From a virus, in IMG/VR virus record IMGVR_UViG_3300045988_080771, positions 1 to 61,265 of that record: DNA of 61,265 bases. The stretch is one strand, 5' to 3'. Made by a program: the position numbers and the translations under genes. Shown here piece after piece: positions 1-61,265 of the stretch. How positions within the stretch are numbered: the first letter of the stretch is position 1; every line of letters begins with the position of its first letter. The notes beneath the pieces were generated by a model. It was not told where the DNA came from and ran no database searches. It saw nothing but the letters and a program-made list of their open reading frames with translations.

Positions 1-119
1 ATTTTTTTTTTTATGCCTCGCGAAAGAAACATGGTTTTTAATGAAAAAGTAAACTACTATAAAAGGAGTTATTATGACTTGTAATCTTGACACTGGACAT
101 GATTTTATCGAAGTTCAGA
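1..119. repeat. Terminal overlap: 1-119 is identical to 61147-61265 (unit genome length 61146 bp)
   Basis: The same string (a + 11 t + atgcctcgcgaaagaaac ... gaagttcaga) was read at both ends, at a constant offset of 61146. Confidence 0.95.
18..45 (+). promoter_or_regulatory. Conserved early promoter-like motif PE-1
   Basis: tcgcgaaagaaacatggtttttaatgaa; follows a T-run; AAGGAG and the ATG at 74 lie 29 nt downstream. Confidence 0.6.
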
Positions 120-307
120 ATATCAACGCTTATGAAGATTACGATGCTCTAGCTAAGTTACTGAATCGACATTCATATCTTATTACTAGGATTGATAATA
201 TGGAAACAGTAACTGATGGAGACATCTACAATATTCACGTACATATTCGACATTCGATATTCGCACCATATGTCATACATCTCATTAAGAAATACTTGAA
301 CATCTGA
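74..307 (+). CDS. hypothetical early protein (77 aa)
   Basis: ORF track; RBS aaaggag 7 nt upstream; preceded by PE-1 and followed by a hairpin. Confidence 0.75.
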   Translation: MTCNLDTGHDFIEVQNINAYEDYDALAKLLNRHSYLITRIDNMETVTDGDIYNIHVHIRHSIFAPYVIHLIKKYLNI

Positions 308-311
308 TTAT

Positions 312-345
312 AAGAGCTCATGACAAAATCGTGGGCTCTTTATTC
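312..345 (+). terminator. intrinsic terminator-like hairpin
   Basis: aagagctcatga-caaaa-tcgtgggctctt (12 bp including 2 G-U pairs) followed by a T-rich tail. Confidence 0.55.
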
Positions 346-346
346 T

Positions 347-375
347 TCGCGAAATAAACCTATCTCTTAATAGAA
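347..375 (+). promoter_or_regulatory. PE-2
   Basis: tcgcgaaataaacctatctcttaatagaa; ATG at 402. Confidence 0.6.
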
Positions 376-401
376 TATTAACCACTATTAAGGAGATTAA
401 A

Positions 402-590
402 ATGTACGATTCTATTATGAACTTTATTCCGTTCGTATCTATTATTGCCATTGTCGCGTATATTGTAAGCTTCGTTATCATCACCAAGATGATTCCGAAG
501 TTCAATAAGCGCAAGCCCAATGGACGTCATATTTACGAAACTAAAACTGTTTCATTAAGAGCGTATACTCGTGAATCCCTAAAGTATTGA
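402..590 (+). CDS. small membrane protein (62 aa, one TM helix)
   Basis: RBS taaggag; hydrophobic stretch FIPFVSIIAIVAYIVSFVIITKMI followed by a basic tail. Confidence 0.7.
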   Translation: MYDSIMNFIPFVSIIAIVAYIVSFVIITKMIPKFNKRKPNGRHIYETKTVSLRAYTRESLKY

Positions 591-596
591 TTCAAT

Positions 597-625
597 AAAC
601 CCAGAAATCTTCTGGGTTTATTTTT
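597..625 (+). terminator. intrinsic terminator
   Basis: aaacccaga-aatct-tctgggttt followed by atttttg. Confidence 0.7.
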
Positions 626-627
626 GC

Positions 628-655
628 TCGCGAGAAAATCATAGCCTTTAATGAA
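628..655 (+). promoter_or_regulatory. PE-3 (no ORF downstream)
   Basis: tcgcgagaaaatcatagcctttaatgaa; no RBS or ORF before the next promoter copy at 777. Confidence 0.55.
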
Positions 656-775
656 ATACTAGAGTGTATAACCAAAACACATTTGCTGCCAAGCCAAATC
701 GTAATAGCTTATCGGCAGAGGCGAATTAGACGGTCGCCCCGGAGTAAGCAACTTGAACATTTCACTTTATTTTTT
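656..775 (+). ncRNA. candidate small non-coding RNA or long leader transcribed from PE-3
   Basis: 120 nt with no RBS or ORF. Hairpins at 686-718 (ctgccaagc/gctt..ggcag) and 720-738 (ggcga/tcgcc). Ends in the T-run at 766-775. Confidence 0.3.
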
Positions 776-776
776 C

Positions 777-798
777 TCGCGAAAATTGACTTAATAAA
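777..798 (+). promoter_or_regulatory. PE-4 (short variant)
   Basis: tcgcgaaaattgacttaataaa; the TCGCGA and TTAAT elements are present but the spacer is about 7 nt shorter. Confidence 0.4.
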
Positions 799-815
799 AC
801 TATAAAGGAGTTATC

Positions 816-1061
816 ATGTTCAACATTATTCAGCTAATTTCCGATTTCATGACTAGCCTGCATACTGAAGAAATTGTACTGTTTAGCTTCGATGAAGAGG
901 CCATAGAACGTTTCATCAATGATGTAAAGATAATCGCACCTAAATGCGAAATTAACATAGCACATGATGGTTGTTATAGCATTACAGTTCGCCACATCTC
1001 AATAAAAGAGAAGCAGGCTATTGAAAGTCATGTGGCGAACTCCGCAATTTTACGTTGGTAA
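816..1061 (+). CDS. hypothetical early protein (81 aa)
   Basis: RBS aaaggag; ORF track. Confidence 0.7.
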   Translation: MFNIIQLISDFMTSLHTEEIVLFSFDEEAIERFINDVKIIAPKCEINIAHDGCYSITVRHISIKEKQAIESHVANSAILRW

Positions 1062-1111
1062 TTAAAAGATCAAAAGATAATCTATGATTTTAATACAGAT
1101 TCTCTTTTACC

Positions 1112-1140
1112 TCGCGAAAGAATCACATGCCTTAATAGAA
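1112..1140 (+). promoter_or_regulatory. PE-5
   Basis: tcgcgaaagaatcacatgccttaatagaa; ATG at 1169. Confidence 0.6.
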
Positions 1141-1168
1141 TATTAACCCACTATTAAGGAGTATTAAA

Positions 1169-1399
1169 ATGCCAAAGATCGATATTCGTGGCCGTATGAC
1201 CGCTCTTCGTGACCATCTGGCTTACACACCTTGCCAAGTGATCGATGTTGAACCACAACCCGACACCCTTAAGAATATTAAGGACGTCGATAAATGGTCC
1301 AAGATCGTACTCAAGATGGCATTGAGTGATGCCAGTCTAGAAGATCCGGTTTCTGCCGCACGAGTTATGGAGATCCTTAAGAATAAAGGTTACCTCTGA
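1169..1399 (+). CDS. hypothetical early protein (76 aa)
   Basis: RBS taaggag; ORF track. Confidence 0.75.
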   Translation: MPKIDIRGRMTALRDHLAYTPCQVIDVEPQPDTLKNIKDVDKWSKIVLKMALSDASLEDPVSAARVMEILKNKGYL

Positions 1400-1404
1400 A
1401 ATCC

Positions 1405-1437
1405 AGAGCCTGTGAGAAATCATAGGCTCTTATTTTT
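1405..1437 (+). terminator. intrinsic terminator (GAAA loop)
   Basis: agagcctgtga-gaaa-tcataggctct followed by tattttt. Confidence 0.7.
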
Positions 1438-1438
1438 C

Positions 1439-1467
1439 TCGCGAGAAAATCATAGTTCTTAATGATA
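1439..1467 (+). promoter_or_regulatory. PE-6
   Basis: tcgcgagaaaatcatagttcttaatgata; ATG at 1494. Confidence 0.6.
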
Positions 1468-1493
1468 AGCAAACCAATATAAAGGAGACACCT

Positions 1494-1601
1494 ATGTTTG
1501 ACTTTCTTAAGTTCCTTATCAAAGCTGTGCTGATTTCCGGAGCAGTTCTACTGATTGTTATAATCCTGTCTATCACTGGATTACTCAACATTCTTCTGTA
1601 G
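1494..1601 (+). CDS. 35-aa hydrophobic miniprotein (below the ORF-track cutoff)
   Basis: Translated by hand: MFDFLKFLIKAVLISGAVLLIVIILSITGLLNILL*. RBS aaaggag; flanked by PE-6 and a terminator. Confidence 0.6.
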   Translation: MFDFLKFLIKAVLISGAVLLIVIILSITGLLNILL

Positions 1602-1608
1602 AATCGCG

Positions 1609-1633
1609 AAGGTGCATCAGCACCTTTTTTTTT
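1609..1633 (+). terminator. intrinsic terminator
   Basis: aaggtgc-atca-gcacctt followed by a T9 run. Confidence 0.8.
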
Positions 1634-1661
1634 CGCGAAGAAATCACATGCCTTAATAGAA
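1633..1661 (+). promoter_or_regulatory. PE-7
   Basis: tcgcgaagaaatcacatgccttaatagaa, near-identical to PE-5 including its leader; ATG at 1689. Confidence 0.6.
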
Positions 1662-1688
1662 TATTAACCACTATTAAGGAGTATTAAA

Positions 1689-2024
1689 ATGCGTAACTAT
1701 ATCAAGCAGTTTATCAATATTGTCATTGCAGCTTTGCTGATCAGTATTGTTATTGAAGTTGGTATTGGCATTGGTGCTAACGTGTATAAAATGGTTGATG
1801 ACTATTATGCTTCACAGCATACCGAAATCGTTTCTGTTAATGATCAATTTGTTGACAGCTATATCGATACACCGGTTTTCTGTGATTCAAATGGTGTCGA
1901 CGATTTTTCATGTCGCGCAATGCAGACTAAAGTAACTATTGAATCAAAGCATCTCAATGGCGACATTGAAACAAACTACGAATATGGAGACGTATATTAC
2001 GAACCATTGGTTACTATTAAGTAA
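1689..2024 (+). CDS. membrane-anchored protein (111 aa)
   Basis: N-terminal TM helix IVIAALLISIVIEVGIGIGA; RBS taaggag. Confidence 0.75.
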   Translation: MRNYIKQFINIVIAALLISIVIEVGIGIGANVYKMVDDYYASQHTEIVSVNDQFVDSYIDTPVFCDSNGVDDFSCRAMQTKVTIESKHLNGDIETNYEYGDVYYEPLVTIK

Positions 2025-2026
2025 CT

Positions 2027-2060
2027 ATAAACCCTATGGAAACATAGGGTTTATATTTTT
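2027..2060 (+). terminator. intrinsic terminator, conserved hairpin family (CCCTATG-GAAA-CATAGGG)
   Basis: 12-bp stem ataaaccctatg/catagggtttat with a GAAA loop and a T5 tail. Confidence 0.8.
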
Positions 2061-2073
2061 CAGCACTTTATAC

Positions 2074-2101
2074 ACGCGAATAAAACAGCCCACTTAATGA
2101 A
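2074..2101 (+). promoter_or_regulatory. PE-8
   Basis: acgcgaataaaacagcccacttaatgaa; ATG at 2127. Confidence 0.55.
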
Positions 2102-2126
2102 AAGATAAATCTTTAAGGAGGCCATC

Positions 2127-2339
2127 ATGTCGCCATATATCTACAATATTATCTGTGCATTCGCACTTTTTGCTGGTGCAGCTTTACTGATCGGTATTGT
2201 TATCGATGATTTTGTTAACATTATTAATAATGTCATTGATAATGATAACTGTTTAAAGTTAAAGACTGTTCTGTCTGAAATCGGATCTCTGATAATTGCA
2301 GGTCTATGCGTAATGATAGGTATGAATATACTTATCTGA
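2127..2339 (+). CDS. small membrane protein (70 aa, 2 TM helices)
   Basis: RBS taaggagg; two hydrophobic segments. Confidence 0.75.
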   Translation: MSPYIYNIICAFALFAGAALLIGIVIDDFVNIINNVIDNDNCLKLKTVLSEIGSLIIAGLCVMIGMNILI

Positions 2340-2341
2340 TC

Positions 2342-2374
2342 ATAAGCCCTATGGAAACATAGGGCTTATATTTT
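2342..2374 (+). terminator. intrinsic terminator, same hairpin family
   Basis: ataagccctatg-gaaa-catagggcttat followed by atttt. Confidence 0.75.
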
Positions 2375-2391
2375 CGATAAAAGGAGTTATA

Positions 2392-2547
2392 ATGGGATTG
2401 GTAAATGGAACCGTAGTTCGAGCAATGGATTCCATGTATGGTGGTTACGAAGTAATCATTCATTTGGATGATCCGAATATGCTTGAGGAACTTAAAACTG
2501 GGCAGCATGTAGGAATCATCGATATTCTGGAAGGAGAAGCAGAATGA
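2392..2547 (+). CDS. hypothetical 51-aa protein (below the ORF-track cutoff)
   Basis: Translated by hand: MGLVNGTVVRAMDSMYGGYEVIIHLDDPNMLEELKTGQHVGIIDILEGEAE*. RBS aaaggag; its stop overlaps the next start (ATGA). Confidence 0.6.
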   Translation: MGLVNGTVVRAMDSMYGGYEVIIHLDDPNMLEELKTGQHVGIIDILEGEAE

Positions 2548-2741
2548 AAATCTGCTCATATTTGGCATCAATTGTTACTGGTATGTTGCTTATGGGATGC
2601 ATCATTATGGTTTCTATTAATCTTAATGCTAAAAGTGATGTGAATAAAGTCGAACATATAAAAACTGGAGATATCGATTGGGTCTGTATTGATAATGGTG
2701 ATTACACACGAAGTTGCGATGTTATTCAGAAATACCAATGA
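2544..2741 (+). CDS. small secreted or membrane protein (65 aa)
   Basis: N-terminal hydrophobic segment LASIVTGMLLMGCIIMV; RBS ggaaggag. Confidence 0.7.
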   Translation: MKICSYLASIVTGMLLMGCIIMVSINLNAKSDVNKVEHIKTGDIDWVCIDNGDYTRSCDVIQKYQ

Positions 2742-2759
2742 TATTCGAAAGGAGTTATT

Positions 2760-3257
2760 ATGCGTGTTTTGAGGATACTCGTCTATTATATTTTTGTGCC
2801 TAGAATCATTCCGGATTGGGATCTGTATAATAAATTCTGTGATGATTGTGTGGATAACAATGAAGATTTCCGCATGATCAGAATCGGATATTTGATGGAA
2901 CCTCAGAAACTATGGGTTCTTGATAAGTGTTTCCCAGAACTTATGAATACATTAAGAACATCAATAAATACATATTTTGATTATCGAAACAATTGGATAC
3001 CAATCGAGATGTTTGATTATAGTCAGCCATTCGAGAATATTGTTCGAGAATTCGATCGATTAAAAGAAAAGCATATTCTATGGATTAATTATACAGATTT
3101 GATTGCTTTATATGCTCCATATCTTTATGCCGCTCTCATTTCATTCTCGTATAAATTCCACGCATATGAGGATGCGTATGGCTTTGAAACATGCAGAGCA
3201 GATACAGCTGGTACACCAATCAAACGCGAAAAAATCATAGTCCTTAATGAAGTATAA
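2760..3257 (+). CDS. hypothetical protein (165 aa)
   Basis: RBS aaaggag; its last 11 codons are encoded by promoter copy PE-9. Confidence 0.75.
   Translation: MRVLRILVYYIFVPRIIPDWDLYNKFCDDCVDNNEDFRMIRIGYLMEPQKLWVLDKCFPELMNTLRTSINTYFDYRNNWIPIEMFDYSQPFENIVREFDRLKEKHILWINYTDLIALYAPYLYAALISFSYKFHAYEDAYGFETCRADTAGTPIKREKIIVLNEV
3224..3251 (+). promoter_or_regulatory. PE-9 (embedded in the 3' end of the upstream CDS)
   Basis: acgcgaaaaaatcatagtccttaatgaa; ATG at 3278. Confidence 0.6.
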
Positions 3258-3277
3258 CCACTATGAAAGGAGTCATA

Positions 3278-3436
3278 ATGACTTTCAAGCAATTCTTCAA
3301 GTATCAGTCCTATACTGCACTTATCTGGACTGCAATTTCCGCTGTTTTAAGCGTTTTTGCAGCTCTTGGAGTCAGTGCATTGTACAAGATCCATACAAAG
3401 AATGAATCTGAAAAAATCGAAGACTCTGAATCGTGA
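3278..3436 (+). CDS. 52-aa membrane miniprotein (below the ORF-track cutoff)
   Basis: Translated by hand: MTFKQFFKYQSYTALIWTAISAVLSVFAALGVSALYKIHTKNESEKIEDSES*. RBS gaaaggag. Confidence 0.6.
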   Translation: MTFKQFFKYQSYTALIWTAISAVLSVFAALGVSALYKIHTKNESEKIEDSES

Positions 3437-3444
3437 TTGATTCA

Positions 3445-3477
3445 ATAAACCCTATGGAAACATAGGGTTTATATTTT
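3445..3477 (+). terminator. intrinsic terminator, same hairpin family
   Basis: ataaaccctatg-gaaa-catagggtttat followed by atttt. Confidence 0.8.
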
Positions 3478-3504
3478 CGCGTAATAATCTTCGCCCTTAA
3501 TGAA
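3477..3504 (+). promoter_or_regulatory. PE-10
   Basis: tcgcgtaataatcttcgcccttaatgaa; ATG at 3518. Confidence 0.55.
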
Positions 3505-3517
3505 AGGAGGTTGACAC

Positions 3518-3808
3518 ATGTCAGCTCGAAAAGATAACATCAAGAAGATGGACCAAATCATATTTGAAAGCCTGGATTGTTCTCAGAGCAATCATCATCC
3601 CGATGAAGAAGAGTATGAAGAAGCCCTCAACAATGCGAAGAAAGTCGTTGACCTAAAGAATTCTTATAATTCTCAGCGTCACGAAAAGATCGTAAAGATT
3701 GTGGGAGCTGTCAGCTCTGTCGTATGCGTCGGAATGATGCTCGTCTTCGAACGATCCAATGCGATCACTACGAAGTCCCTTCCGTTCTTCCCGAAGCCAC
3801 ATATCTGA
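3518..3808 (+). CDS. hypothetical protein with a C-terminal TM helix (96 aa)
   Basis: RBS aaaggagg; hydrophobic segment IVGAVSSVVCVGMMLVF. Confidence 0.7.
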   Translation: MSARKDNIKKMDQIIFESLDCSQSNHHPDEEEYEEALNNAKKVVDLKNSYNSQRHEKIVKIVGAVSSVVCVGMMLVFERSNAITTKSLPFFPKPHI

Positions 3809-3819
3809 TTGACCACAAT

Positions 3820-3852
3820 AAAGCCCTGTGAAATTCACAGGGCTTATATTTT
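3820..3852 (+). terminator. intrinsic terminator
   Basis: aaagccctgtga-aat-tcacagggcttt-like stem followed by atatttt. Confidence 0.7.
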
Positions 3853-3867
3853 CTGAAAGGATTTATC

Positions 3868-4035
3868 ATGGCAACTAACAACAATAACAAGAACAAAGTA
3901 ACTTATTTCTCTGCAATCGCAATTGGTGTGGGAGTCGCAGCACTCTGTGCACAATCCATTTACCGAGCCGGGTATGATCACGGCGTTGCAGATACCAGTT
4001 TCAAGGCGATCTCCTGCATTCTCAAGTATCGCTAA
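3868..4035 (+). CDS. 55-aa membrane miniprotein on the + strand (preferred over the minus-strand ORF 3844..4044)
   Basis: Translated by hand: MATNNNNKNKVTYFSAIAIGVGVAALCAQSIYRAGYDHGVADTSFKAISCILKYR*. RBS gaaagga; co-oriented with every other gene. Confidence 0.55.
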   Translation: MATNNNNKNKVTYFSAIAIGVGVAALCAQSIYRAGYDHGVADTSFKAISCILKYR

Positions 4036-4055
4036 ATATTTCATAAGGAGTTATC

Positions 4056-4619
4056 ATGTATAAGAAGCTTGCCTATATTATTACAATTCTAACAGTCGCA
4101 TTTGTTTCTCTTACTGGCTGCGGAAGTGGTGTTTCATCCGCACCAGAACCTCAAGTCCAGAAATCAGAACAGAAGAAGGTCCAGAAAGAACTCGAGTATA
4201 TTGGAACATATTCTCAGAGTTTCGAATCTGATGATATCATTGGTGCATGTGACGATGGCGCAGAAGGCGGATGCAAGTATGAAGTCATACTGACATCAAA
4301 GAATATTACCGTATATTATACCAATAGTGTCGGAACCACTATGGTTTGGTATGGTAGTGCATCAGCAACCGATGTCACAAAGGACTACAGCAGTATCAAG
4401 AAAGCATATTCCATAGTGTCAACTCTTGATCCCGACTTCAGTTCCAAACCCAATGCATCAACCGCAATGTTCGGTTACGAAGGACATCATAAGAAGTTCA
4501 CGTACATCAATAGCAATGGCACAAAACATATTGAAATGGAAGTACCGGATTCTTCTGAAGATGCCATATTTGATACAACGAACATCAATCTATATTATCT
4601 GACAAAGGATGTTATCTGA
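4056..4619 (+). CDS. predicted lipoprotein (187 aa)
   Basis: Signal peptide MYKKLAYIITILTVAFVSLTG|C with lipobox L-T-G-C; RBS taaggag. Confidence 0.8.
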   Translation: MYKKLAYIITILTVAFVSLTGCGSGVSSAPEPQVQKSEQKKVQKELEYIGTYSQSFESDDIIGACDDGAEGGCKYEVILTSKNITVYYTNSVGTTMVWYGSASATDVTKDYSSIKKAYSIVSTLDPDFSSKPNASTAMFGYEGHHKKFTYINSNGTKHIEMEVPDSSEDAIFDTTNINLYYLTKDVI

Positions 4620-5197
4620 TGAAGAAACATATTGTGATCATCGGTCCATCTGGATCTGGAAAGACAACCCTTCAAAGAGCTCTTATCGATTTCGGATGGA
4701 AGGCTACAGTTTCTTATACAACAAGACCCATGCGTCCATCAGAAACTGATGATTTTCCATATCATTTTAGTGATGATCGAGAATTTGATCAGTTGGTTGA
4801 TGACGGCTGGCTATCCCTTGTTCGAGAGTATCGAGTCTGGAATGGACAAACATGGAAATATGGTTTCCCAATTTCAGATCTTAGAGCGAATGATCAAACA
4901 GTTTCTATTCTTGATCCATCGGGATATTTGGAACTGAAAGAAATGATCGATGACGTGTATGGTGTTTATATGGATATTCCGGAAGACGTAATCCGTTATC
5001 GATTACTTGCTCGAGGTGACAAGCCCGAAGAAATTGATCGACGAATCAAAGCTGACTTCGGAGACTTCGCTTATATTCGTCATAACTTCAGCAATGTATG
5101 TAATTTGCGGATAAATACTGTGAGAAAACCGTCACAGGATGCTGAACGAATCATCAATTATATTAATGCAGCAGAACGATCCGCGAAAAAATCATAG
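4619..5197 (+). CDS. guanylate kinase-like nucleoside monophosphate kinase (192 aa)
   Basis: P-loop GPSGSGKTT plus YTTRPMRPSE..D...YHF, matching the guanylate-kinase signature; its start overlaps the upstream stop (TGATG). Confidence 0.7.
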   Translation: MKKHIVIIGPSGSGKTTLQRALIDFGWKATVSYTTRPMRPSETDDFPYHFSDDREFDQLVDDGWLSLVREYRVWNGQTWKYGFPISDLRANDQTVSILDPSGYLELKEMIDDVYGVYMDIPEDVIRYRLLARGDKPEEIDRRIKADFGDFAYIRHNFSNVCNLRINTVRKPSQDAERIINYINAAERSAKKS

Positions 5198-5208
5198 CAC
5201 TTAATGAA
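5181..5208 (+). promoter_or_regulatory. PE-11 (overlaps the stop codon of the kinase gene)
   Basis: ccgcgaaaaaatcatagcacttaatgaa; ATG at 5236. Confidence 0.6.
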
Positions 5209-5235
5209 GTATAAACCCTCTACAAAGGAGAAAAT

Positions 5236-5592
5236 ATGACTGACGAGAACATTACTATTGACGAAACCACCGTCGATCCGAAGGATCAAAAGACGTCAAA
5301 GGTAAAGGAAAAGTTCCAGAAAGTCAAGTCCTGGTGCAAAGAGCACAAGGGAGAAATCATAAAAGACGCACTGTTCATCGGAGCAGGAGCTGCCGCAGTT
5401 GTGATCGCTAAGATCGCTACTAATAACAGTTCCGAAGATGAATATATGACGTATGCTTATGACGACTCCGTTGAAATCTCTGACAAGACTGACGAAGATG
5501 GAAACCCTTACTGTCTGATTTCCGCTAAATCCTCAGATGACGATGATTCCGAAGAATCGGATGATTCCAACGTCGAATCTACTGAAGAGTAA
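5236..5592 (+). CDS. membrane protein with a very acidic C-terminus (118 aa)
   Basis: TM helix ALFIGAGAAAVVIAKIA; tail SSDDDDSEESDDSNVESTEE. Confidence 0.7.
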   Translation: MTDENITIDETTVDPKDQKTSKVKEKFQKVKSWCKEHKGEIIKDALFIGAGAAAVVIAKIATNNSSEDEYMTYAYDDSVEISDKTDEDGNPYCLISAKSSDDDDSEESDDSNVESTEE

Positions 5593-5610
5593 TTTATTAC
5601 TGAAAGCCTC

Positions 5611-5644
5611 AAAGGCCTATGGAAACATAGGCCTTTAGCTTTTG
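5611..5644 (+). terminator. intrinsic terminator, hairpin-family variant
   Basis: aaaggcctatg-gaaa-cataggccttt followed by agctttt. Confidence 0.7.
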
Positions 5645-5657
5645 CCTAGGAGATATT

Positions 5658-6407
5658 ATGGATATTCAGCATATTTTAAATGTATCAAAACACTTCGTCA
5701 AGAAGAATTCGCCAGCTATCCTAACTGGAATGGCAGTTGTTGGTGTAGTAACTGTTGCAGTATCTGCGGTAAAGGATACTCATGTTGCTGATCGTAAACT
5801 CAAGATCGCTCGTATTGAAAGTGGTCGAGAGCTTACTAAGGTCGAAACCTTAAAGACGGCAGTCCCGTGCTATATTCCGACTGGACTTAGTGTTGTCGCG
5901 ACTCTTGCCTGCATTGGTGGTGCACTCAAAGCTGGTAATTCCAAGACCGCTGCATATGCTTCGGCATATACTATGGCCCAGGAAGCAGCGAAGAACTATC
6001 GAACTCAGGTTGAACGTATACTCTCTGAAAAAGATATTGAGAAACTGAACAACGCAGTCGCGGATGATGCGATGGCCAAGAGCGATTCCAAACCGATTGT
6101 AGTCGGAAGCGGTAAGGTCCTGTGCTTCGATCAGTTCTCTGGACGATATTTCGAATCCGACATGCAGAGTCTTCGTGAGATTCAGAACGATCTGAATGAA
6201 CAATTGCTCAGTGACATGTGGGTTTCCGTTAATGAGTATTACGATAAACTCAAGCTGGAACCGATCAATGCAGGCGAAGAATTGGGCTGGAATCCTGATT
6301 ATAAGGTAAAGCTTCAGTATAGTTCCCGCTTGTCAGAAGATGGACGTCCTTGCCTGGTGGTATCATTCGATACCAGTCCATCTGCTGATTTCTATCGCAA
6401 GTACTGA
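5658..6407 (+). CDS. membrane-anchored protein (249 aa), paralog of 8463..9377
   Basis: Shared N-terminal block KKNSPAILTG(M/V)..VVG and a second hydrophobic segment. Confidence 0.75.
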   Translation: MDIQHILNVSKHFVKKNSPAILTGMAVVGVVTVAVSAVKDTHVADRKLKIARIESGRELTKVETLKTAVPCYIPTGLSVVATLACIGGALKAGNSKTAAYASAYTMAQEAAKNYRTQVERILSEKDIEKLNNAVADDAMAKSDSKPIVVGSGKVLCFDQFSGRYFESDMQSLREIQNDLNEQLLSDMWVSVNEYYDKLKLEPINAGEELGWNPDYKVKLQYSSRLSEDGRPCLVVSFDTSPSADFYRKY

Positions 6408-6408
6408 T

Positions 6409-6436
6409 TCGCGATATTTTCATCGCCCTTAATGAA
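6409..6436 (+). promoter_or_regulatory. PE-12
   Basis: tcgcgatattttcatcgcccttaatgaa; ATG at 6461. Confidence 0.6.
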
Positions 6437-6460
6437 ACCTAGATATTCGAAAGGAGTATC

Positions 6461-6697
6461 ATGATCGAAAAGATCGTAAAAGCTATTTCCCAAACTATCA
6501 AACCCGATATTTCCACATCAGGAATCGCAACTGCTGTGATCGGAGCGATTGGTATTGGTCTCATCACTACGGGAACCCGTAAGATGACAGAATCAATTAC
6601 CGCCTCCGCACTGAAGAGCGAGCTTGATAAGGAGCCGGATTATTTGGTTCAGCTCTACGATGAACACCAAAACCCGGTACTCATCGGAAAACTCTAA
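6461..6697 (+). CDS. small membrane protein (78 aa)
   Basis: RBS gaaaggag; TM helix GIATAVIGAIGIGLITTG. Confidence 0.7.
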   Translation: MIEKIVKAISQTIKPDISTSGIATAVIGAIGIGLITTGTRKMTESITASALKSELDKEPDYLVQLYDEHQNPVLIGKL

Positions 6698-6702
6698 GTT
6701 TC

Positions 6703-6734
6703 ATAAACCCTACAAATCGTAGGGTTTATATTTT
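6703..6734 (+). terminator. intrinsic terminator
   Basis: ataaaccctac-aaatc-gtagggtttat followed by atttt. Confidence 0.75.
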
Positions 6735-6764
6735 AAATAATAACAACCAGAAAGGTATAACACA

Positions 6765-7307
6765 ATGATCAAGAAAACCCTCATTTACACCGATATCGAC
6801 GGTACTGAAGTCAAGGAAGATGCATATTTCCATCTGTCCCAGCGTGACCTCCGTCGTATGATCCGTAGCGGAGAGTTTGATCGACTTCAGGCAATTGCCA
6901 AGAAGATGACCGAACTCACCACGGATATGCCGGCTTCTGAGGTTATGAATACGGTTATGGACGCTGTTGATATTATCGTCAAGGCATCCTATGGCAAGCG
7001 TGTTCAGGATGAAGATCGCACTCGTTTCATCAAGAATGACAAGAGCACCGAACTCTTCATGGACTCCGAAGCATACGATGCTCTGATTGATGATCTGATC
7101 GACAATCCGGAATCTCTCACCGAATTCATGACTGATCTCTTCCCCGATAATGCTCGCAAGCAGGCCGACGATTATATTGAAAAGCATCCGGATGATGATG
7201 CTGTCAAGAACTATCTCGAAGCCAAGGCTCAGCTGGAAGCGAAGCAGGAAATCACTGAGAACGCTCAGCAGAATGTTCCTACCGTTCCGCCGATCGCGAA
7301 CATCTGA
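6765..7307 (+). CDS. acidic hypothetical protein (180 aa)
   Basis: ORF track; weak RBS aaagg. Confidence 0.65.
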   Translation: MIKKTLIYTDIDGTEVKEDAYFHLSQRDLRRMIRSGEFDRLQAIAKKMTELTTDMPASEVMNTVMDAVDIIVKASYGKRVQDEDRTRFIKNDKSTELFMDSEAYDALIDDLIDNPESLTEFMTDLFPDNARKQADDYIEKHPDDDAVKNYLEAKAQLEAKQEITENAQQNVPTVPPIANI

Positions 7308-7327
7308 TAGCTCGTATATTTGTGGAA

Positions 7328-7356
7328 AGCGGGCTGTCGACTAGTGATGGCCCGCT
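7328..7356 (+). terminator. GC-rich hairpin (weak terminator candidate)
   Basis: agcgggc-N15-gcccgct with no clear T tail. Confidence 0.3.
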
Positions 7357-7399
7357 AGCCTGGTTCCACAATAGATTCATATTTTTCGAAAGGTTTATT

Positions 7400-8026
7400 A
7401 TGACTGAAAACGGCACTGACATTTCTCCAGAAGCTCTCGGAATCGAAACCACGGAAGAGGGAGTCAAGATCCCCGAGAAGGCCGTGAGCGTTCCTCCGAA
7501 GAAATCAAAAGTGAAGAAAATGTCGGAGACGTTCTTTGGTGGAACAGCAAAAGATGCTGCAATGTACGTAGTATCTGATGTGCTGGTTCCCGCGCTGAAG
7601 CAGACTCTCTATGACATGATCTCCACTGGTTTTCAAAGGCTTCTCTTCGGTGACACTGTTGCCAATGGTCGACCGGTTGTGGCTCGTCCGTCATATTCTC
7701 GGATGAACTACAATTCGAGGTATCATACGACAACTCAACGCCCAGTAATGCCCGCACGAACTGGACATGATTTCAATCGTGTCATGTTCGATACTAGAGC
7801 AGATGCTGAGAGTGTATTGTCATATATGTATGACTCAATCAATGAGACAGGCATCGTGTCCCTTGCAGACTTTTATATCAAAGCCAATGAGTATAACAGC
7901 TCAAAGGTGCCGACCACTCCTCAGGACTATAACTTCGGTTGGACCGATGTTCGCCGTAGCCGAATCTTGACGACTGAGACTGGCTATTATATTATTGATC
8001 TACCAAATCCAAAGGTTATCCGATGA
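7400..8026 (+). CDS. hypothetical protein (208 aa); start moved to the internal ATG
   Basis: The ATG at 7400 lies downstream of the hairpin and a weak RBS aaagg. The track start at 7322 would lie inside the hairpin. Confidence 0.6.
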   Translation: MTENGTDISPEALGIETTEEGVKIPEKAVSVPPKKSKVKKMSETFFGGTAKDAAMYVVSDVLVPALKQTLYDMISTGFQRLLFGDTVANGRPVVARPSYSRMNYNSRYHTTTQRPVMPARTGHDFNRVMFDTRADAESVLSYMYDSINETGIVSLADFYIKANEYNSSKVPTTPQDYNFGWTDVRRSRILTTETGYYIIDLPNPKVIR

Positions 8027-8178
8027 GTCCAGAACAAGCACGTGCCGAATTGTGCAAATTCTATAGTGCACCAAGTTGGGCACATAAAGTAAATCACATG
8101 TCTGATAAACAGGTATTTGCAGTTCTCATGAGATTGCAAAGTGCCCGTAAATATCGAAAGGAGCATCCGGAAGGATGA
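8023..8178 (+). CDS. hypothetical 51-aa protein (below the ORF-track cutoff)
   Basis: Translated by hand: MSPEQARAELCKFYSAPSWAHKVNHMSDKQVFAVLMRLQSARKYRKEHPEG*. ATGA overlaps at both ends. Confidence 0.5.
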   Translation: MSPEQARAELCKFYSAPSWAHKVNHMSDKQVFAVLMRLQSARKYRKEHPEG

Positions 8179-8450
8179 TGGATGACATTCACGCAGCAAC
8201 GCTGCCAAGAGCGTATGACTTTCTAGCGGAAACATATGAAGACAAAAGTGAGGAAAAGCTTCTGAAAATCTGGAAGGATCGCTTTGCTTCATATTTTCCG
8301 AACCTGGTTTCTCAGGTAAAGGAGTATCGATTTAGGATCTATGATCCGAAGGATCCTCCAAGGTCACTTGTGATTTTGACTTTCGACGGACGTATTATGG
8401 AATTCAGAACAACCAAAAAGGGTTCTGCAGAACTTAAGACTCTCAACTAA
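8175..8450 (+). CDS. hypothetical protein (91 aa)
   Basis: ORF track; translationally coupled to the upstream ORF. Confidence 0.65.
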   Translation: MMDDIHAATLPRAYDFLAETYEDKSEEKLLKIWKDRFASYFPNLVSQVKEYRFRIYDPKDPPRSLVILTFDGRIMEFRTTKKGSAELKTLN

Positions 8451-8462
8451 GGAGATATTTAG

Positions 8463-9377
8463 ATGGACATCAAGTCTATGATCGTATCCAAGGCTTCTCG
8501 AGCTGGATTGGTGCTTAAGAAAAATTCACCTGCTATTCTCACTGGCGTTGGTGTAGTGGCTGGTGTAGCTGCAACTGGCTTCGCAGTATATTCTACGCTG
8601 AAACTCGATGGTGTGGTTACTGAGCACAATATTCGAGTCCAGCGCATTGAAAAGAACTATCGTAAGGCTCAGGATCCGGATACGGATATTGTCATCAGTG
8701 ATGATGATTACAAGCGTCAGATCGTTCAGCAGCATGTGTGGCTTGGTCTCTCTGTGACTGAGCTATATTTGCCGTCTATCGCATTCACTGCAGTGGCAAT
8801 TGCCTGCACCCTCAGTGCACATAATATTCTCTCGAAGCGTAATGCAGCTCTGACGGCAACAGTATCTATGCTTGCTGAGAAGTTGGCTGATTATCGAGCT
8901 CGTGTTGTTGAGAAATACGGTGCTGATATTGATCGCGAACTGTATCACGGAATCGAAGAAGTCGAAACCACCGATTCAGATGGAAAGACTCACACTGAGA
9001 AAGAAGCTCAAGACAATATTCCTGGATTCTCTCGGTTCTTCGATGAGTATAGTGTTTATTGGGATCGCGATCCTGGTCTGAATGTTGCTCATGTCCGTGC
9101 AACTCTCACGAATCTGAATCAGGAATTGATGGCAAAAGGTCATGTATTCCTGAATGATGCGTATCGTGCTCTTGGTCTTTCAGATACTCCAGCAGGTTCC
9201 GTTATGGGATGGATCTATGACAAAGAGCATCCGGATACTGTGATCGACTTTGGTACCAATCTCGGAACCAATACCGATGATCCGTGGGACTTCGTGCACG
9301 ATTGCCCATGGGATGGTAAGATGGGCATCAAGCTTGAGTTCAATGTCATGCCTGAGCCAATCTACAACCAGATCTGA
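8463..9377 (+). CDS. membrane-anchored protein (304 aa), paralog of 5658..6407
   Basis: Contains KKNSPAILTGVGVVAGVAATGFAV plus a second TM segment; RBS taaggag. Confidence 0.75.
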   Translation: MDIKSMIVSKASRAGLVLKKNSPAILTGVGVVAGVAATGFAVYSTLKLDGVVTEHNIRVQRIEKNYRKAQDPDTDIVISDDDYKRQIVQQHVWLGLSVTELYLPSIAFTAVAIACTLSAHNILSKRNAALTATVSMLAEKLADYRARVVEKYGADIDRELYHGIEEVETTDSDGKTHTEKEAQDNIPGFSRFFDEYSVYWDRDPGLNVAHVRATLTNLNQELMAKGHVFLNDAYRALGLSDTPAGSVMGWIYDKEHPDTVIDFGTNLGTNTDDPWDFVHDCPWDGKMGIKLEFNVMPEPIYNQI

Positions 9378-9398
9378 TTTATATTTTAGGAGTTAATC

Positions 9399-10262
9399 AT
9401 GAACAAGCATGATCTGATTATGCTTGCGCTTGGTGCTCTTGCCGGCAGCGTCGTAACTGGCGTTGCCGGTTATATTTATGTTAATCATAAGTATACACCA
9501 CTGCGCGAAATCAATGAAACAGTTCAGGAGCTTGAGAAGCGTAAGAACGAACTGATAAAGCAGAATCTATATACTGAGAAAGTCATTAAGACAAAGACTC
9601 AGGAACATGAGAAGAAGATCGCAGAACTTGAAGATCAGGAACTGCGACTTTACGATTCTGCAACGACAAAGGCTTCTACATATTCTGATTTCATTGATGA
9701 AGAAGACGATGCACTCGATGCGCTTCGCGAAGACATGGGTCGTCCTGAGGAACGTCATAGTTCATATTTTCAGGAGGATGGCCGATTTGTAATCGATGAG
9801 GGTAATTCTCGTTGGGACGGTCCTCTTACCGATGATGAACAAGCGGAGTTCGATGAGTGCGAAGGCGATTCGGACATGGAGCATACGGTCCTGGATTCCA
9901 TTCGCAGGAAACGGTATCAGCAAACGATACCGAACAAGCACATGTATCGAATCAATGAGAAAGAACACCAGAATAGACCAGATTGGTTCGATACAATCAC
10001 AATCGATTATTATGAGACCGACGACATATTTGCTGAAGGAACAATGATCGTCAACAATATTGCAGGCCTCATCGATGTGACTGTACTGAATCACTTCGAT
10101 CCGGATGGAACAGTCTGGTGCCGTAATGAGAAACTGGAATGCGATTATGAAATTGTGGATCATGCAGGATCATGGCAGAATGCTGTGATGCATATTCCTG
10201 AGGATCAAGTCGCTCCAGTTCACAAGTACAATAAGGAACTTGCTGATAAACTAGAGGAGTAA
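9399..10262 (+). CDS. membrane-anchored coiled-coil protein (287 aa)
   Basis: N-terminal TM helix LIMLALGALAGSVVTGVAGYIYV; RBS aggag. Confidence 0.7.
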   Translation: MNKHDLIMLALGALAGSVVTGVAGYIYVNHKYTPLREINETVQELEKRKNELIKQNLYTEKVIKTKTQEHEKKIAELEDQELRLYDSATTKASTYSDFIDEEDDALDALREDMGRPEERHSSYFQEDGRFVIDEGNSRWDGPLTDDEQAEFDECEGDSDMEHTVLDSIRRKRYQQTIPNKHMYRINEKEHQNRPDWFDTITIDYYETDDIFAEGTMIVNNIAGLIDVTVLNHFDPDGTVWCRNEKLECDYEIVDHAGSWQNAVMHIPEDQVAPVHKYNKELADKLEE

Positions 10263-10264
10263 TT

Positions 10265-10828
10265 ATGAACATCGATCTGAACCGATATGCTATGAAACGA
10301 TACGGTAACGGTGAATACGTTGGCTGGCTTATCGACAGAGTCGATGCATCTGATTACGATCAACTCGCAATAGCACTATTCAATATTGATTACTATTGGG
10401 ATATTCCAATGGATCAGAACCGTGCCGATGACGGTATATATTTGCGTCAGGTTTATTCTGATGAAACAGGTAAACACATCGATGCGGTTCTTGATCCATT
10501 GCTATCCACAGTACTTGAAATGCTTGTGGCATTTGCCGAACGAACCAATTTCATAACATCCGAGCGATACAGTACATCGCATTGGTTCAAGATGTTTATC
10601 TCGAATCTTGACATTGACTGGTATGATTATGCATATGTTGATGTCAATGGAATCGATAATGATGACATCATTAAAAAGGTGAATCACTTCATGCATCATG
10701 AGTACAATTATGATGGATCGAATGGTGGATTGTTCGTTGTGAATAATCCACCTCACGATCTTCGTGACACTGAGTTGTGGTATCAGATGCAGTATTGGAA
10801 TCAACAATTCGATATTCCAGAGATTTAG
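10265..10828 (+). CDS. hypothetical protein (187 aa)
   Basis: RBS gaggag; ORF track. Confidence 0.7.
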   Translation: MNIDLNRYAMKRYGNGEYVGWLIDRVDASDYDQLAIALFNIDYYWDIPMDQNRADDGIYLRQVYSDETGKHIDAVLDPLLSTVLEMLVAFAERTNFITSERYSTSHWFKMFISNLDIDWYDYAYVDVNGIDNDDIIKKVNHFMHHEYNYDGSNGGLFVVNNPPHDLRDTELWYQMQYWNQQFDIPEI

Positions 10829-10841
10829 AAAGGAGGATATT

Positions 10842-13724
10842 TTGGATCAGGTACAAGTGCATGAAGTTCACACTGGAAAGAACAAGGTAACCATTATCGC
10901 AGATCCTAAGATTCGTGGTTATCATGATCTTCTAGTGAGAGGCGGAGCATTCTACGCCGTTTATGATCCGGAATCTCACTTCTGGTCGAGGGATATTCGT
11001 AAACTTAGCGAGCTCATCGACAATGACATTAATCAGTATTACGATGATCATATTCAGGAACTGGAAGCTGAGGGATACACTGTAAGCCGTCAGCTTATGC
11101 AGAACATGTCAAACGGTGCATGGAATCGGTATATGAATTCATTCAAATATCTTCGTGACAATGAAGAGACATTGGACCAGAAGATGATATTTGCTGATCA
11201 AGTTCCGAGTCGAGAAGACTATGCAACCATGCAATTGCCATATTCTGTTGAACCAGGTGTATGTAATTCGTATAATAAATTGATGGGCGTTCTATATTCT
11301 GCGGACCAGCGTGAGAAACTGGAATGGGGAATCGGAGCGCTCGTCGATGGCACCCAGATAGATCAAATCCAGAAGATGTTTGTGATCTATGGCGATCCAG
11401 GAACTGGTAAATCAACGATCCTAAACATCATCGAAGAACTCTTTCCTGGATACATTGCATATTTCTCGGCTGATGAGTTGGGTAAAGGCTACACCTTTGC
11501 AACTGCTGCATTTAAGAACTCTCCGTTGATTGGCATCCAGCATGATGGCGATCTGTCGAAGATGTGGGATAACACAGTTCTGAATGAATTGGCAGCTCAT
11601 GAAACGATTGTCGTTAATGAGAAAGGTGTCAAGCAATATCCGATTCGTCCAAAGACTATGCTGTTTATGGCAACCAATAAGGCTGTCAAGATCACAGATT
11701 CGAAGGCTGGTCTTATTCGTCGTCTTATCGACATCGAACCAACTGGTACCAAGATGCCTCAAGATGAATATTTTGAGGCCATCGGTCAGATCAAATTCGA
11801 ATTGGGTGCCATTGCATACCATTGTCTTTCGGTATACAAGAGTCGTGGAGCTCATTATTATGATGGATATTCTCCGTTAAGTATGATCTCCAGGACGAAT
11901 GATATTTACAACTTCATTGAAGACAATTATGGTCTCGTAACTGATGCAGATGATGGAATCACACTTAACACTCTTTGGACAGCATTCAAAGAATGGCAGG
12001 ATGATACAAAGAACCAAATCGTAATGAAGCGAACAGACTTCATGTATGAAATGGCATCATATTACGATCGAATGGAACGTACTCGTCATGTCTCGAAATC
12101 ATATTCCACTTCAGGAGTGGTATTCTATGGTTTCAAATTTGACAAGTTTGAATCCAAGATCGAACGGATCACAGTCGGCACGCCTGACTGGCTGAAACTC
12201 GATAGTGATACGAGTGCCTTTGATACGATGGCTCAATCATATTCTGCACAACTCGCTCGTAACGATGAATGCGGAGCTCCACGAGTCTCTTGGGACAAGT
12301 GCACAACTACTCTCGCAGATATCGATACACATCAATTACATTGGGTCCGAGTACCTTCGAATCATATTGTTCTAGACTTTGATCTTCGTGGTGAAGACGG
12401 TGAGAAGAGTCTAGAAGCAAATATTGAAGCTGCAAAGGATTTTCCAAAGACATATGCTGAAGTATCCAAATCCGGTAATGGGCTACACTTGCATTATATT
12501 TATGATGGAGATGTGGACAAACTCAAGAACCTTTACAGCACTCATATCGAGGTAAAGGTTTACAAAGGTAAGTCCGCTCTTCGTCGTAAGTTGTATAAAT
12601 GCAATGATCTGGAAGTAGCGCATATTTCTTCAGGACTTCCACTGAAAGGAGAGAAGTCTATGATTAATAAATCGGAACTAGCAGACGAACAGCATCTTCG
12701 CAACATCATTAAGAACTGCTTACTCAAGAAGTATCAGCCTGGAACCAAACCCAGTATAGACTTTATTTGCAAGGTTCTAGATGAAGCTTATGAGCAAGGG
12801 CTCGCATATGATGTAAGCGATATGCGGAATGATATTCTGTCATTCGCCATGCGTTCTTCACATTGGGCTGACTATTGTATGACTGTAGTGTCCAATATGA
12901 AATTCAAATCTGAAAAAATGCCCGAAGGGAAATCTGATGAAAACATCGATAGTGTAGTCTTCTATGATGTCGAAGTTTTTCCCAATTTGTTCATGATCTG
13001 CTATATGCGAGATAATGAGGATGAAGTTCATTGCTGGATCAATCCACCTCGTAAGTCCGTAATGGCTCTTATGGAACAACCATTGGTTGGATTCAACAAT
13101 CGACGGTACGACAATCACATGCTCTATGCATGGGGTGGTCTTGGGTATGATAATTCGCAATTGTATGAATTGTCAAGCAAGATCGTGAATGGGGACAAAA
13201 ACGCATTATTCGGTCAAGCATACAATATATCCTATGCAGATATTTATGATTTCTCGTCGAAGAAGCAATCGCTTAAGAAATGGGAGATCGAATTAGGCAT
13301 TGATCATCATGAACTTGGAATGGATTGGACTAAACCAGTTCCCGAGAACATGTGGAAGGTCGTCGAAGGATATTGTAAGGATGATGTCCGAGCAACCAAG
13401 GCAGTCTTTCACCATTTGAGTGGTGATTTCGAAGCTAGAAAGATTCTTGCGCAGTTATCTGGATTGACGGTTAACGACACCAACAATACGCATACTGCGA
13501 AAATCATATTCGGCAATGAAATGCATCCTCAATCAAGTTTCAATTATCCGGATCTGGCCGAATTGTTCCCAGGCTATGTATTCGATCCATATGCTCCTAA
13601 GGACCAGAAGTCCAAGTATATGGGCGAGTATCCGTCAGAAGGCGGTTACGTATTTGTATATGGCATGGAGAATGGTGATGTCGATCAGGATTATATGAAT
13701 ATTAAACATCCATGGGAGGAATAA
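10842..13724 (+). CDS. fusion protein: SF3 (D5/P4-type) helicase + archaeo-eukaryotic-type primase + family-B DNA polymerase 3'-5' exonuclease domain
   Basis: Helicase: Walker A GDPGTGKST (11391-11417) and MLFMATN. Primase: VLDFDLRG and SKSGNGLHLHYIY (12369-12500). Exonuclease: Exo I FYDVEVFPN (about 12960), Exo II NNRRYDNHML, Exo III YCKDDVRAT. The protein ends 10 aa before the expected polymerase motif A. Start is uncertain: TTG at 10842 follows AGGAGG, with GTG at 10857 as the alternative. Confidence 0.75.
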   Translation: MDQVQVHEVHTGKNKVTIIADPKIRGYHDLLVRGGAFYAVYDPESHFWSRDIRKLSELIDNDINQYYDDHIQELEAEGYTVSRQLMQNMSNGAWNRYMNSFKYLRDNEETLDQKMIFADQVPSREDYATMQLPYSVEPGVCNSYNKLMGVLYSADQREKLEWGIGALVDGTQIDQIQKMFVIYGDPGTGKSTILNIIEELFPGYIAYFSADELGKGYTFATAAFKNSPLIGIQHDGDLSKMWDNTVLNELAAHETIVVNEKGVKQYPIRPKTMLFMATNKAVKITDSKAGLIRRLIDIEPTGTKMPQDEYFEAIGQIKFELGAIAYHCLSVYKSRGAHYYDGYSPLSMISRTNDIYNFIEDNYGLVTDADDGITLNTLWTAFKEWQDDTKNQIVMKRTDFMYEMASYYDRMERTRHVSKSYSTSGVVFYGFKFDKFESKIERITVGTPDWLKLDSDTSAFDTMAQSYSAQLARNDECGAPRVSWDKCTTTLADIDTHQLHWVRVPSNHIVLDFDLRGEDGEKSLEANIEAAKDFPKTYAEVSKSGNGLHLHYIYDGDVDKLKNLYSTHIEVKVYKGKSALRRKLYKCNDLEVAHISSGLPLKGEKSMINKSELADEQHLRNIIKNCLLKKYQPGTKPSIDFICKVLDEAYEQGLAYDVSDMRNDILSFAMRSSHWADYCMTVVSNMKFKSEKMPEGKSDENIDSVVFYDVEVFPNLFMICYMRDNEDEVHCWINPPRKSVMALMEQPLVGFNNRRYDNHMLYAWGGLGYDNSQLYELSSKIVNGDKNALFGQAYNISYADIYDFSSKKQSLKKWEIELGIDHHELGMDWTKPVPENMWKVVEGYCKDDVRATKAVFHHLSGDFEARKILAQLSGLTVNDTNNTHTAKIIFGNEMHPQSSFNYPDLAELFPGYVFDPYAPKDQKSKYMGEYPSEGGYVFVYGMENGDVDQDYMNIKHPWEE

Positions 13725-13969
13725 TGAATTATCAGTTAATCGAATATGCAGTTCGTCGCTATATCGATAAGAAAGGATATTTAAAACAGAAAAGAGATTA
13801 CAATCTGTCCATCAAATCGAGTGGATATATTTGTGGGAGTTACTATGCATTTGTCGTAACAGATGAACCAAGCGATGATCGTATTTACGAAGTAACGCAT
13901 CTGTCGAAGTCGAATACTACTGCGGTTAGCAGTTATCTTCAAGACGATAAAGCACCATTTTTCATATGA
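13724..13969 (+). CDS. hypothetical protein (81 aa), paralog of 14276..14554
   Basis: Shared blocks RRYI..K..LK, Y(A/Y)(F/Y)VVT and (R)(I/V)YEV(T/D)H; RBS gggagga; TAATG overlap. Confidence 0.65.
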   Translation: MNYQLIEYAVRRYIDKKGYLKQKRDYNLSIKSSGYICGSYYAFVVTDEPSDDRIYEVTHLSKSNTTAVSSYLQDDKAPFFI

Positions 13970-14040
13970 TAGATAAAAAGGAGTTAATCATGAATGATCA
14001 AAAAGATTATCAAGAATATGATCGAGAAATGATTCATATA
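13968..14040 (+). repeat. direct repeat copy 1 (RBS plus the first ~17 codons)
   Basis: gatagataaaaaggagttaatcatgaatgatcaaaaagattatcaagaatatgatcgagaaatgattcatata, matched to 14256-14334. Confidence 0.85.
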
Positions 14041-14238
14041 GCCGATATTGATACAGATCTACATCATTACGAAAACCTACTTGACAATCTACTTATCTAT
14101 GGTGATGATCGTAAGGATCGAACCGGCGTAGGAACTTCTGACGCAGATCGATATAACCAGAAGAGGTATCTGATGGAAACCCGTATGTCTGGTGCTCTGA
14201 CGAAGCTCGAGTCTGCGATAATTACTACATCTTCGTGA
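13990..14238 (+). pseudogene. chimeric remnant: the N-terminus of the 14276 ORF fused to a truncated thymidylate synthase N-terminal fragment
   Basis: Starts MNDQKDYQEYDREMIHI (as in the 14276 ORF), then [23 protein letters not shown] (ThyA-like; compare [13 protein letters not shown] in the intact thyA), then unrelated sequence and a stop. Confidence 0.6.
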
Positions 14239-14255
14239 TGGCGAAGATGAAAAGT

Positions 14256-14334
14256 AATAGATAAAGGAGTTAATCATGAATGATCAAAATGATCAAAATG
14301 ATTATCAAGAATATGATCGAGAAATGATTCATAT
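14256..14334 (+). repeat. direct repeat copy 2
   Basis: aatagataaaggagttaatcatgaatgatcaaaatgatcaaaatgattatcaagaatatgatcgagaaatgattcatat. Confidence 0.85.
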
Positions 14335-14554
14335 TTTCAATTCAGTTCGTCGTTATATCGAAGAGAAGGAATTTTTAAAAGAAGATTTCCGTCTAACCAT
14401 AAAAATGTATAGAGCATGTCTTGGACATCATTATGCATATGTCGTGACGAATGCTAAAAGTGACCCACGTGTCTATGAAGTGGATCATACCGATAATCCA
14501 GAGACCACCAAAGTTACCAGCTATCTTCGAGATGGCTATTCGATTTTAAAGTAA
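14276..14554 (+). CDS. hypothetical protein (92 aa), paralog of 13724..13969
   Basis: ORF track; RBS aaaggag. Confidence 0.65.
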   Translation: MNDQNDQNDYQEYDREMIHIFNSVRRYIEEKEFLKEDFRLTIKMYRACLGHHYAYVVTNAKSDPRVYEVDHTDNPETTKVTSYLRDGYSILK

Positions 14555-14576
14555 TAGATAAAGGAGTTAATCATGA
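14549..14576 (+). repeat. direct repeat copy 3 (28 bp, RBS portion only)
   Basis: aagtaatagataaaggagttaatcatga, identical to 14251-14278. Confidence 0.8.
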
Positions 14577-15466
14577 CTGGTATTGAAGAAACCTTTCCAG
14601 ACATTTATAAGAATGTTATGAAATATATGGACAATGATTTTATCAGAGTCGCGCATCTTCGTGATTCCACAACATTCTGTAACGATATGTATGAAAAGAC
14701 ATTGAAAAAGGTAGTCGATTTCGGAACTATTCGTAAGGATCGAACAGGAGTTGGTACTCTTTCAACATTTGGTCTCCGGATGGAATTCAATCTGTCGCTA
14801 TTTTTCCCACTGGTTACCACCAAGAAGGTATATTTGAAAGGTGTAATTGCCGAACTTCTGTGGTTCCTCAATGGTGATACCAACATCAAATACCTGAATG
14901 ACAATGGTGTTCATATTTGGGACGAATGGGCAGACGAGAATGGAGATCTCGGACCGATCTATGGTAAGCAATGGCGTGACTGGAATGGCGATCATATTGA
15001 TCAGATCCAAAATGCCATCGATCTTATCAAGAATGATCCATATTCTCGCAGGATCATTGTGAGTGCCTGGAATCCATCCCAGATTCCCGACATGGCTCTT
15101 CCGCCATGTCATACGTTCTTCCAGTTCTATGTTACGGAATCCGAACGTCTTGATTGTCAGATCTATCAGAGGTCTGCAGACATGTTCCTTGGAGTTCCGT
15201 TCAACATCGCATCATATTCTCTATTGACTATGATGATGGCCCAGCAGACTGGTCTTGAACCTGGACGTTTGATCTGGACTGGTGGCGATTGCCATATTTA
15301 TCTGAATCATTTCGATCAGGTTGAAACAGAGCTTCATCGAACTCCATATCCTTTCCCTACGATGAATATCGATAAAGCCAAGGATATTTTCAGTTACAAG
15401 CTTGAAGACTTCCATCTGGAAAACTACAAGTGTCATCCTGCAATCAAGGCTCCTGTGGCTGTATGA
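14573..15466 (+). CDS. thyA: thymidylate synthase (ThyA family)
   Basis: [31 protein letters not shown], catalytic ALPPCH, and [18 protein letters not shown] with the dUMP-type Asn. Confidence 0.9.
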
Positions 15467-15567
15467 TTGAAGAAATGTTTGAAAACTTCAGTGGCGAGAC
15501 ATTGATCGGTATTGCTATTATCGTGATATTTCTCGCCATTGCTCTATTTTTCGGAGATGAATCATGA
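15463..15567 (+). CDS. possible 34-aa hydrophobic coupling ORF between thyA and the PolB C-terminal half
   Basis: Translated by hand: [38 protein letters not shown] overlap with the thyA stop and with the start at 15564. Confidence 0.35.
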
Positions 15568-16640
15568 CTGACAAACCAATGCTAGGTGGTATGTTCGGTA
15601 ATGTCGCATTGTTAGATATTGCTTCGATGCATCCGCATTCGATCATTGCTATGAACATGTTCGGACCATATACGAAACGATACAAGGATATTCTAGACAC
15701 GCGTATCGCCATAAAGCATGGAGATTTCGAAACCGCTGAGAAGCTTCTGGACAACAAATTCACGGATGCTGAACTTCGTGAGAACCAGAAGATTCTATCG
15801 ACGGCATTGAAGATTCCTATCAATTCGGTTTATGGTTTGACTTCAGCTCATTTTCCGACAAGGTTCAATGATGTTGCGGCCGGACGACTCGATCGCAATA
15901 TGGACAATAAAGTTGCCAAGCGTGGTGCATTATTTATGATCACACTAAAGCACAAAGTCCAGGAGATGGGTTATACAGTAGTTCACATCAAGACCGATTC
16001 AATCAAGATCGCCGATGCTGATGATTATATTATCAACTGGGTGACTGAATTCGGCCATAAGTATGGATACACATTTGAGCATGAAGCAACCTATGACAAG
16101 CTTTGCATTGTCAATAAATCCACATATATTGCTCATTCCGCATGGGGTGAACATGCTGGTGAATGGACCGCTACTGGGTTGCAATTCCAGGTTCCTTATG
16201 TATTCAAAACCTTATTTTCAGGAGAACAAGTCAACCTGTCAGATCTATCGGAGGTCAAAAGTGTACAGACATCACTATATCTTGACTTCAATGAAGATTT
16301 GCCAGCAGATGAGCATAATTACTCATTCGTTGGAAAAGTTGGCGCATTCATTCCAGTCAAAAGTGGTTCCAATGGTGGTGAACTTGTCAGAAGCGATGGT
16401 AAAGGAGGATATTCAAGTGCTACCGGAGCAAAAGGCTATCGATGGAAAGAAGCATCATTAGTCCGCGAGAACAAACTCGCCGATGAAATCGACATGTCAT
16501 ATTACAACAAACTTGCCGATGATGCCATTGGAGCGATCAATGAACGTGGTGATTATAACTGGTTTGTTTCTGACGAACCTTATATTTCACCAAATCCAGA
16601 ATCAAACAAGACAATGGAGAGACTGTTCAATGGAGCTTAA
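15564..16640 (+). CDS. family-B DNA polymerase, polymerase-domain half (palm, fingers, thumb)
   Basis: Motif A LLDIASMHPHSII (15609-15641), motif B KIPINSVYGLT, motif C HIKTDSIKI (about 15981-16010). Own RBS ggag, with an in-frame stop 2 codons upstream. Confidence 0.8.
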   Translation: MTDKPMLGGMFGNVALLDIASMHPHSIIAMNMFGPYTKRYKDILDTRIAIKHGDFETAEKLLDNKFTDAELRENQKILSTALKIPINSVYGLTSAHFPTRFNDVAAGRLDRNMDNKVAKRGALFMITLKHKVQEMGYTVVHIKTDSIKIADADDYIINWVTEFGHKYGYTFEHEATYDKLCIVNKSTYIAHSAWGEHAGEWTATGLQFQVPYVFKTLFSGEQVNLSDLSEVKSVQTSLYLDFNEDLPADEHNYSFVGKVGAFIPVKSGSNGGELVRSDGKGGYSSATGAKGYRWKEASLVRENKLADEIDMSYYNKLADDAIGAINERGDYNWFVSDEPYISPNPESNKTMERLFNGA

Positions 16641-16785
16641 TCTTTTTACTGTCGGAATAGCCTTGCTAATCTTCGTAAGGGCTATAATACAGCTTATGGA
16701 TACAAAATCAAAACTAAGTGATATTATTTGTATTGTGCTTATATTTATATGCGTATTCGTCATCGGATACGTTTGCTCACAATAG
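16630..16785 (+). CDS. small membrane protein (51 aa, 2 TM helices)
   Basis: Internal ATG of track ORF 16483..16785; starts MELNLFTVGIALLIFV...; overlaps the polymerase stop. Confidence 0.5.
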   Translation: MELNLFTVGIALLIFVRAIIQLMDTKSKLSDIICIVLIFICVFVIGYVCSQ

Positions 16786-16822
16786 AATATTGCTTATAGA
16801 TTTATATCGTTAGGAGTTTATT

Positions 16823-17161
16823 ATGTCAACGTATCAAATGACTGATGTAATGGATATGTTCGACCAGGATGCATATAAAATCGGCTATGATTATGGAAAG
16901 CTCGATGCATATCGTAATATTATGACATTCTTTTTTAAGAATGTAAATGCATGGGAAGCGGACTATTTTGATAAGCTATATTCTAAGTTCGAGGGATTCG
17001 ATAAACCAATTCAGCTTCGTCAATCCGATTTCTTCAAGATGGCTCTAGATTCCACGATTAGGATCCGTGAAATTATGGAGAAGGAATTGGAGGAGCGTTG
17101 TAAGAAAACAGGTAAAGATCTGGAGCAGTATATTGACTTAAATGGAGAGACTAGTAAATGA
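16823..17161 (+). CDS. hypothetical protein (112 aa)
   Basis: RBS taggag; ORF track. Confidence 0.7.
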   Translation: MSTYQMTDVMDMFDQDAYKIGYDYGKLDAYRNIMTFFFKNVNAWEADYFDKLYSKFEGFDKPIQLRQSDFFKMALDSTIRIREIMEKELEERCKKTGKDLEQYIDLNGETSK

Positions 17162-17250
17162 CACTAAATGACACGATCTGTTTCGTTGCCATGATGGCTG
17201 CAACGGTGCTGATCTCATATTTTTCAAAATAAATAACGAAAGGAGTCCAC

Positions 17251-17493
17251 ATGGATGATATTATCGCAAACGAACGTATTCTTGACTCGGTCATGGGCTG
17301 TGACTGTGATGCAGAAATCAAGGTAATGGATTCATATTTGTATGAAGACCAAACATCCGATGATTACACCACACGAACAAAGACCATATTTGTCTGCACA
17401 GGATGCGGAAAGATGGTTTCGGTCGCTGGCGAAGTCGATGAGATCGCCGATATTTCCATGGTAGCCAAAGTTCGAGAGCTCGAAGATGATTGA
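17251..17493 (+). CDS. small zinc-ribbon-like protein (80 aa)
   Basis: CDCD ... CTGCGK; RBS gaaaggag. Confidence 0.65.
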   Translation: MDDIIANERILDSVMGCDCDAEIKVMDSYLYEDQTSDDYTTRTKTIFVCTGCGKMVSVAGEVDEIADISMVAKVRELEDD

Positions 17494-17698
17494 TCAGATC
17501 ATTCTAACCATATTCGCAATCTTAATCATTATATTCGTAAACATTATAATCGGATCCAGAATCGATAAACTATTTGAAAGGATGAATCATGAAGACAAAA
17601 GTAAACCGCACCTCGAAGGAAGTCAAGAAGGAAGCAAAGAAAGCGATGAAGTGTCATTGCGATGCGTCCATTGTGATTCTAAGCCGAGTTCTCGATGA
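17486..17698 (+). CDS. small membrane protein (70 aa); its 3' part overlaps an alternative-frame ORF
   Basis: N-terminal TM helix IILTIFAILIIIFVNIIIG; ATGA-type overlap with the upstream gene. Confidence 0.5.
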   Translation: MIDQIILTIFAILIIIFVNIIIGSRIDKLFERMNHEDKSKPHLEGSQEGSKESDEVSLRCVHCDSKPSSR

Positions 17699-17765
17699 TA
17701 GTGGTCATGGAAGCTACCATTGTTGGTGCCCTGGTTGTGGTAAACAAGTGAACATCACGCGATAA
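17589..17765 (+). CDS. 58-aa zinc-ribbon-like protein (below the ORF-track cutoff)
   Basis: Translated by hand: MKTKVNRTSKEVKKEAKKAMKCHCDASIVILSRVLDDSGHGSYHCWCPGCGKQVNITR*. RBS gaaagga; its stop lies inside PE-13. Confidence 0.5.
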   Translation: MKTKVNRTSKEVKKEAKKAMKCHCDASIVILSRVLDDSGHGSYHCWCPGCGKQVNITR

Positions 17766-17784
17766 AATCACGCTCTTTAATGAA
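17757..17784 (+). promoter_or_regulatory. PE-13
   Basis: acgcgataaaatcacgctctttaatgaa; ATG at 17812. Confidence 0.6.
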
Positions 17785-17811
17785 GTAAACACTACTCATT
17801 AAGGAGAAATC

Positions 17812-18021
17812 ATGAACACTATTGTCGCAATCGCACTGATTGTCATTCTCAGTATTGCACTGATCTTCACCATTGCTACCGCATGTAACATTGCGAATGA
17901 ATCCGCATATGTTAAAACGGAATTGGTAAAGGTAAAGACTCTGCTAAAGACTGCATATGCTGTTAGTGACGATGCAACCAAAAATATTCTCGATAAAATC
18001 GATGAATTAAGCGTTTGCTGA
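17812..18021 (+). CDS. small membrane protein (69 aa)
   Basis: TM helix IVAIALIVILSIALIFTIA; RBS taaggag. Confidence 0.7.
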   Translation: MNTIVAIALIVILSIALIFTIATACNIANESAYVKTELVKVKTLLKTAYAVSDDATKNILDKIDELSVC

Positions 18022-18025
18022 ACGA

Positions 18026-18066
18026 CTTAAAGGTCTATGAAAAAATCATAGGCCTTTAAGTCTTTC
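18026..18066 (+). terminator. intrinsic terminator
   Basis: 15-bp stem cttaaaggtctatga-aaaaa-tcataggcctttaag followed by tctttct. Confidence 0.7.
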
Positions 18067-18067
18067 T

Positions 18068-18095
18068 CCGCGAATAAAACATCTCCCTTAATGAA
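18068..18095 (+). promoter_or_regulatory. PE-14
   Basis: ccgcgaataaaacatctcccttaatgaa; ATG at 18123. Confidence 0.6.
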
Positions 18096-18122
18096 GTAAA
18101 CCCATAAACTAAGGAGATGTAT

Positions 18123-18305
18123 ATGGTATCATTGATTGTAACGATCATCACCGTAGGCCTGGTCCTAATCGGTTATGAGATCGGTGACATATTCTTTGGA
18201 TCAATCCGTCGTAAGATTGAGATGAAGAATGAAGCCGAGAGTCATATCCTTAGGGACCAGTACGGAATCTATAATATCGATGACGTATTCAAGCCCAAAC
18301 GCTGA
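18123..18305 (+). CDS. small membrane protein (60 aa)
   Basis: The second in-frame ATG has proper spacing from AAGGAG; TM helix VSLIVTIITVGLVLIGY. Confidence 0.65.
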   Translation: MVSLIVTIITVGLVLIGYEIGDIFFGSIRRKIEMKNEAESHILRDQYGIYNIDDVFKPKR

Positions 18306-18322
18306 ATAGGTTTATTTTTATT

Positions 18323-18354
18323 AGACCCTGTGGAAACACAGGGTTTATATTTTT
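18323..18354 (+). terminator. intrinsic terminator, hairpin-family variant
   Basis: agaccctgtg-gaaa-cacagggttt followed by atattttt. Confidence 0.75.
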
Positions 18355-18367
18355 GAAAGGAATTAAA

Positions 18368-18874
18368 ATGTCACAGTATAAGCAGTACACTCTCGAAGGC
18401 GTCACTCTCCCGTTTGGTAAGAACTTCTCCGGCGAGGAAGGCAAGTTCAATGCCAAGGGTGATCGCAATTTCTGCATTTCTCTGACAAAGGATCAGGCTG
18501 ATTTCCTGTCTGGTGAAGGTCTGTCGGTTCGTTCGTTGCCTCCGAAGGATGAAGACTCTCAGGAACTTTATTATCTTCCGATCAAGGTTTCCTATAAGGT
18601 CCGTCCGCCGGAGATCTACATGGTTACCTCTTCTGGCAAGCGTAAGGTTTCTGAAGACAATGTCTCCAATCTTGATTATGCAGACATCATCTCTGCAGAT
18701 GTGACCTTCACCGGTCGTCCGTGGGAGATGAATGGCAAGCATGGCGTAAAGGCATATCTGAACAACCTCTATGCGACCATCCAGGAGTCTCCGCTGGAGG
18801 AGAAGTATGCAGATATTCCAGACTTCCCGGATTCCGCTACCAACACGATGACCTTCGCGGCCATCAGTCAGTGA
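18368..18874 (+). CDS. putative ssDNA-binding protein (T7 gp2.5 / DUF2815-like)
   Basis: Resembles the OB-fold family, with NGKHGVKAYLNNLYA and an acidic/aromatic C-terminal region EEKYADIPDF. Family assignment is from memory only. Confidence 0.45.
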   Translation: MSQYKQYTLEGVTLPFGKNFSGEEGKFNAKGDRNFCISLTKDQADFLSGEGLSVRSLPPKDEDSQELYYLPIKVSYKVRPPEIYMVTSSGKRKVSEDNVSNLDYADIISADVTFTGRPWEMNGKHGVKAYLNNLYATIQESPLEEKYADIPDFPDSATNTMTFAAISQ

Positions 18875-18880
18875 TATTTC

Positions 18881-18929
18881 TGATTGGCTCTCGGGTATTC
18901 TCGGGAGCCAATCATTTGGTTATATTTTT
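18881..18929 (+). terminator. intrinsic terminator
   Basis: 15-bp stem tgattggctctcggg-tatt-ctcgggagccaatca followed by a T-rich tail. Confidence 0.75.
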
Positions 18930-18939
18930 AAGGAAAGAA

Positions 18940-19206
18940 ATGACAAAGAAAATCAAATGGAGCGATCTGAATCTCGATGTGGTTCGTGAAAAGGTCGCCA
19001 AACATCATAGTGAAATCTGTCCGTCAGAGTTCGGTCCGGATATTTACATCGATGAAATGCGCTCGCAGTTCGATGGGGAGATTCTCTGCACCGAGCATAA
19101 CTGGCGAGATGAATCATATACCACGATCAATATCTATGCGGAATGTCAGAACTGCAACAAAGCCGGTTATACGACTCTTCGTCTGGATAACGATATTCTC
19201 AAATGA
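18940..19206 (+). CDS. hypothetical Cys-containing protein (88 aa)
   Basis: Internal ATG of track ORF 18721..19206, downstream of the terminator; RBS aaggaaag. Confidence 0.6.
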   Translation: MTKKIKWSDLNLDVVREKVAKHHSEICPSEFGPDIYIDEMRSQFDGEILCTEHNWRDESYTTINIYAECQNCNKAGYTTLRLDNDILK

Positions 19207-20435
19207 GCACAAGACTATATCAGTTTCAGAAGGACGCGATTCTGAAACTCCATAGCGGTTGTATATTGGCAGGAGGCGTCGGAACCGGAAAGTCCATTAC
19301 GTCTCTTGCATATTTTCTGGGTCGGGAGTGCAAGCACAAAGCTGGCAAGAACGCCAATGGCGATACATACAAGCCTCTGCCAGGTTCTCCGGACCTGTAT
19401 ATTATTACAACCGCAAGAAAACGCGATTCACTCGAGTGGGTCGGTGAACTGAACAAATTCGCATTATCCACTGGTAAGAACACTGGAATGGGTGGAATAA
19501 CTGTTACCATCGATTCGTGGAACAACATCGGAAAGTATAGGGATGTGCAGGGCGCATTCTTCATATTTGATGAACAACGTGTCGTTGGTTCAGGTGCCTG
19601 GACAAAAGATTTTATTCGAATAAGTCGATTCAATCGATGGATTCTATTGTCCGCGACTCCTGGGGACACTTGGAGCGATTATATTCCTGTGTTCATCGCA
19701 AACGGATTCTATAAGAACCGGACGCATTTCATGAGACGGCATGCAGTCTATGATAGATGGAGCAAATTTCCACGAGTCACAAAATGGCTGGATGAGGACT
19801 ATCTCTGCAAACTTCGGGATCTGATACTGGTTCCGATGGAAATGCCAAGGGAAACTGAACGAAAGGTTGAACAGGTCTACGTACCTTATGACAAAGAACA
19901 ATACAAACGATTGCAAAAAGACCGATGGAACATATTCACGGATGAGCCTATCGAGAACTTTTCAGAGCTCGCAATCAATCTACGGCGGGTTGTTAACATG
20001 GAACCCGCTCGTCTTAAAGAGACCGCACGACTCTGTCAAGCACATCAGCGTGTGATCATATTCTACAATCTGAAAGTGGAACTCGAGCAGCTTCGCCAAC
20101 TTCATAAGATGACCGGAATGAAGGTCGCCGAGTGGAATGGCGAAAAGCATGAGCCACTGCCAGAGGGTGATTCGTGGATATATTTGGTTCAGTACACCGC
20201 TGGTGCAGAGGGCTGGAACTGTATCACGTGCAATACGATTATATTCTATTCACTTAATTACAGTTATAAGATAATGGAGCAGGCTGCCGGACGTATTGAT
20301 CGTATGAATACCCCGTACAAAATGCTGCATTATTATCTTGTCAGATCGTATGCGCCGATCGATATCGGCATTCTGAGAGCTCTTAAGAACAAAGAGAACT
20401 TCAATGCGGTATCGTTCCTTAAAAGCGTGAAATAG
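19203..20435 (+). CDS. SF2 (SNF2/DEAD-like) helicase
   Basis: Motif I AGGVGTGKS, motif II FIFDEQ, motif III LLSATP, motif VI QAAGRIDR. Confidence 0.75.
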   Translation: MSTRLYQFQKDAILKLHSGCILAGGVGTGKSITSLAYFLGRECKHKAGKNANGDTYKPLPGSPDLYIITTARKRDSLEWVGELNKFALSTGKNTGMGGITVTIDSWNNIGKYRDVQGAFFIFDEQRVVGSGAWTKDFIRISRFNRWILLSATPGDTWSDYIPVFIANGFYKNRTHFMRRHAVYDRWSKFPRVTKWLDEDYLCKLRDLILVPMEMPRETERKVEQVYVPYDKEQYKRLQKDRWNIFTDEPIENFSELAINLRRVVNMEPARLKETARLCQAHQRVIIFYNLKVELEQLRQLHKMTGMKVAEWNGEKHEPLPEGDSWIYLVQYTAGAEGWNCITCNTIIFYSLNYSYKIMEQAAGRIDRMNTPYKMLHYYLVRSYAPIDIGILRALKNKENFNAVSFLKSVK

Positions 20436-20478
20436 TCTAAGACTAATAAGTATGCATATTTGATCTGAAAAGCTGTCT

Positions 20479-20523
20479 AAAGGCCCTTTATTTGCCTCAC
20501 AGAGGCATTAGAGGGCCTTTTTA
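20479..20523 (+). terminator. intrinsic terminator (nested hairpin)
   Basis: aaaggccct...agggccttt outer stem with inner stem tgcctc-aca-gaggca, followed by a T5 run. Confidence 0.7.
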
Positions 20524-20535
20524 TAAGGAGTTATC

Positions 20536-20835
20536 ATGGAAAAGTCAAAAACGAATCATTACTTCATATTTTATGAAGGTGATCGATGCAAGCATATTAT
20601 TGCAAGACCTGAAGAGGTTGAACTCTTCAATTGTTATGATGACGATCAACCAGAGTCTAAAACATATTATTCAAATACTTACGGCCGTCTGCTCATGGCG
20701 GTACGTATTCATACCGATGTAGGTAGTTATATAGAATTTCCAGACGTAACCGAAGTCTGGATATTTTCTGGAGATTTTCAAATGTATCGGCCTAATGGCA
20801 TTCATACTATAGGACAAGGAGTTTATCGGATATGA
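20536..20835 (+). CDS. hypothetical protein (99 aa)
   Basis: RBS taaggag; ORF track. Confidence 0.7.
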   Translation: MEKSKTNHYFIFYEGDRCKHIIARPEEVELFNCYDDDQPESKTYYSNTYGRLLMAVRIHTDVGSYIEFPDVTEVWIFSGDFQMYRPNGIHTIGQGVYRI

Positions 20836-20990
20836 TAGTATTTCTAAAGGTAATTGGTTTGGCATTGCTAATGTTACCTGTATTCATAGTATTGTCCATA
20901 TTAGCAATACTTATGGGTGTTGGAATTTTGTGGATCAGTATTAAGATTTTCGAATGGATCGAAAAGATGATATATCGGAGGAATAAATGA
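20832..20990 (+). CDS. 52-aa membrane miniprotein (2 TM helices; below the ORF-track cutoff)
   Basis: Translated by hand: MIVFLKVIGLALLMLPVFIVLSILAILMGVGILWISIKIFEWIEKMIYRRNK*. ATGA overlaps on both sides. Confidence 0.5.
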   Translation: MIVFLKVIGLALLMLPVFIVLSILAILMGVGILWISIKIFEWIEKMIYRRNK

Positions 20991-21541
20991 AAGATAAAAA
21001 GTTTCTTCCTGCTGAACCGATATTCGTCTATGAAGACGGTGAAGTGTTTCCGAGTTATCGCCAGATGGGGAAATACTATGATGTCGGGCAGCAAACGGTT
21101 CGCAACTGTATTACAGGTCGCGTCAGTTCATGGAACGGCATTCATATTTTGACAGTCGATCCGTCGAGGTGGGATAAATACAGTATGTATTTTCGCACGC
21201 TTGACGAATGGAAAGATCTTCTGTGGGATTTGGACCGTTTATATCCGCATATTCCAGAGAAGTACAGTATAAAGACCAATGAGCAGTTCCTTACAATGAA
21301 GCATATTGCAATCCAGGAGAAGAAGTACGAAATGGCTTCGCAGATCCAGGATGTTATGTGTGATGAACCATGGTTATCATTTGCTGAGCTGTCTCGCAGG
21401 ACTGATATTCCGTCGCAAACGGTCAAGCGTTATATCGATCAGTGGGAGCATATCAGTACTGATCATAATTTCATGCATGGCGATATCGAACCGGTTGAAC
21501 TCGATTGGAGGACTTACGAGTATGAAATACACGACAGCTAA
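20987..21541 (+). CDS. putative DNA-binding protein (184 aa) with two HTH-like segments
   Basis: YRQMGKYYDVGQQTVRNCI and FAELSRRTDIPSQTVKRYI resemble IENR/NUMOD-type HTH motifs. Confidence 0.35.
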   Translation: MKDKKFLPAEPIFVYEDGEVFPSYRQMGKYYDVGQQTVRNCITGRVSSWNGIHILTVDPSRWDKYSMYFRTLDEWKDLLWDLDRLYPHIPEKYSIKTNEQFLTMKHIAIQEKKYEMASQIQDVMCDEPWLSFAELSRRTDIPSQTVKRYIDQWEHISTDHNFMHGDIEPVELDWRTYEYEIHDS

Positions 21542-22031
21542 GTATATACCTCATTGTTATCATCTCGCTGCTGTGGCTTTGGGATGCTGTCATGGAATCA
21601 ACAATGATCTCGTATGTGTAGGGATTCCAGATTTTCCTGATTGGTTTGATGGAAGTAGTCGGGAATCGGGGGACGCTTTGAGGGATGAATACCCGGATGG
21701 TGTCACGCTTCATGCATATTGCATGGTATGTCATAAGCGATGCTGGTTCGTCACACCATTTGAGAACACAGTTGATGTTCCAAACTGGACAAAACGTATC
21801 CTGGCTATTCAAATACCGAATTGTCCACATGGGTGGAGATCATGGGATATTTCGCCATACATGGAGACGATTTCCAATAAGGAGGTCTTTGAGGATCCGC
21901 GTATTATGAAGAATCATAGGTTCCTGCATAAGGTATATTGTCGTAGGTGTAGGCGTGTTTATCCAGTTCTTTTGAACTATGATGAGTCGATTCACCATAC
22001 GATTTCATGCACTTTGCAGGCCTGGTATTAG
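21522..22031 (+). CDS. Cys/His-rich protein (169 aa)
   Basis: Internal ATG with RBS ggagg; multiple CxxC and H-containing clusters. Confidence 0.5.
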   Translation: MKYTTAKYIPHCYHLAAVALGCCHGINNDLVCVGIPDFPDWFDGSSRESGDALRDEYPDGVTLHAYCMVCHKRCWFVTPFENTVDVPNWTKRILAIQIPNCPHGWRSWDISPYMETISNKEVFEDPRIMKNHRFLHKVYCRRCRRVYPVLLNYDESIHHTISCTLQAWY

Positions 22032-22032
22032 A

Positions 22033-22083
22033 AATCATTTGTGCAGTAAATTAGCCATTTTCTGAGTTACTGCACAAATGATT
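22033..22083. repeat. perfect 17-bp inverted repeat (hairpin or operator-like)
   Basis: aatcatttgtgcagtaa - 17 nt - ttactgcacaaatgatt, followed by gatttt. Confidence 0.9.
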
Positions 22084-22089
22084 GATTTT

Positions 22090-22138
22090 CAGAGCCTCGA
22101 TTCAGAGTGGTAAAAACCGGTCGATTTTCGGGGCTCTG
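22090..22138. repeat. second inverted repeat
   Basis: cagagcctcga ... tcggggctctg (about 11 bp including one G-U pair). Confidence 0.7.
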
Positions 22139-22142
22139 AAAA

Positions 22143-22158
22143 AATCATTTGTGCAGTA
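22143..22158. repeat. third copy of the 17-mer (direct orientation)
   Basis: aatcatttgtgcagta. Confidence 0.85.
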
Positions 22159-22370
22159 GTTTTTGGAAAAGTGCCAAAAAGGGTAGTTAGGGGGTATAAA
22201 TCGCCCTATTTTGGGTCTTTATTATTACTATATTTAAATTACAGATCTATTTAAATCAAAGAATAGAAATTATATATAAGAGATGAAAACATGCATATAA
22301 TGGCGAATAGACTTAGATCCGCATTTCAAGTATAGTAATTTTTCGATTTCTCTTCGAAAGGAGTTTTCAA

Positions 22371-22916
22371 ATGGTAATGTGGTCTATAATTCCCCAACAT
22401 CCGAAATACACAGCATCGAATACTGGCGAGGTTTGCCGAATAAGCACTGGACATATTCTTAAGAAGTTCAAGATGCAAAATGGTTATAATTATGTCTGCA
22501 TCGATCGAAAGAATATTTTAGTCGCTCGTCTCGTCTGTGCTGCATTTATGGAAGACTTTGATATCGAAGACAGCTACATTGTCGTCCATCATATTCATGA
22601 TAAGAGCGATGATTCACTCGATAATCTTGAAATCATGGAACGTAGTGAGTTGCTTGATCTTGTTGAGCCATATTTCGCCGATGGTCTTCCGCGAGGTCGC
22701 GCCAGTCTGAAATACGGAACGAAATACGATAAGAAAGCTGTGCCGATTCAATGCATTGAAACTGGTCACATATTTCCATCCGCTAAACATGCTGCCAAAT
22801 GGCTCGAGCAAATCGGATGTGGATATTTGTGTGCCGGTTATGTTTATCGCATTGCAAAAGATAGCAAGGAAGGAGTTCGAGGTTACCATTTTCGACGTTT
22901 GGATAAACGCGAATAA
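22371..22916 (+). CDS. HNH homing endonuclease (HNH_3/NUMOD4-like)
   Basis: N-terminal W..IP..P.Y..S..G.V, HNH core VVHHIHDKSDDSLDNLEIM, and a C-terminal IENR-like segment IQCIETGHIFPSAKHAAKWL. Confidence 0.75.
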   Translation: MVMWSIIPQHPKYTASNTGEVCRISTGHILKKFKMQNGYNYVCIDRKNILVARLVCAAFMEDFDIEDSYIVVHHIHDKSDDSLDNLEIMERSELLDLVEPYFADGLPRGRASLKYGTKYDKKAVPIQCIETGHIFPSAKHAAKWLEQIGCGYLCAGYVYRIAKDSKEGVRGYHFRRLDKRE

Positions 22917-22934
22917 AACATGGCCCTTAATGAA
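22907..22934 (+). promoter_or_regulatory. PE-15 (overlaps the stop codon of the HNH gene)
   Basis: acgcgaataaaacatggcccttaatgaa; ATG at 22957. Confidence 0.6.
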
Positions 22935-22956
22935 ACCTAGTTGAAAGGATCATAAA

Positions 22957-23280
22957 ATGAAGAACAAATTCTATACAATAATGGATGCGTTTCAAATTGC
23001 TGGAAACCTTTACTTGTTAGGTTATTTTATCAACATTTTACGTCGCTCTCATGCATTGCATTTGAGGATTGAACGAGCTACATTTGTATCTGTTAATGAA
23101 ATGAGACATTATCTAGCAGACGCTATATATGAAATTTCACCAAAGTGCAAAATTATGTTCGACAATTCCGAATTCGATGATGACGGGACCGTCGGTATTC
23201 GTGTTGATAATATGACCAAGAAAGAACGAATTCAGCTTGAATCTGTTATTCCATATTGGCATAGCATCCACATCGGATGA
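22957..23280 (+). CDS. hypothetical protein (107 aa)
   Basis: RBS gaaagga; ORF track. Confidence 0.7.
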   Translation: MKNKFYTIMDAFQIAGNLYLLGYFINILRRSHALHLRIERATFVSVNEMRHYLADAIYEISPKCKIMFDNSEFDDDGTVGIRVDNMTKKERIQLESVIPYWHSIHIG

Positions 23281-23296
23281 TTCATATTTAACTATC

Positions 23297-23332
23297 AAAG
23301 AAACTCGATTTAAAAACATCGGGTTTCTTTTT
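23297..23332 (+). terminator. intrinsic terminator
   Basis: aaagaaactcga-N10-tcgggtttcttt followed by tt. Confidence 0.6.
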
Positions 23333-23350
23333 GCCTTAATGGAGGATAAA

Positions 23351-23671
23351 ATGTCAAAGTATCAATTAGAGCGTAAATTCCAAAGTAAGCTAAAAGATCA
23401 TATTTGGGAACGAATTCCAGATTGCAAAATCATTAAGAATGATCCGACCGGTCTTCAGGGTGTTCCTGATCTTCTGGTTCTTTATCATGGACGATTTGCC
23501 GCTCTCGAATGCAAACGAAATGCAGACGCTGCTCATCGTCCGAATCAGGATTATTATATCAAGCAGTTTGCTGTGGATGGTTATGCTACATTTGTATATC
23601 CCGAGAACGAAGCACAAGTGGTTGACGATCTGGTTTCATATTTTGGAGTTGATAATGATAAAGTTCAATGA
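23351..23671 (+). CDS. VRR-NUC / PD-(D/E)xK nuclease (106 aa)
   Basis: GVPDLLVLYHGRFAALECKR; internal ATG with RBS ggagga. Confidence 0.6.
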   Translation: MSKYQLERKFQSKLKDHIWERIPDCKIIKNDPTGLQGVPDLLVLYHGRFAALECKRNADAAHRPNQDYYIKQFAVDGYATFVYPENEAQVVDDLVSYFGVDNDKVQ

Positions 23672-24236
23672 TCATCATAAACTGGAAGGCACACATGCAT
23701 ATTTGAGTGCAAGTAAGTATTCATGGGTGAATTACGATGATGAACATTTTATCAATACATATCGTAATTCACAAGCAGCAGAGCTTGGAACAAAGATCCA
23801 TGCGCTCGCGGCTGAATTGATTTCTTTCAAACAGCATCTGCCTGAAGAACGCAAGACACTCAACATGCATGTGAATGATGCGATCGATCTTGAGATGAGT
23901 CCTGAGGTCGTGTTATATTACTCTCCATATGCGTATGGAACGAGCGATGCCATATCTTATGATCCAGAGAATCATTTTCTTAGGATTCATGATCTTAAGA
24001 CGGGAACTATACCAGCGAAGATGACTCAGTTATATGTTTATGCTTCACTCTTTTGTCTCGAGTATGATCTCCTTCCTACTGAAATTAAATCTGAATTCAG
24101 AATCTATCAGAATGACGAAGTCTTTGTCGATCCAACCCCGGACGTCGACAAGATCTCACACATCATGGATAAGATCGTTCACTTCGATGATCTTATCAAT
24201 CAGATGCGTCTTGAGACAGGCGGCATTAAAATGTAG
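23655..24236 (+). CDS. PD-(D/E)xK exonuclease (RecB/Cas4/YqaJ-like, 193 aa)
   Basis: YGTSDAISYD ... RIHDLKTG (a D ... D-x-K arrangement); internal ATG with RBS ggag. Confidence 0.5.
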   Translation: MIKFNDHHKLEGTHAYLSASKYSWVNYDDEHFINTYRNSQAAELGTKIHALAAELISFKQHLPEERKTLNMHVNDAIDLEMSPEVVLYYSPYAYGTSDAISYDPENHFLRIHDLKTGTIPAKMTQLYVYASLFCLEYDLLPTEIKSEFRIYQNDEVFVDPTPDVDKISHIMDKIVHFDDLINQMRLETGGIKM

Positions 24237-24243
24237 TAATTTT

Positions 24244-24272
24244 TCGCGAAAAAAACATGGGCTTTAATAGAA
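24244..24272 (+). promoter_or_regulatory. PE-16 (97-nt leader before the RNAP-like gene)
   Basis: tcgcgaaaaaaacatgggctttaatagaa. Confidence 0.55.
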
Positions 24273-24368
24273 GGAGAAAAATAAAGAATATAACGTTAAA
24301 TATCGCCATATTTGCGTCATATTCTATTCTTTTTGCCTTAAATTTGCATTCAATTAAGGAAAAGTTAA

Positions 24369-27344
24369 ATGAACTTTGTTGGCCAACAAGAAACTTATTC
24401 CGACGATTTGAACGAAGTAGACAATTATATCGAGCACTACGGAACTCCTCATTCTGGAGCCGTCCCGCATTCTGGACGATATCCTTGGGGTTCTGGTGAT
24501 TCCCGTTTCAAAGATGCGGGAAGTTTTCTAAGCCGATATCATGAACTACGAAAGTCTGGTATGTCTGATGCTCAAGCTGCGAAAGCTTTAGGTATGACTA
24601 CCAATCAGATTCGTGCATATCGTTCCATCGCTACCAATCAAGAGCGCGCCGCACTTTCTGCTAAAGCATATAAGCTTAAGGAACGTGGTTGGGGTGCTAC
24701 CGCTATTGCTAAAAAGCTTTCCGAAAGTGAAGGGCGAGAGATCAATGAGTCGACCGTCCGTTCTCTTTTGGATCCTTCTCGTAAAGCTCGAATGGATTCA
24801 ACTACTCAACTTGCGGAGTCTCTTAAGAAGACAATCCCTGAAGGTGGAGCAGTTTCAATCGGTAAGGGTGACGAGCTATTTCTTGGTGTAACCGCGGACA
24901 AATTGAAAGTCGCTACGACTATGCTTGAGTCCGAAGGATATCAAGTAAAGAATCTTTACGTTGATCAGCTTGGAATGAAGGGCAAGAAAGTTACTGTTAA
25001 AGTGCTTGCTGCCCCTGGAGCAAAGCTGGACGATCTTTATAACAATCCAGACAAAGTTGCATTCATTGCTAAGTCAGAACCAATAGCTGAAGCTAATGAT
25101 CTTGGATTAAAACCACCAGTTGCTGTAAAGTCATCTCGTGTCGCCGTTCGTTATGGAGATAAAGGCGGTGTCGAGAAAGATGGCACTATGGAGATTAATC
25201 CTCAAGCTGTTGATCTTCGTCTTTCACCTAAAGGTGTTGATAAGAAATACGCCCAGGTTCGAATCTCTGTTGATGGCACCCATTACTTAAAGGGTATGGC
25301 CGTTTATGGTGATCCTAAATCATTCCCTCCTGGTGTTGACATCATATTTAACACTAACAAAAATAGCAGCACTCCAAAAATGGATGTGTTCAAGAAGATG
25401 AAGGATGATCCCGATAATCCATTCGGTGCAACCGTACGACAGTATGATTACATTGATCCAAAGACTGGAAAGACTAAACAATCTCCAATCAATCTTGTGA
25501 ATGATGAAGGTACTTGGTCTGAATGGAGTCGTAATCTTCCTTCTCAGGTTCTTTCGAAGCAGTCTGAGGCATTGGCTAAACGACAGCTTGGATGGGCTTA
25601 CGATCGTTACAAAATGGAATATGATGAGATTAATTCTCTGACTAATCCAGTGGTTAAACGAAAGTTGATGAAAGAGTTCTCTGATTCATGCGATTCTGCA
25701 GCAGTTCATATGAAGGCGGCTGCAATGCCTAGGCAGAGTACTCGAGTAATTCTTCCTATTCCTTCTTTGAAGGATAATGAGATCTATGCTCCTCATCTTA
25801 ACAATGGTGAGAAGGTAGTTCTTGTTCGTTTTCCACATGGCGGTCGTTTCGAAATACCTGAACTGATTGTTAATAACAACAATCGAGAAGGCAAACGAGT
25901 TCTTGGAACAAACCCTAAGGATGCTGTTGGAATCAATGCCCATGTTGCTGGAATCCTTTCAGGTGCGGATTTCGATGGTGATACTGTTCTCGTAATTCCA
26001 AATAATCGAGGAGAGTTTAAACGAAGAGATCCATTGCCTGGTCTTAAGAACTTCAATCCTAGTGAGGCATATCCAAAGTATGAAGGTATGAAAGTTATAT
26101 CCTCTCGAGAGAAACAGCTTGAGATGGGTAAAGTTTCGAACCTTATTACTGATATGACTCTCAAGGGTGCAGGATGGGATGAGATTGAACGTGCTGTCAA
26201 ACATTCTATGGTCGTGATCGATTCTGAAAAGCATGAGTTGAACTACAAACAATCTGAGAAGGACTATGGAATCCGTGCTTTGAAAGCTAAGTGGCAAGGT
26301 GGTTCTAATAAAGGTGCCTCCACTCTTATTTCGAAAGCAACATCCGATGCCCGTATCAATGAAAGAAAGCTCCGCTCTGCTAAAGATGGTGGTCCTATTG
26401 ATCCAAAGACCGGTAAGTATGTTTGGGAAGAGACTGGGTCTCATTATGAAGTGACCAAGTCCCATACAATTAAACCTTCTGATATTAAGAATGGTAAAGT
26501 AACCGACCCAGTCTCTGGTAAAAAGGTCCCCGTCTTTTCTGAGGAGACCACCACTAAGTCTGGTCGTAAGAAAGTTTCTTACTACTATGAGGCCCTTGAT
26601 TATAAAGGTGACCCCGTCTTTGATAAAAAGACCGGGGCTCGTAAACGTGGAACTAAGGCCACCACCTTTGATGATAAAGGTAACCCAATAGTTGAAACTA
26701 AATACCGCCAGGTTAAGGTACCTAAGATGTCCCTTGTGGACGATGCCCTATCTCTTTCTTCAGGTACGGGCATGGAAGAAATTTATGGTACCCATGCTAA
26801 TAAATTAAAAGCCCTTGGTAATGAAGCCCGTAAGACCTATGTCAATACAGAGGTCTTTAAGGTGGACTCAAAAGCACGTACCCAATACGCAAGCGAGGTT
26901 GCTTCTCTCAATGCTAAGCTTAATACTGCATTGAAGAACATGCCTTTGGAAAGGCGTGCGCAAATGCTTGCTAATCAACAAGTAAAAGCTCGTCAATATG
27001 ACAATCCAAATCTGGATGAAGACCAGCTTAAGCGGTTGAAACAGCAGGCCCTCCATGGTGCTCGATTGAAGGTCGGTGCCGATAAGAAGTCAGTCACAAT
27101 ACACATTACTGATGGTGAATGGAAAGCGATTCAAGATCGTGCAATTTCATCTAGCAAACTGGAAGAGATTCTAAGGTTCGCGGATGAAGATGAAGTAAAG
27201 CAACTCGCATTGCCTCGTCAAGGAGTAAAGGTTCCGCCTTACATCATTTCAAAGGCAAAAACCTTGATCAATAAAGGTTATACTGTGGCAGAAGTAGCTG
27301 ATGCAGTGGGCGTTAGTGTGTCGACTCTTGAGAAAAGTCTTTAG
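24369..27344 (+). CDS. putative single-polypeptide double-psi-beta-barrel RNA polymerase (YonO / RdRP-like) with N- and C-terminal HTH segments
   Basis: aa 261-270 RYGDKGGVEK resembles beta RHGNKGVISK. aa 484-543 VLVRFPHGGRFEI..INAHVAGILSGADFDGDTVLVIP resembles beta-prime [37 protein letters not shown]. HTH-like segments at aa 65-134 and 962-991. Confidence 0.6.
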   Translation: MNFVGQQETYSDDLNEVDNYIEHYGTPHSGAVPHSGRYPWGSGDSRFKDAGSFLSRYHELRKSGMSDAQAAKALGMTTNQIRAYRSIATNQERAALSAKAYKLKERGWGATAIAKKLSESEGREINESTVRSLLDPSRKARMDSTTQLAESLKKTIPEGGAVSIGKGDELFLGVTADKLKVATTMLESEGYQVKNLYVDQLGMKGKKVTVKVLAAPGAKLDDLYNNPDKVAFIAKSEPIAEANDLGLKPPVAVKSSRVAVRYGDKGGVEKDGTMEINPQAVDLRLSPKGVDKKYAQVRISVDGTHYLKGMAVYGDPKSFPPGVDIIFNTNKNSSTPKMDVFKKMKDDPDNPFGATVRQYDYIDPKTGKTKQSPINLVNDEGTWSEWSRNLPSQVLSKQSEALAKRQLGWAYDRYKMEYDEINSLTNPVVKRKLMKEFSDSCDSAAVHMKAAAMPRQSTRVILPIPSLKDNEIYAPHLNNGEKVVLVRFPHGGRFEIPELIVNNNNREGKRVLGTNPKDAVGINAHVAGILSGADFDGDTVLVIPNNRGEFKRRDPLPGLKNFNPSEAYPKYEGMKVISSREKQLEMGKVSNLITDMTLKGAGWDEIERAVKHSMVVIDSEKHELNYKQSEKDYGIRALKAKWQGGSNKGASTLISKATSDARINERKLRSAKDGGPIDPKTGKYVWEETGSHYEVTKSHTIKPSDIKNGKVTDPVSGKKVPVFSEETTTKSGRKKVSYYYEALDYKGDPVFDKKTGARKRGTKATTFDDKGNPIVETKYRQVKVPKMSLVDDALSLSSGTGMEEIYGTHANKLKALGNEARKTYVNTEVFKVDSKARTQYASEVASLNAKLNTALKNMPLERRAQMLANQQVKARQYDNPNLDEDQLKRLKQQALHGARLKVGADKKSVTIHITDGEWKAIQDRAISSSKLEEILRFADEDEVKQLALPRQGVKVPPYIISKAKTLINKGYTVAEVADAVGVSVSTLEKSL

Positions 27345-27361
27345 AAGTTTGGTGATGCTAA

Positions 27362-27709
27362 ATGTCTGTTGAATACATGCTTACTACTATTGATAATCCT
27401 TTTAATCCTTTTATTGATTTCGATCGTTGGTATGGCTTTGACATTACTCAAGGTCATTACACAAGTGAATACATCGCTCGAATCGCTGTTGACAGTGCAC
27501 TATTGTCTGATGAAGAACGTTCTGAGGAATACAATCGTGCTATTCAATGGATCTTAGACAATGATGTTTTAGGATTGTATGTTCGTATTACGAAAGACAA
27601 TGCTGATTCTATTATTGCTAAGAACCTGAAACATTCTGAAGATTCTTTAGATAATTCTTTAGATAATTCTTTGGATAATTCTTTGGATAATTCTTTGGAT
27701 AATTCTTGA
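27362..27709 (+). CDS. hypothetical protein (115 aa) whose C-terminus is encoded by the 12-bp tandem repeat
   Basis: ORF track; tail DSLDNSLDNSLDNSLDNSLDNS. Confidence 0.65.
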   Translation: MSVEYMLTTIDNPFNPFIDFDRWYGFDITQGHYTSEYIARIAVDSALLSDEERSEEYNRAIQWILDNDVLGLYVRITKDNADSIIAKNLKHSEDSLDNSLDNSLDNSLDNSLDNS

Positions 27710-27733
27710 GATAATTCTTTTGAATCTTTGAAT
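27638..27733. repeat. tandem 12-bp repeat, about 7-8 units (GATAATTCTTTR)
   Basis: Read directly: gataattcttta / gataattctttg x3 / gataattcttga / gataattctttt, plus degenerate flanking units. Confidence 0.9.
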
Positions 27734-27737
27734 GTTG

Positions 27738-27898
27738 TATTTGAATCTCAAATGAATTGAATTGTTTGCATTCATTCGATTGCTATTATTGATTCGCTTC
27801 AAATCAATGTCCGTTTATTTCTCCTTAATTTATTGGTTAATAGATTGATAATAGTAATCGATTGTGTGCATTCAATTCGATTCATTTGAATTCAAATC
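27738..27898. repeat. imperfect inverted repeat with ~45-bp arms (27738-27782 and 27856-27898)
   Basis: tatttgaatctcaaatgaattgaattgtttgcattcattcgattg compared with the reverse complement of aatcgattgtgtgcattcaattcgattcatttgaattcaaatc. Confidence 0.7.
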
Positions 27899-27985
27899 TT
27901 AATTCATTTAATTTAAATTTAAAATATTTTTAATTTAAAATAATTTAAATACTTTAAATATAAATATAATATGGATTGAATATAA

Positions 27986-28056
27986 ACCCTCCCCGGGGGT
28001 CCGCGAAAATATACCCCCTCCCGCATCGCCGCCCTCCTCAAAAAATCTCCGCGGGG
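27986..28056. other. isolated GC/C-run-rich tract within an AT-rich intergenic region (candidate cos/pac or protein-binding site)
   Basis: ccctccccgggggtccgcgaaaatataccccctcccgcatcgccgccctcctcaaaaaatctccgcgggg, immediately after about 70 bp of near-pure A/T (27905-27975). Confidence 0.4.
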
Positions 28057-28279
28057 ATATTTTGGGAGACCTTTTTAGTGGTCCAGGGCGAATATGTTAT
28101 ATTTTAGAGTGGTAAGCCTGTCTGTCAGTGGGTTTGGTAAACAAAACTGCGCAGACATGACCCTTTAAACTAGGCATAAAGGGGCGCAAACTCCTTTCGA
28201 AGCCATTAAAACTCATTGATGGACAGCCTTATCTCTCTAAAAGCCTAGTGATCTATACTTGAAATGGAGTCGATTTGTC

Positions 28280-28639
28280 ATGCCTAGACCTAAACGGACT
28301 AATGAACCGGTGCTCCCACCGCTTCAACCGGCTACCACACCGGAAGAACGAGAGAAACAGCTCATAAATCTGGCCGAGAATGAGAGCGAACGTCTAATGC
28401 GAGAGCATAGAGCTCCTGCTTCACTCCTCATTCATTATCTTAAACTTGGTTGCACTCGTGAACAGGTCGAGTTGGAGAAGATTCGACAGGAAACCGAGCT
28501 TACCAAGGCGAAGGTAAAGACAACCGAGACGGCTGAGCAACTCCAGAGCATGACTCGTGATGCGATGGATGCTTTCCGTGCATATTCTGGAAACATGAAT
28601 GGAGATGATGCAGATGCTTCTGACGGATTCCGTGATTAG
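28280..28639 (+). CDS. hypothetical protein (119 aa); possible small terminase subunit by position
   Basis: First gene after the large intergenic region; ATG with RBS ggag; basic N-terminus and a coiled-coil. No family assignment possible. Confidence 0.3.
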   Translation: MPRPKRTNEPVLPPLQPATTPEEREKQLINLAENESERLMREHRAPASLLIHYLKLGCTREQVELEKIRQETELTKAKVKTTETAEQLQSMTRDAMDAFRAYSGNMNGDDADASDGFRD

Positions 28640-29165
28640 AAAGAAAGCAAAAGAAAATGGCCTCATCTATCCATATGATGAGACGCAGCTTCAACCTTGT
28701 AGCTATGATGTCACACTAAGCTCTTCGATAATTCGATATGTTGGAAGCGGAATCATTGACGCATCGTCCAGAACACTAGATAATACTCTTGAATACTTCA
28801 AGTTCAACATGAACGATGAAGGTTATATTCTTGAGCCTGGAGAATTCATTTTAGGCAGTACAAATGAATCTCTATCATTGCCAAATCGATTGGCCGCTCG
28901 ATACGAAGGTAAATCTTCGATGGGTCGAATCGGTCTTGCTTCTCACATTACTGCTGGTTTTATCGATCCCGGATTCCGTGGAACGATTACTCTCGAAATC
29001 AAGAATGAAAATAATCATCAAATCCGGATTCGTCCGGGTATGAAGATTGGTCAATTCTGTTTCTTCGAGACATCCCCTGTCGAGAGACCCTATGGCTCAG
29101 AGGAACTGGGCTCGCATTATCAAGGACAGATCGGCACTACGCCATCTGCTATCCAGTATGCCTAA
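28614..29165 (+). CDS. dcd: dCTP deaminase / dUTPase-superfamily enzyme
   Basis: N-terminus MLLTDSVI..., QPCSYDVTL, GKSSMGRIGL, GFIDPGFRGTITLEIKN. Start chosen at the ATG 9 nt after GGAG. Confidence 0.75.
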   Translation: MLLTDSVIRKKAKENGLIYPYDETQLQPCSYDVTLSSSIIRYVGSGIIDASSRTLDNTLEYFKFNMNDEGYILEPGEFILGSTNESLSLPNRLAARYEGKSSMGRIGLASHITAGFIDPGFRGTITLEIKNENNHQIRIRPGMKIGQFCFFETSPVERPYGSEELGSHYQGQIGTTPSAIQYA

Positions 29166-29568
29166 AATTCGTACTTACACTGATTTGATTCAAATTCCAA
29201 CCTTCGAAGAACGATTCAAATACCTTAAATTGAATGGTACAGTAGGACAAACTACTTTTGGATTCGAACGATACATGAATCAACGGTTCTATTCTTCAGT
29301 CGAATGGAAGCATGTAAGAGATATAGTCATTGCAAGAGATAATGGCTGCGATTTGGCATGTTCTGATCATGAGATTTATGGGAAAGTGATGGTCCATCAT
29401 ATATGTCCACTGACTCCAGAAGCATTAGAAAATAGTGACATAACTGTGTTGGATCCGAACTTTCTTATTTCATGTTCCATGAAGACCCACAATGCGATTC
29501 ACTTTGGCGACCTATCTCAGGTACGTTCATTTGTCGAACGAAAACCTGGGGATACAAAACTATGGTGA
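29158..29568 (+). CDS. HNH endonuclease (terminase-associated type)
   Basis: CDLAC...HHICP...N...THNAIH; lies just upstream of the large terminase. Confidence 0.7.
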   Translation: MPKIRTYTDLIQIPTFEERFKYLKLNGTVGQTTFGFERYMNQRFYSSVEWKHVRDIVIARDNGCDLACSDHEIYGKVMVHHICPLTPEALENSDITVLDPNFLISCSMKTHNAIHFGDLSQVRSFVERKPGDTKLW

Positions 29569-29603
29569 ACACATTCTTTTGTTTTGCCTAGAAAGACAAT
29601 ATA

Positions 29604-29945
29604 ATGAATAGCATTCTTGAAGACATAAAACAAATGCTAAATCTTGAAAAAGATTACACGCCATTTGATACTGATGTCCAGATCTATATTAATTCGGCAT
29701 TCGGAAATCTTTATCAGTTGGGTGTTCTGACTGATAAGTATTCGATTACCGGATATGACGAAACTTGGGACGATGTTCCACTTGTTCGAAAGCAAGCGCA
29801 AGAGATCAAAGTCTATATTTATCTCTATACTCGTTTGCGTTTCGATCCTCCTGCCAACAGCTTTGTTATTGAGGCTATCGAAAAACAGATTAGCGAAGCT
29901 GAATGGCGATTGAATGTTGAAGCTGAAGGAGCTTTTGAAAGTTAG
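29604..29945 (+). CDS. putative head-tail connector (gp6-like) protein
   Basis: Size, plus an N-terminal pattern LEDIKQMLNLEKDYTPFD typical of this family. Recalled, not searched. Confidence 0.35.
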   Translation: MNSILEDIKQMLNLEKDYTPFDTDVQIYINSAFGNLYQLGVLTDKYSITGYDETWDDVPLVRKQAQEIKVYIYLYTRLRFDPPANSFVIEAIEKQISEAEWRLNVEAEGAFES

Positions 29946-29953
29946 GAGTTCCA

Positions 29954-31705
29954 ATGGCTTTGTCTAATACCGCGACCCCACGATATTATGGGGAATTCCG
30001 CCAAAAAGTACTCAATGGTGAGATACCGGTATGCAAAGAGATTTCAATGCAGATGAATCTTATCGATGATCTCATTGCAAATCCAGGTGTTTATTACGAT
30101 GAAGATGCAGTTGAGGGTTTTATTCAGTTCTGTGAAACCGAACTGACATTGACTGATGGTTCACCGCTTACGCTTCTCGATTCGTTTAAGCTGTGGGCCG
30201 AAGATGTATATGGATGGTATTATTTCGTGGAACGATCGGTTCTAGTGCCGAATGTTGGACGCCCTGGAAGTCATTACGAGACGCGACGGGTTAAAACTAG
30301 ACTTCGTGAGAAGCAGTATTTGATTGTCGCTCGTGGTGCTGCCAAATCTATGTATTCATCTTGTCATCAGGCATATGGCCTTACTATTGACACATCAACA
30401 TCTGATAATATTACAGTCGCTCCGACCATGAAACAGGCCGAAGAGATTATGTCTCCGATCCGAACTGCATTGGTTCGTCATCGAGGACCATTATTTAAGT
30501 TCTTAACTGATACCAATCTACCCAGTTTGGATGGTAAACCAAATCAACCTAAATTGGGTTCCACAAAGAAAGGCATCGAGAACTTTATGACTGGATCGAT
30601 CGTCGAGATCCGACCCATGTCTATTGATAAACTGCAGGGTGCCCGTCCAAAACGTGCAACCGTTGACGAATGGTTGTCTGGTGATATCCGAGAGGATGTT
30701 ATCGGTGCAATCGAACAGGGTGCATCGAAGCTCGGAAATGGAAACTATCTAATTATCGCCACCTCATCTGAAGGAACTGTTCGTAATAGTGTTGGTGATA
30801 ATATCAAGATGGAGCTTATGAAAATACTGAAGGGCGAGTATGTAAATCCGCATGTCTCAATTTGGTATTATAAGCTCGACGATATTTCCGAAGTAAATGA
30901 TCCCAATATGTGGATCAAAGCAAATCCCAATATTGGTTTGACGATCTCTTATGAGACATATCAGTTAGATGTTGAGCGTGCAGAACATGCTCCGGCAACC
31001 AGAAATGATATTCTCGCAAAACGATTTGGAATACCAATGGAGGGTTACACATACTTCTTCACATATGAAGAAACTCTTCCTCACAGAAAGCAAAGTTTCT
31101 GGGGTATGCCATGTTCTCTTGGTGCTGATTTATCACAAGGCGATGATTTCTGCGCATTCACGTTTCTGTTTCCTCTTCGTGGTGAGCAATTCGGCATCAA
31201 GACCATCAACTATATTTCTGAATACACTCTTTCGAAACTTCCTGGTGAAGCAGTTCGACATAAGTATGATGAATTTATAAATGAGGGTTCTCTTCGAATC
31301 ATGCCCGGCACCGTTCTTGATATGATGCAGGTATACGATGATTTGGAGAAGTATATCGCTGATGCTGATTACGATGTTCGAAGTTTTGGATATGATCCAT
31401 ATAATGCTCGAGATTTCGTTCAACGATGGGAAACCGAGAATGGCCCATTTGGAGTGACTAAGGTTATTCAAGGTGCAAAGACCGAATCCGTTCCTCTTGG
31501 TGAATTAAAAAAGCTATCCGAAGAACGTCGTCTCATATTCGACGAATCACTTATGCAGTTTGCAATGGGTAATTGTATCACCCTTGAAGATACAAATGGA
31601 AATCGTAAACTCTATAAAGCTCGTCGTGAGGATAAAATTGATGCCGTTGCAGCATTAATGGATGCATTTGTTGCTTATAAGCTTAATAGAGATGCATTTG
31701 AGTAA
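29954..31705 (+). CDS. terL: terminase large subunit
   Basis: 583 aa; ATPase motifs VARGAAKS and ATVDEW; nuclease half with conserved acidic residues; position upstream of the portal. Confidence 0.8.
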   Translation: MALSNTATPRYYGEFRQKVLNGEIPVCKEISMQMNLIDDLIANPGVYYDEDAVEGFIQFCETELTLTDGSPLTLLDSFKLWAEDVYGWYYFVERSVLVPNVGRPGSHYETRRVKTRLREKQYLIVARGAAKSMYSSCHQAYGLTIDTSTSDNITVAPTMKQAEEIMSPIRTALVRHRGPLFKFLTDTNLPSLDGKPNQPKLGSTKKGIENFMTGSIVEIRPMSIDKLQGARPKRATVDEWLSGDIREDVIGAIEQGASKLGNGNYLIIATSSEGTVRNSVGDNIKMELMKILKGEYVNPHVSIWYYKLDDISEVNDPNMWIKANPNIGLTISYETYQLDVERAEHAPATRNDILAKRFGIPMEGYTYFFTYEETLPHRKQSFWGMPCSLGADLSQGDDFCAFTFLFPLRGEQFGIKTINYISEYTLSKLPGEAVRHKYDEFINEGSLRIMPGTVLDMMQVYDDLEKYIADADYDVRSFGYDPYNARDFVQRWETENGPFGVTKVIQGAKTESVPLGELKKLSEERRLIFDESLMQFAMGNCITLEDTNGNRKLYKARREDKIDAVAALMDAFVAYKLNRDAFE

Positions 31706-31713
31706 GGATAAAT

Positions 31714-32346
31714 ATGGTATTCAAATCTCAATATATTCAAAATGATATTTCCGAAGATGATGATTCAATTGAGCATTATGGTGTTCTCGGAATGAAATGG
31801 GGTGTTCGTAGATCACTCGATAAGTCTGGACGAAAATCTTATCGTAAAGACGCCAAAGCAAAACGTGTTCAGCTTCGAAAGACTGCTGCTTCTGAGAAGT
31901 ATATGAAGCGTAATTATGAAAAAGACGCTGACGCTGCTGGTCAGGTTCGAGCTGCTGCAAAAGCTCGAGGCAAAGCTGAAACAAAAATTTTTGGGCGTGA
32001 TGAAGCTATTCGAAGCACTCAAAAAGATTTAGATCGGGCTGTAAAGAATCGTGAATCCTCTCGAGAAGCCTATCTTCGATCCGAACGCATCTATAAGAAT
32101 AACGAATCCAAATTTAACTCTATGGCTGAGACCATGAAAGCTAAGTACGGTAAAGATAGCGTTAAGAATTATAGCACTAAGCAGATCGCTAAAGGTGAGG
32201 AATGGACCAATAATGTTATCAAATTCGGTTTGAATATTACTGATCTTCCATTGCTTGGTAATAAGTACAATGGAAAGTATATTACTAATGAAGTCGTGAA
32301 TGACCGAATGAAGAACCTTGACAAGACTACTTCGAAACGTTATTAA
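31714..32346 (+). CDS. basic protein (210 aa) with the conserved N-terminal leader D-x-I-E-H-Y-G...GMKWGVR
   Basis: DDSIEHYGVLGMKWGVRR at aa 16-33. Confidence 0.7.
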   Translation: MVFKSQYIQNDISEDDDSIEHYGVLGMKWGVRRSLDKSGRKSYRKDAKAKRVQLRKTAASEKYMKRNYEKDADAAGQVRAAAKARGKAETKIFGRDEAIRSTQKDLDRAVKNRESSREAYLRSERIYKNNESKFNSMAETMKAKYGKDSVKNYSTKQIAKGEEWTNNVIKFGLNITDLPLLGNKYNGKYITNEVVNDRMKNLDKTTSKRY

Positions 32347-32355
32347 GGATAAAAT

Positions 32356-32862
32356 ATGACTGATTTCATTGACATGGATCAGCCAGCTGAAGACTATATT
32401 GCTCATCATGGTGTAAAAGGCATGAAGTGGGGCGTACGTAAATCTCGTCCTACATCAGGTCGTACTTCCAAGGCAAAACGATCATTTATTACAATTAATA
32501 TCAATAAAGGATCTGCTGCCAAGAAACAAGAAGTCACTAAGAAGGCTGGCATCCTTAAGCGAGCTGTTGAAGTCAGAAAAAAGTCGAAGCCTGAAAACAT
32601 TCATGACATTTCTGATGAAGATCTTAATGCTCGAATCAATCGGCTTCAACGTGAACAACAGTATAAACAGCTAATGCAACAAAATGCTGCAAATATCCAA
32701 CCATCTAATCAATCCAAAAGTTATGTTAATCAGTTTAAACAACAAATGGTTAGTTCTTTGATTAGCGGTGTTGCTGGTGGTGTTGGTGATTTTGCCAAGG
32801 CTGCCGTGAAATATCAGTTGTCTTCGCGTACCGGTATTCCTACCGGTAAGGACAAGAAGTAA
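32356..32862 (+). CDS. basic protein (168 aa) with the same N-terminal leader
   Basis: EDYIAHHGVKGMKWGVRK at aa 12-29. Confidence 0.7.
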   Translation: MTDFIDMDQPAEDYIAHHGVKGMKWGVRKSRPTSGRTSKAKRSFITININKGSAAKKQEVTKKAGILKRAVEVRKKSKPENIHDISDEDLNARINRLQREQQYKQLMQQNAANIQPSNQSKSYVNQFKQQMVSSLISGVAGGVGDFAKAAVKYQLSSRTGIPTGKDKK

Positions 32863-32879
32863 GATTAGGAGGTGCAAAT

Positions 32880-34229
32880 GTGTCGAATTTACCGGACCGA
32901 TTAATTAATGCGTGGAATGCTTTCCGTAAGCTTCCGACTGTTTATAATCCATTATTGGGTCCTGGTACTGGCTATCGTCCTGATCGAAATTATCTTTCGC
33001 CTCGAAGTGAACGTTCGATGATATCGGCAATGTATAATCGTATTGCGATTGATGTTGCTGCAGTTAACATCGAACATGTTCGAGTCGATAAAGAGGATCA
33101 TTATGAGGAAACGATATCTAGCGGATTGAATGATTGCCTGAAATACAGTGCAAACATCGATCAGTCTGGTCGTGAATTCGTAATGGATATTGTCCTCACT
33201 ATGATGGATGAAGGTGTTGCAGCCGTTGTTCCTGTCGATCTGGATGTAAGTCCTGTTGAGAATAACAGCTATGACATCAAAACCATGCGAGTCGGAAAGA
33301 TTCGAGAATGGTTCCCAGATTCTGTACGAGTTGATCTATATAATGATCGAACCGGTCGACGCGAGGAAATTACAGTTCCAAAGAGTATGACTGCGATCAT
33401 TCAGAATCCGCTCTATGCAGTAATGAATGAACCAAATTCAACACTTCAGCGTCTTATTCATAAGCTGGCACTGCTTGATGTTATCGATGAGCAATCCGGT
33501 TCTGGTAAACTGGATCTTATTATTCAGTTACCATATGTTATTAAGACTGAAGCCCGAAGACAACAGGCCGAAGAACGTCGAAAGCAGATCGAACAGCAGT
33601 TGAAAGATTCCAAATACGGAATCGCATACACTGATGGTACTGAACATATTACTCAGTTGAATCGATCTGTGGAGAACAATCTTCTCGATCAGGTTAAATA
33701 CCTTGAAACCAAATTATATGGTCAGATGGGTGTTTCTGAGAATGTTCTCAATGGAACGGCAAATGAAGAAGAGATGCTCAATTATTATAATCGAACTCTC
33801 GAACCGATTCTGTCATCCATTACCGACAATATGACGAGAACCTTTCTTACCAAAACGGCGAGAACTCAAGGTCAGCGTGTCAAGTTCTTCCGTGATCCAT
33901 TCCGTTTAATCGAATCCTCCACTCTTGCTGAGTTGGCGGATAAATTTACTCGAAATGAAATTATGTCTTCGAATGAATTCCGTGCCGTTATTGGTCTTCA
34001 CAAGTCTGATGATCCTAAGGCTGATCAACTTATCAATTCCAACCTGAATCAGGCAAGTGATCAAAATAGTAATTATACTGCAGACCCATCAGATTCTGGA
34101 ATGTATGAAGAAGGCGACGAGCCTGCGGATGACCAGATCTCTGAGGATGAATATAACGAAGCCAATAGCCAACTCGATGAACTCGATAAGCTATTGGACG
34201 AGCTGACTAAGCAGGTGCAAGGTGCCTGA
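32880..34229 (+). CDS. portal protein
   Basis: 449 aa; GTG start 8 nt after AGGAGG; position between terminase and capsid; acidic C-terminus. Confidence 0.6.
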   Translation: MSNLPDRLINAWNAFRKLPTVYNPLLGPGTGYRPDRNYLSPRSERSMISAMYNRIAIDVAAVNIEHVRVDKEDHYEETISSGLNDCLKYSANIDQSGREFVMDIVLTMMDEGVAAVVPVDLDVSPVENNSYDIKTMRVGKIREWFPDSVRVDLYNDRTGRREEITVPKSMTAIIQNPLYAVMNEPNSTLQRLIHKLALLDVIDEQSGSGKLDLIIQLPYVIKTEARRQQAEERRKQIEQQLKDSKYGIAYTDGTEHITQLNRSVENNLLDQVKYLETKLYGQMGVSENVLNGTANEEEMLNYYNRTLEPILSSITDNMTRTFLTKTARTQGQRVKFFRDPFRLIESSTLAELADKFTRNEIMSSNEFRAVIGLHKSDDPKADQLINSNLNQASDQNSNYTADPSDSGMYEEGDEPADDQISEDEYNEANSQLDELDKLLDELTKQVQGA

Positions 34230-35016
34230 CAGTATTGCGCATTACGCTAGTCCATACTATGATCCTGTCAAAGCTCATGAGTATTACGAGCGAACCAAAA
34301 AGCTCAAGGGCCGAAAGACCGGAACGTCTTTGAACGATGCCGGTAAGGAAGCCAAGACTTATGTGCGGAATAGGATCAATGCCAAACGAGATCAGGACCT
34401 TAAGAATGCTGAATCTCAGTCCAAGAAAAGGACCGAGGAACGTAAGAAGAGCGCTGAACGTGAAACTTATGACAACATTCGAAAGGAATCTGAGGAGCTT
34501 GGTAAAAAACTTGATGCATTGATCTCAATGACTTCGAAGCTTGACGGACCATCACTTCGTGCAAACAAGAAACGTATACTCGCTGTTGTTAATTCATTGG
34601 CAGCAAAGAATAAACAGTCTCGAACGAAATTGATTTCTTTGTATAAGACCAATAAGACTAAGATTAACACAGAGGAACGTGAGAAACTTACAGCTGAGAA
34701 GAAGAAGATTCGTTCTGATGCAACGAATACTTATAAATCAGAGGTTGAGAAGATTCAAGGCGATTCTGAGTTTCAGTCCACCAAGAAGACCAAATCCGCT
34801 TCTAAGAAGAAATCAAATGTTTCTTCCGGAAAGTCAAGTGGTACTTCAAGGAAGTCAAGCGGTACTTCAAAGAAATCCTCACGCAGAACTTCGAAGAAGG
34901 TCACTAATAAAGCATATAATGCTCGTATGGAGGCTGGTCATAAGAAGGCTGCTGAGAATTATGCTCGTTGGCAGAAAGAACGTGCTGCTTTAAAAAATAA
35001 CAATAAGAAGAAGTAA
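34222..35016 (+). CDS. highly basic Lys/Ser-rich protein (264 aa; scaffold or internal DNA-binding protein candidate)
   Basis: GTG start overlapping the portal stop; N-terminus PDSIAHYASPYYDP; repeats SSGKSSGTSRKSSGTSKKSS. Confidence 0.55.
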   Translation: MPDSIAHYASPYYDPVKAHEYYERTKKLKGRKTGTSLNDAGKEAKTYVRNRINAKRDQDLKNAESQSKKRTEERKKSAERETYDNIRKESEELGKKLDALISMTSKLDGPSLRANKKRILAVVNSLAAKNKQSRTKLISLYKTNKTKINTEEREKLTAEKKKIRSDATNTYKSEVEKIQGDSEFQSTKKTKSASKKKSNVSSGKSSGTSRKSSGTSKKSSRRTSKKVTNKAYNARMEAGHKKAAENYARWQKERAALKNNNKKK

Positions 35017-35018
35017 TT

Positions 35019-37004
35019 ATGCCAAAACCTGATTTTAGTGGCTATGCCACTCGAAATAATATTCAGTGTGCTGATGGCAAGATCATTGCCAGGAATGCAT
35101 TCATTGATCAGGATGGAACCCGGGTTCCTTTGGTCTATATGCACGACCATAATGATCCAATGAATATCTTGGGGCACGCTGATCTTGAAAATCGTGAAGA
35201 TGGTGTCTATTGCTATGGGTATCTCAACAATACCCCGAATGCTCAGGTTATGCGTGAGCAGATTGAGCATGGTGATGTCAATAGTCTTTCCATCTTTGCA
35301 AATCATTTGAAGCACAATGCAAATGTGATTACCCATGGTGAGATCAAGGAAGTGAGTCTTGTTCTTGCTGGCGCTAATCCTGGTGCTTACATTGAAAATG
35401 TCTCCATTCAGCATGGTGACTATTCTGATGAATTCGATGAAGCTATCATCTATTCGGATGATGATCTCGATTCTGAGGAAGAAGTCGAAGACGAAACCGC
35501 CGATGAAGAAGAGTTTGAACATGATGACACTTCTGACGATTCGGAGGAGTCCGATGATTCCAAAGATCAGACTGTTGCTGAAGTTCTTGACTCTATGAAT
35601 CAGGAACAGCAGTCGGTCGTCTTCGCTCTTATCGATATGGCTAAGAAGGGTATTAAACCTTCTGATACTGTCGAGCATTCCGATGACGGTGGAAAGACCG
35701 TCGGTGAAGTATTCGATAGCATGACCGATCTGCAGCGTAACGTTGCTTATGCTCTTATCTCTAAAGCTATCGATGGCGATTCTTCTGATTCGGACGATCA
35801 GACGGACGCTCAAAATGAGAAGAATTCGTCCGATGAAGCAAAACATTCTGACTTTGAAGGAGCAGATGATATGCATACTAATGTATTCGAAGGTACTAAC
35901 GCCAATGACGAGGTGGACTACACCACTCTGAGCCATGCTGATATGGCCGAAATGATTAAGGACGCTGAGCATGTCGGCTCTATGCGTGCCTATTTCAAGA
36001 ATATGACTGATCCGGATACTGGTGAGGTCACTCTTGCCCATGATGATACCCATATCTATGGTATCCAGAATATTGACGTTCTTTTCCCGGATGCCAAGGC
36101 AATCCGAAATACTCCGGATTTCTATAAGCGTCGCACTGAGTGGGTGAACGGGGTCCTTAACGGTACTACCCATGTTCCGTTCTCTCGTATCAAGTCGATG
36201 TATGCTGATATTACCAAGGATGAGGCTCGTGCAAAGGGTTATACCCTCGACCGTAATAAGAACAATCGTAAGACTGAGGAAGTCTTCAATGTTCTGAAGC
36301 GTACTACCGAACCGCAGACCGTCTATAAGAAGCAGAAGCTCGATCGTGATGATATCATTGATATTACCGATTTCGATGTGGTTGCTTGGCTTAAGGTCGA
36401 AATGCGTGTCATGTTCGATGAGGAAATTGCCCGTGCAATCCTCATTGGTGACGGTCGTGATTCTTCTTCTGTGGATAAGATCCGTACTGATCGCATTCGT
36501 CCTATTGCATTTGATGATGATCTCTATACCATCAAGAAGACCCTTAGCAAGAAGTTCGATCTGACTGGCGACATTCAGACTCGTACCGCTAAGGCGCTCG
36601 AGCTTGTTGATGCCGTCACCGAGGCTCAGGTGGATTACCAGGGCTCTGGAACTCCGACTCTGTATGCCGCTCCGAAGATGATCGCAGCTATGCTGACTTG
36701 CCGCGATACTCTTAACCATCGTCTGTGGAGGACCCGTGCCGATCTGGCAGCTGAGCTGAATGTCTCCAACATTGTCGATGTCCCGGTCATGGAAACCGCT
36801 AAGGATTCTGATGGTAATCCGCTCCTCGGTATCATCGTGAATCTTCGTGATTACACTGTCGGTGCTGATAAGGGTGGTTCGATTTCGATGTTCGATGATT
36901 TCGATATTGATTTCAACCAGCAGGTATATCTGATGGAATCTCGTGCTTCGGGTGCTCTTACTTATCCGAAGTCTGCGATTGCGCTGTTCTCCCCAAAAGC
37001 GTGA
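35019..37004 (+). CDS. fusion of an HK97-type prohead protease (S78), an acidic linker and an HK97-fold major capsid protein
   Basis: N-terminal ~125 aa is S78-like (PLVYMHDHNDP..., SLSIFAN, EVSLVLAGANPGAYI). aa ~130-290 is D/E/S-rich. C-terminal ~360 aa is capsid-like (KQKLDRDDIIDITDFDVVAWLKVEMR..ILIGDGR). Confidence 0.7.
   Translation: MPKPDFSGYATRNNIQCADGKIIARNAFIDQDGTRVPLVYMHDHNDPMNILGHADLENREDGVYCYGYLNNTPNAQVMREQIEHGDVNSLSIFANHLKHNANVITHGEIKEVSLVLAGANPGAYIENVSIQHGDYSDEFDEAIIYSDDDLDSEEEVEDETADEEEFEHDDTSDDSEESDDSKDQTVAEVLDSMNQEQQSVVFALIDMAKKGIKPSDTVEHSDDGGKTVGEVFDSMTDLQRNVAYALISKAIDGDSSDSDDQTDAQNEKNSSDEAKHSDFEGADDMHTNVFEGTNANDEVDYTTLSHADMAEMIKDAEHVGSMRAYFKNMTDPDTGEVTLAHDDTHIYGIQNIDVLFPDAKAIRNTPDFYKRRTEWVNGVLNGTTHVPFSRIKSMYADITKDEARAKGYTLDRNKNNRKTEEVFNVLKRTTEPQTVYKKQKLDRDDIIDITDFDVVAWLKVEMRVMFDEEIARAILIGDGRDSSSVDKIRTDRIRPIAFDDDLYTIKKTLSKKFDLTGDIQTRTAKALELVDAVTEAQVDYQGSGTPTLYAAPKMIAAMLTCRDTLNHRLWRTRADLAAELNVSNIVDVPVMETAKDSDGNPLLGIIVNLRDYTVGADKGGSISMFDDFDIDFNQQVYLMESRASGALTYPKSAIALFSPKA
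36992..36998 (+). promoter_or_regulatory. candidate -1 programmed frameshift heptamer C_CCA_AAA
   Basis: Zero-frame codons are tcC CCA AAA gcg tga. A -1 slip reads ccc aaa agc gtg acg..., which is the frame of ORF 37001..37318. Confidence 0.45.
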
Positions 37005-37318
37005 CGCCTTCGGGGCCTAGCGAAGACACGCTTGGCACGCTCACTGTTAATGCTGTCGCCACTTCCGGCGGCCAGATCATTACTGTGAGCCCGAAGGCAA
37101 CCAGTGGTAATACCAATCGTTACCGACTTACTCCGAAGGGGAGTGAACCCACTGTTAATTACGGAACCGCTTGTGCGTTGACGGATCATTGGGTCGATCT
37201 CCCTGAGAATGGTAAGGTGACCGGAACTGAAGGTTACACGATTACCGTAGTCGAAGTCAACTCGCTTGATAAGGCAGTAAAGAAGGGTAGCACTACTCTT
37301 CCGGCTCAGGGTGCGTGA
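37001..37318 (+). CDS. Ig-like / decoration domain ORF (105 aa), probably a frameshift extension of the capsid protein
   Basis: No Shine-Dalgarno sequence; nominal GTG overlaps the capsid stop; beta-rich sequence TLTVNAVATSGGQIITVSP...YTITVVEV. Confidence 0.5.
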   Translation: MTPSGPSEDTLGTLTVNAVATSGGQIITVSPKATSGNTNRYRLTPKGSEPTVNYGTACALTDHWVDLPENGKVTGTEGYTITVVEVNSLDKAVKKGSTTLPAQGA

Positions 37319-37327
37319 TAAAAAGAC

Positions 37328-37678
37328 ATGAGGTTCTGCGGTAAGATTGGCTATGCACCAGAACAAGTCGAGACTTCGCCTGGTGTTTATGAAGAAAAGA
37401 TCGTAGAACACGTGTATAGAGGTGATGTTACTCGTAACACCCGTCGTCTCGAATCAGATGATAAGGTGAACGACAGCATCACCTCTAACAATACCATCAG
37501 CATTATGGCTGATGCATATGCGTACGATCATTTCTATGACATGCGCTATGTTGAATGGCAGGGTGCAAAATGGAAAGTCACAAATGTGGAAGTCCAGCAT
37601 CCTAGGTTGATTCTTACAATTGGAGGATTGTATAATGAACATGGAACGTCGTCTGATGCTTCACAATCTTCTGATTGA
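37328..37678 (+). CDS. putative head-closure / head-tail adaptor protein (116 aa)
   Basis: Position and size; C-terminal pattern YVEWQGAKWKVTNVEV..RLILTI. Confidence 0.35.
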   Translation: MRFCGKIGYAPEQVETSPGVYEEKIVEHVYRGDVTRNTRRLESDDKVNDSITSNNTISIMADAYAYDHFYDMRYVEWQGAKWKVTNVEVQHPRLILTIGGLYNEHGTSSDASQSSD

Positions 37679-37967
37679 TGCTTATAGGCGTGCTTATCCG
37701 AACGTTGAAAAGCCGCCTATTTATTTTCAACCACCATCCAATACGAAGATGACCTATCCGTGCATAATCTATTCACGAGATAGTGCCGATACGAAGTTCG
37801 CCAATAATAATATTTGGCGTTACACACAACGTTACCAGATTATTATTATTGACCCAAAACCGGATACGCCATTGTTTGATGAAATCTCGCAATTTAAGAT
37901 GTGTCTTTTCGAAAGACACTATGTTGCTGATAATTTGAATCATGATGTATTCACTATTTATTATTAA
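37635..37967 (+). CDS. putative tail-completion / neck protein (110 aa)
   Basis: ATG 8 nt after GGAGG; position just upstream of the major tail protein. Confidence 0.35.
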   Translation: MNMERRLMLHNLLIDAYRRAYPNVEKPPIYFQPPSNTKMTYPCIIYSRDSADTKFANNNIWRYTQRYQIIIIDPKPDTPLFDEISQFKMCLFERHYVADNLNHDVFTIYY

Positions 37968-37978
37968 GGAGGAATATT

Positions 37979-38725
37979 ATGGTTAGTAATAGCCTTGATA
38001 CCGTTACTCCAACTCTAGATTCCAATCCAAAGGAGACTGTTGTGGCTGACAAGAAAATTGTGTGGGATAAGTCTGGCTCTCGTTACTATGAGACCGGTAC
38101 TTCTAAGGGTGTTCTGTACCCAATGACTACTGCTGGATCTTATGGCGATGGTGTTGCTTGGAATGGCCTGACTGCCGTCACCGAATCCCCGTCTGGTGCT
38201 GAGGCAAATGACCTGTATGCCGATGACATCAAGTATGCTACCCTTCGTTCTGCTGAGACCTGGGGCGGCACAATTGAAGCTTACACCTATCCGGAAGAAT
38301 TCGCTGCTTGCGACGGTTCTGCTTCTCCGGCTAATGTTAAGGGTGTCTACATTGGTCAGCAGAAGCGTAATGGTTTCGGTTTCTCTTATGTGACTCAGGT
38401 CGGTAACGATACTGCAACTGAGTCCGATGATGGTTATAAGCTCCATCTTGTTTATGGTCTGACTGCTTCCCCGTCTGAGAAGTCTTACGCGACCATTAAT
38501 GATTCGCCGGATGCTATCACTTTCTCTTGGGAAGTGTCTTCGACTCCGGTTGATGTTGATGGTTATAAGCCGGTTTCTACCATTACCATTGACACCACTA
38601 AGCTCGATGAGACTGGTCAGACCAACCTGGCCAAGCTCGAGGACATTCTTTATGGCAAGGGTGAGGTCGCTCCGCGTCTTCCGCTGCCGACGGAAGTGCT
38701 CACTACCATGGGTCAGGTTGCTTGA
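37979..38725 (+). CDS. major tail (tube) protein
   Basis: 248 aa; resembles the phi13-type major tail family (GVLYPM...AWNGLTAVTESPSGAE...LYADD); position. Confidence 0.65.
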   Translation: MVSNSLDTVTPTLDSNPKETVVADKKIVWDKSGSRYYETGTSKGVLYPMTTAGSYGDGVAWNGLTAVTESPSGAEANDLYADDIKYATLRSAETWGGTIEAYTYPEEFAACDGSASPANVKGVYIGQQKRNGFGFSYVTQVGNDTATESDDGYKLHLVYGLTASPSEKSYATINDSPDAITFSWEVSSTPVDVDGYKPVSTITIDTTKLDETGQTNLAKLEDILYGKGEVAPRLPLPTEVLTTMGQVA

Positions 38726-38743
38726 TCTAAAAGGATTGATCTA

Positions 38744-39292
38744 ATGCTCAAGATTGACTATACAATTCCGGCTACTGAATATTATGATGAAGTTATTGAA
38801 GAGTTTGTTACGTTCGATTCCAGATCGATTCATGTCTCTCTTGAGCATTCATTAGTCGCAATTTCAAAATGGGAAGCTAAATACCATAAACCGTTTCTTT
38901 CGAATGACGAAAAGACTTCGGAGGAAACGCTTGACTATATTTGCATGATGGATCCAAGCGAAAGTCTTACAATTCCAGATTTACATAGACTTCCAGCAAA
39001 GATAATGCTAAAAATCCAAAACTATATTCAGGATCCAATGACTGCTACCACATTCTCAAGTAATCGTCAATCTGGACGAGAGATTCTTACTTCCGAAGTG
39101 ATCTATTACGACATGATAGCAGCTCAAATTCCATTCGAATGTCAATATTGGCATTTAAATCGTTTACTTACATTGTTGCGTGTTTGCTCAATCAAGAATG
39201 GTCCGCAAAAGAAGATGTCGAAGAGTGAGATTTTGGCTCGAAATCGAGCCCTAAATGCACAACGTCGAGCAAAGATGCATACGAAAGGTTAA
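38744..39292 (+). CDS. putative tail assembly chaperone
   Basis: Position after the tube gene; recalled family pattern SKWE..YHKPFL...MTATT...EVIYYDMI..IP.E.QYWHLNRLLTL. Confidence 0.45.
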   Translation: MLKIDYTIPATEYYDEVIEEFVTFDSRSIHVSLEHSLVAISKWEAKYHKPFLSNDEKTSEETLDYICMMDPSESLTIPDLHRLPAKIMLKIQNYIQDPMTATTFSSNRQSGREILTSEVIYYDMIAAQIPFECQYWHLNRLLTLLRVCSIKNGPQKKMSKSEILARNRALNAQRRAKMHTKG

Positions 39293-39294
39293 TC

Positions 39295-40353
39295 ATGAAG
39301 TCTTGGGAAACTCTTGACGCTGATAAGGTCAAGATTATCAATACTCATTTCACTCCGGGACGTTCCGGAAATTCTATTCGTTATATTGTGGTTCATCATA
39401 ATGGCGGAAATCTGACTACTGAAGGCTGCTATAACGTCTGGCAGACCCGTGAGGCTTCTGCTCATTATCAGGTCGAAGCTAATGGCACAATCGGCCAGCT
39501 TGTCTGGGATAAAGACACTGCTTGGCACGCTGGAAACTGGAATGCCAATATCCAGTCCATTGGTATCGAGCACGCTGATGATTCAACTTCTCCGTGGCAT
39601 ATCTCCGATGCGACTCTGGATAATGGTGCACATCTCGTTGCTGCACTCTGCAAGTACTACAAGCTTGGTCGGCCGCAATGGGGTGTCAACGTCTTCCCTC
39701 ATAGCCATTTCTCTTCCACCGCCTGCCCGGCATCTATTGCTGGAAATCAGCGCGATGCATATATGGCGAAGGCTCAGGCATACTATGATTCTATGACTGG
39801 CTCTAAGCCTTCTCCAACTCCTATTAAGCCTGCAACTACTCCAACTGCTTCTCAGACCGGTTCTATTAATGCTGGTTCTTATACAGTTGTTGTTGATCAG
39901 CTCCACGTTCGTTCTGGTGCATCGACTTCGGCGTCTGTTGTTGCAACCTATACCCGTAATCAGATTGTCAATCTCGATGGCTGGATGACTGTTGCCGATG
40001 GATATAAGTGGGGTCGTTATACTGCATACAGCGGTGCGACTCGCTACATCGCTCTCGGAACGGCTGATGGTTCTCAGACCTATCTTTCAATTGGATCCGT
40101 TCCGTCTGTTGCCAATACCGTTAGCGCTGGGACTTATCGTGTTGCTGTCGAGGCTCTGAACGTTCGTTCTGCTCAGTCTCTGGCATCTACGGTCGTCGCA
40201 ACCTATCGTTCTGGTCAGACTGTGATCCTCGACGGTTGGAGCGGAATCCATGACGGATATCTGTGGGGTCGTTACACCGCATACAGCGGTGCGCTTCGTT
40301 ACATTGCAGTCGGAACCGCTGACGGATCTACTCGCTATCTGACGAAGATCTGA
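39295..40353 (+). CDS. N-acetylmuramoyl-L-alanine amidase (amidase_2/PGRP) with two SH3b-type repeats
   Basis: IRYIVVHHNGG...AHYQV...AWHAGNWNANIQSIGIEH, plus two ~75-aa repeats (G.Y.V....L.VRS.......VVATY...Q.V.LDGW......Y.WGRYTAYSGA.RYIA.GTADGS..YL). Confidence 0.85.
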   Translation: MKSWETLDADKVKIINTHFTPGRSGNSIRYIVVHHNGGNLTTEGCYNVWQTREASAHYQVEANGTIGQLVWDKDTAWHAGNWNANIQSIGIEHADDSTSPWHISDATLDNGAHLVAALCKYYKLGRPQWGVNVFPHSHFSSTACPASIAGNQRDAYMAKAQAYYDSMTGSKPSPTPIKPATTPTASQTGSINAGSYTVVVDQLHVRSGASTSASVVATYTRNQIVNLDGWMTVADGYKWGRYTAYSGATRYIALGTADGSQTYLSIGSVPSVANTVSAGTYRVAVEALNVRSAQSLASTVVATYRSGQTVILDGWSGIHDGYLWGRYTAYSGALRYIAVGTADGSTRYLTKI

Positions 40354-40363
40354 AAGGTTCAAA

Positions 40364-40744
40364 ATGGGAATAGAAGTTGATAGTATCGGCGAATTCAAAG
40401 ACACTCAGAAATGGCTCAAAGAGATGTCGAATAAATCGTACATCAAACAGCTTGATCAATATGGTCGTCGTGGTGTCGATGCATTGTCAGCAGCTACTCC
40501 TTATGACACCGGAACTACTGCTGTATCCTGGAGTTATGACATACAGGAGACAAGTTCCGGTGTCACTATAAACTGGTATAATTCCAACATAAACGATGGT
40601 GTGAACATCGCAATCATTATTCAATACGGACATGGTACTGGAACCGGTGGCTATGTGCAAGGCCGCGACTATATAAATCCGGCATTGCAACCGCTATTCG
40701 ATCAAATGTCCGAGGCTGTACGAAGGGTGGTGGCAAATGGCTAA
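40364..40744 (+). CDS. HK97 gp10-family protein
   Basis: SAATPYDTGTTAVSW...IIIQYGHG. Confidence 0.5.
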   Translation: MGIEVDSIGEFKDTQKWLKEMSNKSYIKQLDQYGRRGVDALSAATPYDTGTTAVSWSYDIQETSSGVTINWYNSNINDGVNIAIIIQYGHGTGTGGYVQGRDYINPALQPLFDQMSEAVRRVVANG

Positions 40745-43700
40745 GAGCGTTGATGAGCGAGTAGTATCGCTTAAGCTCGAAGATGGTCAGTTCCAGAAAG
40801 GTGTTGCTCGAGTAAATAAATCCCTTGGTCACCTCAAGGACGAACTCGAGTTCAAGAACTCGGATAAAGGTTTCAAGAACCTTGAACGTGCATCGAATAA
40901 TGTAAAATTCGATAAATTAAACAAAAGTGCCAAGCAAGCCGGTGAATCTCTCACCGATATGAGCAAAACCGGCTCAAAGTCTGCAAAGGATCTTCAAAAA
41001 TCTCTTGAGGATATCAAGATCGACAAGGTTAAAGAATCCACGGACAAACTTGGCGATTCCATGGGCAAACTCGGAGATAAGGGCAGCCCTGGAATCAATA
41101 AAACAAAAGCAAATCTTAATAGCCTCAATAACGAAGCTTCTAAGACTGGTGCTCTTCTTTCAAATGTAAAAGTTGATACCGCTCAACCTAATAATGCAAT
41201 TGCATCGATAAAAGCCAAGGTAAGCGAACTCGGTGCCCATATATCTGGTGTCCTTTCAAAGACTAAAGTAACGATTCCAACCGGTGGCGCAACTCGGGCT
41301 CTTGCAAATCTTCAGAAATCTGTCGATAGTTTTCAAACCAGATCGATGGATAATGCGGTACAGGGACTCGGTTCTAAATTTGAGCACTTTGGAATCGTTG
41401 CAGTCACTGCAATTGCTACTTTGACTAATCAAGCCGTTCAGTATGGGGAGAAATTCCTTAGTGGTTACATTCAGCCAATGAAAGATGGTTTGTCTGAATA
41501 CGAACTTCAGCTCAATTCTATTCAGACGATTATGGCTAATACTGAGCAGATGGATGAATGGCAGGGTAAGTCATCAGCCGAACGACTTAAAGCTGTCAAT
41601 TCGACTCTTGATGAGCTGAATAATTATGCCGATGAGACCATTTATAATTTCTCTCAAATGACGCATAATATTGGTACCTTTACATCTGCTGGTGTTGGTC
41701 TTAAGGATTCCGCATCTGCAATTAAAGGTATCTCAAACTTGGCAGCAGTTTCAGGTTCGAATGCTCAGCAGGCTTCGACTGCAATGTATCAGTTGTCTCA
41801 GGCTTTGGCAACCGGTACTGTTAAATTGCAGGATTGGAATTCTGTTGTCAACGCCGGTATGGGCGGTAAAGGCTTTCAGAATCAGCTTATCCAGACCGCT
41901 CGCGTCATGGGCGAGAATGTCGATGAAGCCATCGAGAAGGAAGGATCATTCCGAGATTCTCTTTCGAAGGGGTGGCTTACCGATAAGGTACTGATCGAGA
42001 CTCTTAAGCAATATGCTGGAGAGCTTAACGAAGCAGAACTTCGTACTGCTGGTTACAATGACGATCAGATCAAACAGATTCTTCAGCTCGGTCAGACTGC
42101 AACCAAAGCTGCAACTGAGGTAAAGACCCTTACCCAGTTAATTGATACCTATAAGGAAGAAGTTGGTTCGGGATGGACCAAATTCTGGCAATACGTATTT
42201 GGTGATTTTGATCAAGCTCGTAATGGCTGGACTTCGGTTCATGAACGGCTAAGTTCCATAATTAGTGATAGCTCCAATGCTCGAATCGCAGTCGCGAAAT
42301 CCTGGAGCGAGCATGGTGGAACTGAAGATTTATATAAGACCATTAACAATGTCTTAGACGCATTCATAAAGCTTAAGGGTATTGTAACCAAAGCTTGGAG
42401 AGATGTATTTCCGCCTAAGGATATCGGTGGTGCCATCTATAAGGTGACACATTTCATCGAGCAGCTTACCGAGAAATTGATTATTTCCGATAAAGCTGCA
42501 GAGATTATGACCAAGGGCTTGAAGCTTATATTCACAGCTCTTCGATTGGTTCTAACTGTAATCAAAAATGTTGTCAGTGCCATTCAAGAATTTGTTAATT
42601 TCTGTATAAAGTCGGTTAAGACCTTTGCAGCATGGGTTCTTGGACTAAAGTCTGTTCGTGATGCCATTCAATGGGTCAATGACTCCTTCAATAAAGCCAA
42701 GCAAGTCATTGAGACATTCAATAAGGGATTCCAAAATTTTGTCAATTCCTTCAAGAAGGGTAACAATGACATAAAGTCCAATAATCCTGGCACACAGGTT
42801 ACAAACCAATTCAAGCAGGCGTTTGAAGGTCTTAAAGCTGCATTCAAGCCGGTTATCGATCTTATTAATACATTCGGTAGCCAGACTCTCGATGGCCTTT
42901 ACCAGAATTCGCTCAAGACAAAGGATGCAATCAAGGCATTCGCCGATTCCTTCCGTAATCTTGGCGATGACGTTCGTAAAGCCGGTGAGGATCTCGGCGA
43001 TTCTCTTCGTGAGAAGCTTCGTCCAATTCAGGAATTCGCAGAACATATCTCTGAGTATATTCAGAAGCTTGGTGACGCGATCGGAGAGGCTGTTGCCTGG
43101 ATTAAGGTCAAACTGAAGCTTCTAGGGCACTATATTCGGGTGTTCTTCTCGGATCTTAATGGCCATATTACAGCTGATAATATTCTTAGCCTATTTACTA
43201 GTGGATTTATTCTTGCGCTTATAAAGAATCTTAATTCTCTTATTAAGTTCTTTATCAAGGGCGCCAAGGATACTCAAACTACAGTAAAGAAATTTAAAGA
43301 CCTCGCCGGATCAATTGATAAACTGTTCAAGAAGATCGGTGATTCATTCCAGCATCTTAGCGATAGCATTGATTTCAGTCGTGTCGTTATATTTGCTGGT
43401 GCAATGAAGGTTCTGGCGAGTGCTCTTACCCAACTCGCATCCATTCCGGCAGAAAAGATTGCAACCGCTCTTGGTGCATTGACGGTCTGTATTACTGAAC
43501 TCGTTGGTGCATTGGCTATCCTTGGCGGTATTGGTGCTGTACAGAAGAAGGGTAAAGACGGAAAAGCTGCTGGAAATCTTGTAGATTATAGTGTCTTCAC
43601 CAAAGAACTTGCCATTGGCATGATCGCACTCAGTGGCTCTGTCCTCATTCTCGCAAGGGCATGCTCTTATTTTAAGGGAATGGATCCTGGCGAGATCGGA

Positions 43701-46700
43701 CTTGCCGTTGGTGCCGTTACAGCGTTGATGACTGTTGTCACCGGTAGTCTTATTTCACTTGGACGTTTCTCCAAGGGTACCGAGATCTATACCCAGATTG
43801 GTCCGCAGCTTCCTAAGTTTGCTACCATGATCGTCGGTCTTGGTATTGGCATAATATTGATTGCCAAGGCCGCTCAGATATTCTCAACGATTGATACAAC
43901 CGGATTGGCAAAAGCTGGTGTATCGATACTTGTAGCTTCTGCTGCAATCGGTGTTATGTTGTTCGCATTGTCGAAGATTACAAAACAATTCGACACATAT
44001 CGTGAGTTTACATCAAACGATAAAGACTTCGTCCAATGGGGCAGCACGATAAAAGGCTATGGATTCGCAATAATCGAAATCGCATCTGCCTTTATTATTG
44101 TTGGTATTGCCATGAAGATCATTTCCACCATTGATACAGGTGGTTGGTTGAAGGCAATGGGTGCAATGCTTCTCGCATTTGTCGGAGTCTGCACCATAAT
44201 CGGTACAATCGCAGCTGCTGGAAAGTATCTAGACTTCCAAGCCAAGGAACTTCAGCGTGCTGCCGTATCGTTCATGGCTATCGGTGCTGCATTTATGCTC
44301 ATGGCGACGTCCATGGCAATCCTATCTGCAATCCCAGCAGATAAATGGCAGCAATCCATGGTAAGCATAACCAGCCTTATGCTAATGATGGGTGGATTGA
44401 GCCTTGCAATGTCTCGAATGGATACCGCCAAGGCTGTTCCTGGAATCATTGCAATCGCTGGTGCCATATCCATGATGATTCCTCCGATTCTTGTTCTCGC
44501 TGCTGTTCCAGTAGAAGCTCTTACCAAGAGTATGGCTGCAATCGGTGCGTTGATGGGCGGAATCGCGATCATCAGTCGCTATATGGACGGAAGCGATCCT
44601 ACACGAGCCGCATTGTCGATGATTGGATTCGTCACTGCAATCAATCTGCTCGTTCCGGCATTGCTTCTGCTTGCAGCCGTTCCTGCGGCACAGCTCGCTA
44701 AGTCTCTTGCCGTAGTTGCGACTGCTCTGGCTGGATTCTATATCACTGTGATGCTCTTGGGACCATCCGCAGCTGTGCTGAAGGATGTCTCACTCGGACT
44801 CATAATGTTCGGTGCATCGCTGACACTTATTGGTGTTGGTCTTGTTGCGATTTCAGCAGGTTTAGTAGCTGTTGCTGCTGCTGTAACTTCACTCGTCGTG
44901 ATCATTGAAGCCGGATGCACTGCAATCTTTGCAGTTCTTCCGATTCTTGTGAAGAGTTTCATGAATGCCGTGATTGGTATTCTTCAGGTAATAACTGCTG
45001 CACTCCCGACAATTCTTGAATGCTTCGGAAAGATAATTGCTGAACTGCTGGTCTTCCTTGTCGAGCAGATTCCGGCGATCGTCGAAGCGACATTGGAGAT
45101 TGTCGATAAGGTTCTCGCGCAGATTGCAGATCATGCTCCAGAAATTTGCAATAATCTAGTCATTATACTTTGTGCTATACTTAATGCAGTTGCTGGTCAT
45201 GCTGATGAAATCGTTGGAGCGGCTGGAAATGTTGCAAAGGCGATTATATCTGCAATAGTCAAAGCTCTTTCGACTTCTAATACTAATGCCGTTGCAGATA
45301 TGATTCTGACAATGACTGCTATGTCATTGCTTTTCAAGTTGATGTCCAAAATGAAAAGTGATGTGAAGGGTGCCCTGATCGTTGCAGGTTCAATCCTTCT
45401 GATCATGACCGGTCTTGTCGGCGTGTTTGCTCTTATGAGCAAGATCGATAGCAGTACTGTTCTGCAATCTGCACTTGCAATGGTATCCGTTGCTACGGCA
45501 CTAAGCCTCGCCATGATGGTGTTCTCAGCGATCCCGATTACGGCGGTTCTTCCGGCAATTGGAGGCTTTGCCATTGCCATGGCGGGCATTACCGCGATCA
45601 TCGCGGCTGCTGCAGCCATTATGTCAATCCCAGGTATCGATGCATTCATGTCTCGAGGAGTACGTCTTTTCGAGATCATCGGTCAAGCGATTGGTGCTAT
45701 ATTTGGTGGTTTAGCAGAAGGCATTATTGATGCTGTTTCTGGGTCATTGCCTGTAGTTGCCACGAACCTATCCAGGTTCATGACCAATCTTAAGCCATTT
45801 GTTGATGGCGCTAGTGATTTTGATGAAGGAACAATTTCTTCGATCAAGAATCTTGCCGAAGCAATTGCGCTTATAACAGCATCAAATATCCTAGATGCCA
45901 TCGGATCGTTCATCACTGGTGGCAGGGATATAAGTAAGTTCGGTGAGACTTTAGTTCCGCTCGGACAGGCGATGAAGGATTACGCCGATTCCGTAGATGG
46001 CCTTAATATTGAAGCTATAAACACTTCAGTCAAGGGGCTTAATGCACTCAATAAGGTTCTAGAGTCTGTTCCTAAAACCGGTGGAGTTGCTGGATTCCTT
46101 TCTGGAAATGTCGATTGGGCAACGCTTAGTGGTGGCCTTAAGCACCTAGGCGCTTGCCTTGTTGATTATTCTACCAGCGTTTCTGGTGAGAGTTTCAGTG
46201 CCGATGCAATTCAGAATTCAGTTCCAGCACTGAAGGCATTGTCGAAGGTACTCGAGGCTGTTCCAAAGACCGGTGGCGCTGCTGGATGGTGGACCGGAAA
46301 CAAGAATTGGGCTAATATAAGCTCTGGCCTTGAAGGACTTGGTAATGCACTCAAGGCATATAACAAGGCAATTGGAAATTCTGGCACTGATGGTGCGATA
46401 AATGTCGGCAGAATCAAAGATTCTGTAGGTGCGGTTCAGGCATTGAGCACTGTCATGAATTCGCTCCCAGACGATCCGAATAATTGGTTCCAGGCGTTTA
46501 CTGGTAATTCAAAGAAATGGAGTACTGTAAGTACCGGACTTGCCGATCTTGGAAAGGCGCTTGGCGCATATAGCAAATCGGTTAGCGATACAGATCTGAA
46601 TTATTCTGCGATCGATCGTGCATCTACAACTGCTCGGGATCTTATCAATACGATCAACCAGATCCAATGGGATGGAAACATCCATCTTGTGGGATTCCAG

Positions 46701-48698
46701 TCAAGTGCGACAAATCTCGGTAGAGGTCTATTCAATTTCTATAGAGATATTCCTACCGCCGACGTTTCATTTGATGAAATGGTCAAAGCCGCAAATGCCG
46801 GTTCGACAATTGTTAATATTATTAATAAACTTCCAGACTCAATTGACAAGAATCTTAACAATTTCCCCTCTATCGCATCTACTGTCGGTAAGGGAATTGC
46901 AGCATTCGGAAAAGTCAAGTCACTTAATAATATTGACTGGGATGATGCACGTAATGCCGCTAAAGTCGGTGGCGATCTGATCAAAATAGTAAACGGCTAT
47001 TCTGATGTCAAGAAGATCGATTTTGGCAGTTTCAACACAATGTGCACCAACCTTGGCGCTGGACTCGCAGATTACGCGACTCGAGTTTCTACAATCAATT
47101 ATGAAACTCTTTCTGCAAGCATCAAACCTGTAAAGTCTCTGCTTGATATTGGTCAACTGAACGATGCGGCTAGCACATTCCAAAATTTCGTTACTGCTTG
47201 TGCAAATCTTTCAAAAGGTGTCAGTAAATTCAACGGTGATAGTAAGTCACCTATTAACGGAAACCAGCTTTCAGCATCTGTAAATGCTGTTAAGCAGCTT
47301 CTTCAGATAATGGCAAATTTTGGGGATGCGACAAGTACATATGAGAACTTTGGAAAAGCTTCCGATAATCTTGCATTCGGACTTCAGAAATTCAATCAAG
47401 CCACTATAACTCTTCAGGGCGAACTTCCGGCTCTAAAACAATTGATTAGTCTGTTCAACAGCTTATCTAATTCGATTAAGAATCTACCGAGTGATTATTC
47501 GAATGTCGATTCGTTTGTTACAGCAGTAAATAAACTTGGAACCATCGATCTAAAAAGTTTGTCGACTAGTCTGTCTGATGTTTCGACCACGATAACTCAG
47601 AGCTTCCAGAATCTTGTCAATTCTTTGAGTCAGGATATTCTTGATCTTTCTGTCGAACTTGGTGGCCTTCGTGATGCAGTAGCTAATCAATCAAATGGTA
47701 TGTCAACTCCGTTTATCAATGCTTTGGATAGCATGAAATCCGGAATGACTACCACTTCTAATAGAATGACCAATTTCATTTCGGCAATGGGTACATTCGC
47801 AACTAATGTTGGAAACCAATTAAGTGGTACCGAAACCATAGTCAGTGATAAGATGAACAAGATAAACCAGATTCTATCCGATGCTGCCACACAAGGTAAG
47901 CAGAAGGGAAATGAACTTGGTTCGAACATCAAGGAAGGTTTCAAAGCTGGTTATGCTAATCTTGGTGCGGGATTCAAAGCAAAGATTGATGGCGTTCTGA
48001 ATACTCTTTCTTCGGCTCGAAGCACTGCTTATCAGAGTGGTGTCTATTTAACTCAGGGGTTCGCAGCTGGTATTCTTAGCCCATTGGCTGTTGGTCAAGT
48101 CGCATCTGCGGCAGCTTCTATTGCTAATACCGCTATTGCAGCAATAAAAGCGAAAGGTAAAGAAGGTTCACCGTGGAAGACCACAATTCAGAGTGGTCGT
48201 TTCGCAGCTCAGGGTCTTGCAATCGGTATAAAGAAAGATGCCGATCTGGCAAAGACTGAATCGGTCAAAATGGTAAGTGGAGCACTATCTTCATTCGATC
48301 GAGTATTAAGCAACTATGATTTCAATGCAGAATACACACCATCCATAAAACCGGTTGTTGATCTTTCCGATCTAAAGACCTCCACGGAAGCTATTTCCAC
48401 ACTTATGGACACCACAGCGAATGTTGGACTTGATTATAGCACTACAAAAGAACTTGCTCGCAAGGTCGGACAAGTTCACAATTCAACCCAGGAGATGCGC
48501 CAATATCAGTCCGACATGATTGCAAGTAATCAGACTGTCACCGATGCAATTAATTCGCTGAGGGATGACGTAAACAATATCGATCTCACCAAGCAACCTC
48601 CGACTGAGCTTTATATCGATGGCCGGAAACTTGCCTCGACTATTGCAAAGCCGATGGATCGCCAAATGAGTATTCAACGTCGTAGAGGAAGTTTATAA
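40737..48698 (+). CDS. tape measure protein (2653 aa)
   Basis: Tape-measure core FSQMTHNIGTFTSAGVGLKD...AMYQLSQALATGTVKLQDWNSV; position; a very long hydrophobic central block (nt ~43180-45770). Confidence 0.85.
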   Translation: MAKSVDERVVSLKLEDGQFQKGVARVNKSLGHLKDELEFKNSDKGFKNLERASNNVKFDKLNKSAKQAGESLTDMSKTGSKSAKDLQKSLEDIKIDKVKESTDKLGDSMGKLGDKGSPGINKTKANLNSLNNEASKTGALLSNVKVDTAQPNNAIASIKAKVSELGAHISGVLSKTKVTIPTGGATRALANLQKSVDSFQTRSMDNAVQGLGSKFEHFGIVAVTAIATLTNQAVQYGEKFLSGYIQPMKDGLSEYELQLNSIQTIMANTEQMDEWQGKSSAERLKAVNSTLDELNNYADETIYNFSQMTHNIGTFTSAGVGLKDSASAIKGISNLAAVSGSNAQQASTAMYQLSQALATGTVKLQDWNSVVNAGMGGKGFQNQLIQTARVMGENVDEAIEKEGSFRDSLSKGWLTDKVLIETLKQYAGELNEAELRTAGYNDDQIKQILQLGQTATKAATEVKTLTQLIDTYKEEVGSGWTKFWQYVFGDFDQARNGWTSVHERLSSIISDSSNARIAVAKSWSEHGGTEDLYKTINNVLDAFIKLKGIVTKAWRDVFPPKDIGGAIYKVTHFIEQLTEKLIISDKAAEIMTKGLKLIFTALRLVLTVIKNVVSAIQEFVNFCIKSVKTFAAWVLGLKSVRDAIQWVNDSFNKAKQVIETFNKGFQNFVNSFKKGNNDIKSNNPGTQVTNQFKQAFEGLKAAFKPVIDLINTFGSQTLDGLYQNSLKTKDAIKAFADSFRNLGDDVRKAGEDLGDSLREKLRPIQEFAEHISEYIQKLGDAIGEAVAWIKVKLKLLGHYIRVFFSDLNGHITADNILSLFTSGFILALIKNLNSLIKFFIKGAKDTQTTVKKFKDLAGSIDKLFKKIGDSFQHLSDSIDFSRVVIFAGAMKVLASALTQLASIPAEKIATALGALTVCITELVGALAILGGIGAVQKKGKDGKAAGNLVDYSVFTKELAIGMIALSGSVLILARACSYFKGMDPGEIGLAVGAVTALMTVVTGSLISLGRFSKGTEIYTQIGPQLPKFATMIVGLGIGIILIAKAAQIFSTIDTTGLAKAGVSILVASAAIGVMLFALSKITKQFDTYREFTSNDKDFVQWGSTIKGYGFAIIEIASAFIIVGIAMKIISTIDTGGWLKAMGAMLLAFVGVCTIIGTIAAAGKYLDFQAKELQRAAVSFMAIGAAFMLMATSMAILSAIPADKWQQSMVSITSLMLMMGGLSLAMSRMDTAKAVPGIIAIAGAISMMIPPILVLAAVPVEALTKSMAAIGALMGGIAIISRYMDGSDPTRAALSMIGFVTAINLLVPALLLLAAVPAAQLAKSLAVVATALAGFYITVMLLGPSAAVLKDVSLGLIMFGASLTLIGVGLVAISAGLVAVAAAVTSLVVIIEAGCTAIFAVLPILVKSFMNAVIGILQVITAALPTILECFGKIIAELLVFLVEQIPAIVEATLEIVDKVLAQIADHAPEICNNLVIILCAILNAVAGHADEIVGAAGNVAKAIISAIVKALSTSNTNAVADMILTMTAMSLLFKLMSKMKSDVKGALIVAGSILLIMTGLVGVFALMSKIDSSTVLQSALAMVSVATALSLAMMVFSAIPITAVLPAIGGFAIAMAGITAIIAAAAAIMSIPGIDAFMSRGVRLFEIIGQAIGAIFGGLAEGIIDAVSGSLPVVATNLSRFMTNLKPFVDGASDFDEGTISSIKNLAEAIALITASNILDAIGSFITGGRDISKFGETLVPLGQAMKDYADSVDGLNIEAINTSVKGLNALNKVLESVPKTGGVAGFLSGNVDWATLSGGLKHLGACLVDYSTSVSGESFSADAIQNSVPALKALSKVLEAVPKTGGAAGWWTGNKNWANISSGLEGLGNALKAYNKAIGNSGTDGAINVGRIKDSVGAVQALSTVMNSLPDDPNNWFQAFTGNSKKWSTVSTGLADLGKALGAYSKSVSDTDLNYSAIDRASTTARDLINTINQIQWDGNIHLVGFQSSATNLGRGLFNFYRDIPTADVSFDEMVKAANAGSTIVNIINKLPDSIDKNLNNFPSIASTVGKGIAAFGKVKSLNNIDWDDARNAAKVGGDLIKIVNGYSDVKKIDFGSFNTMCTNLGAGLADYATRVSTINYETLSASIKPVKSLLDIGQLNDAASTFQNFVTACANLSKGVSKFNGDSKSPINGNQLSASVNAVKQLLQIMANFGDATSTYENFGKASDNLAFGLQKFNQATITLQGELPALKQLISLFNSLSNSIKNLPSDYSNVDSFVTAVNKLGTIDLKSLSTSLSDVSTTITQSFQNLVNSLSQDILDLSVELGGLRDAVANQSNGMSTPFINALDSMKSGMTTTSNRMTNFISAMGTFATNVGNQLSGTETIVSDKMNKINQILSDAATQGKQKGNELGSNIKEGFKAGYANLGAGFKAKIDGVLNTLSSARSTAYQSGVYLTQGFAAGILSPLAVGQVASAAASIANTAIAAIKAKGKEGSPWKTTIQSGRFAAQGLAIGIKKDADLAKTESVKMVSGALSSFDRVLSNYDFNAEYTPSIKPVVDLSDLKTSTEAISTLMDTTANVGLDYSTTKELARKVGQVHNSTQEMRQYQSDMIASNQTVTDAINSLRDDVNNIDLTKQPPTELYIDGRKLASTIAKPMDRQMSIQRRRGSL
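46020..46600 (+). repeat. three tandem ~60-aa repeats inside the tape measure
   Basis: VPKTGGVAGFLSGNVDWATLSGGLKHLGACLVDYS / VPKTGGAAGWWTGNKNWANISSGLEGLGNALKAYN / ...FTGNSKKWSTVSTGLADLGKALGAYS. Confidence 0.75.
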
Positions 48699-49591
48699 TG
48701 ACATATCCGGATTATCCTAACAATCGTTTGATTGTTAATAATGTGGACCTTAGCATACGTTTCCGGTTGTTTCTCTTAGACGGTTTCACTCTTTCTCCAC
48801 CGGAACCTAAAACCTATACGGTTGATATTCCCGGTGGAGATGGTGTGATCGATCTAACGGAATCGCTAACCGGAGATGTGGCATATAATAATCGAGAGAT
48901 GGAATTCACATTCGTTTCTCTCGATGTTGAAGATTATGAGTATGCAAAGACTCGACTGAGTAATTTCCTGCACGGAAAAGAATATGATTTCAAGATGACC
49001 ATGGATCCAGATTATACATATCATGGTCGTTTTAGTGTTGAATCATATTCGCATACGATGACATCGAACCATGGCGTCGTTGGAACATTTACCGTAAAGG
49101 TAAGTGCCAATCCTTATAAGACGAAAGGTAAACAGACATATCGTCTTAATGCTACAGGCGGTGTGATGTTTCGTCTTGAAAGTGGTCGAAAACCGGTTCA
49201 TCCTGTTATTGAATCGGATCAGCCATGTCATATTCGATATGGTAATGTCATAACAGACATCGGTGCTGGAACCTATCGTTTGAACAAGATCCTATTCCAT
49301 GAAGGAATGAACGAAATCTATATCAATAGTTATCGTTTCTGGAATGTTATGTGGAAGGATTTTGGTGAAAACAAACTTTATCCAATGACTTGGAACGATG
49401 CAAAAACAAAAAGATGGGATGATCTTCAACGTCTAGATAGCACATTGCATCGAAATCCACAAAAGTGGTCTGATGTTGCCCATTATCGTTGGAGTGACAT
49501 GTCAACGAAACATTGGTATGAAGTCGATACTCGAAAAGCTGATGTTCCAGAAACAAATGTATATGTTCAGTATGAATGGAAGGATCTCTAA
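48698..49591 (+). CDS. distal tail protein (Dit-like)
   Basis: 297 aa immediately after the tape measure (TAATG overlap); N-terminal pattern typical of siphovirus tail-component proteins. Confidence 0.55.
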   Translation: MTYPDYPNNRLIVNNVDLSIRFRLFLLDGFTLSPPEPKTYTVDIPGGDGVIDLTESLTGDVAYNNREMEFTFVSLDVEDYEYAKTRLSNFLHGKEYDFKMTMDPDYTYHGRFSVESYSHTMTSNHGVVGTFTVKVSANPYKTKGKQTYRLNATGGVMFRLESGRKPVHPVIESDQPCHIRYGNVITDIGAGTYRLNKILFHEGMNEIYINSYRFWNVMWKDFGENKLYPMTWNDAKTKRWDDLQRLDSTLHRNPQKWSDVAHYRWSDMSTKHWYEVDTRKADVPETNVYVQYEWKDL

Positions 49592-50070
49592 TGGCTAATA
49601 ATTCTCCAACAATTAATTTGACAAATATCGATTCAAGTGATTATATTTCACCAGATACGATAAATGCTAATTTTAAGATTCTAGCAAATGCTTTGAGCAT
49701 TGATTATATTGTTGAAGCCGGACAAAGTGGCGAATGGTGGTATCGAAAGTGGAATTCTGGACGAATGGAATGCGGTGTCGATTCCAAAGAATTTGCCAGA
49801 TCCGATGTTCATGTATGGGGTGGAGCTAATTCTGGATTATACGCAACTACTCAGTATAATTTCTCGGCATACCCAATCGCATTCAAATCAAGGCCTCACA
49901 CATCAATCCATTTCCAACATGATAAGTCCCGTGCAGGACGTGGATCGACTATCGTTCAGTTTAATAACGATTCTCCGACTACGAAACCACCAGCTTTTGA
50001 AGTTGTTGATTCCTGGAATGCTGCCATTCAACCAATTTGTTCCATCTACGCTTGCGGAGCGTGGAAGTAA
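49591..50070 (+). CDS. hypothetical tail-module protein (159 aa)
   Basis: Internal ATG with RBS ggaagga; TAATG overlap with the Dit stop. Confidence 0.55.
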   Translation: MANNSPTINLTNIDSSDYISPDTINANFKILANALSIDYIVEAGQSGEWWYRKWNSGRMECGVDSKEFARSDVHVWGGANSGLYATTQYNFSAYPIAFKSRPHTSIHFQHDKSRAGRGSTIVQFNNDSPTTKPPAFEVVDSWNAAIQPICSIYACGAWK

Positions 50071-50081
50071 GGTTATAAATC

Positions 50082-53000
50082 ATGTATACGATATTTTACA
50101 ATGACTCATATATCTATGATCCTTATGAGAATCTGGAATGTGTAACTGATGTTAAATTAACAGCTAATGTGAATGCGGCTGCCTATCTCGATTTCACCAT
50201 TTCTCCAAAACACCCATTGTATAATATCGTAGAAGAACGATCGGGTATCGTCAAGGTCTACTACGATAATGAAAAATTATTCGAAGGCGTTGTTGATTCT
50301 ATAGAAATGGATATGTATGGTTACAAATCCATTTCATGTGTTTCAGCACTTGATTACCTTGGCGATACCCGCACTCGTTCATATCATACTGGATCAGTTG
50401 AACCAACTGATAAAAGCAAAGGTGTTAAAGCACCTGAAAGTATCAATCAATTCTTCCAATGGTTGATCGATCAGCATAATCAGCATGTTCAAAATAGTAA
50501 TAAAACATTTATAGTTGGTGTAAATCAGGGAGCATCTTTCTCTGAATCAAACATCATCGATGTCGAAAGTACCTCTCACGAATCAACTGCTGATGCAATA
50601 ACCAATAATCTTATAGACCGTTATGGTGGATATTTAACGCTTACCTATGATGGTGAGCAACGTGTTCTTAATCTATATTCTGATGTTCATGAAATGAATG
50701 CTCAGATCATGGATTTCGGAGTAAATATTACCGATTTCACAAAAACTACAACAACTGAAGATCAATATACTGCTGTTTATCCAGTTGGTGGAACTCCGGA
50801 AAATAAAAAAGAAAACGATAAGAATACATATCCGCCAATTGATATATCATCGCTACCAAATGGAACAACCGAGCAGGACGCTGATATTGTAAAAAGTGGA
50901 GATGTTATTTTCTCAAGATCAGCAGTTGCTCGATATGGATATAAAGAATATTATTATAGTGAGAACAATATTCTTGATGCGAAAAATCTTCTAAAAGCTG
51001 CTATAATTGCTCTTCGCAAGTCGATGTCACCAAAAGTTTCGATCGATGTAAAAGCTATAGATTGTGCTTTGTTTATGAAAGGCTATCACCACTTGGCGGT
51101 TGGTGAAGCCGTTCGAGTTCGATCCAATCCACATAAAGTCGATGAATATCTTATGGTATCCTCAATCGAATTGGACCTTCAGAACCCAGAGAATACTGAA
51201 TACACTCTTGGTACTTCATATGACACATTGACTGGACAGCAGTCATCATATCTTCGTTCACTTAATTCGACAATCAATTCAGCTGTGGATTCAGTTGATG
51301 CTCTTGACAAAACTTCAAAAGAAACTGCAAAAACTGCACAAGAAGCAAAAGCGAATTCAATCGTTGCCAAAGATACGGCTAATACCGCTAAAGACACAGC
51401 TGATACTGCAAAGAATACGGCTGACACTGCCAACACAACAGCAAACAAAGCTCAAAACACAGCGAATTCCGCAAAGGATACAGCGGATAAAGCTCAAACC
51501 GCTGCAGCTGATGCCAAAGCAGTTGCCGATTCAGCAAATAAGGCAACTGAGGAACTGAAGAAAAAGACAGCTGAGATCGACAAGCAGGTCGAAGCCGCAT
51601 CCAATGCCGCAGACGCTGCATCAGCCAAAGCGGATCAGGTGAGAACCGATCTTACAAATCAGGTTCAAAATGTGAAGACCGAAATGGATACCGCAGTCGA
51701 AGCCGCCCAGACATCCGCAAATAAGGCACAGTCCGCAGCCGACGCAGCTCAGAAGGCGGCTGACAAAGCCAATGTATCCACTGCCGATCTGGACAAATCC
51801 ATCAAGGCCGTCGATGCAAAGGCCATCGCAGCGAAACAGGCCGCGGCCGAAGCCCAGTCCAAGGCTGAGAACGTCGCATCGGATCTCGATTCTGCTAATG
51901 CGGTCATCGAACAGCACACCACCGAACTCGGCGAACTTACAACGAAAGTCAGCAATGCCGTCAAGAAATCCGACAGTGCTCTGAGTGTCTCCACGGAGGC
52001 CAAGCAGACCGCTACCGAGGCATCGACTACTGCCACATCCGCATACAAGGATTCGCAGACTGCTCTTACCCAGAGCACCACTGCGACCCAGACTGCGACC
52101 GCCGCAAAGACCACTGCCGAATCGGCAAGCAAGACCGCAAGCGATTCACTCAAGCAGTCTTCCGCAGCTGTGCAGACGGCTAATCAGATCAGCACGACTC
52201 TGAGAACCGAGTATCAGACCAAGGCAGATGCGGATAAGATCTATGCAACCCAGTCTAGCCTGAAGCAAACTTCGGATTCCATCACGGCTTCTGTCTCGAA
52301 GACATATGCAACAAAAGACGCATTGTCCGCTCTCCAGAACGTTGCAGATAATGCAATCGAATCCTGGCGAGGAACCGGTGTCCCAACCCTCGAGAACAAG
52401 CCGGCTTCGGACTGGACCACAAACGACGATAAGAAGAAGCACTCGGGTGATCTGTATTACGATAAATCCACCGGTAAGGCATATCGTTTCGGTTCTGACG
52501 ATGGCGTGACATATACTTGGGAACTGAATCAGGATACCGACGTCACCAAGGCATTGGAGGATGCATCCAAGGCACAGACTTCTGCGAATAACGCACAGGC
52601 ATCTGCAACGGCAGCGAACACTGCTGCCGGTAAGGCCCAATCGACGGCTAATACCGCAGTCAGCAATGCAGCCACAGCGAAGAATGCAGCCGATGCCGCA
52701 CAGTCCAGTGCGAATAAGGCTCAGGGTGATGTCGATAAGCTGAAGATCGATATTCCCGAGACATATGCGACCAAGAGCTCTTTGTCTCAGACCGCAGAAT
52801 CCATTACTGCGAATGTCGAGTCGGTCAAGACAACCGCAAACAGTGCCGTGACTGCTGCATCTAAGGCACAGCAGACCGCTGATGGCATTTCCGTAAATCT
52901 GACAAAGAACTATCAGACAAAATCCCAGGCAGATACGTTATATGCGACCAAGGCGAGTCTTAAGGCGACTTCCGATAGTATTTCCGCCGAAGTCACCAAA

Positions 53001-55139
53001 GCTCAGGGAACCGCCGATGGTGCCGTTACAGCCGCATCGAAGGCGCAGCAGACCGCAGATGCTGTAACTCTGAATCTGTCGAAGAATTACCAAACGAAAG
53101 CACAGAACGATGCTCTGTATGCGACTCAGACGAGTCTGAAGGCGACTTCCGATTCACTTAGTGCGAATATTACGGCAAATGCGAAGACCGCTCAAAGCGC
53201 TGTTGACAAGGCGACGAGTCTCGAAGCGAATCTTAATGGGTTTAAGACTACGGTTGCTGAAACATATCAGACTAAAGATGGAATGTCTGATTATGCAACC
53301 AATAGCTCTCTTACCCAGACAGCTGATTCCATTAAAGCTCAGGTCACTGAAGTCTCCAAGACCGCAAACGGTGCAATGTCCAAAGCCACTACAGTGGAAC
53401 AGACCGCTAATGGCCTTAGCAGTAAGATCACTGAACAAGCTAAGACACTCAATGCTACCGTTAAGACAGCTAATGAGGCAAAAAGCACCGCTGACAGCAA
53501 TAAAGCCACTATCAGTCAGGTAAGCACTACAGCCAGTAGTGCACTGACTAAAGCCTCTTCCGTGGAACAGAATCTTAATGGGTTTAAGACTACTGTAAGC
53601 GAGACGTATGGCCGTGGCTCGAATCTCTGGGTCAATCCTACGTTCGATGCTGATAAACCACAGATCACATCTCGGGTTAGTAATGTAACTGCGCCAAATG
53701 GTAGTGGAGTAAATCTCCTTGCAAATCGTGATCATCATAATAATAACACTAGTTTTCCTGTGGTGCCTAGACACAAATATGTGATAACTGCTCATGTTAA
53801 ACGTATAAAGGGCAACTTGCCACTACACGCTGGTATCTGGTACACTGCACAAACAGCCGGACATGCGTATGACACATATACTGCAACGGAATCGACATCC
53901 GACCTGAGTGACGGATGGATTTCCGCTACATGGCGTTTCAGCTGTCCAGACGGAAAATCCAGAGGATGTGTATTTTTTCAAATCGAACAATCAGCAAGTA
54001 ATGGTTCGACACAGTGGTATATTTCGAACGTTACATGTGTTGATGTAACCGGTCTGCAACCAGCAGGAGATTATAGTACCAAATCCTATGTTGACCAAAC
54101 CGCAAAATCGGTAGCACTCGGTGTTGTTCAGAATTATAAGGGTTCCGACGGTTCCGGTCTGGCTACAAAGTCCGATATCACGGTCGCAAAGGATAGCATC
54201 ACAACGACTGTGTCGAAGACATATCAGACCAAAGCCGATATGAAGAACTATGCGACACAGTCCCAACTGACGCAGACAAATGACAAAGTCACGATCGCGT
54301 TCCGGAATTCGCAATCGGTAGGCGGACAGAACCTTCTCCTCAAAACGAGTGTTCCGACTGTTGTGACTGGCAGCGGAGCTGCAAATCAGTGTGTTGCATA
54401 CTATAGCCTAGCAGTCGGAAGCCTTAAGAACCTTCCGGTTGGCATGTACCATATGCAGTTCAAGATAAAGTCGGATACTGCCGGGGGAACTGCATATGCG
54501 CAGTGGAATGCATCGCCTTGGGGTCTAGGGAGCTCTACCAAGGTCAATATCGGAACAACAGAGCAAATATATTCGGTCGATTATTATATTACCAATAACA
54601 ATTACCCGGATGCAAAGCAAATGACTGTTCGATTGGATAACGCCAAAGGTGAAGTTACCATTCGTGAGATGAAGCTCGAACGTGGCAATAGTATGACTCC
54701 ATGGACTGCTGCTCCTGAAGATACTATAAACGATCTCACGAATACGGTGCAGAATCAGGCTGATGCTCTCGGAAAGACCGTCGATTCCGATACATTCAAT
54801 AAATATACCAGTGATACGAATAATACACTTACTCATAACAAAAATGATCTTGATAATCTGAGTAACACCGTTAGCAATGAAATCAAGTACCGGGAAGCCT
54901 ATATTGAATTTGGTACCGATCTGACTAATCCGTATATGGATATGGGAACTGCCGGGAATATGGCCAAATTACATTTGACCAATACTGAACTTGATTTCAT
55001 GCAGGCTAATGCCAAAGTTGCATGGTTTAGTAATCAGCAACTTGTTGTTAATAATAGTACCGTAAATGACAGTTTGACTATCGGAAACTTTGTATTTAGA
55101 TATCGTTCCAATGGTCATTTAACACTGCAGCATATCTAA
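50082..55139 (+). CDS. tail tip / fibre protein (Tal-like N-terminus, long Ala/Thr/Gln coiled-coil repeats, C-terminal carbohydrate-binding-like domains)
   Basis: 1685 aa, third gene after the tape measure; repeats TA(K/N)DTAD and ~70-aa units ...YATK.SLK.TSDSI.A.V. Confidence 0.65.
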   Translation: MYTIFYNDSYIYDPYENLECVTDVKLTANVNAAAYLDFTISPKHPLYNIVEERSGIVKVYYDNEKLFEGVVDSIEMDMYGYKSISCVSALDYLGDTRTRSYHTGSVEPTDKSKGVKAPESINQFFQWLIDQHNQHVQNSNKTFIVGVNQGASFSESNIIDVESTSHESTADAITNNLIDRYGGYLTLTYDGEQRVLNLYSDVHEMNAQIMDFGVNITDFTKTTTTEDQYTAVYPVGGTPENKKENDKNTYPPIDISSLPNGTTEQDADIVKSGDVIFSRSAVARYGYKEYYYSENNILDAKNLLKAAIIALRKSMSPKVSIDVKAIDCALFMKGYHHLAVGEAVRVRSNPHKVDEYLMVSSIELDLQNPENTEYTLGTSYDTLTGQQSSYLRSLNSTINSAVDSVDALDKTSKETAKTAQEAKANSIVAKDTANTAKDTADTAKNTADTANTTANKAQNTANSAKDTADKAQTAAADAKAVADSANKATEELKKKTAEIDKQVEAASNAADAASAKADQVRTDLTNQVQNVKTEMDTAVEAAQTSANKAQSAADAAQKAADKANVSTADLDKSIKAVDAKAIAAKQAAAEAQSKAENVASDLDSANAVIEQHTTELGELTTKVSNAVKKSDSALSVSTEAKQTATEASTTATSAYKDSQTALTQSTTATQTATAAKTTAESASKTASDSLKQSSAAVQTANQISTTLRTEYQTKADADKIYATQSSLKQTSDSITASVSKTYATKDALSALQNVADNAIESWRGTGVPTLENKPASDWTTNDDKKKHSGDLYYDKSTGKAYRFGSDDGVTYTWELNQDTDVTKALEDASKAQTSANNAQASATAANTAAGKAQSTANTAVSNAATAKNAADAAQSSANKAQGDVDKLKIDIPETYATKSSLSQTAESITANVESVKTTANSAVTAASKAQQTADGISVNLTKNYQTKSQADTLYATKASLKATSDSISAEVTKAQGTADGAVTAASKAQQTADAVTLNLSKNYQTKAQNDALYATQTSLKATSDSLSANITANAKTAQSAVDKATSLEANLNGFKTTVAETYQTKDGMSDYATNSSLTQTADSIKAQVTEVSKTANGAMSKATTVEQTANGLSSKITEQAKTLNATVKTANEAKSTADSNKATISQVSTTASSALTKASSVEQNLNGFKTTVSETYGRGSNLWVNPTFDADKPQITSRVSNVTAPNGSGVNLLANRDHHNNNTSFPVVPRHKYVITAHVKRIKGNLPLHAGIWYTAQTAGHAYDTYTATESTSDLSDGWISATWRFSCPDGKSRGCVFFQIEQSASNGSTQWYISNVTCVDVTGLQPAGDYSTKSYVDQTAKSVALGVVQNYKGSDGSGLATKSDITVAKDSITTTVSKTYQTKADMKNYATQSQLTQTNDKVTIAFRNSQSVGGQNLLLKTSVPTVVTGSGAANQCVAYYSLAVGSLKNLPVGMYHMQFKIKSDTAGGTAYAQWNASPWGLGSSTKVNIGTTEQIYSVDYYITNNNYPDAKQMTVRLDNAKGEVTIREMKLERGNSMTPWTAAPEDTINDLTNTVQNQADALGKTVDSDTFNKYTSDTNNTLTHNKNDLDNLSNTVSNEIKYREAYIEFGTDLTNPYMDMGTAGNMAKLHLTNTELDFMQANAKVAWFSNQQLVVNNSTVNDSLTIGNFVFRYRSNGHLTLQHI
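51340..53620 (+). repeat. low-complexity repetitive coding region (short 15-21 nt units, then ~200-nt units)
   Basis: Direct reading of the protein repeats. Locally raised GC generates several long antisense shadow ORFs. Confidence 0.7.
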
Positions 55140-55148
55140 GGAGTATTC

Positions 55149-56738
55149 ATGGCCGATGTATATGGAAACATAGTTGGCAACTGGAGAGTATGGGTTGGCG
55201 CATGGATCCTCAATCAGGATAATAATGGTGCCACAATAAGATGTGTTACTCATTTTCAAGCAGTGAATGGTTGGGATTATGCTCAGTTAAACGGTAATTA
55301 CGGAGCATCAGTAGCCGGTCAGACATCAAGTGGATCAAGATCCATGAGTATTGGTGTTGGTGTTAATGGCGCAATGGATCTGATCACTCGCGATCAATGG
55401 GTTGCAAAAGGCCATAATGCTCAGAACGTTGGATACGGCGGTTATATCAATATCACAGGATATGCCGCCGGTTCATCGTCGGCAGTTGGTTCTTTGTCCG
55501 TTCCAGGAAAGCCTTCGTACACCATATCTTATCATCCAAATGGTGGAAGCGGGCAGCCAGGAAATCAGACTAAATGGTATGGCGAAAACATATCATTATC
55601 AAATACCAGACCAACTCGTGCCAATTATTTATTTCTTGGATGGTCGACCTCAGCCAGTGGTAGCGTAAATTATCAGCCAGGACAGGTTTATAATGGAAAT
55701 TCCAATCTGAATTTGTATGCAGTTTGGAAACTTTCATTCAAGCCACCGACCATAGCATCAATTGATGCATATCGTTGTGATAAATCCGGGAATCGAATCG
55801 ATGATGGCACCAATACTAAAGTAACAGTTAAATGGAGTGTCGATACAACTATTGATTCGAGTAATGTTGCCACCAAATTGGTGATATCTCGAAGAAGTGG
55901 AACTAATGCTTGGGCCGACACTCCAGTAACTGTTAATACATCAAGTGGAACCAATAGCATAATAGTCCCGACTGAAGATACTACAAAAACTTATAGTATA
56001 AAAGCGGTTTTGACTGATAAGCATAATTTGTCAGTTCAATCAAATTCGTCAGTTGGTACTGCGTTTTATCTGCTGGATATTAATGACAATGGAAAAGGAA
56101 TCGGTATCGGAACCGGTGCACCATCAAATGGTGTTAACATCACTGGAACCCATTTGAATTTTATTGGAAATGATATCAAATACAATGATATTCTGATTGA
56201 TCCTCAGTATGCGATTTATAAACGTAAAAATTTTGATACTTCTGGATCATATCAAGAATTGTTTCTAGCCAATAAACTTCAAGACTGGGTTAATGGCGAT
56301 GCTCCTGGTTGTGCTATTTACGATGCACCGATCACTTCAGACCCATCTACATTTGGCATTTCGCAGTCTGGAAAAGATTTTAATATAAAGACACCAGGAA
56401 CGTATTTACTAACTGGTGTTCAGGATATTCACAAAAACGGCAACTATGATATGTATATGGGCATTAAACATTTCGGTTGGAAGGGTAATACGGTAGTCGA
56501 TGGAACGAGAAAATTGGTAGAATCTTGTCCACCATTGATGGCAGTATTAAGTTCTGATTCTAATCAATGGTATCGATGGACCATACCACCTATAATGATC
56601 AAGATTCAACCATTCGATAAATCAATAGATTCAATAGGGTTAAAGCCTGTATATGCAACTAATCATGGTATATCTGCAACTACTCAGTTTGGATCTAGAA
56701 CTTGGGTACAGATCATTAAATTGCCATGGTCTTGTTAA
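55149..56738 (+). CDS. tail fibre / receptor-binding candidate with a Listeria-Bacteroides repeat (Flg_new-type) domain
   Basis: YTISYHPNGGSGQPGNQTKWYGENISLSNTRPTRANYLFLGWSTSASGSVNYQPGQVYNGNSNLNLYAVW. Confidence 0.55.
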   Translation: MADVYGNIVGNWRVWVGAWILNQDNNGATIRCVTHFQAVNGWDYAQLNGNYGASVAGQTSSGSRSMSIGVGVNGAMDLITRDQWVAKGHNAQNVGYGGYINITGYAAGSSSAVGSLSVPGKPSYTISYHPNGGSGQPGNQTKWYGENISLSNTRPTRANYLFLGWSTSASGSVNYQPGQVYNGNSNLNLYAVWKLSFKPPTIASIDAYRCDKSGNRIDDGTNTKVTVKWSVDTTIDSSNVATKLVISRRSGTNAWADTPVTVNTSSGTNSIIVPTEDTTKTYSIKAVLTDKHNLSVQSNSSVGTAFYLLDINDNGKGIGIGTGAPSNGVNITGTHLNFIGNDIKYNDILIDPQYAIYKRKNFDTSGSYQELFLANKLQDWVNGDAPGCAIYDAPITSDPSTFGISQSGKDFNIKTPGTYLLTGVQDIHKNGNYDMYMGIKHFGWKGNTVVDGTRKLVESCPPLMAVLSSDSNQWYRWTIPPIMIKIQPFDKSIDSIGLKPVYATNHGISATTQFGSRTWVQIIKLPWSC

Positions 56739-56748
56739 AGGAATTATT

Positions 56749-57168
56749 ATGCTATATGGAAATCTAAAAGATGGAATCGTAACGCTTGTAACTGATCCTA
56801 AAAAAGGAAAAGTAATCGTCGAGAATGATCCACCAGAAATGGTACCCGATGGATTCAAAGCAGTGTACGATTTTCTTGAAGATAAGGATGCTATTGGTCA
56901 GGCTTGGACTATAGTCGCTGACCCTACATCGGTAATGGCCACTATTACAAAACTTGCCGCTATTCAAGCTAAGAATCTTAGCGATCAAGAAGCCATCGAA
57001 GTTATTACATTATTTGATGAATGGGATTATAACAATCATGAATACTTAATTGGTGATCGTGTTCGTTTTAATTCCAGTTTATATAAATGTATATTAGCGC
57101 ATACTTCGTCTAATGAATTTGCACCTGATCTTTCTCCGAATATTTGGACTAAGATCATAAAGGAATAA
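56749..57168 (+). CDS. small protein with a C-terminal CBM5/12-like carbohydrate-binding motif (139 aa)
   Basis: W.Y...EYLIGDRVRFNSSLYKCILAHTS...AP......W; internal ATG after RBS aaagga. Confidence 0.5.
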   Translation: MLYGNLKDGIVTLVTDPKKGKVIVENDPPEMVPDGFKAVYDFLEDKDAIGQAWTIVADPTSVMATITKLAAIQAKNLSDQEAIEVITLFDEWDYNNHEYLIGDRVRFNSSLYKCILAHTSSNEFAPDLSPNIWTKIIKE

Positions 57169-57179
57169 AGGAGTAGATC

Positions 57180-57623
57180 ATGCCTGGTTATATTCAGAAT
57201 CCATATATGCCGCAGTACGGAGGATTCCAATATGGAAACTATCCGATGCAGCCAAATGCACCATATCAGACTCCAACCACATATCCGACATTTAATCCGC
57301 AACCACAGACTATCAGCAATTCAGCGGATGCTCTTGTGAAGTCTGATATTTCCGGAAAAATCGTGGAAACCGAGAACGATATTTCGGTGAATGATATTCC
57401 GATGGATGGTAAGGTTCATCTGTTTATTCTAAAGGATTATTCCAAGGTCATCGGAAAGGCATGGACTGCCGATGGAAAGATCGCGACCAGTGTTTACGTT
57501 CTTGAAGAGCAGTCCAAACCTCAGCCAACTACCGACAATTCAAGGGAATGGCTGCAGAAGCAATTCGATGAAATCAAGGATATTCTAATGGACAAGGCTA
57601 CTACTCCTCAAATTGGGAAGTGA
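57180..57623 (+). CDS. hypothetical protein with a Pro/Gln/Tyr-rich N-terminus (147 aa)
   Basis: RBS aaaggag; ORF track. Confidence 0.65.
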   Translation: MPGYIQNPYMPQYGGFQYGNYPMQPNAPYQTPTTYPTFNPQPQTISNSADALVKSDISGKIVETENDISVNDIPMDGKVHLFILKDYSKVIGKAWTADGKIATSVYVLEEQSKPQPTTDNSREWLQKQFDEIKDILMDKATTPQIGK

Positions 57624-57628
57624 TTGAA

Positions 57629-57841
57629 ATGACTAATCCTATCCAGAATGCTCTTAACTTCCTGCAAACAAACAATGTTCGGCCAAATCCGCAGAACCAG
57701 CAGTATATTCAGGCACTCCAGTCCGGAGACCAGAATGCAGGTCAGCAGTTGGCCAACCAATTCTGTAAGCAGAACAACATCAATCCGCAACAGATCGTTG
57801 ATTCGGCACCGCCGTTCTTGAAGCGAATGTTCGGATTGTGA
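57629..57841 (+). CDS. hypothetical Gln-rich protein (70 aa)
   Basis: ATG 8 nt after gggaag. Confidence 0.55.
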   Translation: MTNPIQNALNFLQTNNVRPNPQNQQYIQALQSGDQNAGQQLANQFCKQNNINPQQIVDSAPPFLKRMFGL

Positions 57842-57850
57842 TATAAATTT

Positions 57851-57897
57851 GAGGCCCATGGAACTCTTCTGGTCTTTTCCATGGGCCTCATATATTT
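57851..57897 (+). terminator. strong intrinsic terminator ending the tail operon
   Basis: 13-bp stem gaggcccatggaa / ttccatgggcctc followed by atatattt. Confidence 0.75.
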
Positions 57898-57928
57898 AAA
57901 GACCAGAACAACCTAAGGAGTATATATT

Positions 57929-58654
57929 ATGATGAATGCAACTCCGTCTCTTGCAGACATTGCAGCAGTTACCGATGGAAATCGCAATAACGATGGATTC
58001 GGAAATGGTAACGGCTGGTGGGTCCTCATCATTCTCTTCGCCATTTTCGGTGGCTGGGGCAATGGTGCCTGGGGTCGCAATGGCACCGGCGAAGCTCCGG
58101 CATCCAATGGTGACCTCCAGCGAGGATTCGATACCCAGTCGATGCTGAATAAGCTCAATGGCATCAACAGTGGTATGTGCGATGGCTTCTATGCCATGAA
58201 TACCTCTCTGCTTCAGGGCTTCAATGCAACTCAGCAGGCCATCAATGCTGACACTGTCGCAAACATGCAGAACACCAATGCCCTTTCCACCCAGCTCGCC
58301 CAGTGCTGCTGTGAGAATCGACAGGGCCAGGCCCAGATCCAGTATGATATGGCGACGAATACCTGCGCCATTCAGAACGCGATCCAGAACCAGACTCAGC
58401 AGATCATTCAGAACGATAATGCAAACTATCGTCAGCTGCATGATGAGATCGTGGCGAATCGTATGGAGGATCTCAAGTCCAAGATTGCCGATCAGGCCCA
58501 GGAGATCAATCAGCTGAATCTGTCCGCTTCTCAGTGCCAGCAGAATGCGTATCTGATCTCCCAGCTGCGTCCGAACCCGGTTCCGGCATTCCAGGTTGCA
58601 AATCCGTTTGCTTCTATGTACACCGGTTGCTGCAATAACAACGTCGCTATTTGA
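57929..58654 (+). CDS. membrane-anchored Gln/Asn/Cys-rich protein (241 aa)
   Basis: RBS taaggag; Gly/Trp-flanked TM helix GNGNGWWVLIILFAIFGGWGNGAWG; CCC and CC motifs. Confidence 0.7.
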   Translation: MMNATPSLADIAAVTDGNRNNDGFGNGNGWWVLIILFAIFGGWGNGAWGRNGTGEAPASNGDLQRGFDTQSMLNKLNGINSGMCDGFYAMNTSLLQGFNATQQAINADTVANMQNTNALSTQLAQCCCENRQGQAQIQYDMATNTCAIQNAIQNQTQQIIQNDNANYRQLHDEIVANRMEDLKSKIADQAQEINQLNLSASQCQQNAYLISQLRPNPVPAFQVANPFASMYTGCCNNNVAI

Positions 58655-58675
58655 TAGCACTTAAGGAGGTATATT

Positions 58676-59083
58676 ATGATCGCACTGTCAAATCTTACCG
58701 TCCAGACCCTTACGACTGGACAGTCTATTACCTTTGATAGCACTGTACTTCGCACCTGCTCTTCGGCAGAAGGTCACCGCCAGTCCACGCCTGCTGTGAA
58801 GCTGCGTGTTCCGGGCATCTATGAGGTTCATTTCACAGGAAATGTTTCCTCCGCAACGGCAGCCACCCCAGTCCAGCTGGCGATTGCCATCGGTGGTTCC
58901 ACGCTTCCTGGTACCCTTATGGTGTCCACTCCATCGGCAGCCAATGCTGAAAACAACGTCCATGCGGACACGATCGTCCGTAATGCGTGCGGAGAGTATG
59001 ATACTATCACAGTTACCAATGTGGGAACGAATCCAGTGACTGTTTCCGCTGGTTCCGGTCTTTGGGTCAAGCGAGTTGCCTGA
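58676..59083 (+). CDS. beta-rich protein (135 aa), possibly a BclA-C-terminal / C1q-like jelly-roll
   Basis: RBS taaggagg; pattern GIYEVHFTGNVS...VQLAIAIGGSTLPG...ITVTNVG. Fold assignment is from memory only. Confidence 0.6.
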   Translation: MIALSNLTVQTLTTGQSITFDSTVLRTCSSAEGHRQSTPAVKLRVPGIYEVHFTGNVSSATAATPVQLAIAIGGSTLPGTLMVSTPSAANAENNVHADTIVRNACGEYDTITVTNVGTNPVTVSAGSGLWVKRVA

Positions 59084-59093
59084 GGAGGTCAAA

Positions 59094-59528
59094 ATGGGAA
59101 GTGAAATGTGCTCTCACGAAGGATGCAAGTCGCTTTGCGCGATGAAATGCCGTCTCATGGAAGTTGCGGATGATTGCACCCGCAATATCAATTATGGCAC
59201 TGATATTCACGAACTGGGTGAAATCATTGACATGATAAAGGATATCGATGAGGCCATCAATTATCGACATCAGGCGCTGTATTATGGTACCATTGCCGAA
59301 GGTATGAATCGTCCGTATCTGCGTCACGATATTCGTGGAATGATGGATGACGATTACCGCGAACATGATGTGTGGCGTCATGATGCCAAGTCTGAACATG
59401 ACAAGTCTCCGGAAGAGAAGTTCGAATCTTATCAGAAGAGTGTAAAGGATATTTGGTCCTCTGCGACTCCTGAACTTCGTTCTAAGATGCGGACTACTCT
59501 TACCAAGCTTGTGAACGACATGGCGTAG
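59094..59528 (+). CDS. hypothetical His/Asp/Cys-rich protein (144 aa)
   Basis: ATG after RBS gaggagg. Confidence 0.6.
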   Translation: MGSEMCSHEGCKSLCAMKCRLMEVADDCTRNINYGTDIHELGEIIDMIKDIDEAINYRHQALYYGTIAEGMNRPYLRHDIRGMMDDDYREHDVWRHDAKSEHDKSPEEKFESYQKSVKDIWSSATPELRSKMRTTLTKLVNDMA

Positions 59529-59535
59529 GAGGACA

Positions 59536-59889
59536 ATGGACTTGGTGGATCATGAATTAATGATAACCATCATCACCATTGTTGGAAGTGTGCTAGCCTC
59601 TTCAGGTTTTTGGGCATATCTGCAAAGCAGACGTGACCGAAAGAACGATAAAGACGATACCAATAAAGCCCTTACGGATCTTCTGAAGGGGCTAGCTCAT
59701 GATCGTATAGTATTTATTGGTAACACATATCTCGAGCGAGGATGGCTTACCAAAGATGAATATGACGATTTTGTTAAATATTTATATGAACCCTACGAAC
59801 GTGTTGGGGGCAATGGGATGGCGAGAAAGGTCATGAGAGAAGTTGAGAATCTTCCATTGACCGAACCCGAAACGAAAGGAAGAAAATGA
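59536..59889 (+). CDS. N-terminally membrane-anchored protein (117 aa), lysis-module candidate
   Basis: TM helix MITIITIVGSVLASSGFWAYL; RBS aggagg. Confidence 0.6.
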   Translation: MDLVDHELMITIITIVGSVLASSGFWAYLQSRRDRKNDKDDTNKALTDLLKGLAHDRIVFIGNTYLERGWLTKDEYDDFVKYLYEPYERVGGNGMARKVMREVENLPLTEPETKGRK

Positions 59890-60155
59890 CGGATAATGAT
59901 TTTGAGAATGACAAAGATGAAACTCCCGATATTCGCGGACTCTTTGGGATGACTGACAAAGGCTATAATATTCTGAAGTGGATCGTTCAGTATATTCTGC
60001 CGGCTTTGAATACTCTTATTCTGGCTCTTGGTTCCATTTGGAATTGGGATGCGACTGTTCCGATTGCAGCTACCATTGCTGCATTTGATGTGTTCCTTGG
60101 AGTCATTCTGGGGATTAGTTCCAGTCAGTATAAGAAGAATCTTGCAGATAACTGA
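59886..60155 (+). CDS. holin-like membrane protein (89 aa, 2 TM helices)
   Basis: ILKWIVQYILPALNTLILALGSIW and IAATIAAFDVFLGVILGI; overlaps the upstream stop (ATGA). Confidence 0.45.
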   Translation: MTDNDFENDKDETPDIRGLFGMTDKGYNILKWIVQYILPALNTLILALGSIWNWDATVPIAATIAAFDVFLGVILGISSSQYKKNLADN

Positions 60156-60156
60156 T

Positions 60157-60184
60157 TCGTGAAAAAATCCTTTCATATAATGAA
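60157..60184 (+). promoter_or_regulatory. PE-17 (TCGTGA variant with a TATAAT -10)
   Basis: tcgtgaaaaaatcctttcatataatgaa; ATG at 60196. Confidence 0.5.
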
Positions 60185-60195
60185 AGGAGTCTATC

Positions 60196-60441
60196 ATGAC
60201 TAAAAACATTAAAAAACACTTTATCCATTTGACTATCAAGTCTTGGTTTAAGGATATTTATCCGGATGTATTTACAACACTGGAAACCTATCTGGATTCC
60301 AATCCTGATGTCTATGCATATTCAGTTGATGAAATCCCGATGTGTAAATCTGGAACATGCATCCTACGATACGATATCCTCTGTGATAACCAACAAGCTG
60401 GTTACATTATGGACGATTTAAAGTGGTTCTTAAATAAGTAA
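60196..60441 (+). CDS. hypothetical early protein (81 aa)
   Basis: RBS gaaaggag; ORF track. Confidence 0.7.
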   Translation: MTKNIKKHFIHLTIKSWFKDIYPDVFTTLETYLDSNPDVYAYSVDEIPMCKSGTCILRYDILCDNQQAGYIMDDLKWFLNK

Positions 60442-60463
60442 TCTGTTGATTCCTACAGTCATT

Positions 60464-60500
60464 AAGAGCTCGTGATAAAATCATGGGCTCTTATTTTTTT
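60464..60500 (+). terminator. intrinsic terminator (AGAGCTCRTGA family)
   Basis: aagagctcgtga-taaaa-tcatgggctctt followed by a T8 run. Confidence 0.8.
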
Positions 60501-60502
60501 CT

Positions 60503-60530
60503 TCGCGTTAAAATCATAGCTTATAATGAA
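60503..60530 (+). promoter_or_regulatory. PE-18 (drives the tRNA-like RNA)
   Basis: tcgcgttaaaatcatagcttataatgaa. Confidence 0.55.
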
Positions 60531-60532
60531 AA

Positions 60533-60627
60533 GAATGTGTTAAGCAGACATAATCACACAAAGGAAATTGTAAGTCAAGACCTAGCAATAGGCCGTCTGA
60601 TTCCAGGTTCGAACCCTGGCACATTTT
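60533..60627 (+). ncRNA. tRNA-like small RNA (acceptor stem + canonical T-arm; no canonical D or anticodon arms)
   Basis: 7-bp stem gaatgtg (60533-39) / cacattt (60620-26). T-arm ccagg-ttcgaac-cctgg (60603-19). Internal helix cagac (60545-49) / gtctg (60595-99). GCAA-loop hairpin ccta-gcaa-tagg (60581-92). No ORF or RBS. Confidence 0.5.
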
Positions 60628-60630
60628 TAG

Positions 60631-60675
60631 CCCAATTGTAGAATCAAATAGATTATACATTGGGTTTATTTTTTC
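60631..60675 (+). terminator. intrinsic terminator after the tRNA-like RNA
   Basis: cccaat(t)gta ... tacattggg followed by tttatttttt. Confidence 0.65.
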
Positions 60676-60676
60676 T

Positions 60677-60704
60677 TCGCATCAAAAACATCGCATATAA
60701 TGAA
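60677..60704 (+). promoter_or_regulatory. PE-19 (TCGCAT variant with a TATAAT -10)
   Basis: tcgcatcaaaaacatcgcatataatgaa; ATG at 60729. Confidence 0.5.
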
Positions 60705-60728
60705 AGGAAAACTTTAAAAGGAGTTATC

Positions 60729-61100
60729 ATGAACGACATTTATGCAAACATTGTCATCACCGACATCAAAACCGGAGAGATTATATCTCAAGATCGAATC
60801 GGTTGGAACCTGGTGGCTAATGCTTTCGTAATTGGTCACAATTGGATTGCCAATCAATTCAATGAACAAATTGATTCTTGGAATTCAGAATTCGATAAAA
60901 ATCACCCAAATATTAGTGATTATGCGAATAATGAAGAATATGAACAGTTTATCATTGAACATTGGAATAAAATTGTTGACCAGTACAACGAAGCAATGGC
61001 TGGATATGGTTCAACTGCCAAATTCGAAATCGAAGATCTCAACGAAGTGATGTTTGATGGCTTTGGCCATAAAGTAGAAATGAAACTTATAATGAAGTAA
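60729..61100 (+). CDS. hypothetical early protein (123 aa)
   Basis: Internal ATG 7 nt after aaaggag. The track start at 60660 would lie inside the terminator and promoter. Confidence 0.7.
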   Translation: MNDIYANIVITDIKTGEIISQDRIGWNLVANAFVIGHNWIANQFNEQIDSWNSEFDKNHPNISDYANNEEYEQFIIEHWNKIVDQYNEAMAGYGSTAKFEIEDLNEVMFDGFGHKVEMKLIMK

Positions 61101-61115
61101 TCATTTTCAACCAAT

Positions 61116-61160
61116 AAAGAACTCGTGACAAAATCATGGGTTCTTTATTTTTTTTTTTAT
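61116..61160 (+). terminator. intrinsic terminator (AGAGCTCRTGA family)
   Basis: aaagaactcgtga-caaaa-tcatgggttcttt followed by a+T11; the T-run is the same sequence as positions 1-12. Confidence 0.8.
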
Positions 61161-61265
61161 GCCTCGCGAAAGAAACATGGTTTTTAATGAAAAAGTAAAC
61201 TACTATAAAAGGAGTTATTATGACTTGTAATCTTGACACTGGACATGATTTTATCGAAGTTCAGA
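61147..61265. repeat. second copy of the terminal overlap (contains the PE-1 duplicate at 61164-61191 and the first 46 nt of the gene at 74)
   Basis: Identical to 1-119. Confidence 0.95.

Follow-up and report, generated by a model that had tools for sequence, protein, structure and literature searches.

A conserved leader peptide links head-region proteins to a candidate two-barrel RNA polymerase in a siphovirus lineage and may tag virion cargo

The window analyzed here is a 61,265-nucleotide stretch of viral DNA, and the genes of interest lie on its plus strand (Table 1). The gene of a candidate RNA polymerase (RNAP) lies directly upstream of the packaging and head genes and is co-oriented with them. 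Three small genes stand on either side of the portal gene and encode strongly basic proteins, both as the initial annotation had stated. The repeated PE element CGCG-N15-TWAATR has 16 plus-strand copies in the window versus 0.5 expected; it occurs among the small genes, in the replication region and ahead of the RNAP gene, with no copy between 24.3 and 60.1 kb. The initial annotation put these elements forward as putative early promoters of an injected RNAP.

Table 1 Features of the window around the RNAP candidate and the head genes
Feature	Position (nt)	Strand	Basis or remark
PE copy, CGCG-N15-TWAATR repeat	24245..24269	+	100 nt upstream of the RNAP ORF
Two-barrel (QDE-1/YonO-like) RNAP candidate, 991 aa, pI 9.4	24369..27344	+	phrog_4291, 1110 bits
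RNAP leader, aa 18-43	24420..24497	+	DNYIEHYGTPHSGAVPHSGRYPWGSG
Terminase large subunit (TerL)	29954..31705	+	Pfam TerL_nuclease and TerL_ATPase
Leader protein 1, 210 aa, pI 9.9	31714..32346	+	Pfam PF23847, E 8.5e-11, 41.5 bits
Leader of leader protein 1, aa 15-34	31756..31815	+	Canonical DUF7211 form
Leader protein 2, 168 aa, pI 10.2	32356..32862	+	Pfam PF23847, E 8.5e-13, 47.9 bits
Leader of leader protein 2, aa 10-32	32383..32451	+	DUF7211
Portal protein	32880..34229	+	Pfam Phage_portal, E 3.4e-19; phrog_12
Basic protein, 264 aa, pI 10.2	34222..35016	+	phrog_11413, E 2.3e-21
N-terminus of the basic protein	34225..34311	+	PDSIAHYASPYYDPVKAHEYYERTKKLKG
Fused prohead protease (S78), acidic linker and HK97-type capsid protein	35019..37004	+	Pfam Peptidase_S78 and Phage_capsid
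Linker of the fusion, aa 136-320	35424..35978	+	pI 4.05; 60 D+E versus 10 K+R

ORF 24369 matches a family annotated as 'RNA-dependent RNA polymerase' (phrog_4291) and has HTH domains at both ends. Its metal-binding catalytic loop, GADFDGD (residues 532-538), is invariant in an alignment with 22 homologs and matches the DxDGD signature of the two-barrel superfamily. When the AF2 model (mean pLDDT 75) was searched with Foldseek, the top and sole significant PDB match was QDE-1 (5fsw_B, E 1.9e-5, probability 1.00), at a TM-score of only 0.21 over 593 columns; the next was Pol II Rpb1 (E 0.14). We regard the product as a candidate two-barrel RNA polymerase of the YonO, QDE-1 and crAss gp66 superfamily.

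Leader stretches were found in four plus-strand ORFs (24369, 31714, 32356 and 34222), in about the first 25 residues of each; the initial annotation had noted these N-terminal stretches, and all four are present where it had placed them. The stretches of ORFs 31714 and 32356 read DDSIEHYGVLGMKWGVRR and EDYIAHHGVKGMKWGVRK, and the leader-like stretch of ORF 34222 reads PDSIAHYASPYYDP. The pattern [DEN]x[ILVM][AE]H[YHFW] matches four times in the 67 ORFs of the window (17,878 aa), versus 0.21 matches expected; none of 2000 shuffles reached four matches and none of 2000 gave two or more inside the first 25 residues. As this pattern was written only after the motif had been seen, the independent tests weigh more. 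The Pfam family DUF7211 (PF23847) matches ORFs 31714 and 32356 above its gathering cut-off of 27 bits, whereas at E<=0.1 it matches neither the RNAP nor ORF 34222. The leaders of the latter two are related variants of DUF7211, not members by the Pfam rule. The leader consensus is [ED][DE][FY]-L-[EA]-H-[YHF]-G-[VI]-[KL]-G-[MQ]-[KR]-W-G-[VI]-R-[RK] and the form found in RNAPs is D-x-[LI]-x-H-Y-G-x-x-R-x-S-G-R-Y-P-W-G-S-G.

The proposal that one leader is common to all four proteins holds for the canonical leaders of ORFs 31714 and 32356 and, in a variant form, for the RNAP, whereas in ORF 34222 the likeness stops after the first half (D-x-[LI]-A-H-Y) and is statistically weak. This ORF has no Pfam match and lacks GMKWG. 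Its family retains D/N-x-[LI]-A-H-Y-A-S-P-Y-Y-D-P (H in 93% and Y in 97% of 45 distinct N-termini), and hhalign profile comparison gave only a weak match to DUF7211 (probability 27%, E 6.6e-4) and a probability of 13% with the RNAP leader. The link of ORF 34222 to the DUF7211 leader is weak. Leader protein 1 has a net charge of +19. In leader protein 2 the leader is followed by a basic linker, a conserved helix (SDxELxxRIxRLxxExxY) and a hydrophobic C-terminus, and R96, E100 and L106 are invariant in its family alignment. Its AF2 model gives helix 87-113 a pLDDT of 75-94 and residues 1-37, which contain the leader, a pLDDT below 55. Residues 1-50 of the RNAP model are likewise disordered (pLDDT 28-39). 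The leader is the best-conserved stretch and yet is disordered in both models, the signature of a docking peptide that binds a partner in trans.

The leader is conserved in homologs, contrary to the lack of conservation that the initial annotation had named as refuting its proposal. For the RNAP, the pattern H-x-G...SGRY-x-[WYF]-G-x-G was present in 117 of 120 homologs, inside the first 35 residues in 114, and residues H23, G25 and S35-G43 were invariant in a 22-sequence alignment. Moreover, RNAP homologs have L or I at position -2, exactly as does DUF7211, and hhalign aligned the RNAP N-termini with DUF7211 at a probability of 93.9% (E 1.6e-7). This alignment covers the first half only, an acidic spacer plus D-x-L-x-H-Y-G-[VI]. 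Rare leaders that continue as ...RHGPPYPLGGG form a bridge toward the RNAP form. We think it very improbable that the leader has no signal function and is simply an inherited segment of fast-evolving paralogs, with the likeness of the RNAP and ORF 34222 due to chance. The short span of those two matches (12-17 columns) and their absence from the Pfam calls would fit such a view, whereas the near-invariance of the leader on bodies that have diverged beyond recognition, its presence in nearly all RNAP homologs with the same residues at position -2, the bridging forms, the shuffle results and the hhalign E value all argue against it.

The leader family is large: 39,567 cluster representatives (E<=1e-3) were found in a library of 1.84 billion proteins. 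The best matches are polyproteins of 300-1500 residues with 2-5 leaders spaced ~150-350 residues apart, the first being N-terminal and each module being headed by a leader copy, an anatomy that fits a processing or targeting element. In the window the leader modules are separate genes and there is no polyprotein. All of 40 polyproteins of relatives had several DUF7211 copies, and GNAT (4), 2H (4) and Gln_amidase (2) domains were found among them; the polyvalent-protein pattern of several modules plus effector domains in a head-encoded chain is seen in the predicted proteins of relatives. A survey for diverse cargos behind the motif in related phages, as suggested in the initial annotation, was positive: the leader-bearing bodies include the RNAP, GNAT acetyltransferase, 2H phosphoesterase (2H/LigT), a papain-fold glutamine deamidase (the Gln_amidase toxin fold), CW_7 and many small basic proteins composed of a helix and a hydrophobic tail. 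Of 156 leader copies in 53 viral loci, 127 lie within 40 residues of the upstream stop codon and 152 are located upstream of TerL or between TerL and the portal gene, all co-oriented. Genomes carry from one to eight copies. Counting against an N-terminal tag, the leader is internal in Tanis gp12, Pepy6 gp013 and three RNAP homologs, where it lies right behind a 2H domain.

The position of a leader at each module start would also suit a mere prohead-protease recognition or junction element, with head entry by other means or none. His-Ser is found 5-25 residues upstream of 31% of the internal copies versus 3% of background windows, and the linker of the protease-capsid protein has conserved motifs of a like kind, H-[SA]-[DE] (KH[SA]D, MxHNVF[ED] and L[ST]H[AS][DE], in 18 homologs). 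However, a cut at the enriched His-Ser would leave the leader on the mature module, and most leaders stand at the start of an ORF of their own, which requires no cut. Furthermore, typical prohead-protease sites are much shorter and less strict than the invariant H-G-G-W-G core, and in the three RNAP homologs the leader abuts the 2H domain without a spacer. We consider a pure junction role unlikely.

The leader is limited to one siphovirus lineage comprising Lactococcus 1706-like phages, phages of Streptomyces, Arthrobacter, Gordonia and Rhodococcus, and gut relatives, with a common set of terminase, portal, fused protease-capsid protein and two-barrel RNAP. Among 50,697 phage records, 183 contain the leader and 250 the RNAP, and the genera are the same for both. 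Terminases of the window type (E<1e-230) were present in 78 of 80 leader-selected viral loci, and the RNAP was present in 15 of the 18 such loci that had a full 10-kb upstream flank. Of 23 loci that were selected by the RNAP and had 5 kb or more of downstream sequence, 21 had a canonical leader ORF and a 22nd a diverged one; the RNAP-bearing locus L010 had no leader ORF within 10 kb downstream. The leader hardly differs between phages of Actinomycetota and those of Bacillota, the hosts of which range from ~33% to >60% G+C. Oengus, a prophage of this lineage, was reported in up to 40% of analyzed gut virome samples (Cornuault et al., PMC5883640).

Direct homologs with the same leader, gene positions and RNAP are ORF7 and ORF75 of Lactococcus phage 1706 and gp013, gp015-gp021 and gp106 of Rhodococcus phage ReqiPepy6, which are annotated only as 'structural protein' or hypothetical. 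In phage 1706 (GenBank EU081845) both ORF7, which has two DUF7211 copies, and ORF75, which aligns end to end with the window RNAP, leader included, at 39% identity, are labeled 'structural protein', and the note to ReqiPepy6 gp106 repeats that label. The phage 1706 labels presumably rest on experiment. Note that orf62 and orf71 of phage 1706 have the same label and no leader, indicating that the label needs no leader and could include contaminants. The literature examined on this lineage contains no description of the common leader or of a link between the identity of the RNAP and a virion location.

These labels bear on two further views. In the first, the leader would act after ejection or in the infected cell by docking to a single target of host or phage origin (membrane, cell wall, DNA end, host polymerase or chaperone), and its position in the head module would be incidental. 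Effector-like enzymes and a toxin fold among the bodies, the hydrophobic helices that end many of them, the CW_7 cell-wall-binding repeat in one polyprotein and the disorder of the leader, which fits any peptide-docking role, are all consistent with this. Several leader proteins have hydrophobic C-terminal helices and ReqiPepy6 gp020 is annotated as a membrane protein; such proteins could act in the cell membrane instead. However, the leader is nearly constant across hosts, and the partners that are constant are the phage's own TerL, portal and capsid; moreover, the genes lie inside the late structural block and homologs are labeled virion proteins. A role after ejection or in the infected cell seems improbable to us. 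In the second view the leader proteins are assembly factors, such as scaffolds or portal chaperones, that exit the head either ahead of DNA packaging or while it proceeds, the likeness of the RNAP reflecting recruitment to the assembly site or convergence. Their place beside the portal and protease-capsid genes is typical of scaffolds, the lineage is without a separate scaffold gene (Klyczek et al. 2017, PMC5513430), and their charge complements that of the acidic linker (cargo pI 9.4-10.2 versus linker pI 4.05). Unlike a scaffold, the leader occurs in one to eight copies per genome on non-homologous bodies that include enzymes, and phage 1706 ORF7 is labeled a structural protein of the mature virion; we hold an assembly-factor role to be quite unlikely.

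Taken together, the conservation, modularity and predicted disorder of the leader, the diversity of its bodies, its place in the head module of a single lineage, the opposite charges of the cargo and the linker, and the phage 1706 labels support, indirectly, a cargo tag and a packaged RNAP. The tag for capsid targeting or processing proposed in the initial annotation is supported in part by the conserved modular leader on diverse bodies and from these labels, but the leader is sometimes internal and the tie to ORF 34222 is weak. The claim of a virion-packaged RNAP has the indirect support of the ORF75 label, a label that the leaderless orf62 and orf71 also carry. We consider it moderately probable that the DUF7211 leader is an unfolded docking peptide that marks proteins of this lineage for incorporation into the virion. 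The tagged proteins would be made late, and the leader and the basic region behind it would bind inside the assembling procapsid. The likeliest partner would be either the strongly acidic scaffold-like linker, to which the basic leader proteins might dock, or the inward side of the protease-capsid fusion, with the portal as an alternative. In relatives that encode polyproteins the prohead protease would separate the modules. The cargo would be kept in the head with the DNA and then ejected into the host, where the RNAP would transcribe phage genes at once and other cargo would act on host functions. The binding partner, the cleavage, the ejection and the role of the RNAP in early transcription are steps that we infer. 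More tentatively, DUF7211 may be a portable capsid-loading peptide specific to HK97-type heads built of a fused protease-capsid protein, with all of its bearers, be they histone-like basic proteins, toxins or the 110-kDa RNAP, packed and injected.

To our knowledge, N4-like, crAss-like and some jumbo phages are the only ones with documented delivery of an RNAP by the virion. If DUF7211 is such a portable peptide, this large and abundant lineage, whose long-tailed members infect Gram-positive bacteria and include common human-gut phages, would begin infection with an RNAP of its own that the virion delivers. If the cargo-tag reading is true, virion-delivered RNAPs would extend to siphoviruses of Actinomycetota and Bacillota. 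A Pfam family of so far unknown function, with ~40,000 protein clusters, would gain one, and the leader would be a sequence tag that predicts phage proteins delivered into the host and a short peptide usable for loading phage heads with foreign proteins. The hypothesis lends itself to direct testing in the cultured relatives 1706, Circum, Tanis, Scap1 and ReqiPepy6.

Among known systems, the T4 capsid-targeting sequence (CTS) is a short N-terminal peptide on the internal proteins IPI-III and Alt. Its basic cargo, which includes an enzyme acting on host transcription, enters the head through the scaffold core and is injected with the DNA; the CTS is removed by gp21 at L/I-x-E. The leader is likewise a short N-terminal peptide on otherwise unrelated basic cargo, and the N-terminal position holds for 127 of 156 leader copies and 114 of 120 RNAP homologs, the rest being internal. 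In contrast to the CTS, the leader may be internal and repeated, there is no sequence resemblance, any cut site seems to be upstream of the leader, and the phage, a siphovirus, has its protease and capsid protein fused and lacks a separate scaffold core. The His-Ser enrichment ahead of internal copies and the charge complementarity to the acidic linker are circumstantial signs of CTS-like binding and removal. MuF-fused polyvalent or toxin proteins of temperate phages, reportedly described by Jamet et al. and Iyer et al. in 2017, are also head-gene products encoded beside the portal gene that join one conserved module to variable effectors presumed to be delivered to the host, and GNAT, 2H and papain-fold toxin domains recur. 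The MuF analogy drawn in the initial annotation stands as a functional likeness, but no Phage_Mu_F domain was detected in ORFs 31714, 32356, 34222 or 24369 (Pfam, E<=0.1), and the common element here is a peptide of ~20 residues rather than a folded domain of ~100 residues. The cargo-loading peptides of encapsulins are short, disordered and sometimes repeated, and dock diverse enzymes inside an HK97-fold shell. They differ in sequence and are usually C-terminal, and encapsulins are not viruses and have no ejection. YonO (SPbeta) and QDE-1 have the DxDGD catalytic loop of the RNAP, QDE-1 being its best structural match; YonO, as far as we know, is not a virion protein and transcribes late genes. 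We know of no packaging tag reported for the virion RNAPs of N4-like (gp50) and crAss-like (gp66) phages. These enzymes are stored in the particle and ejected to start transcription, as we propose for the candidate here. N4-like and crAss-like phages are podoviruses that infect Gram-negative or Bacteroidota hosts, and the fold of N4 gp50 is T7-like and single-subunit, whereas the RNAPs of this lineage have ~900-1000 residues with HTH domains at both ends and belong to long-tailed phages of Gram-positive hosts. crAss gp66 is of the same two-barrel superfamily as the RNAP candidate, and crAss/YonO-type motifs have been noted in the RNAP family studied here (Koert et al., 10.1101/842583).

A short N-terminal leader is common to head-module proteins of the window and to its two-barrel RNA polymerase (RNAP) candidate. 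The initial annotation had placed leader-like N-termini on four ORFs, named here by start coordinate (24369, the RNAP candidate; 31714; 32356; 34222), and all four were recovered at those positions. A regular expression for the common part of the leader gave four matches in the 67 window ORFs, all within the first 25 residues, whereas shuffling predicted 0.21 matches and none of 2000 shuffles gave four. Note that the expression was built from the finding itself, so independent evidence weighs more. ORFs 31714 and 32356 score above the curated threshold of Pfam DUF7211 (PF23847), a 25-residue family without an assigned function. In the literature searched no mention of DUF7211 was found, and the sole match to GMKWG was unrelated. 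MuF membership was ruled out, as no MuF domain is present. A shared RNA or DNA element is an improbable cause of the likeness and was rejected, because phages retain the peptide whether their host is low-GC (Lactococcus) or high-GC (Streptomyces, Rhodococcus).

The two window ends (1-119 and 61147-61265) are an exact 119-nt direct repeat, which indicates that the phage contig closes into a circle whose unit length is 61,146 nt. All long genes lie on the plus strand. No near-identical phage was present in the phage collection; the megablast matches were short and no more than 69-77% identical. Genomes of related phages, like many metagenomic contigs, stop 300-500 nt past the RNAP gene; hence the gene-free gap is probably the cos or genome-end region and RNAP the last gene but one when the genome is linear. 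The C-terminus of the intervening small protein is (DNSL)n, encoded by a 12-nt tandem repeat (27630-27737).

The motif CGCG-N15-TWAATR (consensus tTCGCGAAAaAAtCATaGccCTTAATGAAa) has 16 plus strand matches in the window, 15 of them unique, versus 0.5 expected. Copies occur across the contig junction in the small-gene region (60.1-6.4 kb) and at 17.8-18.1 and 22.9 kb; one stands 100 nt before the RNAP ORF, and none was found in the 24.3-60.1 kb structural block. The element is thus limited to early and replication regions, and this placement implies that the RNAP gene heads the late block. It is also compatible with phage-specific promoters, for which the element is a candidate. Many copies directly follow hairpin-plus-T-run terminators; as these adjoin the promoter-like element that comes after them, each small early gene seems to form its own terminator-to-promoter unit.

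Features of the window relevant to the leader, the head module and the promoter-like element
Feature	Position (nt)	Strand	Remarks
tTCGCGAAAaAAtCATaGccCTTAATGAAa element copies	19-6434, 17758-18093, 22908-22932, 24245-24269	+	
TATAAT variants of the element	60156, 60502, 60676		
Conserved hairpins with T-runs	2005-2065, 2320-2380, 3423-3483, 5616-5648, 18299-18359		e.g. AAACCCTATGGAAACATAGGGTTTATATTTT
Further hairpins with T-runs	309-351, 18026-18068, 60461-60503, 61114-61156		
RNAP candidate	24369-27344	+	991 aa
Small gene after RNAP	27362-27709		homolog of phage 1706 orf76
Gene-free gap	27710-28258		550 nt
dCTP deaminase	28599-29165		
173-aa ORF	29047-29568		no Pfam match
Connector	29604-29945		
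TerL	29954-31705		
Two DUF7211 proteins	31714-32346, 32356-32862		
Portal	32880-34229		
Basic protein	34222-35016		phrog_11413
Fused S78 protease, acidic linker and HK97 capsid protein	35019-37004		
Acidic linker of the fusion	35424-35978		aa 136-320; pI 4.05; 60 D+E vs 10 K+R; KHSD, MHTNVFE, LSHAD

A profile search found the leader in 39,567 of 1.84 billion representative proteins. The best matches are polyproteins of 300-1500 residues carrying two to five copies about 150-350 residues apart, usually from the N-terminus on, and each copy heads a module similar in size to the stand-alone leader proteins. The logo of 362 internal copies reads [ED][DE][FY]-L-[EA]-H-[YHF]-G-[VI]-[KL]-G-[MQ]-[KR]-W-G-[VI]-R-[RK], with the H, G, G, W and G at 98-100%. 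In the commonest module body, which includes that of ORF 32356, a basic linker leads to a conserved helix (SDxELxxRIxRLxxExxY) and then to a hydrophobic tail; other bodies, from a Pfam scan of 40 polyproteins, are GNAT acetyltransferases, 2H/LigT phosphoesterases, a papain-fold glutamine-deamidase toxin domain and the CW_7 repeat. A survey of related phages, proposed in the initial annotation, found the leader conserved in homologs and joined to unrelated bodies, RNAP among them. Such a peptide is probably a docking signal that loads cargo into the procapsid; a leader without any role would fit the data less well.

The RNAP candidate was assigned to phrog_4291 ("RNA-dependent RNA polymerase"), and its GADFDGD loop is invariant in 22 homologs. 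Its AlphaFold model (mean pLDDT 75) has a single significant PDB match, the two-barrel polymerase QDE-1 (E 1.9e-5), and a BFVD structure search returned nothing beyond other siphovirus proteins labelled "RdRP". The parts consulted of Koert et al. (bioRxiv 10.1101/842583) describe this family as a putative RNAP and a supercluster signature of Streptomyces BI, Arthrobacter, Gordonia and Rhodococcus phages together with Lactococcus 1706-like and Faecalibacterium phages; those parts mention neither the RNAP N-terminus nor a virion location.

Among the 120 best RNAP homologs, 117 carry H-x-G...SGRY-x-[WYF]-G-x-G, in 114 cases no more than 35 residues from the start and in the other three after an N-terminal 2H phosphoesterase domain. 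Few columns are invariant over the entire protein, and these residues are among them; the residue at -2 from the His is L in 90 homologs and I in 14, as in DUF7211. Residues 1-50 are modelled at pLDDT 28-39 and lack secondary structure. The N-terminal RNAP profile matches that of DUF7211 with 93.9% probability (E 1.6e-7) over 17 columns, comprising an acidic spacer and D-x-L-x-H-Y-G-[VI], whereas the second halves differ, GMKWGVR in DUF7211 versus R-x-SGRYPWGSG in RNAP. Rare canonical leaders on viral contigs run on as ...KWG[KV]R[HN]GPPYPLG[GS]G (L016 12154-13041, L149 about 7570, L141 about 12804), two of them as ...RHGPPYPLGGG. This extension resembles the RNAP second half, and such leaders may be intermediate between the two forms. 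A 2H/LigT-type phosphoesterase is fused directly before the leader in P0063, P0103 and P0110, homologs with an RNAP-type leader, and in two phage proteins where a Gly/Ser-rich tail follows the leader (L085 5478-7043, Tanis gp12; L086 10681-12276, Pepy6 gp013).

Inclusion of ORF 34222 among the leader proteins held in part. The first half of the leader is retained in register at the N-terminus of its family, and 45 distinct homolog N-termini conserve D/N-x-[LI]-A-H-Y-A-S-P-Y-Y-D-P-V-K-A-H-E-Y-Y. Profile support is weak: a 25-sequence profile matched DUF7211 at 27% and the RNAP form at 13%, and an earlier five-sequence profile gave no signal (3.7%). The family is a probable but unproven relative.

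RNAP and leader occur together. A scan of viral contigs with RNAP gave 80 loci. Downstream sequence reached at least 5 kb in 23 of these, and there one to six canonical leader ORFs were present in 21, a diverged copy in another and no leader in the last. A leader-based scan gave 80 other loci, with a window-type TerL in 78 (E<1e-230), portal in 61 and the protease-capsid fusion in 53, those lacking one of these being short; together the two scans turned up roughly 500 viral contigs. RNAP was present in 15 of the 18 leader-selected loci with a full 10-kb upstream flank; Rhodococcus phage ReqiPepy6, one of the other three, encodes it at the opposite genome end. The gene order TerL, portal, capsid was present in 53 loci, which together hold 156 leader copies; 152 of these precede TerL or fall between it and portal. 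One leader protein (L169 9962-10900) is encoded just upstream of a 2767-aa tape-measure gene, not in the TerL-portal block. Among 50,697 cultured phage records the leader is in 183 and RNAP in 250, of the same genera. Of the eight leader genes in ReqiPepy6, seven stand in a row between TerL and portal. The diverged leader of Lactococcus phages, with HRG/HKG forms among its variants, was found by HMM and missed by a short tblastn query.

Two proteins of Lactococcus phage 1706 are labelled "structural protein" in GenBank (EU081845): ORF7, which has two DUF7211 copies (Pfam E 6.9e-11), and ORF75. The ReqiPepy6 record cites "1706_gp07, structural protein" for a leader protein and "1706_gp75, structural protein" for the RNAP homolog of that phage. 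ORF75 is 39% identical to the window RNAP over the full length, DDSLQHYGTKRHSGRYPWGSG included. Its gene lies far from the structural genes and, to our knowledge, no homolog was known in 2008, so the label most likely derives from virion mass spectrometry. This label is no proof of specific packaging, since orf62 and orf71 of 1706 (L089 29052-29330 and 33658-34011), small genes of the non-structural region, bear it as well and no leader was found in either. A search for proteomics of phages related to the window returned nothing relevant. A transient assembly role and action after ejection are both less probable readings of the leader than docking.

Of the internal leaders, 31% have a His-Ser 5-25 residues upstream, versus 3% of control windows, a 10-fold enrichment, and the closest upstream His peaks at -10 to -12. 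No fixed-position cleavage motif was found there, only His-Ser/Asp enrichment at variable distance. Across 18 homologs of the protease-capsid fusion, KH[SA]D, MxHNVF[ED] and L[ST]H[AS][DE] are conserved in or just past the acidic linker. Given the His-Ser enrichment, we infer that these motifs and the upstream His-Ser may be maturation cleavage sites. Were the leader a protease site only, the data as a whole would be less well explained than by a docking peptide.

The docking peptide would bind the procapsid interior, the portal being the alternative. The leader is short, strictly conserved and, on two different proteins, predicted to be disordered; the bodies behind it are unrelated, its genes belong to the late block, and it is limited to phages that share a head type. 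The cargo proteins are strongly basic (pI 9.4-10.2), as the initial annotation noted for the three head-module proteins, and the lineage has a single scaffold-like element, the extremely acidic linker of the protease-capsid fusion. Together these features favor interior binding. The leader as a virion-cargo tag, and with it a virion-packaged RNAP, has indirect but substantial support. The RNAP family, the "structural" labels of 1706 and the DUF7211 entry were already known separately, and the link between them, one leader common to head-module cargo and RNAP, was not found in the literature searched. That link implies that a large lineage of Gram-positive siphoviruses delivers a polymerase with its virions.

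What the first reader, a model, noticed from the sequence alone, without database searches (positions are those of the whole stretch)
60503..60675. Promoter-driven, terminator-bounded tRNA-like RNA lacking D and anticodon arms
PE-18 is followed by no RBS or ORF. About 3 nt downstream of PE-18 begins a ~95-nt segment with these elements:

- a 7-bp acceptor-like stem (60533-39 with 60620-26)
- a textbook T-arm, CCAGG-TTCGAAC-CCTGG (60603-19)
- an internal helix (60545-49 / 60595-99) enclosing a GCAA-tetraloop hairpin (60581-92)

An intrinsic terminator follows at 60631-60675.

I could not fold a canonical D-arm or a 7-nt anticodon loop, and no CCA is encoded. It therefore looks like a tRNA mimic (mini-helix, TLS, or Y-RNA/tmRNA-like tRNA domain) rather than a decoding tRNA. 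Possible roles include decoying tRNA-targeting defence nucleases, acting as a CCA-adding or RNase P substrate, or priming.
Basis: partly seen in the sequence, partly recalled or inferred. Interest (0 to 1): 0.65.

Follow-up and report, generated by a model that had tools for sequence, protein, structure and literature searches.

The report
Phage small RNA with tRNA-like arm
A human-gut phage carries a stand-alone early gene for a ~100-nt RNA that has a textbook tRNA T-arm and a closing stem but cannot decode, and related phages carry a range of similar anticodon-less tRNA look-alikes, which suggests an undescribed use of tRNA mimicry by these viruses.

Summary
A strict T-arm plus 7-bp closing stem is expected 0.004 times per shuffled genome. 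ARAGORN and Rfam find no tRNA, tmRNA or other known family.

The element is a self-contained promoter-RNA-terminator cassette in the early region of a circular 61.1-kb siphophage related to Faecalibacterium phage FP_oengus. Eight copies exist in close relatives.
- The RNA body is 96% identical among copies (interior 98.5%), against about 81% for its promoter and terminator.
- The T-stem shows one compensatory change.
- The cassette changes position among the early cassettes and is missing from two near-identical phages.

Caveats: variation is too low to test the inner helices. The "7-bp acceptor" is kept in only 2 of 8 copies. The others keep a 9-11-bp bulged closing stem, and only if a 5-nt leader is transcribed.

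Related phages, including FP_oengus itself, carry covariation-supported tRNA-shaped RNAs behind the same promoter type. These have truncated or tetraloop "anticodon" arms, conserved T-loops and U-tracts.

My best reading is a non-decoding tRNA top-half mimic acting in trans, as a decoy or competitor for a tRNA-recognising factor. The function is inferred, not shown. It is a new variant of a known kind, of moderate to high interest.

The parts
60502..60531 (+). The -10-like TATAAT lies at 60522-60527.
   Evidence: The pattern has 7 matches in the window against 0 expected. The same motif precedes the other early cassettes and occurs in Bifidobacterium phage BitterVaud1.
60528..60532 (+). Possible 5' leader GAAAA, which can pair with the U-run after the closing stem.
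   Evidence: With this leader included, all 8 copies fold a 9-11-bp closing stem. The transcription start itself is inferred, not measured.
60533..60539 (+). 5' strand of the closing, acceptor-like stem (GAATGTG).
   Evidence: It pairs with 60620-60626. Positions 2 and 3 are mispaired in 6 of 8 copies.
60545..60549 (+). 5' strand of the inner helix (CAGAC), which pairs with 60595-60599.
   Evidence: It is present in the minimum-free-energy and consensus folds. It is invariant in all copies, so it is untested by covariation.
60558..60571 (+). Weak 4-bp hairpin ACAA-AGGAAA-UUGU with a GG-containing loop. It is a possible D-loop analogue.
   Evidence: It appears in the minimum-free-energy fold. 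It is invariant and AU-rich, and the analogy is an inference only.
60579..60594 (+). Tetraloop hairpin GACCUA-GCAA-UAGGCC, in the position of the shortened anticodon arm of relatives.
   Evidence: The stem is kept in all copies, and a C-to-U change turns an A.C mismatch into A-U. The loop is GCAA, GUAA or UUAC.
60595..60599 (+). 3' strand of the inner helix (GTCTG).
   Evidence: As for 60545-60549.
60603..60619 (+). T-arm: a 5-bp stem CCAGG/CCTGG with the T-loop TTCGAAC.
   Evidence: The loop is invariant. The third stem pair changes A-U to G-C on both sides in 6 copies. A strict T-arm is expected 0.26 times per genome.
60620..60626 (+). 3' strand of the closing stem (CACATTT), running into the U-run at 60624-60628.
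   Evidence: The T-arm plus CACATTTTTA was also flagged as terminator-like.
60629..60675 (+). Intrinsic terminator: a long imperfect hairpin followed by UAUUUUUU.
   Evidence: It is seen in the fold. The hairpin arms change in a compensating way among copies, and the region is only 81% identical among them.

Best explanation
The element is a real, independently transcribed early gene for a small non-coding RNA.
- It is about 100 nt long to the first U-run and about 145 nt to the terminator.
- It folds into a three-way junction. A closing stem formed by the 5' and 3' ends stacks on a canonical tRNA T-arm, and a long arm carries two small hairpins.
- It cannot decode.

It is the most divergent representative of a heterogeneous set of anticodon-less, tRNA-shaped RNAs. 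FP_oengus-like gut siphophages place these directly behind their early promoters.

The most likely mode of action is inferred, not shown. The RNA would present a tRNA 'top half' (T-loop elbow plus acceptor-like helix) in trans to a protein or RNP that recognises tRNA by shape. Candidates are RNase P, RNase Z, CCA-adding enzyme, or a tRNA-targeting toxin or defence enzyme. The RNA would then act as a decoy or competitor, or use those enzymes for its own maturation.

Shown here: the sequence features, the cassette architecture, purifying selection on the RNA body, T-stem compensation, and the existence of structured tRNA-like relatives.
Inferred: transcription, the exact ends, the tertiary fold, the partner and the benefit to the phage.
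For: - All features are present, and the strict T-arm plus stem is expected 0.004 times per shuffled genome.
- It is an ORF-less unit between the repeated early promoter and a terminator.
- Eight copies exist. The body is 96.2% identical and the interior 98.5%, against 81.7% for the promoter, 81.1% for the terminator and 86-89% for adjacent coding DNA.
- The T-stem A-U changes to G-C on both sides while the T-loop stays invariant.
- A closing stem is retained in every copy if the leader is included. In that fold the U70-to-C change creates a G1-C70 pair.
- The cassette moves as a unit among the early cassettes and is absent from near-identical phages, so it behaves like an accessory gene.
- Relatives carry tRNA-shaped RNAs in the same promoter context with strong covariation. 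Alignment A3 has 99.3% of cells paired and 10 of 20 pairs changed on both sides. Type D has 100% paired and 6 of 22 pairs changed on both sides.
- One relative type reaches 50.2 bits on the Rfam tRNA model. FP_oengus itself has one.
- In all these types the anticodon arm is cut down to 4-6 bp with a 4-7-nt loop, while the T-loop consensus (T/C)TCRANN is kept.
Against: - There is no expression data.
- The window-type copies are too similar to test the inner helix, the GG hairpin or most of the closing stem. Only 1 pair is compensatory, and the shuffle control is not significant at 62/500.
- The canonical 7-bp acceptor is broken in 6 of 8 copies. The alternative closing stem is 9-11 bp, which is longer than the 12-bp acceptor-plus-T ruler used by RNase P and CCA-adding enzyme would allow without processing.
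- The fold is not unusually stable (z = -0.9).
- The covariance model of the cloverleaf-like relatives scores the window element only 14 bits (E about 1.5), so common descent is not shown.
- No distant homologues were found.
- The phage encodes no recognisable tRNA-related enzyme, Ro60 or defence-related partner.
- Every tRNA-like RNA in the lineage is followed by a U-tract, which also fits a termination role.
Confidence: 0.45

Rival explanations
1. It is a regulatory or protein-binding small RNA whose functional part is the invariant 50-60-nt interior, including the exposed AAAGGAAA loop. On this reading it would act as a base-pairing sRNA against a host mRNA or rRNA, or as an aptamer-like protein ligand. 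The T-arm-like hairpin and closing stem would serve only as a stable scaffold, and the tRNA resemblance would be incidental.
For: The interior is the most conserved part (98.5% identity; 61-63 of 63 positions identical to the window). The acceptor-like stem is loosely kept. A second, unrelated ORF-less RNA cassette exists in the same early region with a covarying hairpin, so these phages do encode ordinary small RNAs.
Against: No complementary target exists in the phage genome beyond chance. No match to the inner block exists in 185,579 bacterial species genomes. The T-loop sequence is exactly the tRNA consensus and is shared, as a motif, with the clearly tRNA-shaped RNAs of relatives.
Confidence: 0.2
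2. It is a cis-acting transcription element. On this reading the tRNA-shaped fold with its purine-rich 5' strand, U-rich 3' strand and following U-tract is an unusual intrinsic terminator, attenuator or insulator, or a put-like element that modifies RNA polymerase. It would control read-through along the chain of early cassettes, and the RNA would have no role in trans.
For: All types are followed immediately by a U-tract. Types B, C, E and F lie between a promoter and the SD of the next gene with no intervening promoter. The terminator scan flags the T-arm plus CACATTTTTA. BitterVaud1 has a hairpin plus U-run leader behind the same promoter.
Against: The window cassette has its own strong terminator and is followed by a new promoter, so there is nothing downstream to attenuate. 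Termination does not need a T-loop consensus, a D-arm or an invariant 60-nt interior, and ordinary terminators in the same alignment drift freely (81% identity). The closing stems are AU-rich and therefore poor terminator stems.
Confidence: 0.15
3. It is a decaying remnant with no present function: either a pseudogene of a former phage tRNA or tRNA-like gene, or a captured 3' fragment of a host tRNA (attP-type).
For: D and anticodon arms are unrecognisable. The cassette is dispensable, being absent from L054 and L076. Integrases occur in related clades.
Against: The body is far better conserved than its flanks. The promoter and terminator are intact in all copies. The window phage has no integrase. 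No bacterial genome contains the T-arm plus 3' strand. A fragment would not carry a matching 5' strand.
Confidence: 0.08
4. It encodes a small protein from the frame that stays open across the element.
For: One frame is open for 54-78 codons in all copies, and the window has an ATG at 60483.
Against: The ATG lies inside the upstream terminator and upstream of the promoter. There is no SD, and no ATG in that frame in the seven relatives. The frame is open in all copies simply because the interior is invariant.
Confidence: 0.02

Closest known systems
Canonical tRNA (Rfam RF00005)
   Same: It has a 5-bp T-stem with a TTCGAAC T-loop abutting a 7-nt 3' strand that pairs with the 5' end. No CCA is encoded, as in many Gram-positive tRNA genes.
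   Different: There is no D-arm and no 5-bp anticodon stem with a 7-nt loop. Sixty-three nt lie between the 5' strand and the T-arm, against about 41 in a tRNA. It is not found by ARAGORN or Infernal. The closing stem is not fixed at 7 bp.
Bacterial and phage Y RNAs of the YrlA type (tRNA-mimicking domain; Chen et al. 2014, PMC4201824)
   Same: They are non-decoding RNAs with a T-arm and an acceptor-like stem, and they are also found in phages. M. smegmatis YrlA is cleaved by RNase P and receives CCA, and D. radiodurans Yrn1 has a 6-nt 'anticodon' loop. That loop resembles the 6-nt loops of types A to C here.
   Different: In Y RNAs the 5' and 3' ends form the Ro60-binding helix, and the gene lies next to rsr. 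Here the ends form the acceptor-like stem. No TROVE/Ro60 protein was found among the ORFs scanned, and there is no Rfam hit.
tRNA-like domain of tmRNA
   Same: The acceptor and T-arm are formed by the RNA ends, with no anticodon arm and a large insertion in between.
   Different: The insertion is only 63 nt, with no tag reading frame or pseudoknots. There is no G3.U70 pair and no encoded CCA. The ARAGORN tmRNA search is negative.
Processed tRNA-like small RNAs and viral tRNA-like structures (mascRNA from MALAT1, plant-virus TLS), and the pseudo-tRNA 'tRNA-Other' of Bacillus cereus (PMC3399842)
   Same: They have tRNA shape without decoding and are recognised by tRNA-processing or tRNA-binding factors. 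Comparison is from my own knowledge and the titles and abstracts listed.
   Different: Those are eukaryotic or RNA-virus elements, or a chromosomal bacterial gene. None is a promoter-driven early gene of a dsDNA phage, and there is no sequence relationship.
Anticodon-less tRNA-shaped RNAs of FP_oengus-like phages
   Same: They share the same early-promoter motif directly upstream, a closing stem made from a purine-rich 5' strand and a U-rich 3' strand, a T-arm with the T-loop consensus, a U-tract after the stem, and an anticodon arm reduced to a short hairpin that is often a tetraloop. Types A and D are, like the window element, stand-alone cassettes.
   Different: Those keep a recognisable D-arm (UAGCUCA..GGUAGAGC) and are 70-110 nt long. 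The window element has no D-arm and scores only 14 bits with their covariance model, so homology is not demonstrated.

Membership tests
tRNA (RF00005) | Recognised as a cloverleaf by ARAGORN or the Infernal tRNA model | tested here: not met
   ARAGORN finds 0 genes in the window. Rfam finds 0 at gathering score and no tRNA-clan hit at E<=10 on 60400-60760.
tRNA (RF00005) | 5-bp T-stem with a 7-nt T-loop (T54 T55 C56 R57 A58), directly joined to the 3' acceptor strand | tested here: met
   CCAGG-TTCGAAC-CCTGG is followed at once by CACATTT. The loop is invariant and the stem compensates in relatives.
tRNA (RF00005) | 7-bp acceptor stem, conserved | tested here: inconclusive
   It is 7 bp in the window and L005. 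Two adjacent mismatches occur in L001, L002, L003, L006, L007 and L077. Closure is kept only as a bulged 9-11-bp stem with the leader included.
tRNA (RF00005) | D-arm with G18G19, and a 5-bp anticodon stem with a 7-nt loop | tested here: not met
   No such arms can be placed in the 63-nt insert. Only a weak 4-bp hairpin with a GG loop and a tetraloop hairpin are present.
tRNA (RF00005) | 3' CCA addition and aminoacylation | not testable with these tools
   CCA is not encoded. Testing needs RNA 3'-end sequencing and charging assays.
tmRNA | Tag-peptide reading frame, pseudoknots, and G3.U70 alanine identity | tested here: not met
   The ARAGORN tmRNA search is negative. Pair 3-70 is A-U or A.C. 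The only SD-like start is TTG followed directly by TAA.
YrlA / bacterial Y RNA | Match to the Rfam model, and a Ro60 (rsr) gene nearby | tested here: not met
   There is no Rfam hit. No TROVE domain was found in the ORFs scanned with Pfam or PHROGs. Not every ORF was scanned.
   The window element scores 14 bits (E about 1.5) against 70-91 bits for members. It has no D-arm.
Intrinsic terminator | GC-containing hairpin immediately followed by a U-run | tested here: met
   This applies to the 3' module at 60629-60675. The T-arm plus CACAUUUUU is only a weak match, because a 4-nt spacer separates it from the U-run.

The most novel reading that the evidence does not exclude
FP_oengus-like phages of the human gut, whose hosts include Faecalibacterium, have evolved a family of rapidly diversifying, anticodon-less tRNA mimics. 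These are expressed from the first early promoters and act as RNA decoys. They would soak up or misdirect enzymes that attack or sense the acceptor/T-arm half of tRNA, for example nucleotidyltransferase or pyrophosphokinase toxins of abortive-infection systems, or host tRNA-processing enzymes. The window element would be a minimal 'top-half only' version of this counter-defence.
Probability: 0.15. Interest if true: 0.85.

Novelty: new variant of a known kind. Interest (0 to 1): 0.6.

Why it matters
tRNA is a major battleground between bacteria and phages. Many defence systems cut or modify tRNA, and phages answer with their own tRNAs. A phage-encoded RNA that keeps only the shape-defining top half of tRNA and discards decoding would be a different strategy: mimicry rather than replacement.

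The finding also exposes at least seven structurally distinct tRNA-shaped RNAs in a widespread human-gut phage lineage. One of these phages, FP_oengus, is in culture, so the idea can be tested directly. These RNAs are missed by standard annotation. ARAGORN calls them 'tRNA-???' or nothing, and the GenBank record of FP_oengus has no feature at that position.

If instead they are tRNA-shaped attenuators or processing signals, that would be a new type of phage gene-expression control.

Tried and rejected
- **Known RNA families.** ARAGORN and Rfam (gathering score, and E<=10 locally) gave nothing.
- **DNA similarity to GenBank phages.** No match for the window element or for type C.
- **Exact-pattern scans of IMG/VR.** The first, fully specified 23-mer found nothing. 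Two later patterns found only the six close relatives plus chance hits.
- **Host tRNA fragment (attP) idea.** There were 0 matches to the T-arm plus 3' strand in 185,579 species genomes, and the window has no integrase. Rejected for the window element.
- **Host mimic or host copy of the inner block.** 0 matches.
- **Antisense target within the phage.** Only chance-level 9-11-mers.
- **Covariance model R2 of the window type.** A search over 2.1 Mb of related loci found no distant homologues, so covariation could not be improved.
- **Homology to the cloverleaf-like types through model R1.** Only 14 bits.
- **Linked proteins.** Neighbouring ORFs, the ORFs downstream of the tRNA-like leaders, and the larger unannotated ORFs have no informative Pfam or PHROG hits. 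No tRNA enzymes, RNA ligase, Ro60 or CCA-adding enzyme were found.
- **The search for related loci with the DUF6353 protein alone.** This reached only close relatives.
- **Small-protein reading.** Rejected.
- **GNRA tetraloop as a conserved feature.** Rejected, because L077 has UUAC.
- **G3.U70 alanine identity.** It is present in types A and B but not in B2, C or the window type, so it is not a family feature.
- **Literature.** No description of these RNAs was found. The supplements of the IMG/VR structured-RNA survey are not held.

Full report
**What is in the sequence.**
The window is a circular phage genome: the first and last 119 bases are identical, giving a unit of 61,146 bp. All genes are on the + strand.

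At 60502-60531 lies one copy of a repeated motif, TTCGCG..AAAATCAtAG..TATAATGAAA. It precedes most small early genes. The pattern has 7 matches in the window against 0 in shuffles, and further copies are seen.

Downstream there is no Shine-Dalgarno-led ORF. Instead the sequence contains:
- GAATGTG (60533-39), which pairs with CACATTT (60620-26);
- CAGAC (60545-49), which pairs with GTCTG (60595-99);
- the hairpin CCTA-GCAA-TAGG (60581-92);
- the T-arm CCAGG-TTCGAAC-CCTGG (60603-19), directly abutting the 3' strand;
- a long hairpin plus U-run at about 60629-60675 (fold).

**Is it more than chance?**
A relaxed search (G.U allowed, loose T-loop) finds such a T-arm plus 7-bp stem 0.61 times per shuffled genome, so the bare motif is not remarkable. 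With the actual quality of the element (all-Watson-Crick T-stem, TTCRANY loop, at most 1 G.U in the stem), a T-arm alone is expected 0.26 times and the combination 0.004 times per genome. It is observed once, here.

Its position inside an ORF-free promoter-terminator unit adds to this. Folding energy alone is unimpressive, with z = -0.9 for the 95 nt.

**Not a known RNA.**
ARAGORN finds no tRNA or tmRNA in the window. Rfam finds nothing at gathering score. At E<=10 on 60400-60760 it finds only chance-level hits, none of them tRNA, tmRNA or Y RNA. GenBank phages have no similar DNA.

**Homologues and selection.**
Loci related through the 241-aa late protein (57929-58654) were collected from IMG/VR (L001-L060) and from human-gut metagenomes (L076-L155). 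The element recurs in seven of them at about 90% identity: L001, L002, L003, L005, L006, L007 and L077.

Among seven of the copies the mean pairwise identity by region is:

| Region | Identity |
|---|---|
| Promoter | 81.7% |
| RNA body | 96.2% |
| 63-nt interior | 98.5% |
| Terminator | 81.1% |

The adjacent coding DNA is 86-89% identical. The RNA body is therefore under purifying selection.

The informative substitutions are few.
- The third T-stem pair changes A-U to G-C on both sides.
- The hairpin gains an A-U pair.
- The tetraloop reads GCAA, GUAA or UUAC, so GNRA is not conserved.
- The inner helix and the GG hairpin never vary, so they are untested.
- The shuffle control is not significant (62/500).

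**The 'acceptor' stem.**
In six of the eight copies positions 2 and 70 are both C, which breaks two adjacent pairs of the 7-bp stem.

Suppose transcription starts right after TATAAT. This is suggested by the cassette at 3478, where the SD begins 4 nt after the motif. The 5-nt leader GAAAA can then pair with the U-run, and every copy folds a 9-11-bp closing stem. In the six variant copies this stem is UGUG/CACA, a CA bulge, and then GAAAAG/CUUUUU, in which the U70-to-C change makes a G1-C70 pair.

Closure of the structure is thus maintained, but not as a canonical 7-bp acceptor stem. The transcription start is inferred.

**Behaviour as a gene cassette.**
The unit (promoter, RNA, terminator) sits at different places among the first early cassettes:
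- window: holin - orf81 - element - orf123;
- L001: holin - orf123 - element;
- L002 and L007: holin - element - orf81b;
- L003 and L006: holin - orf123 - orf77 - element.

It is absent from L054 and L076, which are otherwise very close; the 241-aa protein of L076 is 100% identical. This is the behaviour of an accessory gene, not of a fixed cis site.

**The phage.**
PHROG and Pfam hits give the following:
- a primase-polymerase;
- a YonO-like 'RdRP-type' RNA polymerase (24369-27344);
- terminase, portal, capsid protease and tail proteins;
- an endolysin, and a holin at 59886-60155 directly before the early region.

The closest isolates are Bifidobacterium phage BitterVaud1 (DNA polymerase 62.5% identical) and Faecalibacterium phage FP_oengus. 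BitterVaud1 has the same promoter motif. This is the lineage described by Koert et al. (bioRxiv 10.1101/842583).

The window has no integrase. No tRNA-processing or repair enzyme and no Ro60 were found among the ORFs scanned.

**Relatives carry clear tRNA-shaped RNAs.**
Behind the same promoter type, other clades carry RNAs that fold as cloverleaves but cannot decode.

Types A, B, B2 and C have acceptor, D-arm and T-arm, but an 'anticodon' arm of 4 bp with a 6-nt U-rich loop (UUAACU, UUUAUU, UUAAUU, GUAUUU). ARAGORN calls them 'tRNA-???'. Type A reaches 50.2 bits on the Rfam tRNA model.

In their alignment 99.3% of cells are paired and 10 of 20 pairs change on both sides. Slid controls give 30-58% paired.

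Model R1 finds these types in 24 loci. It also gives weaker hits to three type-D and two type-F loci and to a few ordinary tRNAs. It finds a type-A copy in FP_oengus at 2934-3007 (77.7 bits, loop UUGAUU), where the GenBank record has no feature.

Further types are as follows.
- **Type D** (L140, L141, L131; about 105-110 nt) has an extra tetraloop-tipped hairpin before the D-arm and a 4-6-bp tetraloop hairpin as its 'anticodon' arm. All 22 pairs are paired and 6 change on both sides among three sequences.
- **Type E** (L149) has a D-like hairpin and a 7-bp 'anticodon' arm with a 4-nt loop.
- **Type F** (L114, L099) has a 6-bp 'anticodon' stem with the loop AUGCGGG.

Types D, E and F do not reach the Rfam tRNA model at E<=0.05.

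Across all types the T-loop keeps (T/C)TCRANN. The 5' strand of the closing stem is purine-rich and the 3' strand U-rich, and a U-tract follows.

Types A and D are stand-alone cassettes, like the window element. Types B and E lie as leaders directly before a conserved ORF of about 74 aa that is followed by DUF6353 genes. Type C lies directly before a DUF6353 gene. Type F lies as a leader before an ORF I did not characterise.

The window element shares the architecture but not the D-arm. It scores only 14 bits with R1, so it is an analogue, or a very divergent relative, rather than a proven homologue.

**Mechanism.**
What selection keeps in this lineage is the top half of tRNA: the closing stem, the T-arm with its T-loop, and usually a D-arm. 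The decoding end is dispensable and variable.

From established knowledge, the acceptor/T-arm minihelix and the elbow are what RNase P, RNase Z, CCA-adding enzyme, EF-Tu and several tRNA-targeting toxins recognise. YrlA-type Y RNAs show that such mimics are processed by RNase P and receive CCA in bacteria (PMC4201824).

I therefore favour a trans-acting, non-decoding tRNA mimic that engages a shape-recognising tRNA factor, either as a decoy or competitor or for its own maturation. I give this a confidence of about 0.45.

The sequence, cassette, conservation and family context are shown. Transcription, the ends, the tertiary fold, the partner and the benefit to the phage are inferred.

**Rivals.**
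1. *An ordinary sRNA or protein ligand whose invariant interior is the active part.* The interior is indeed the most conserved region. However, there is no target in the phage and no copy in bacterial genomes.
2. *A cis-acting terminator, attenuator or antiterminator.* U-tracts follow every type, and types B, C, E and F sit in leaders. However, the window cassette has its own terminator and nothing to regulate, and termination does not explain the T-loop consensus or the invariant interior.
3. *A decaying tRNA or an attP fragment.* This is contradicted by the conservation profile, the absence of an integrase and the absence of any matching bacterial tRNA.
4. *A small protein.* This is contradicted.

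**Comparison and novelty.**
It works most like the known non-decoding tRNA mimics: YrlA-type Y RNAs, the tmRNA tRNA-like domain, mascRNA and viral TLS, and pseudo-tRNAs. It fails the defining tests of each family (see the membership table).

I found no description of these phage RNAs in the literature.
- Cornuault et al. 2018 on FP_oengus never mention tRNA.
- Koert et al. report no tRNA genes in the related BI cluster of Streptomyces phages they describe, and their single mention of tRNA concerns only that cluster.
- A survey of structured RNAs in IMG/VR mentions tRNA-like candidates only generically.

I rate it a new variant of a known kind. The window element on its own is modestly supported. 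The lineage-wide pattern is what makes it interesting, and it is experimentally tractable through FP_oengus.

Noticed in passing
window 627-775: A second ORF-less unit: the promoter motif at 627-656, about 110 nt of RNA, then a U-run. A homologue lies at L005:7864-7982 (85% identical), directly upstream of the tRNA-like element there. Its hairpin GGCGA-AUUAGACGG-UCGCC becomes AGCAG-AUUAGAAGG-CUGCU, with 3 pairs changed on both sides, so it is probably another structured small RNA.
   Followed up: partly
L156 (NC_047916, Faecalibacterium phage FP_oengus) 2934-3007: An unannotated tRNA-shaped gene of type A, with a 4-bp 'anticodon' stem and the 6-nt loop UUGAUU, lies in a cultured phage behind the same promoter motif. 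It scores 77.7 bits with model R1, and ARAGORN calls it 'tRNA-???'.
   Followed up: yes
L013:7535-7605, L010:17526-17595, L029:17845-17916, L043:17671-17742, L141:14272-14382, L149:14119-14188, L114:13803-13882: There are at least seven structural types of anticodon-less tRNA-like RNAs in related gut phages. Some genomes carry two (types A and B2 in L015, L029, L092 and L098). Types B and E are leaders of a conserved ORF of about 74 aa followed by DUF6353 genes, type C is a leader of a DUF6353 gene, and type F is a leader of another ORF.
   Followed up: partly
window 24369-27344: A 991-aa protein matches phrog_4291 ('RNA-dependent RNA polymerase', E = 0). It is the YonO-like two-barrel RNA polymerase typical of this phage lineage. 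It is preceded by a copy of the early-promoter motif at 24243 and a leader of about 100 nt.
   Followed up: no
window 17-46, 348, 629, 1113, 1440, 1634, 3478, 18069, 24245, 60156, 60504, 60678: The early and middle promoter motif (T/C)TCGCGAAA..N..TTAATGAAA has no recognisable -35 TTGACA. It always lies after a T-rich terminator tail and is shared with BitterVaud1 and FP_oengus-like phages. It is absent from the late region at 27-60 kb. In one cassette the SD starts 4 nt after the motif, which implies a transcription start very close to TAAT.
   Followed up: partly
window 1-119 and 61147-61265: An exact 119-bp terminal overlap shows the window is a circularly closed assembly of a 61,146-bp genome. 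The early region runs across the window ends.
   Followed up: yes
L141:13201-13273 (- strand): A tRNA-Trp(CCA)-like gene lies on the opposite strand, with an encoded CCA, a TTGACA-type promoter and its own terminator. It scores 31.6 bits on the Rfam tRNA model (gathering score 29) but is not called by ARAGORN. It lies about 1 kb from the type-D RNA.
   Followed up: no
L073 (MT006236, BitterVaud1) 8787-8900: The first early promoter of this Bifidobacterium phage is followed by a leader of about 70 nt with two hairpins and a U-run before the SD. This is the same promoter - structured RNA - U-tract - gene layout, but the leader is not tRNA-shaped.
   Followed up: no
L013:5201-6415, L043:13081-14292 and others; L156:146-1387: A tyrosine integrase lies between the lysis and early modules in the clades that carry types A, B and C. 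It is absent from the window clade and from the loci with types D, E and F. Whether the type-A RNA overlaps an attP site was not tested.
   Followed up: partly
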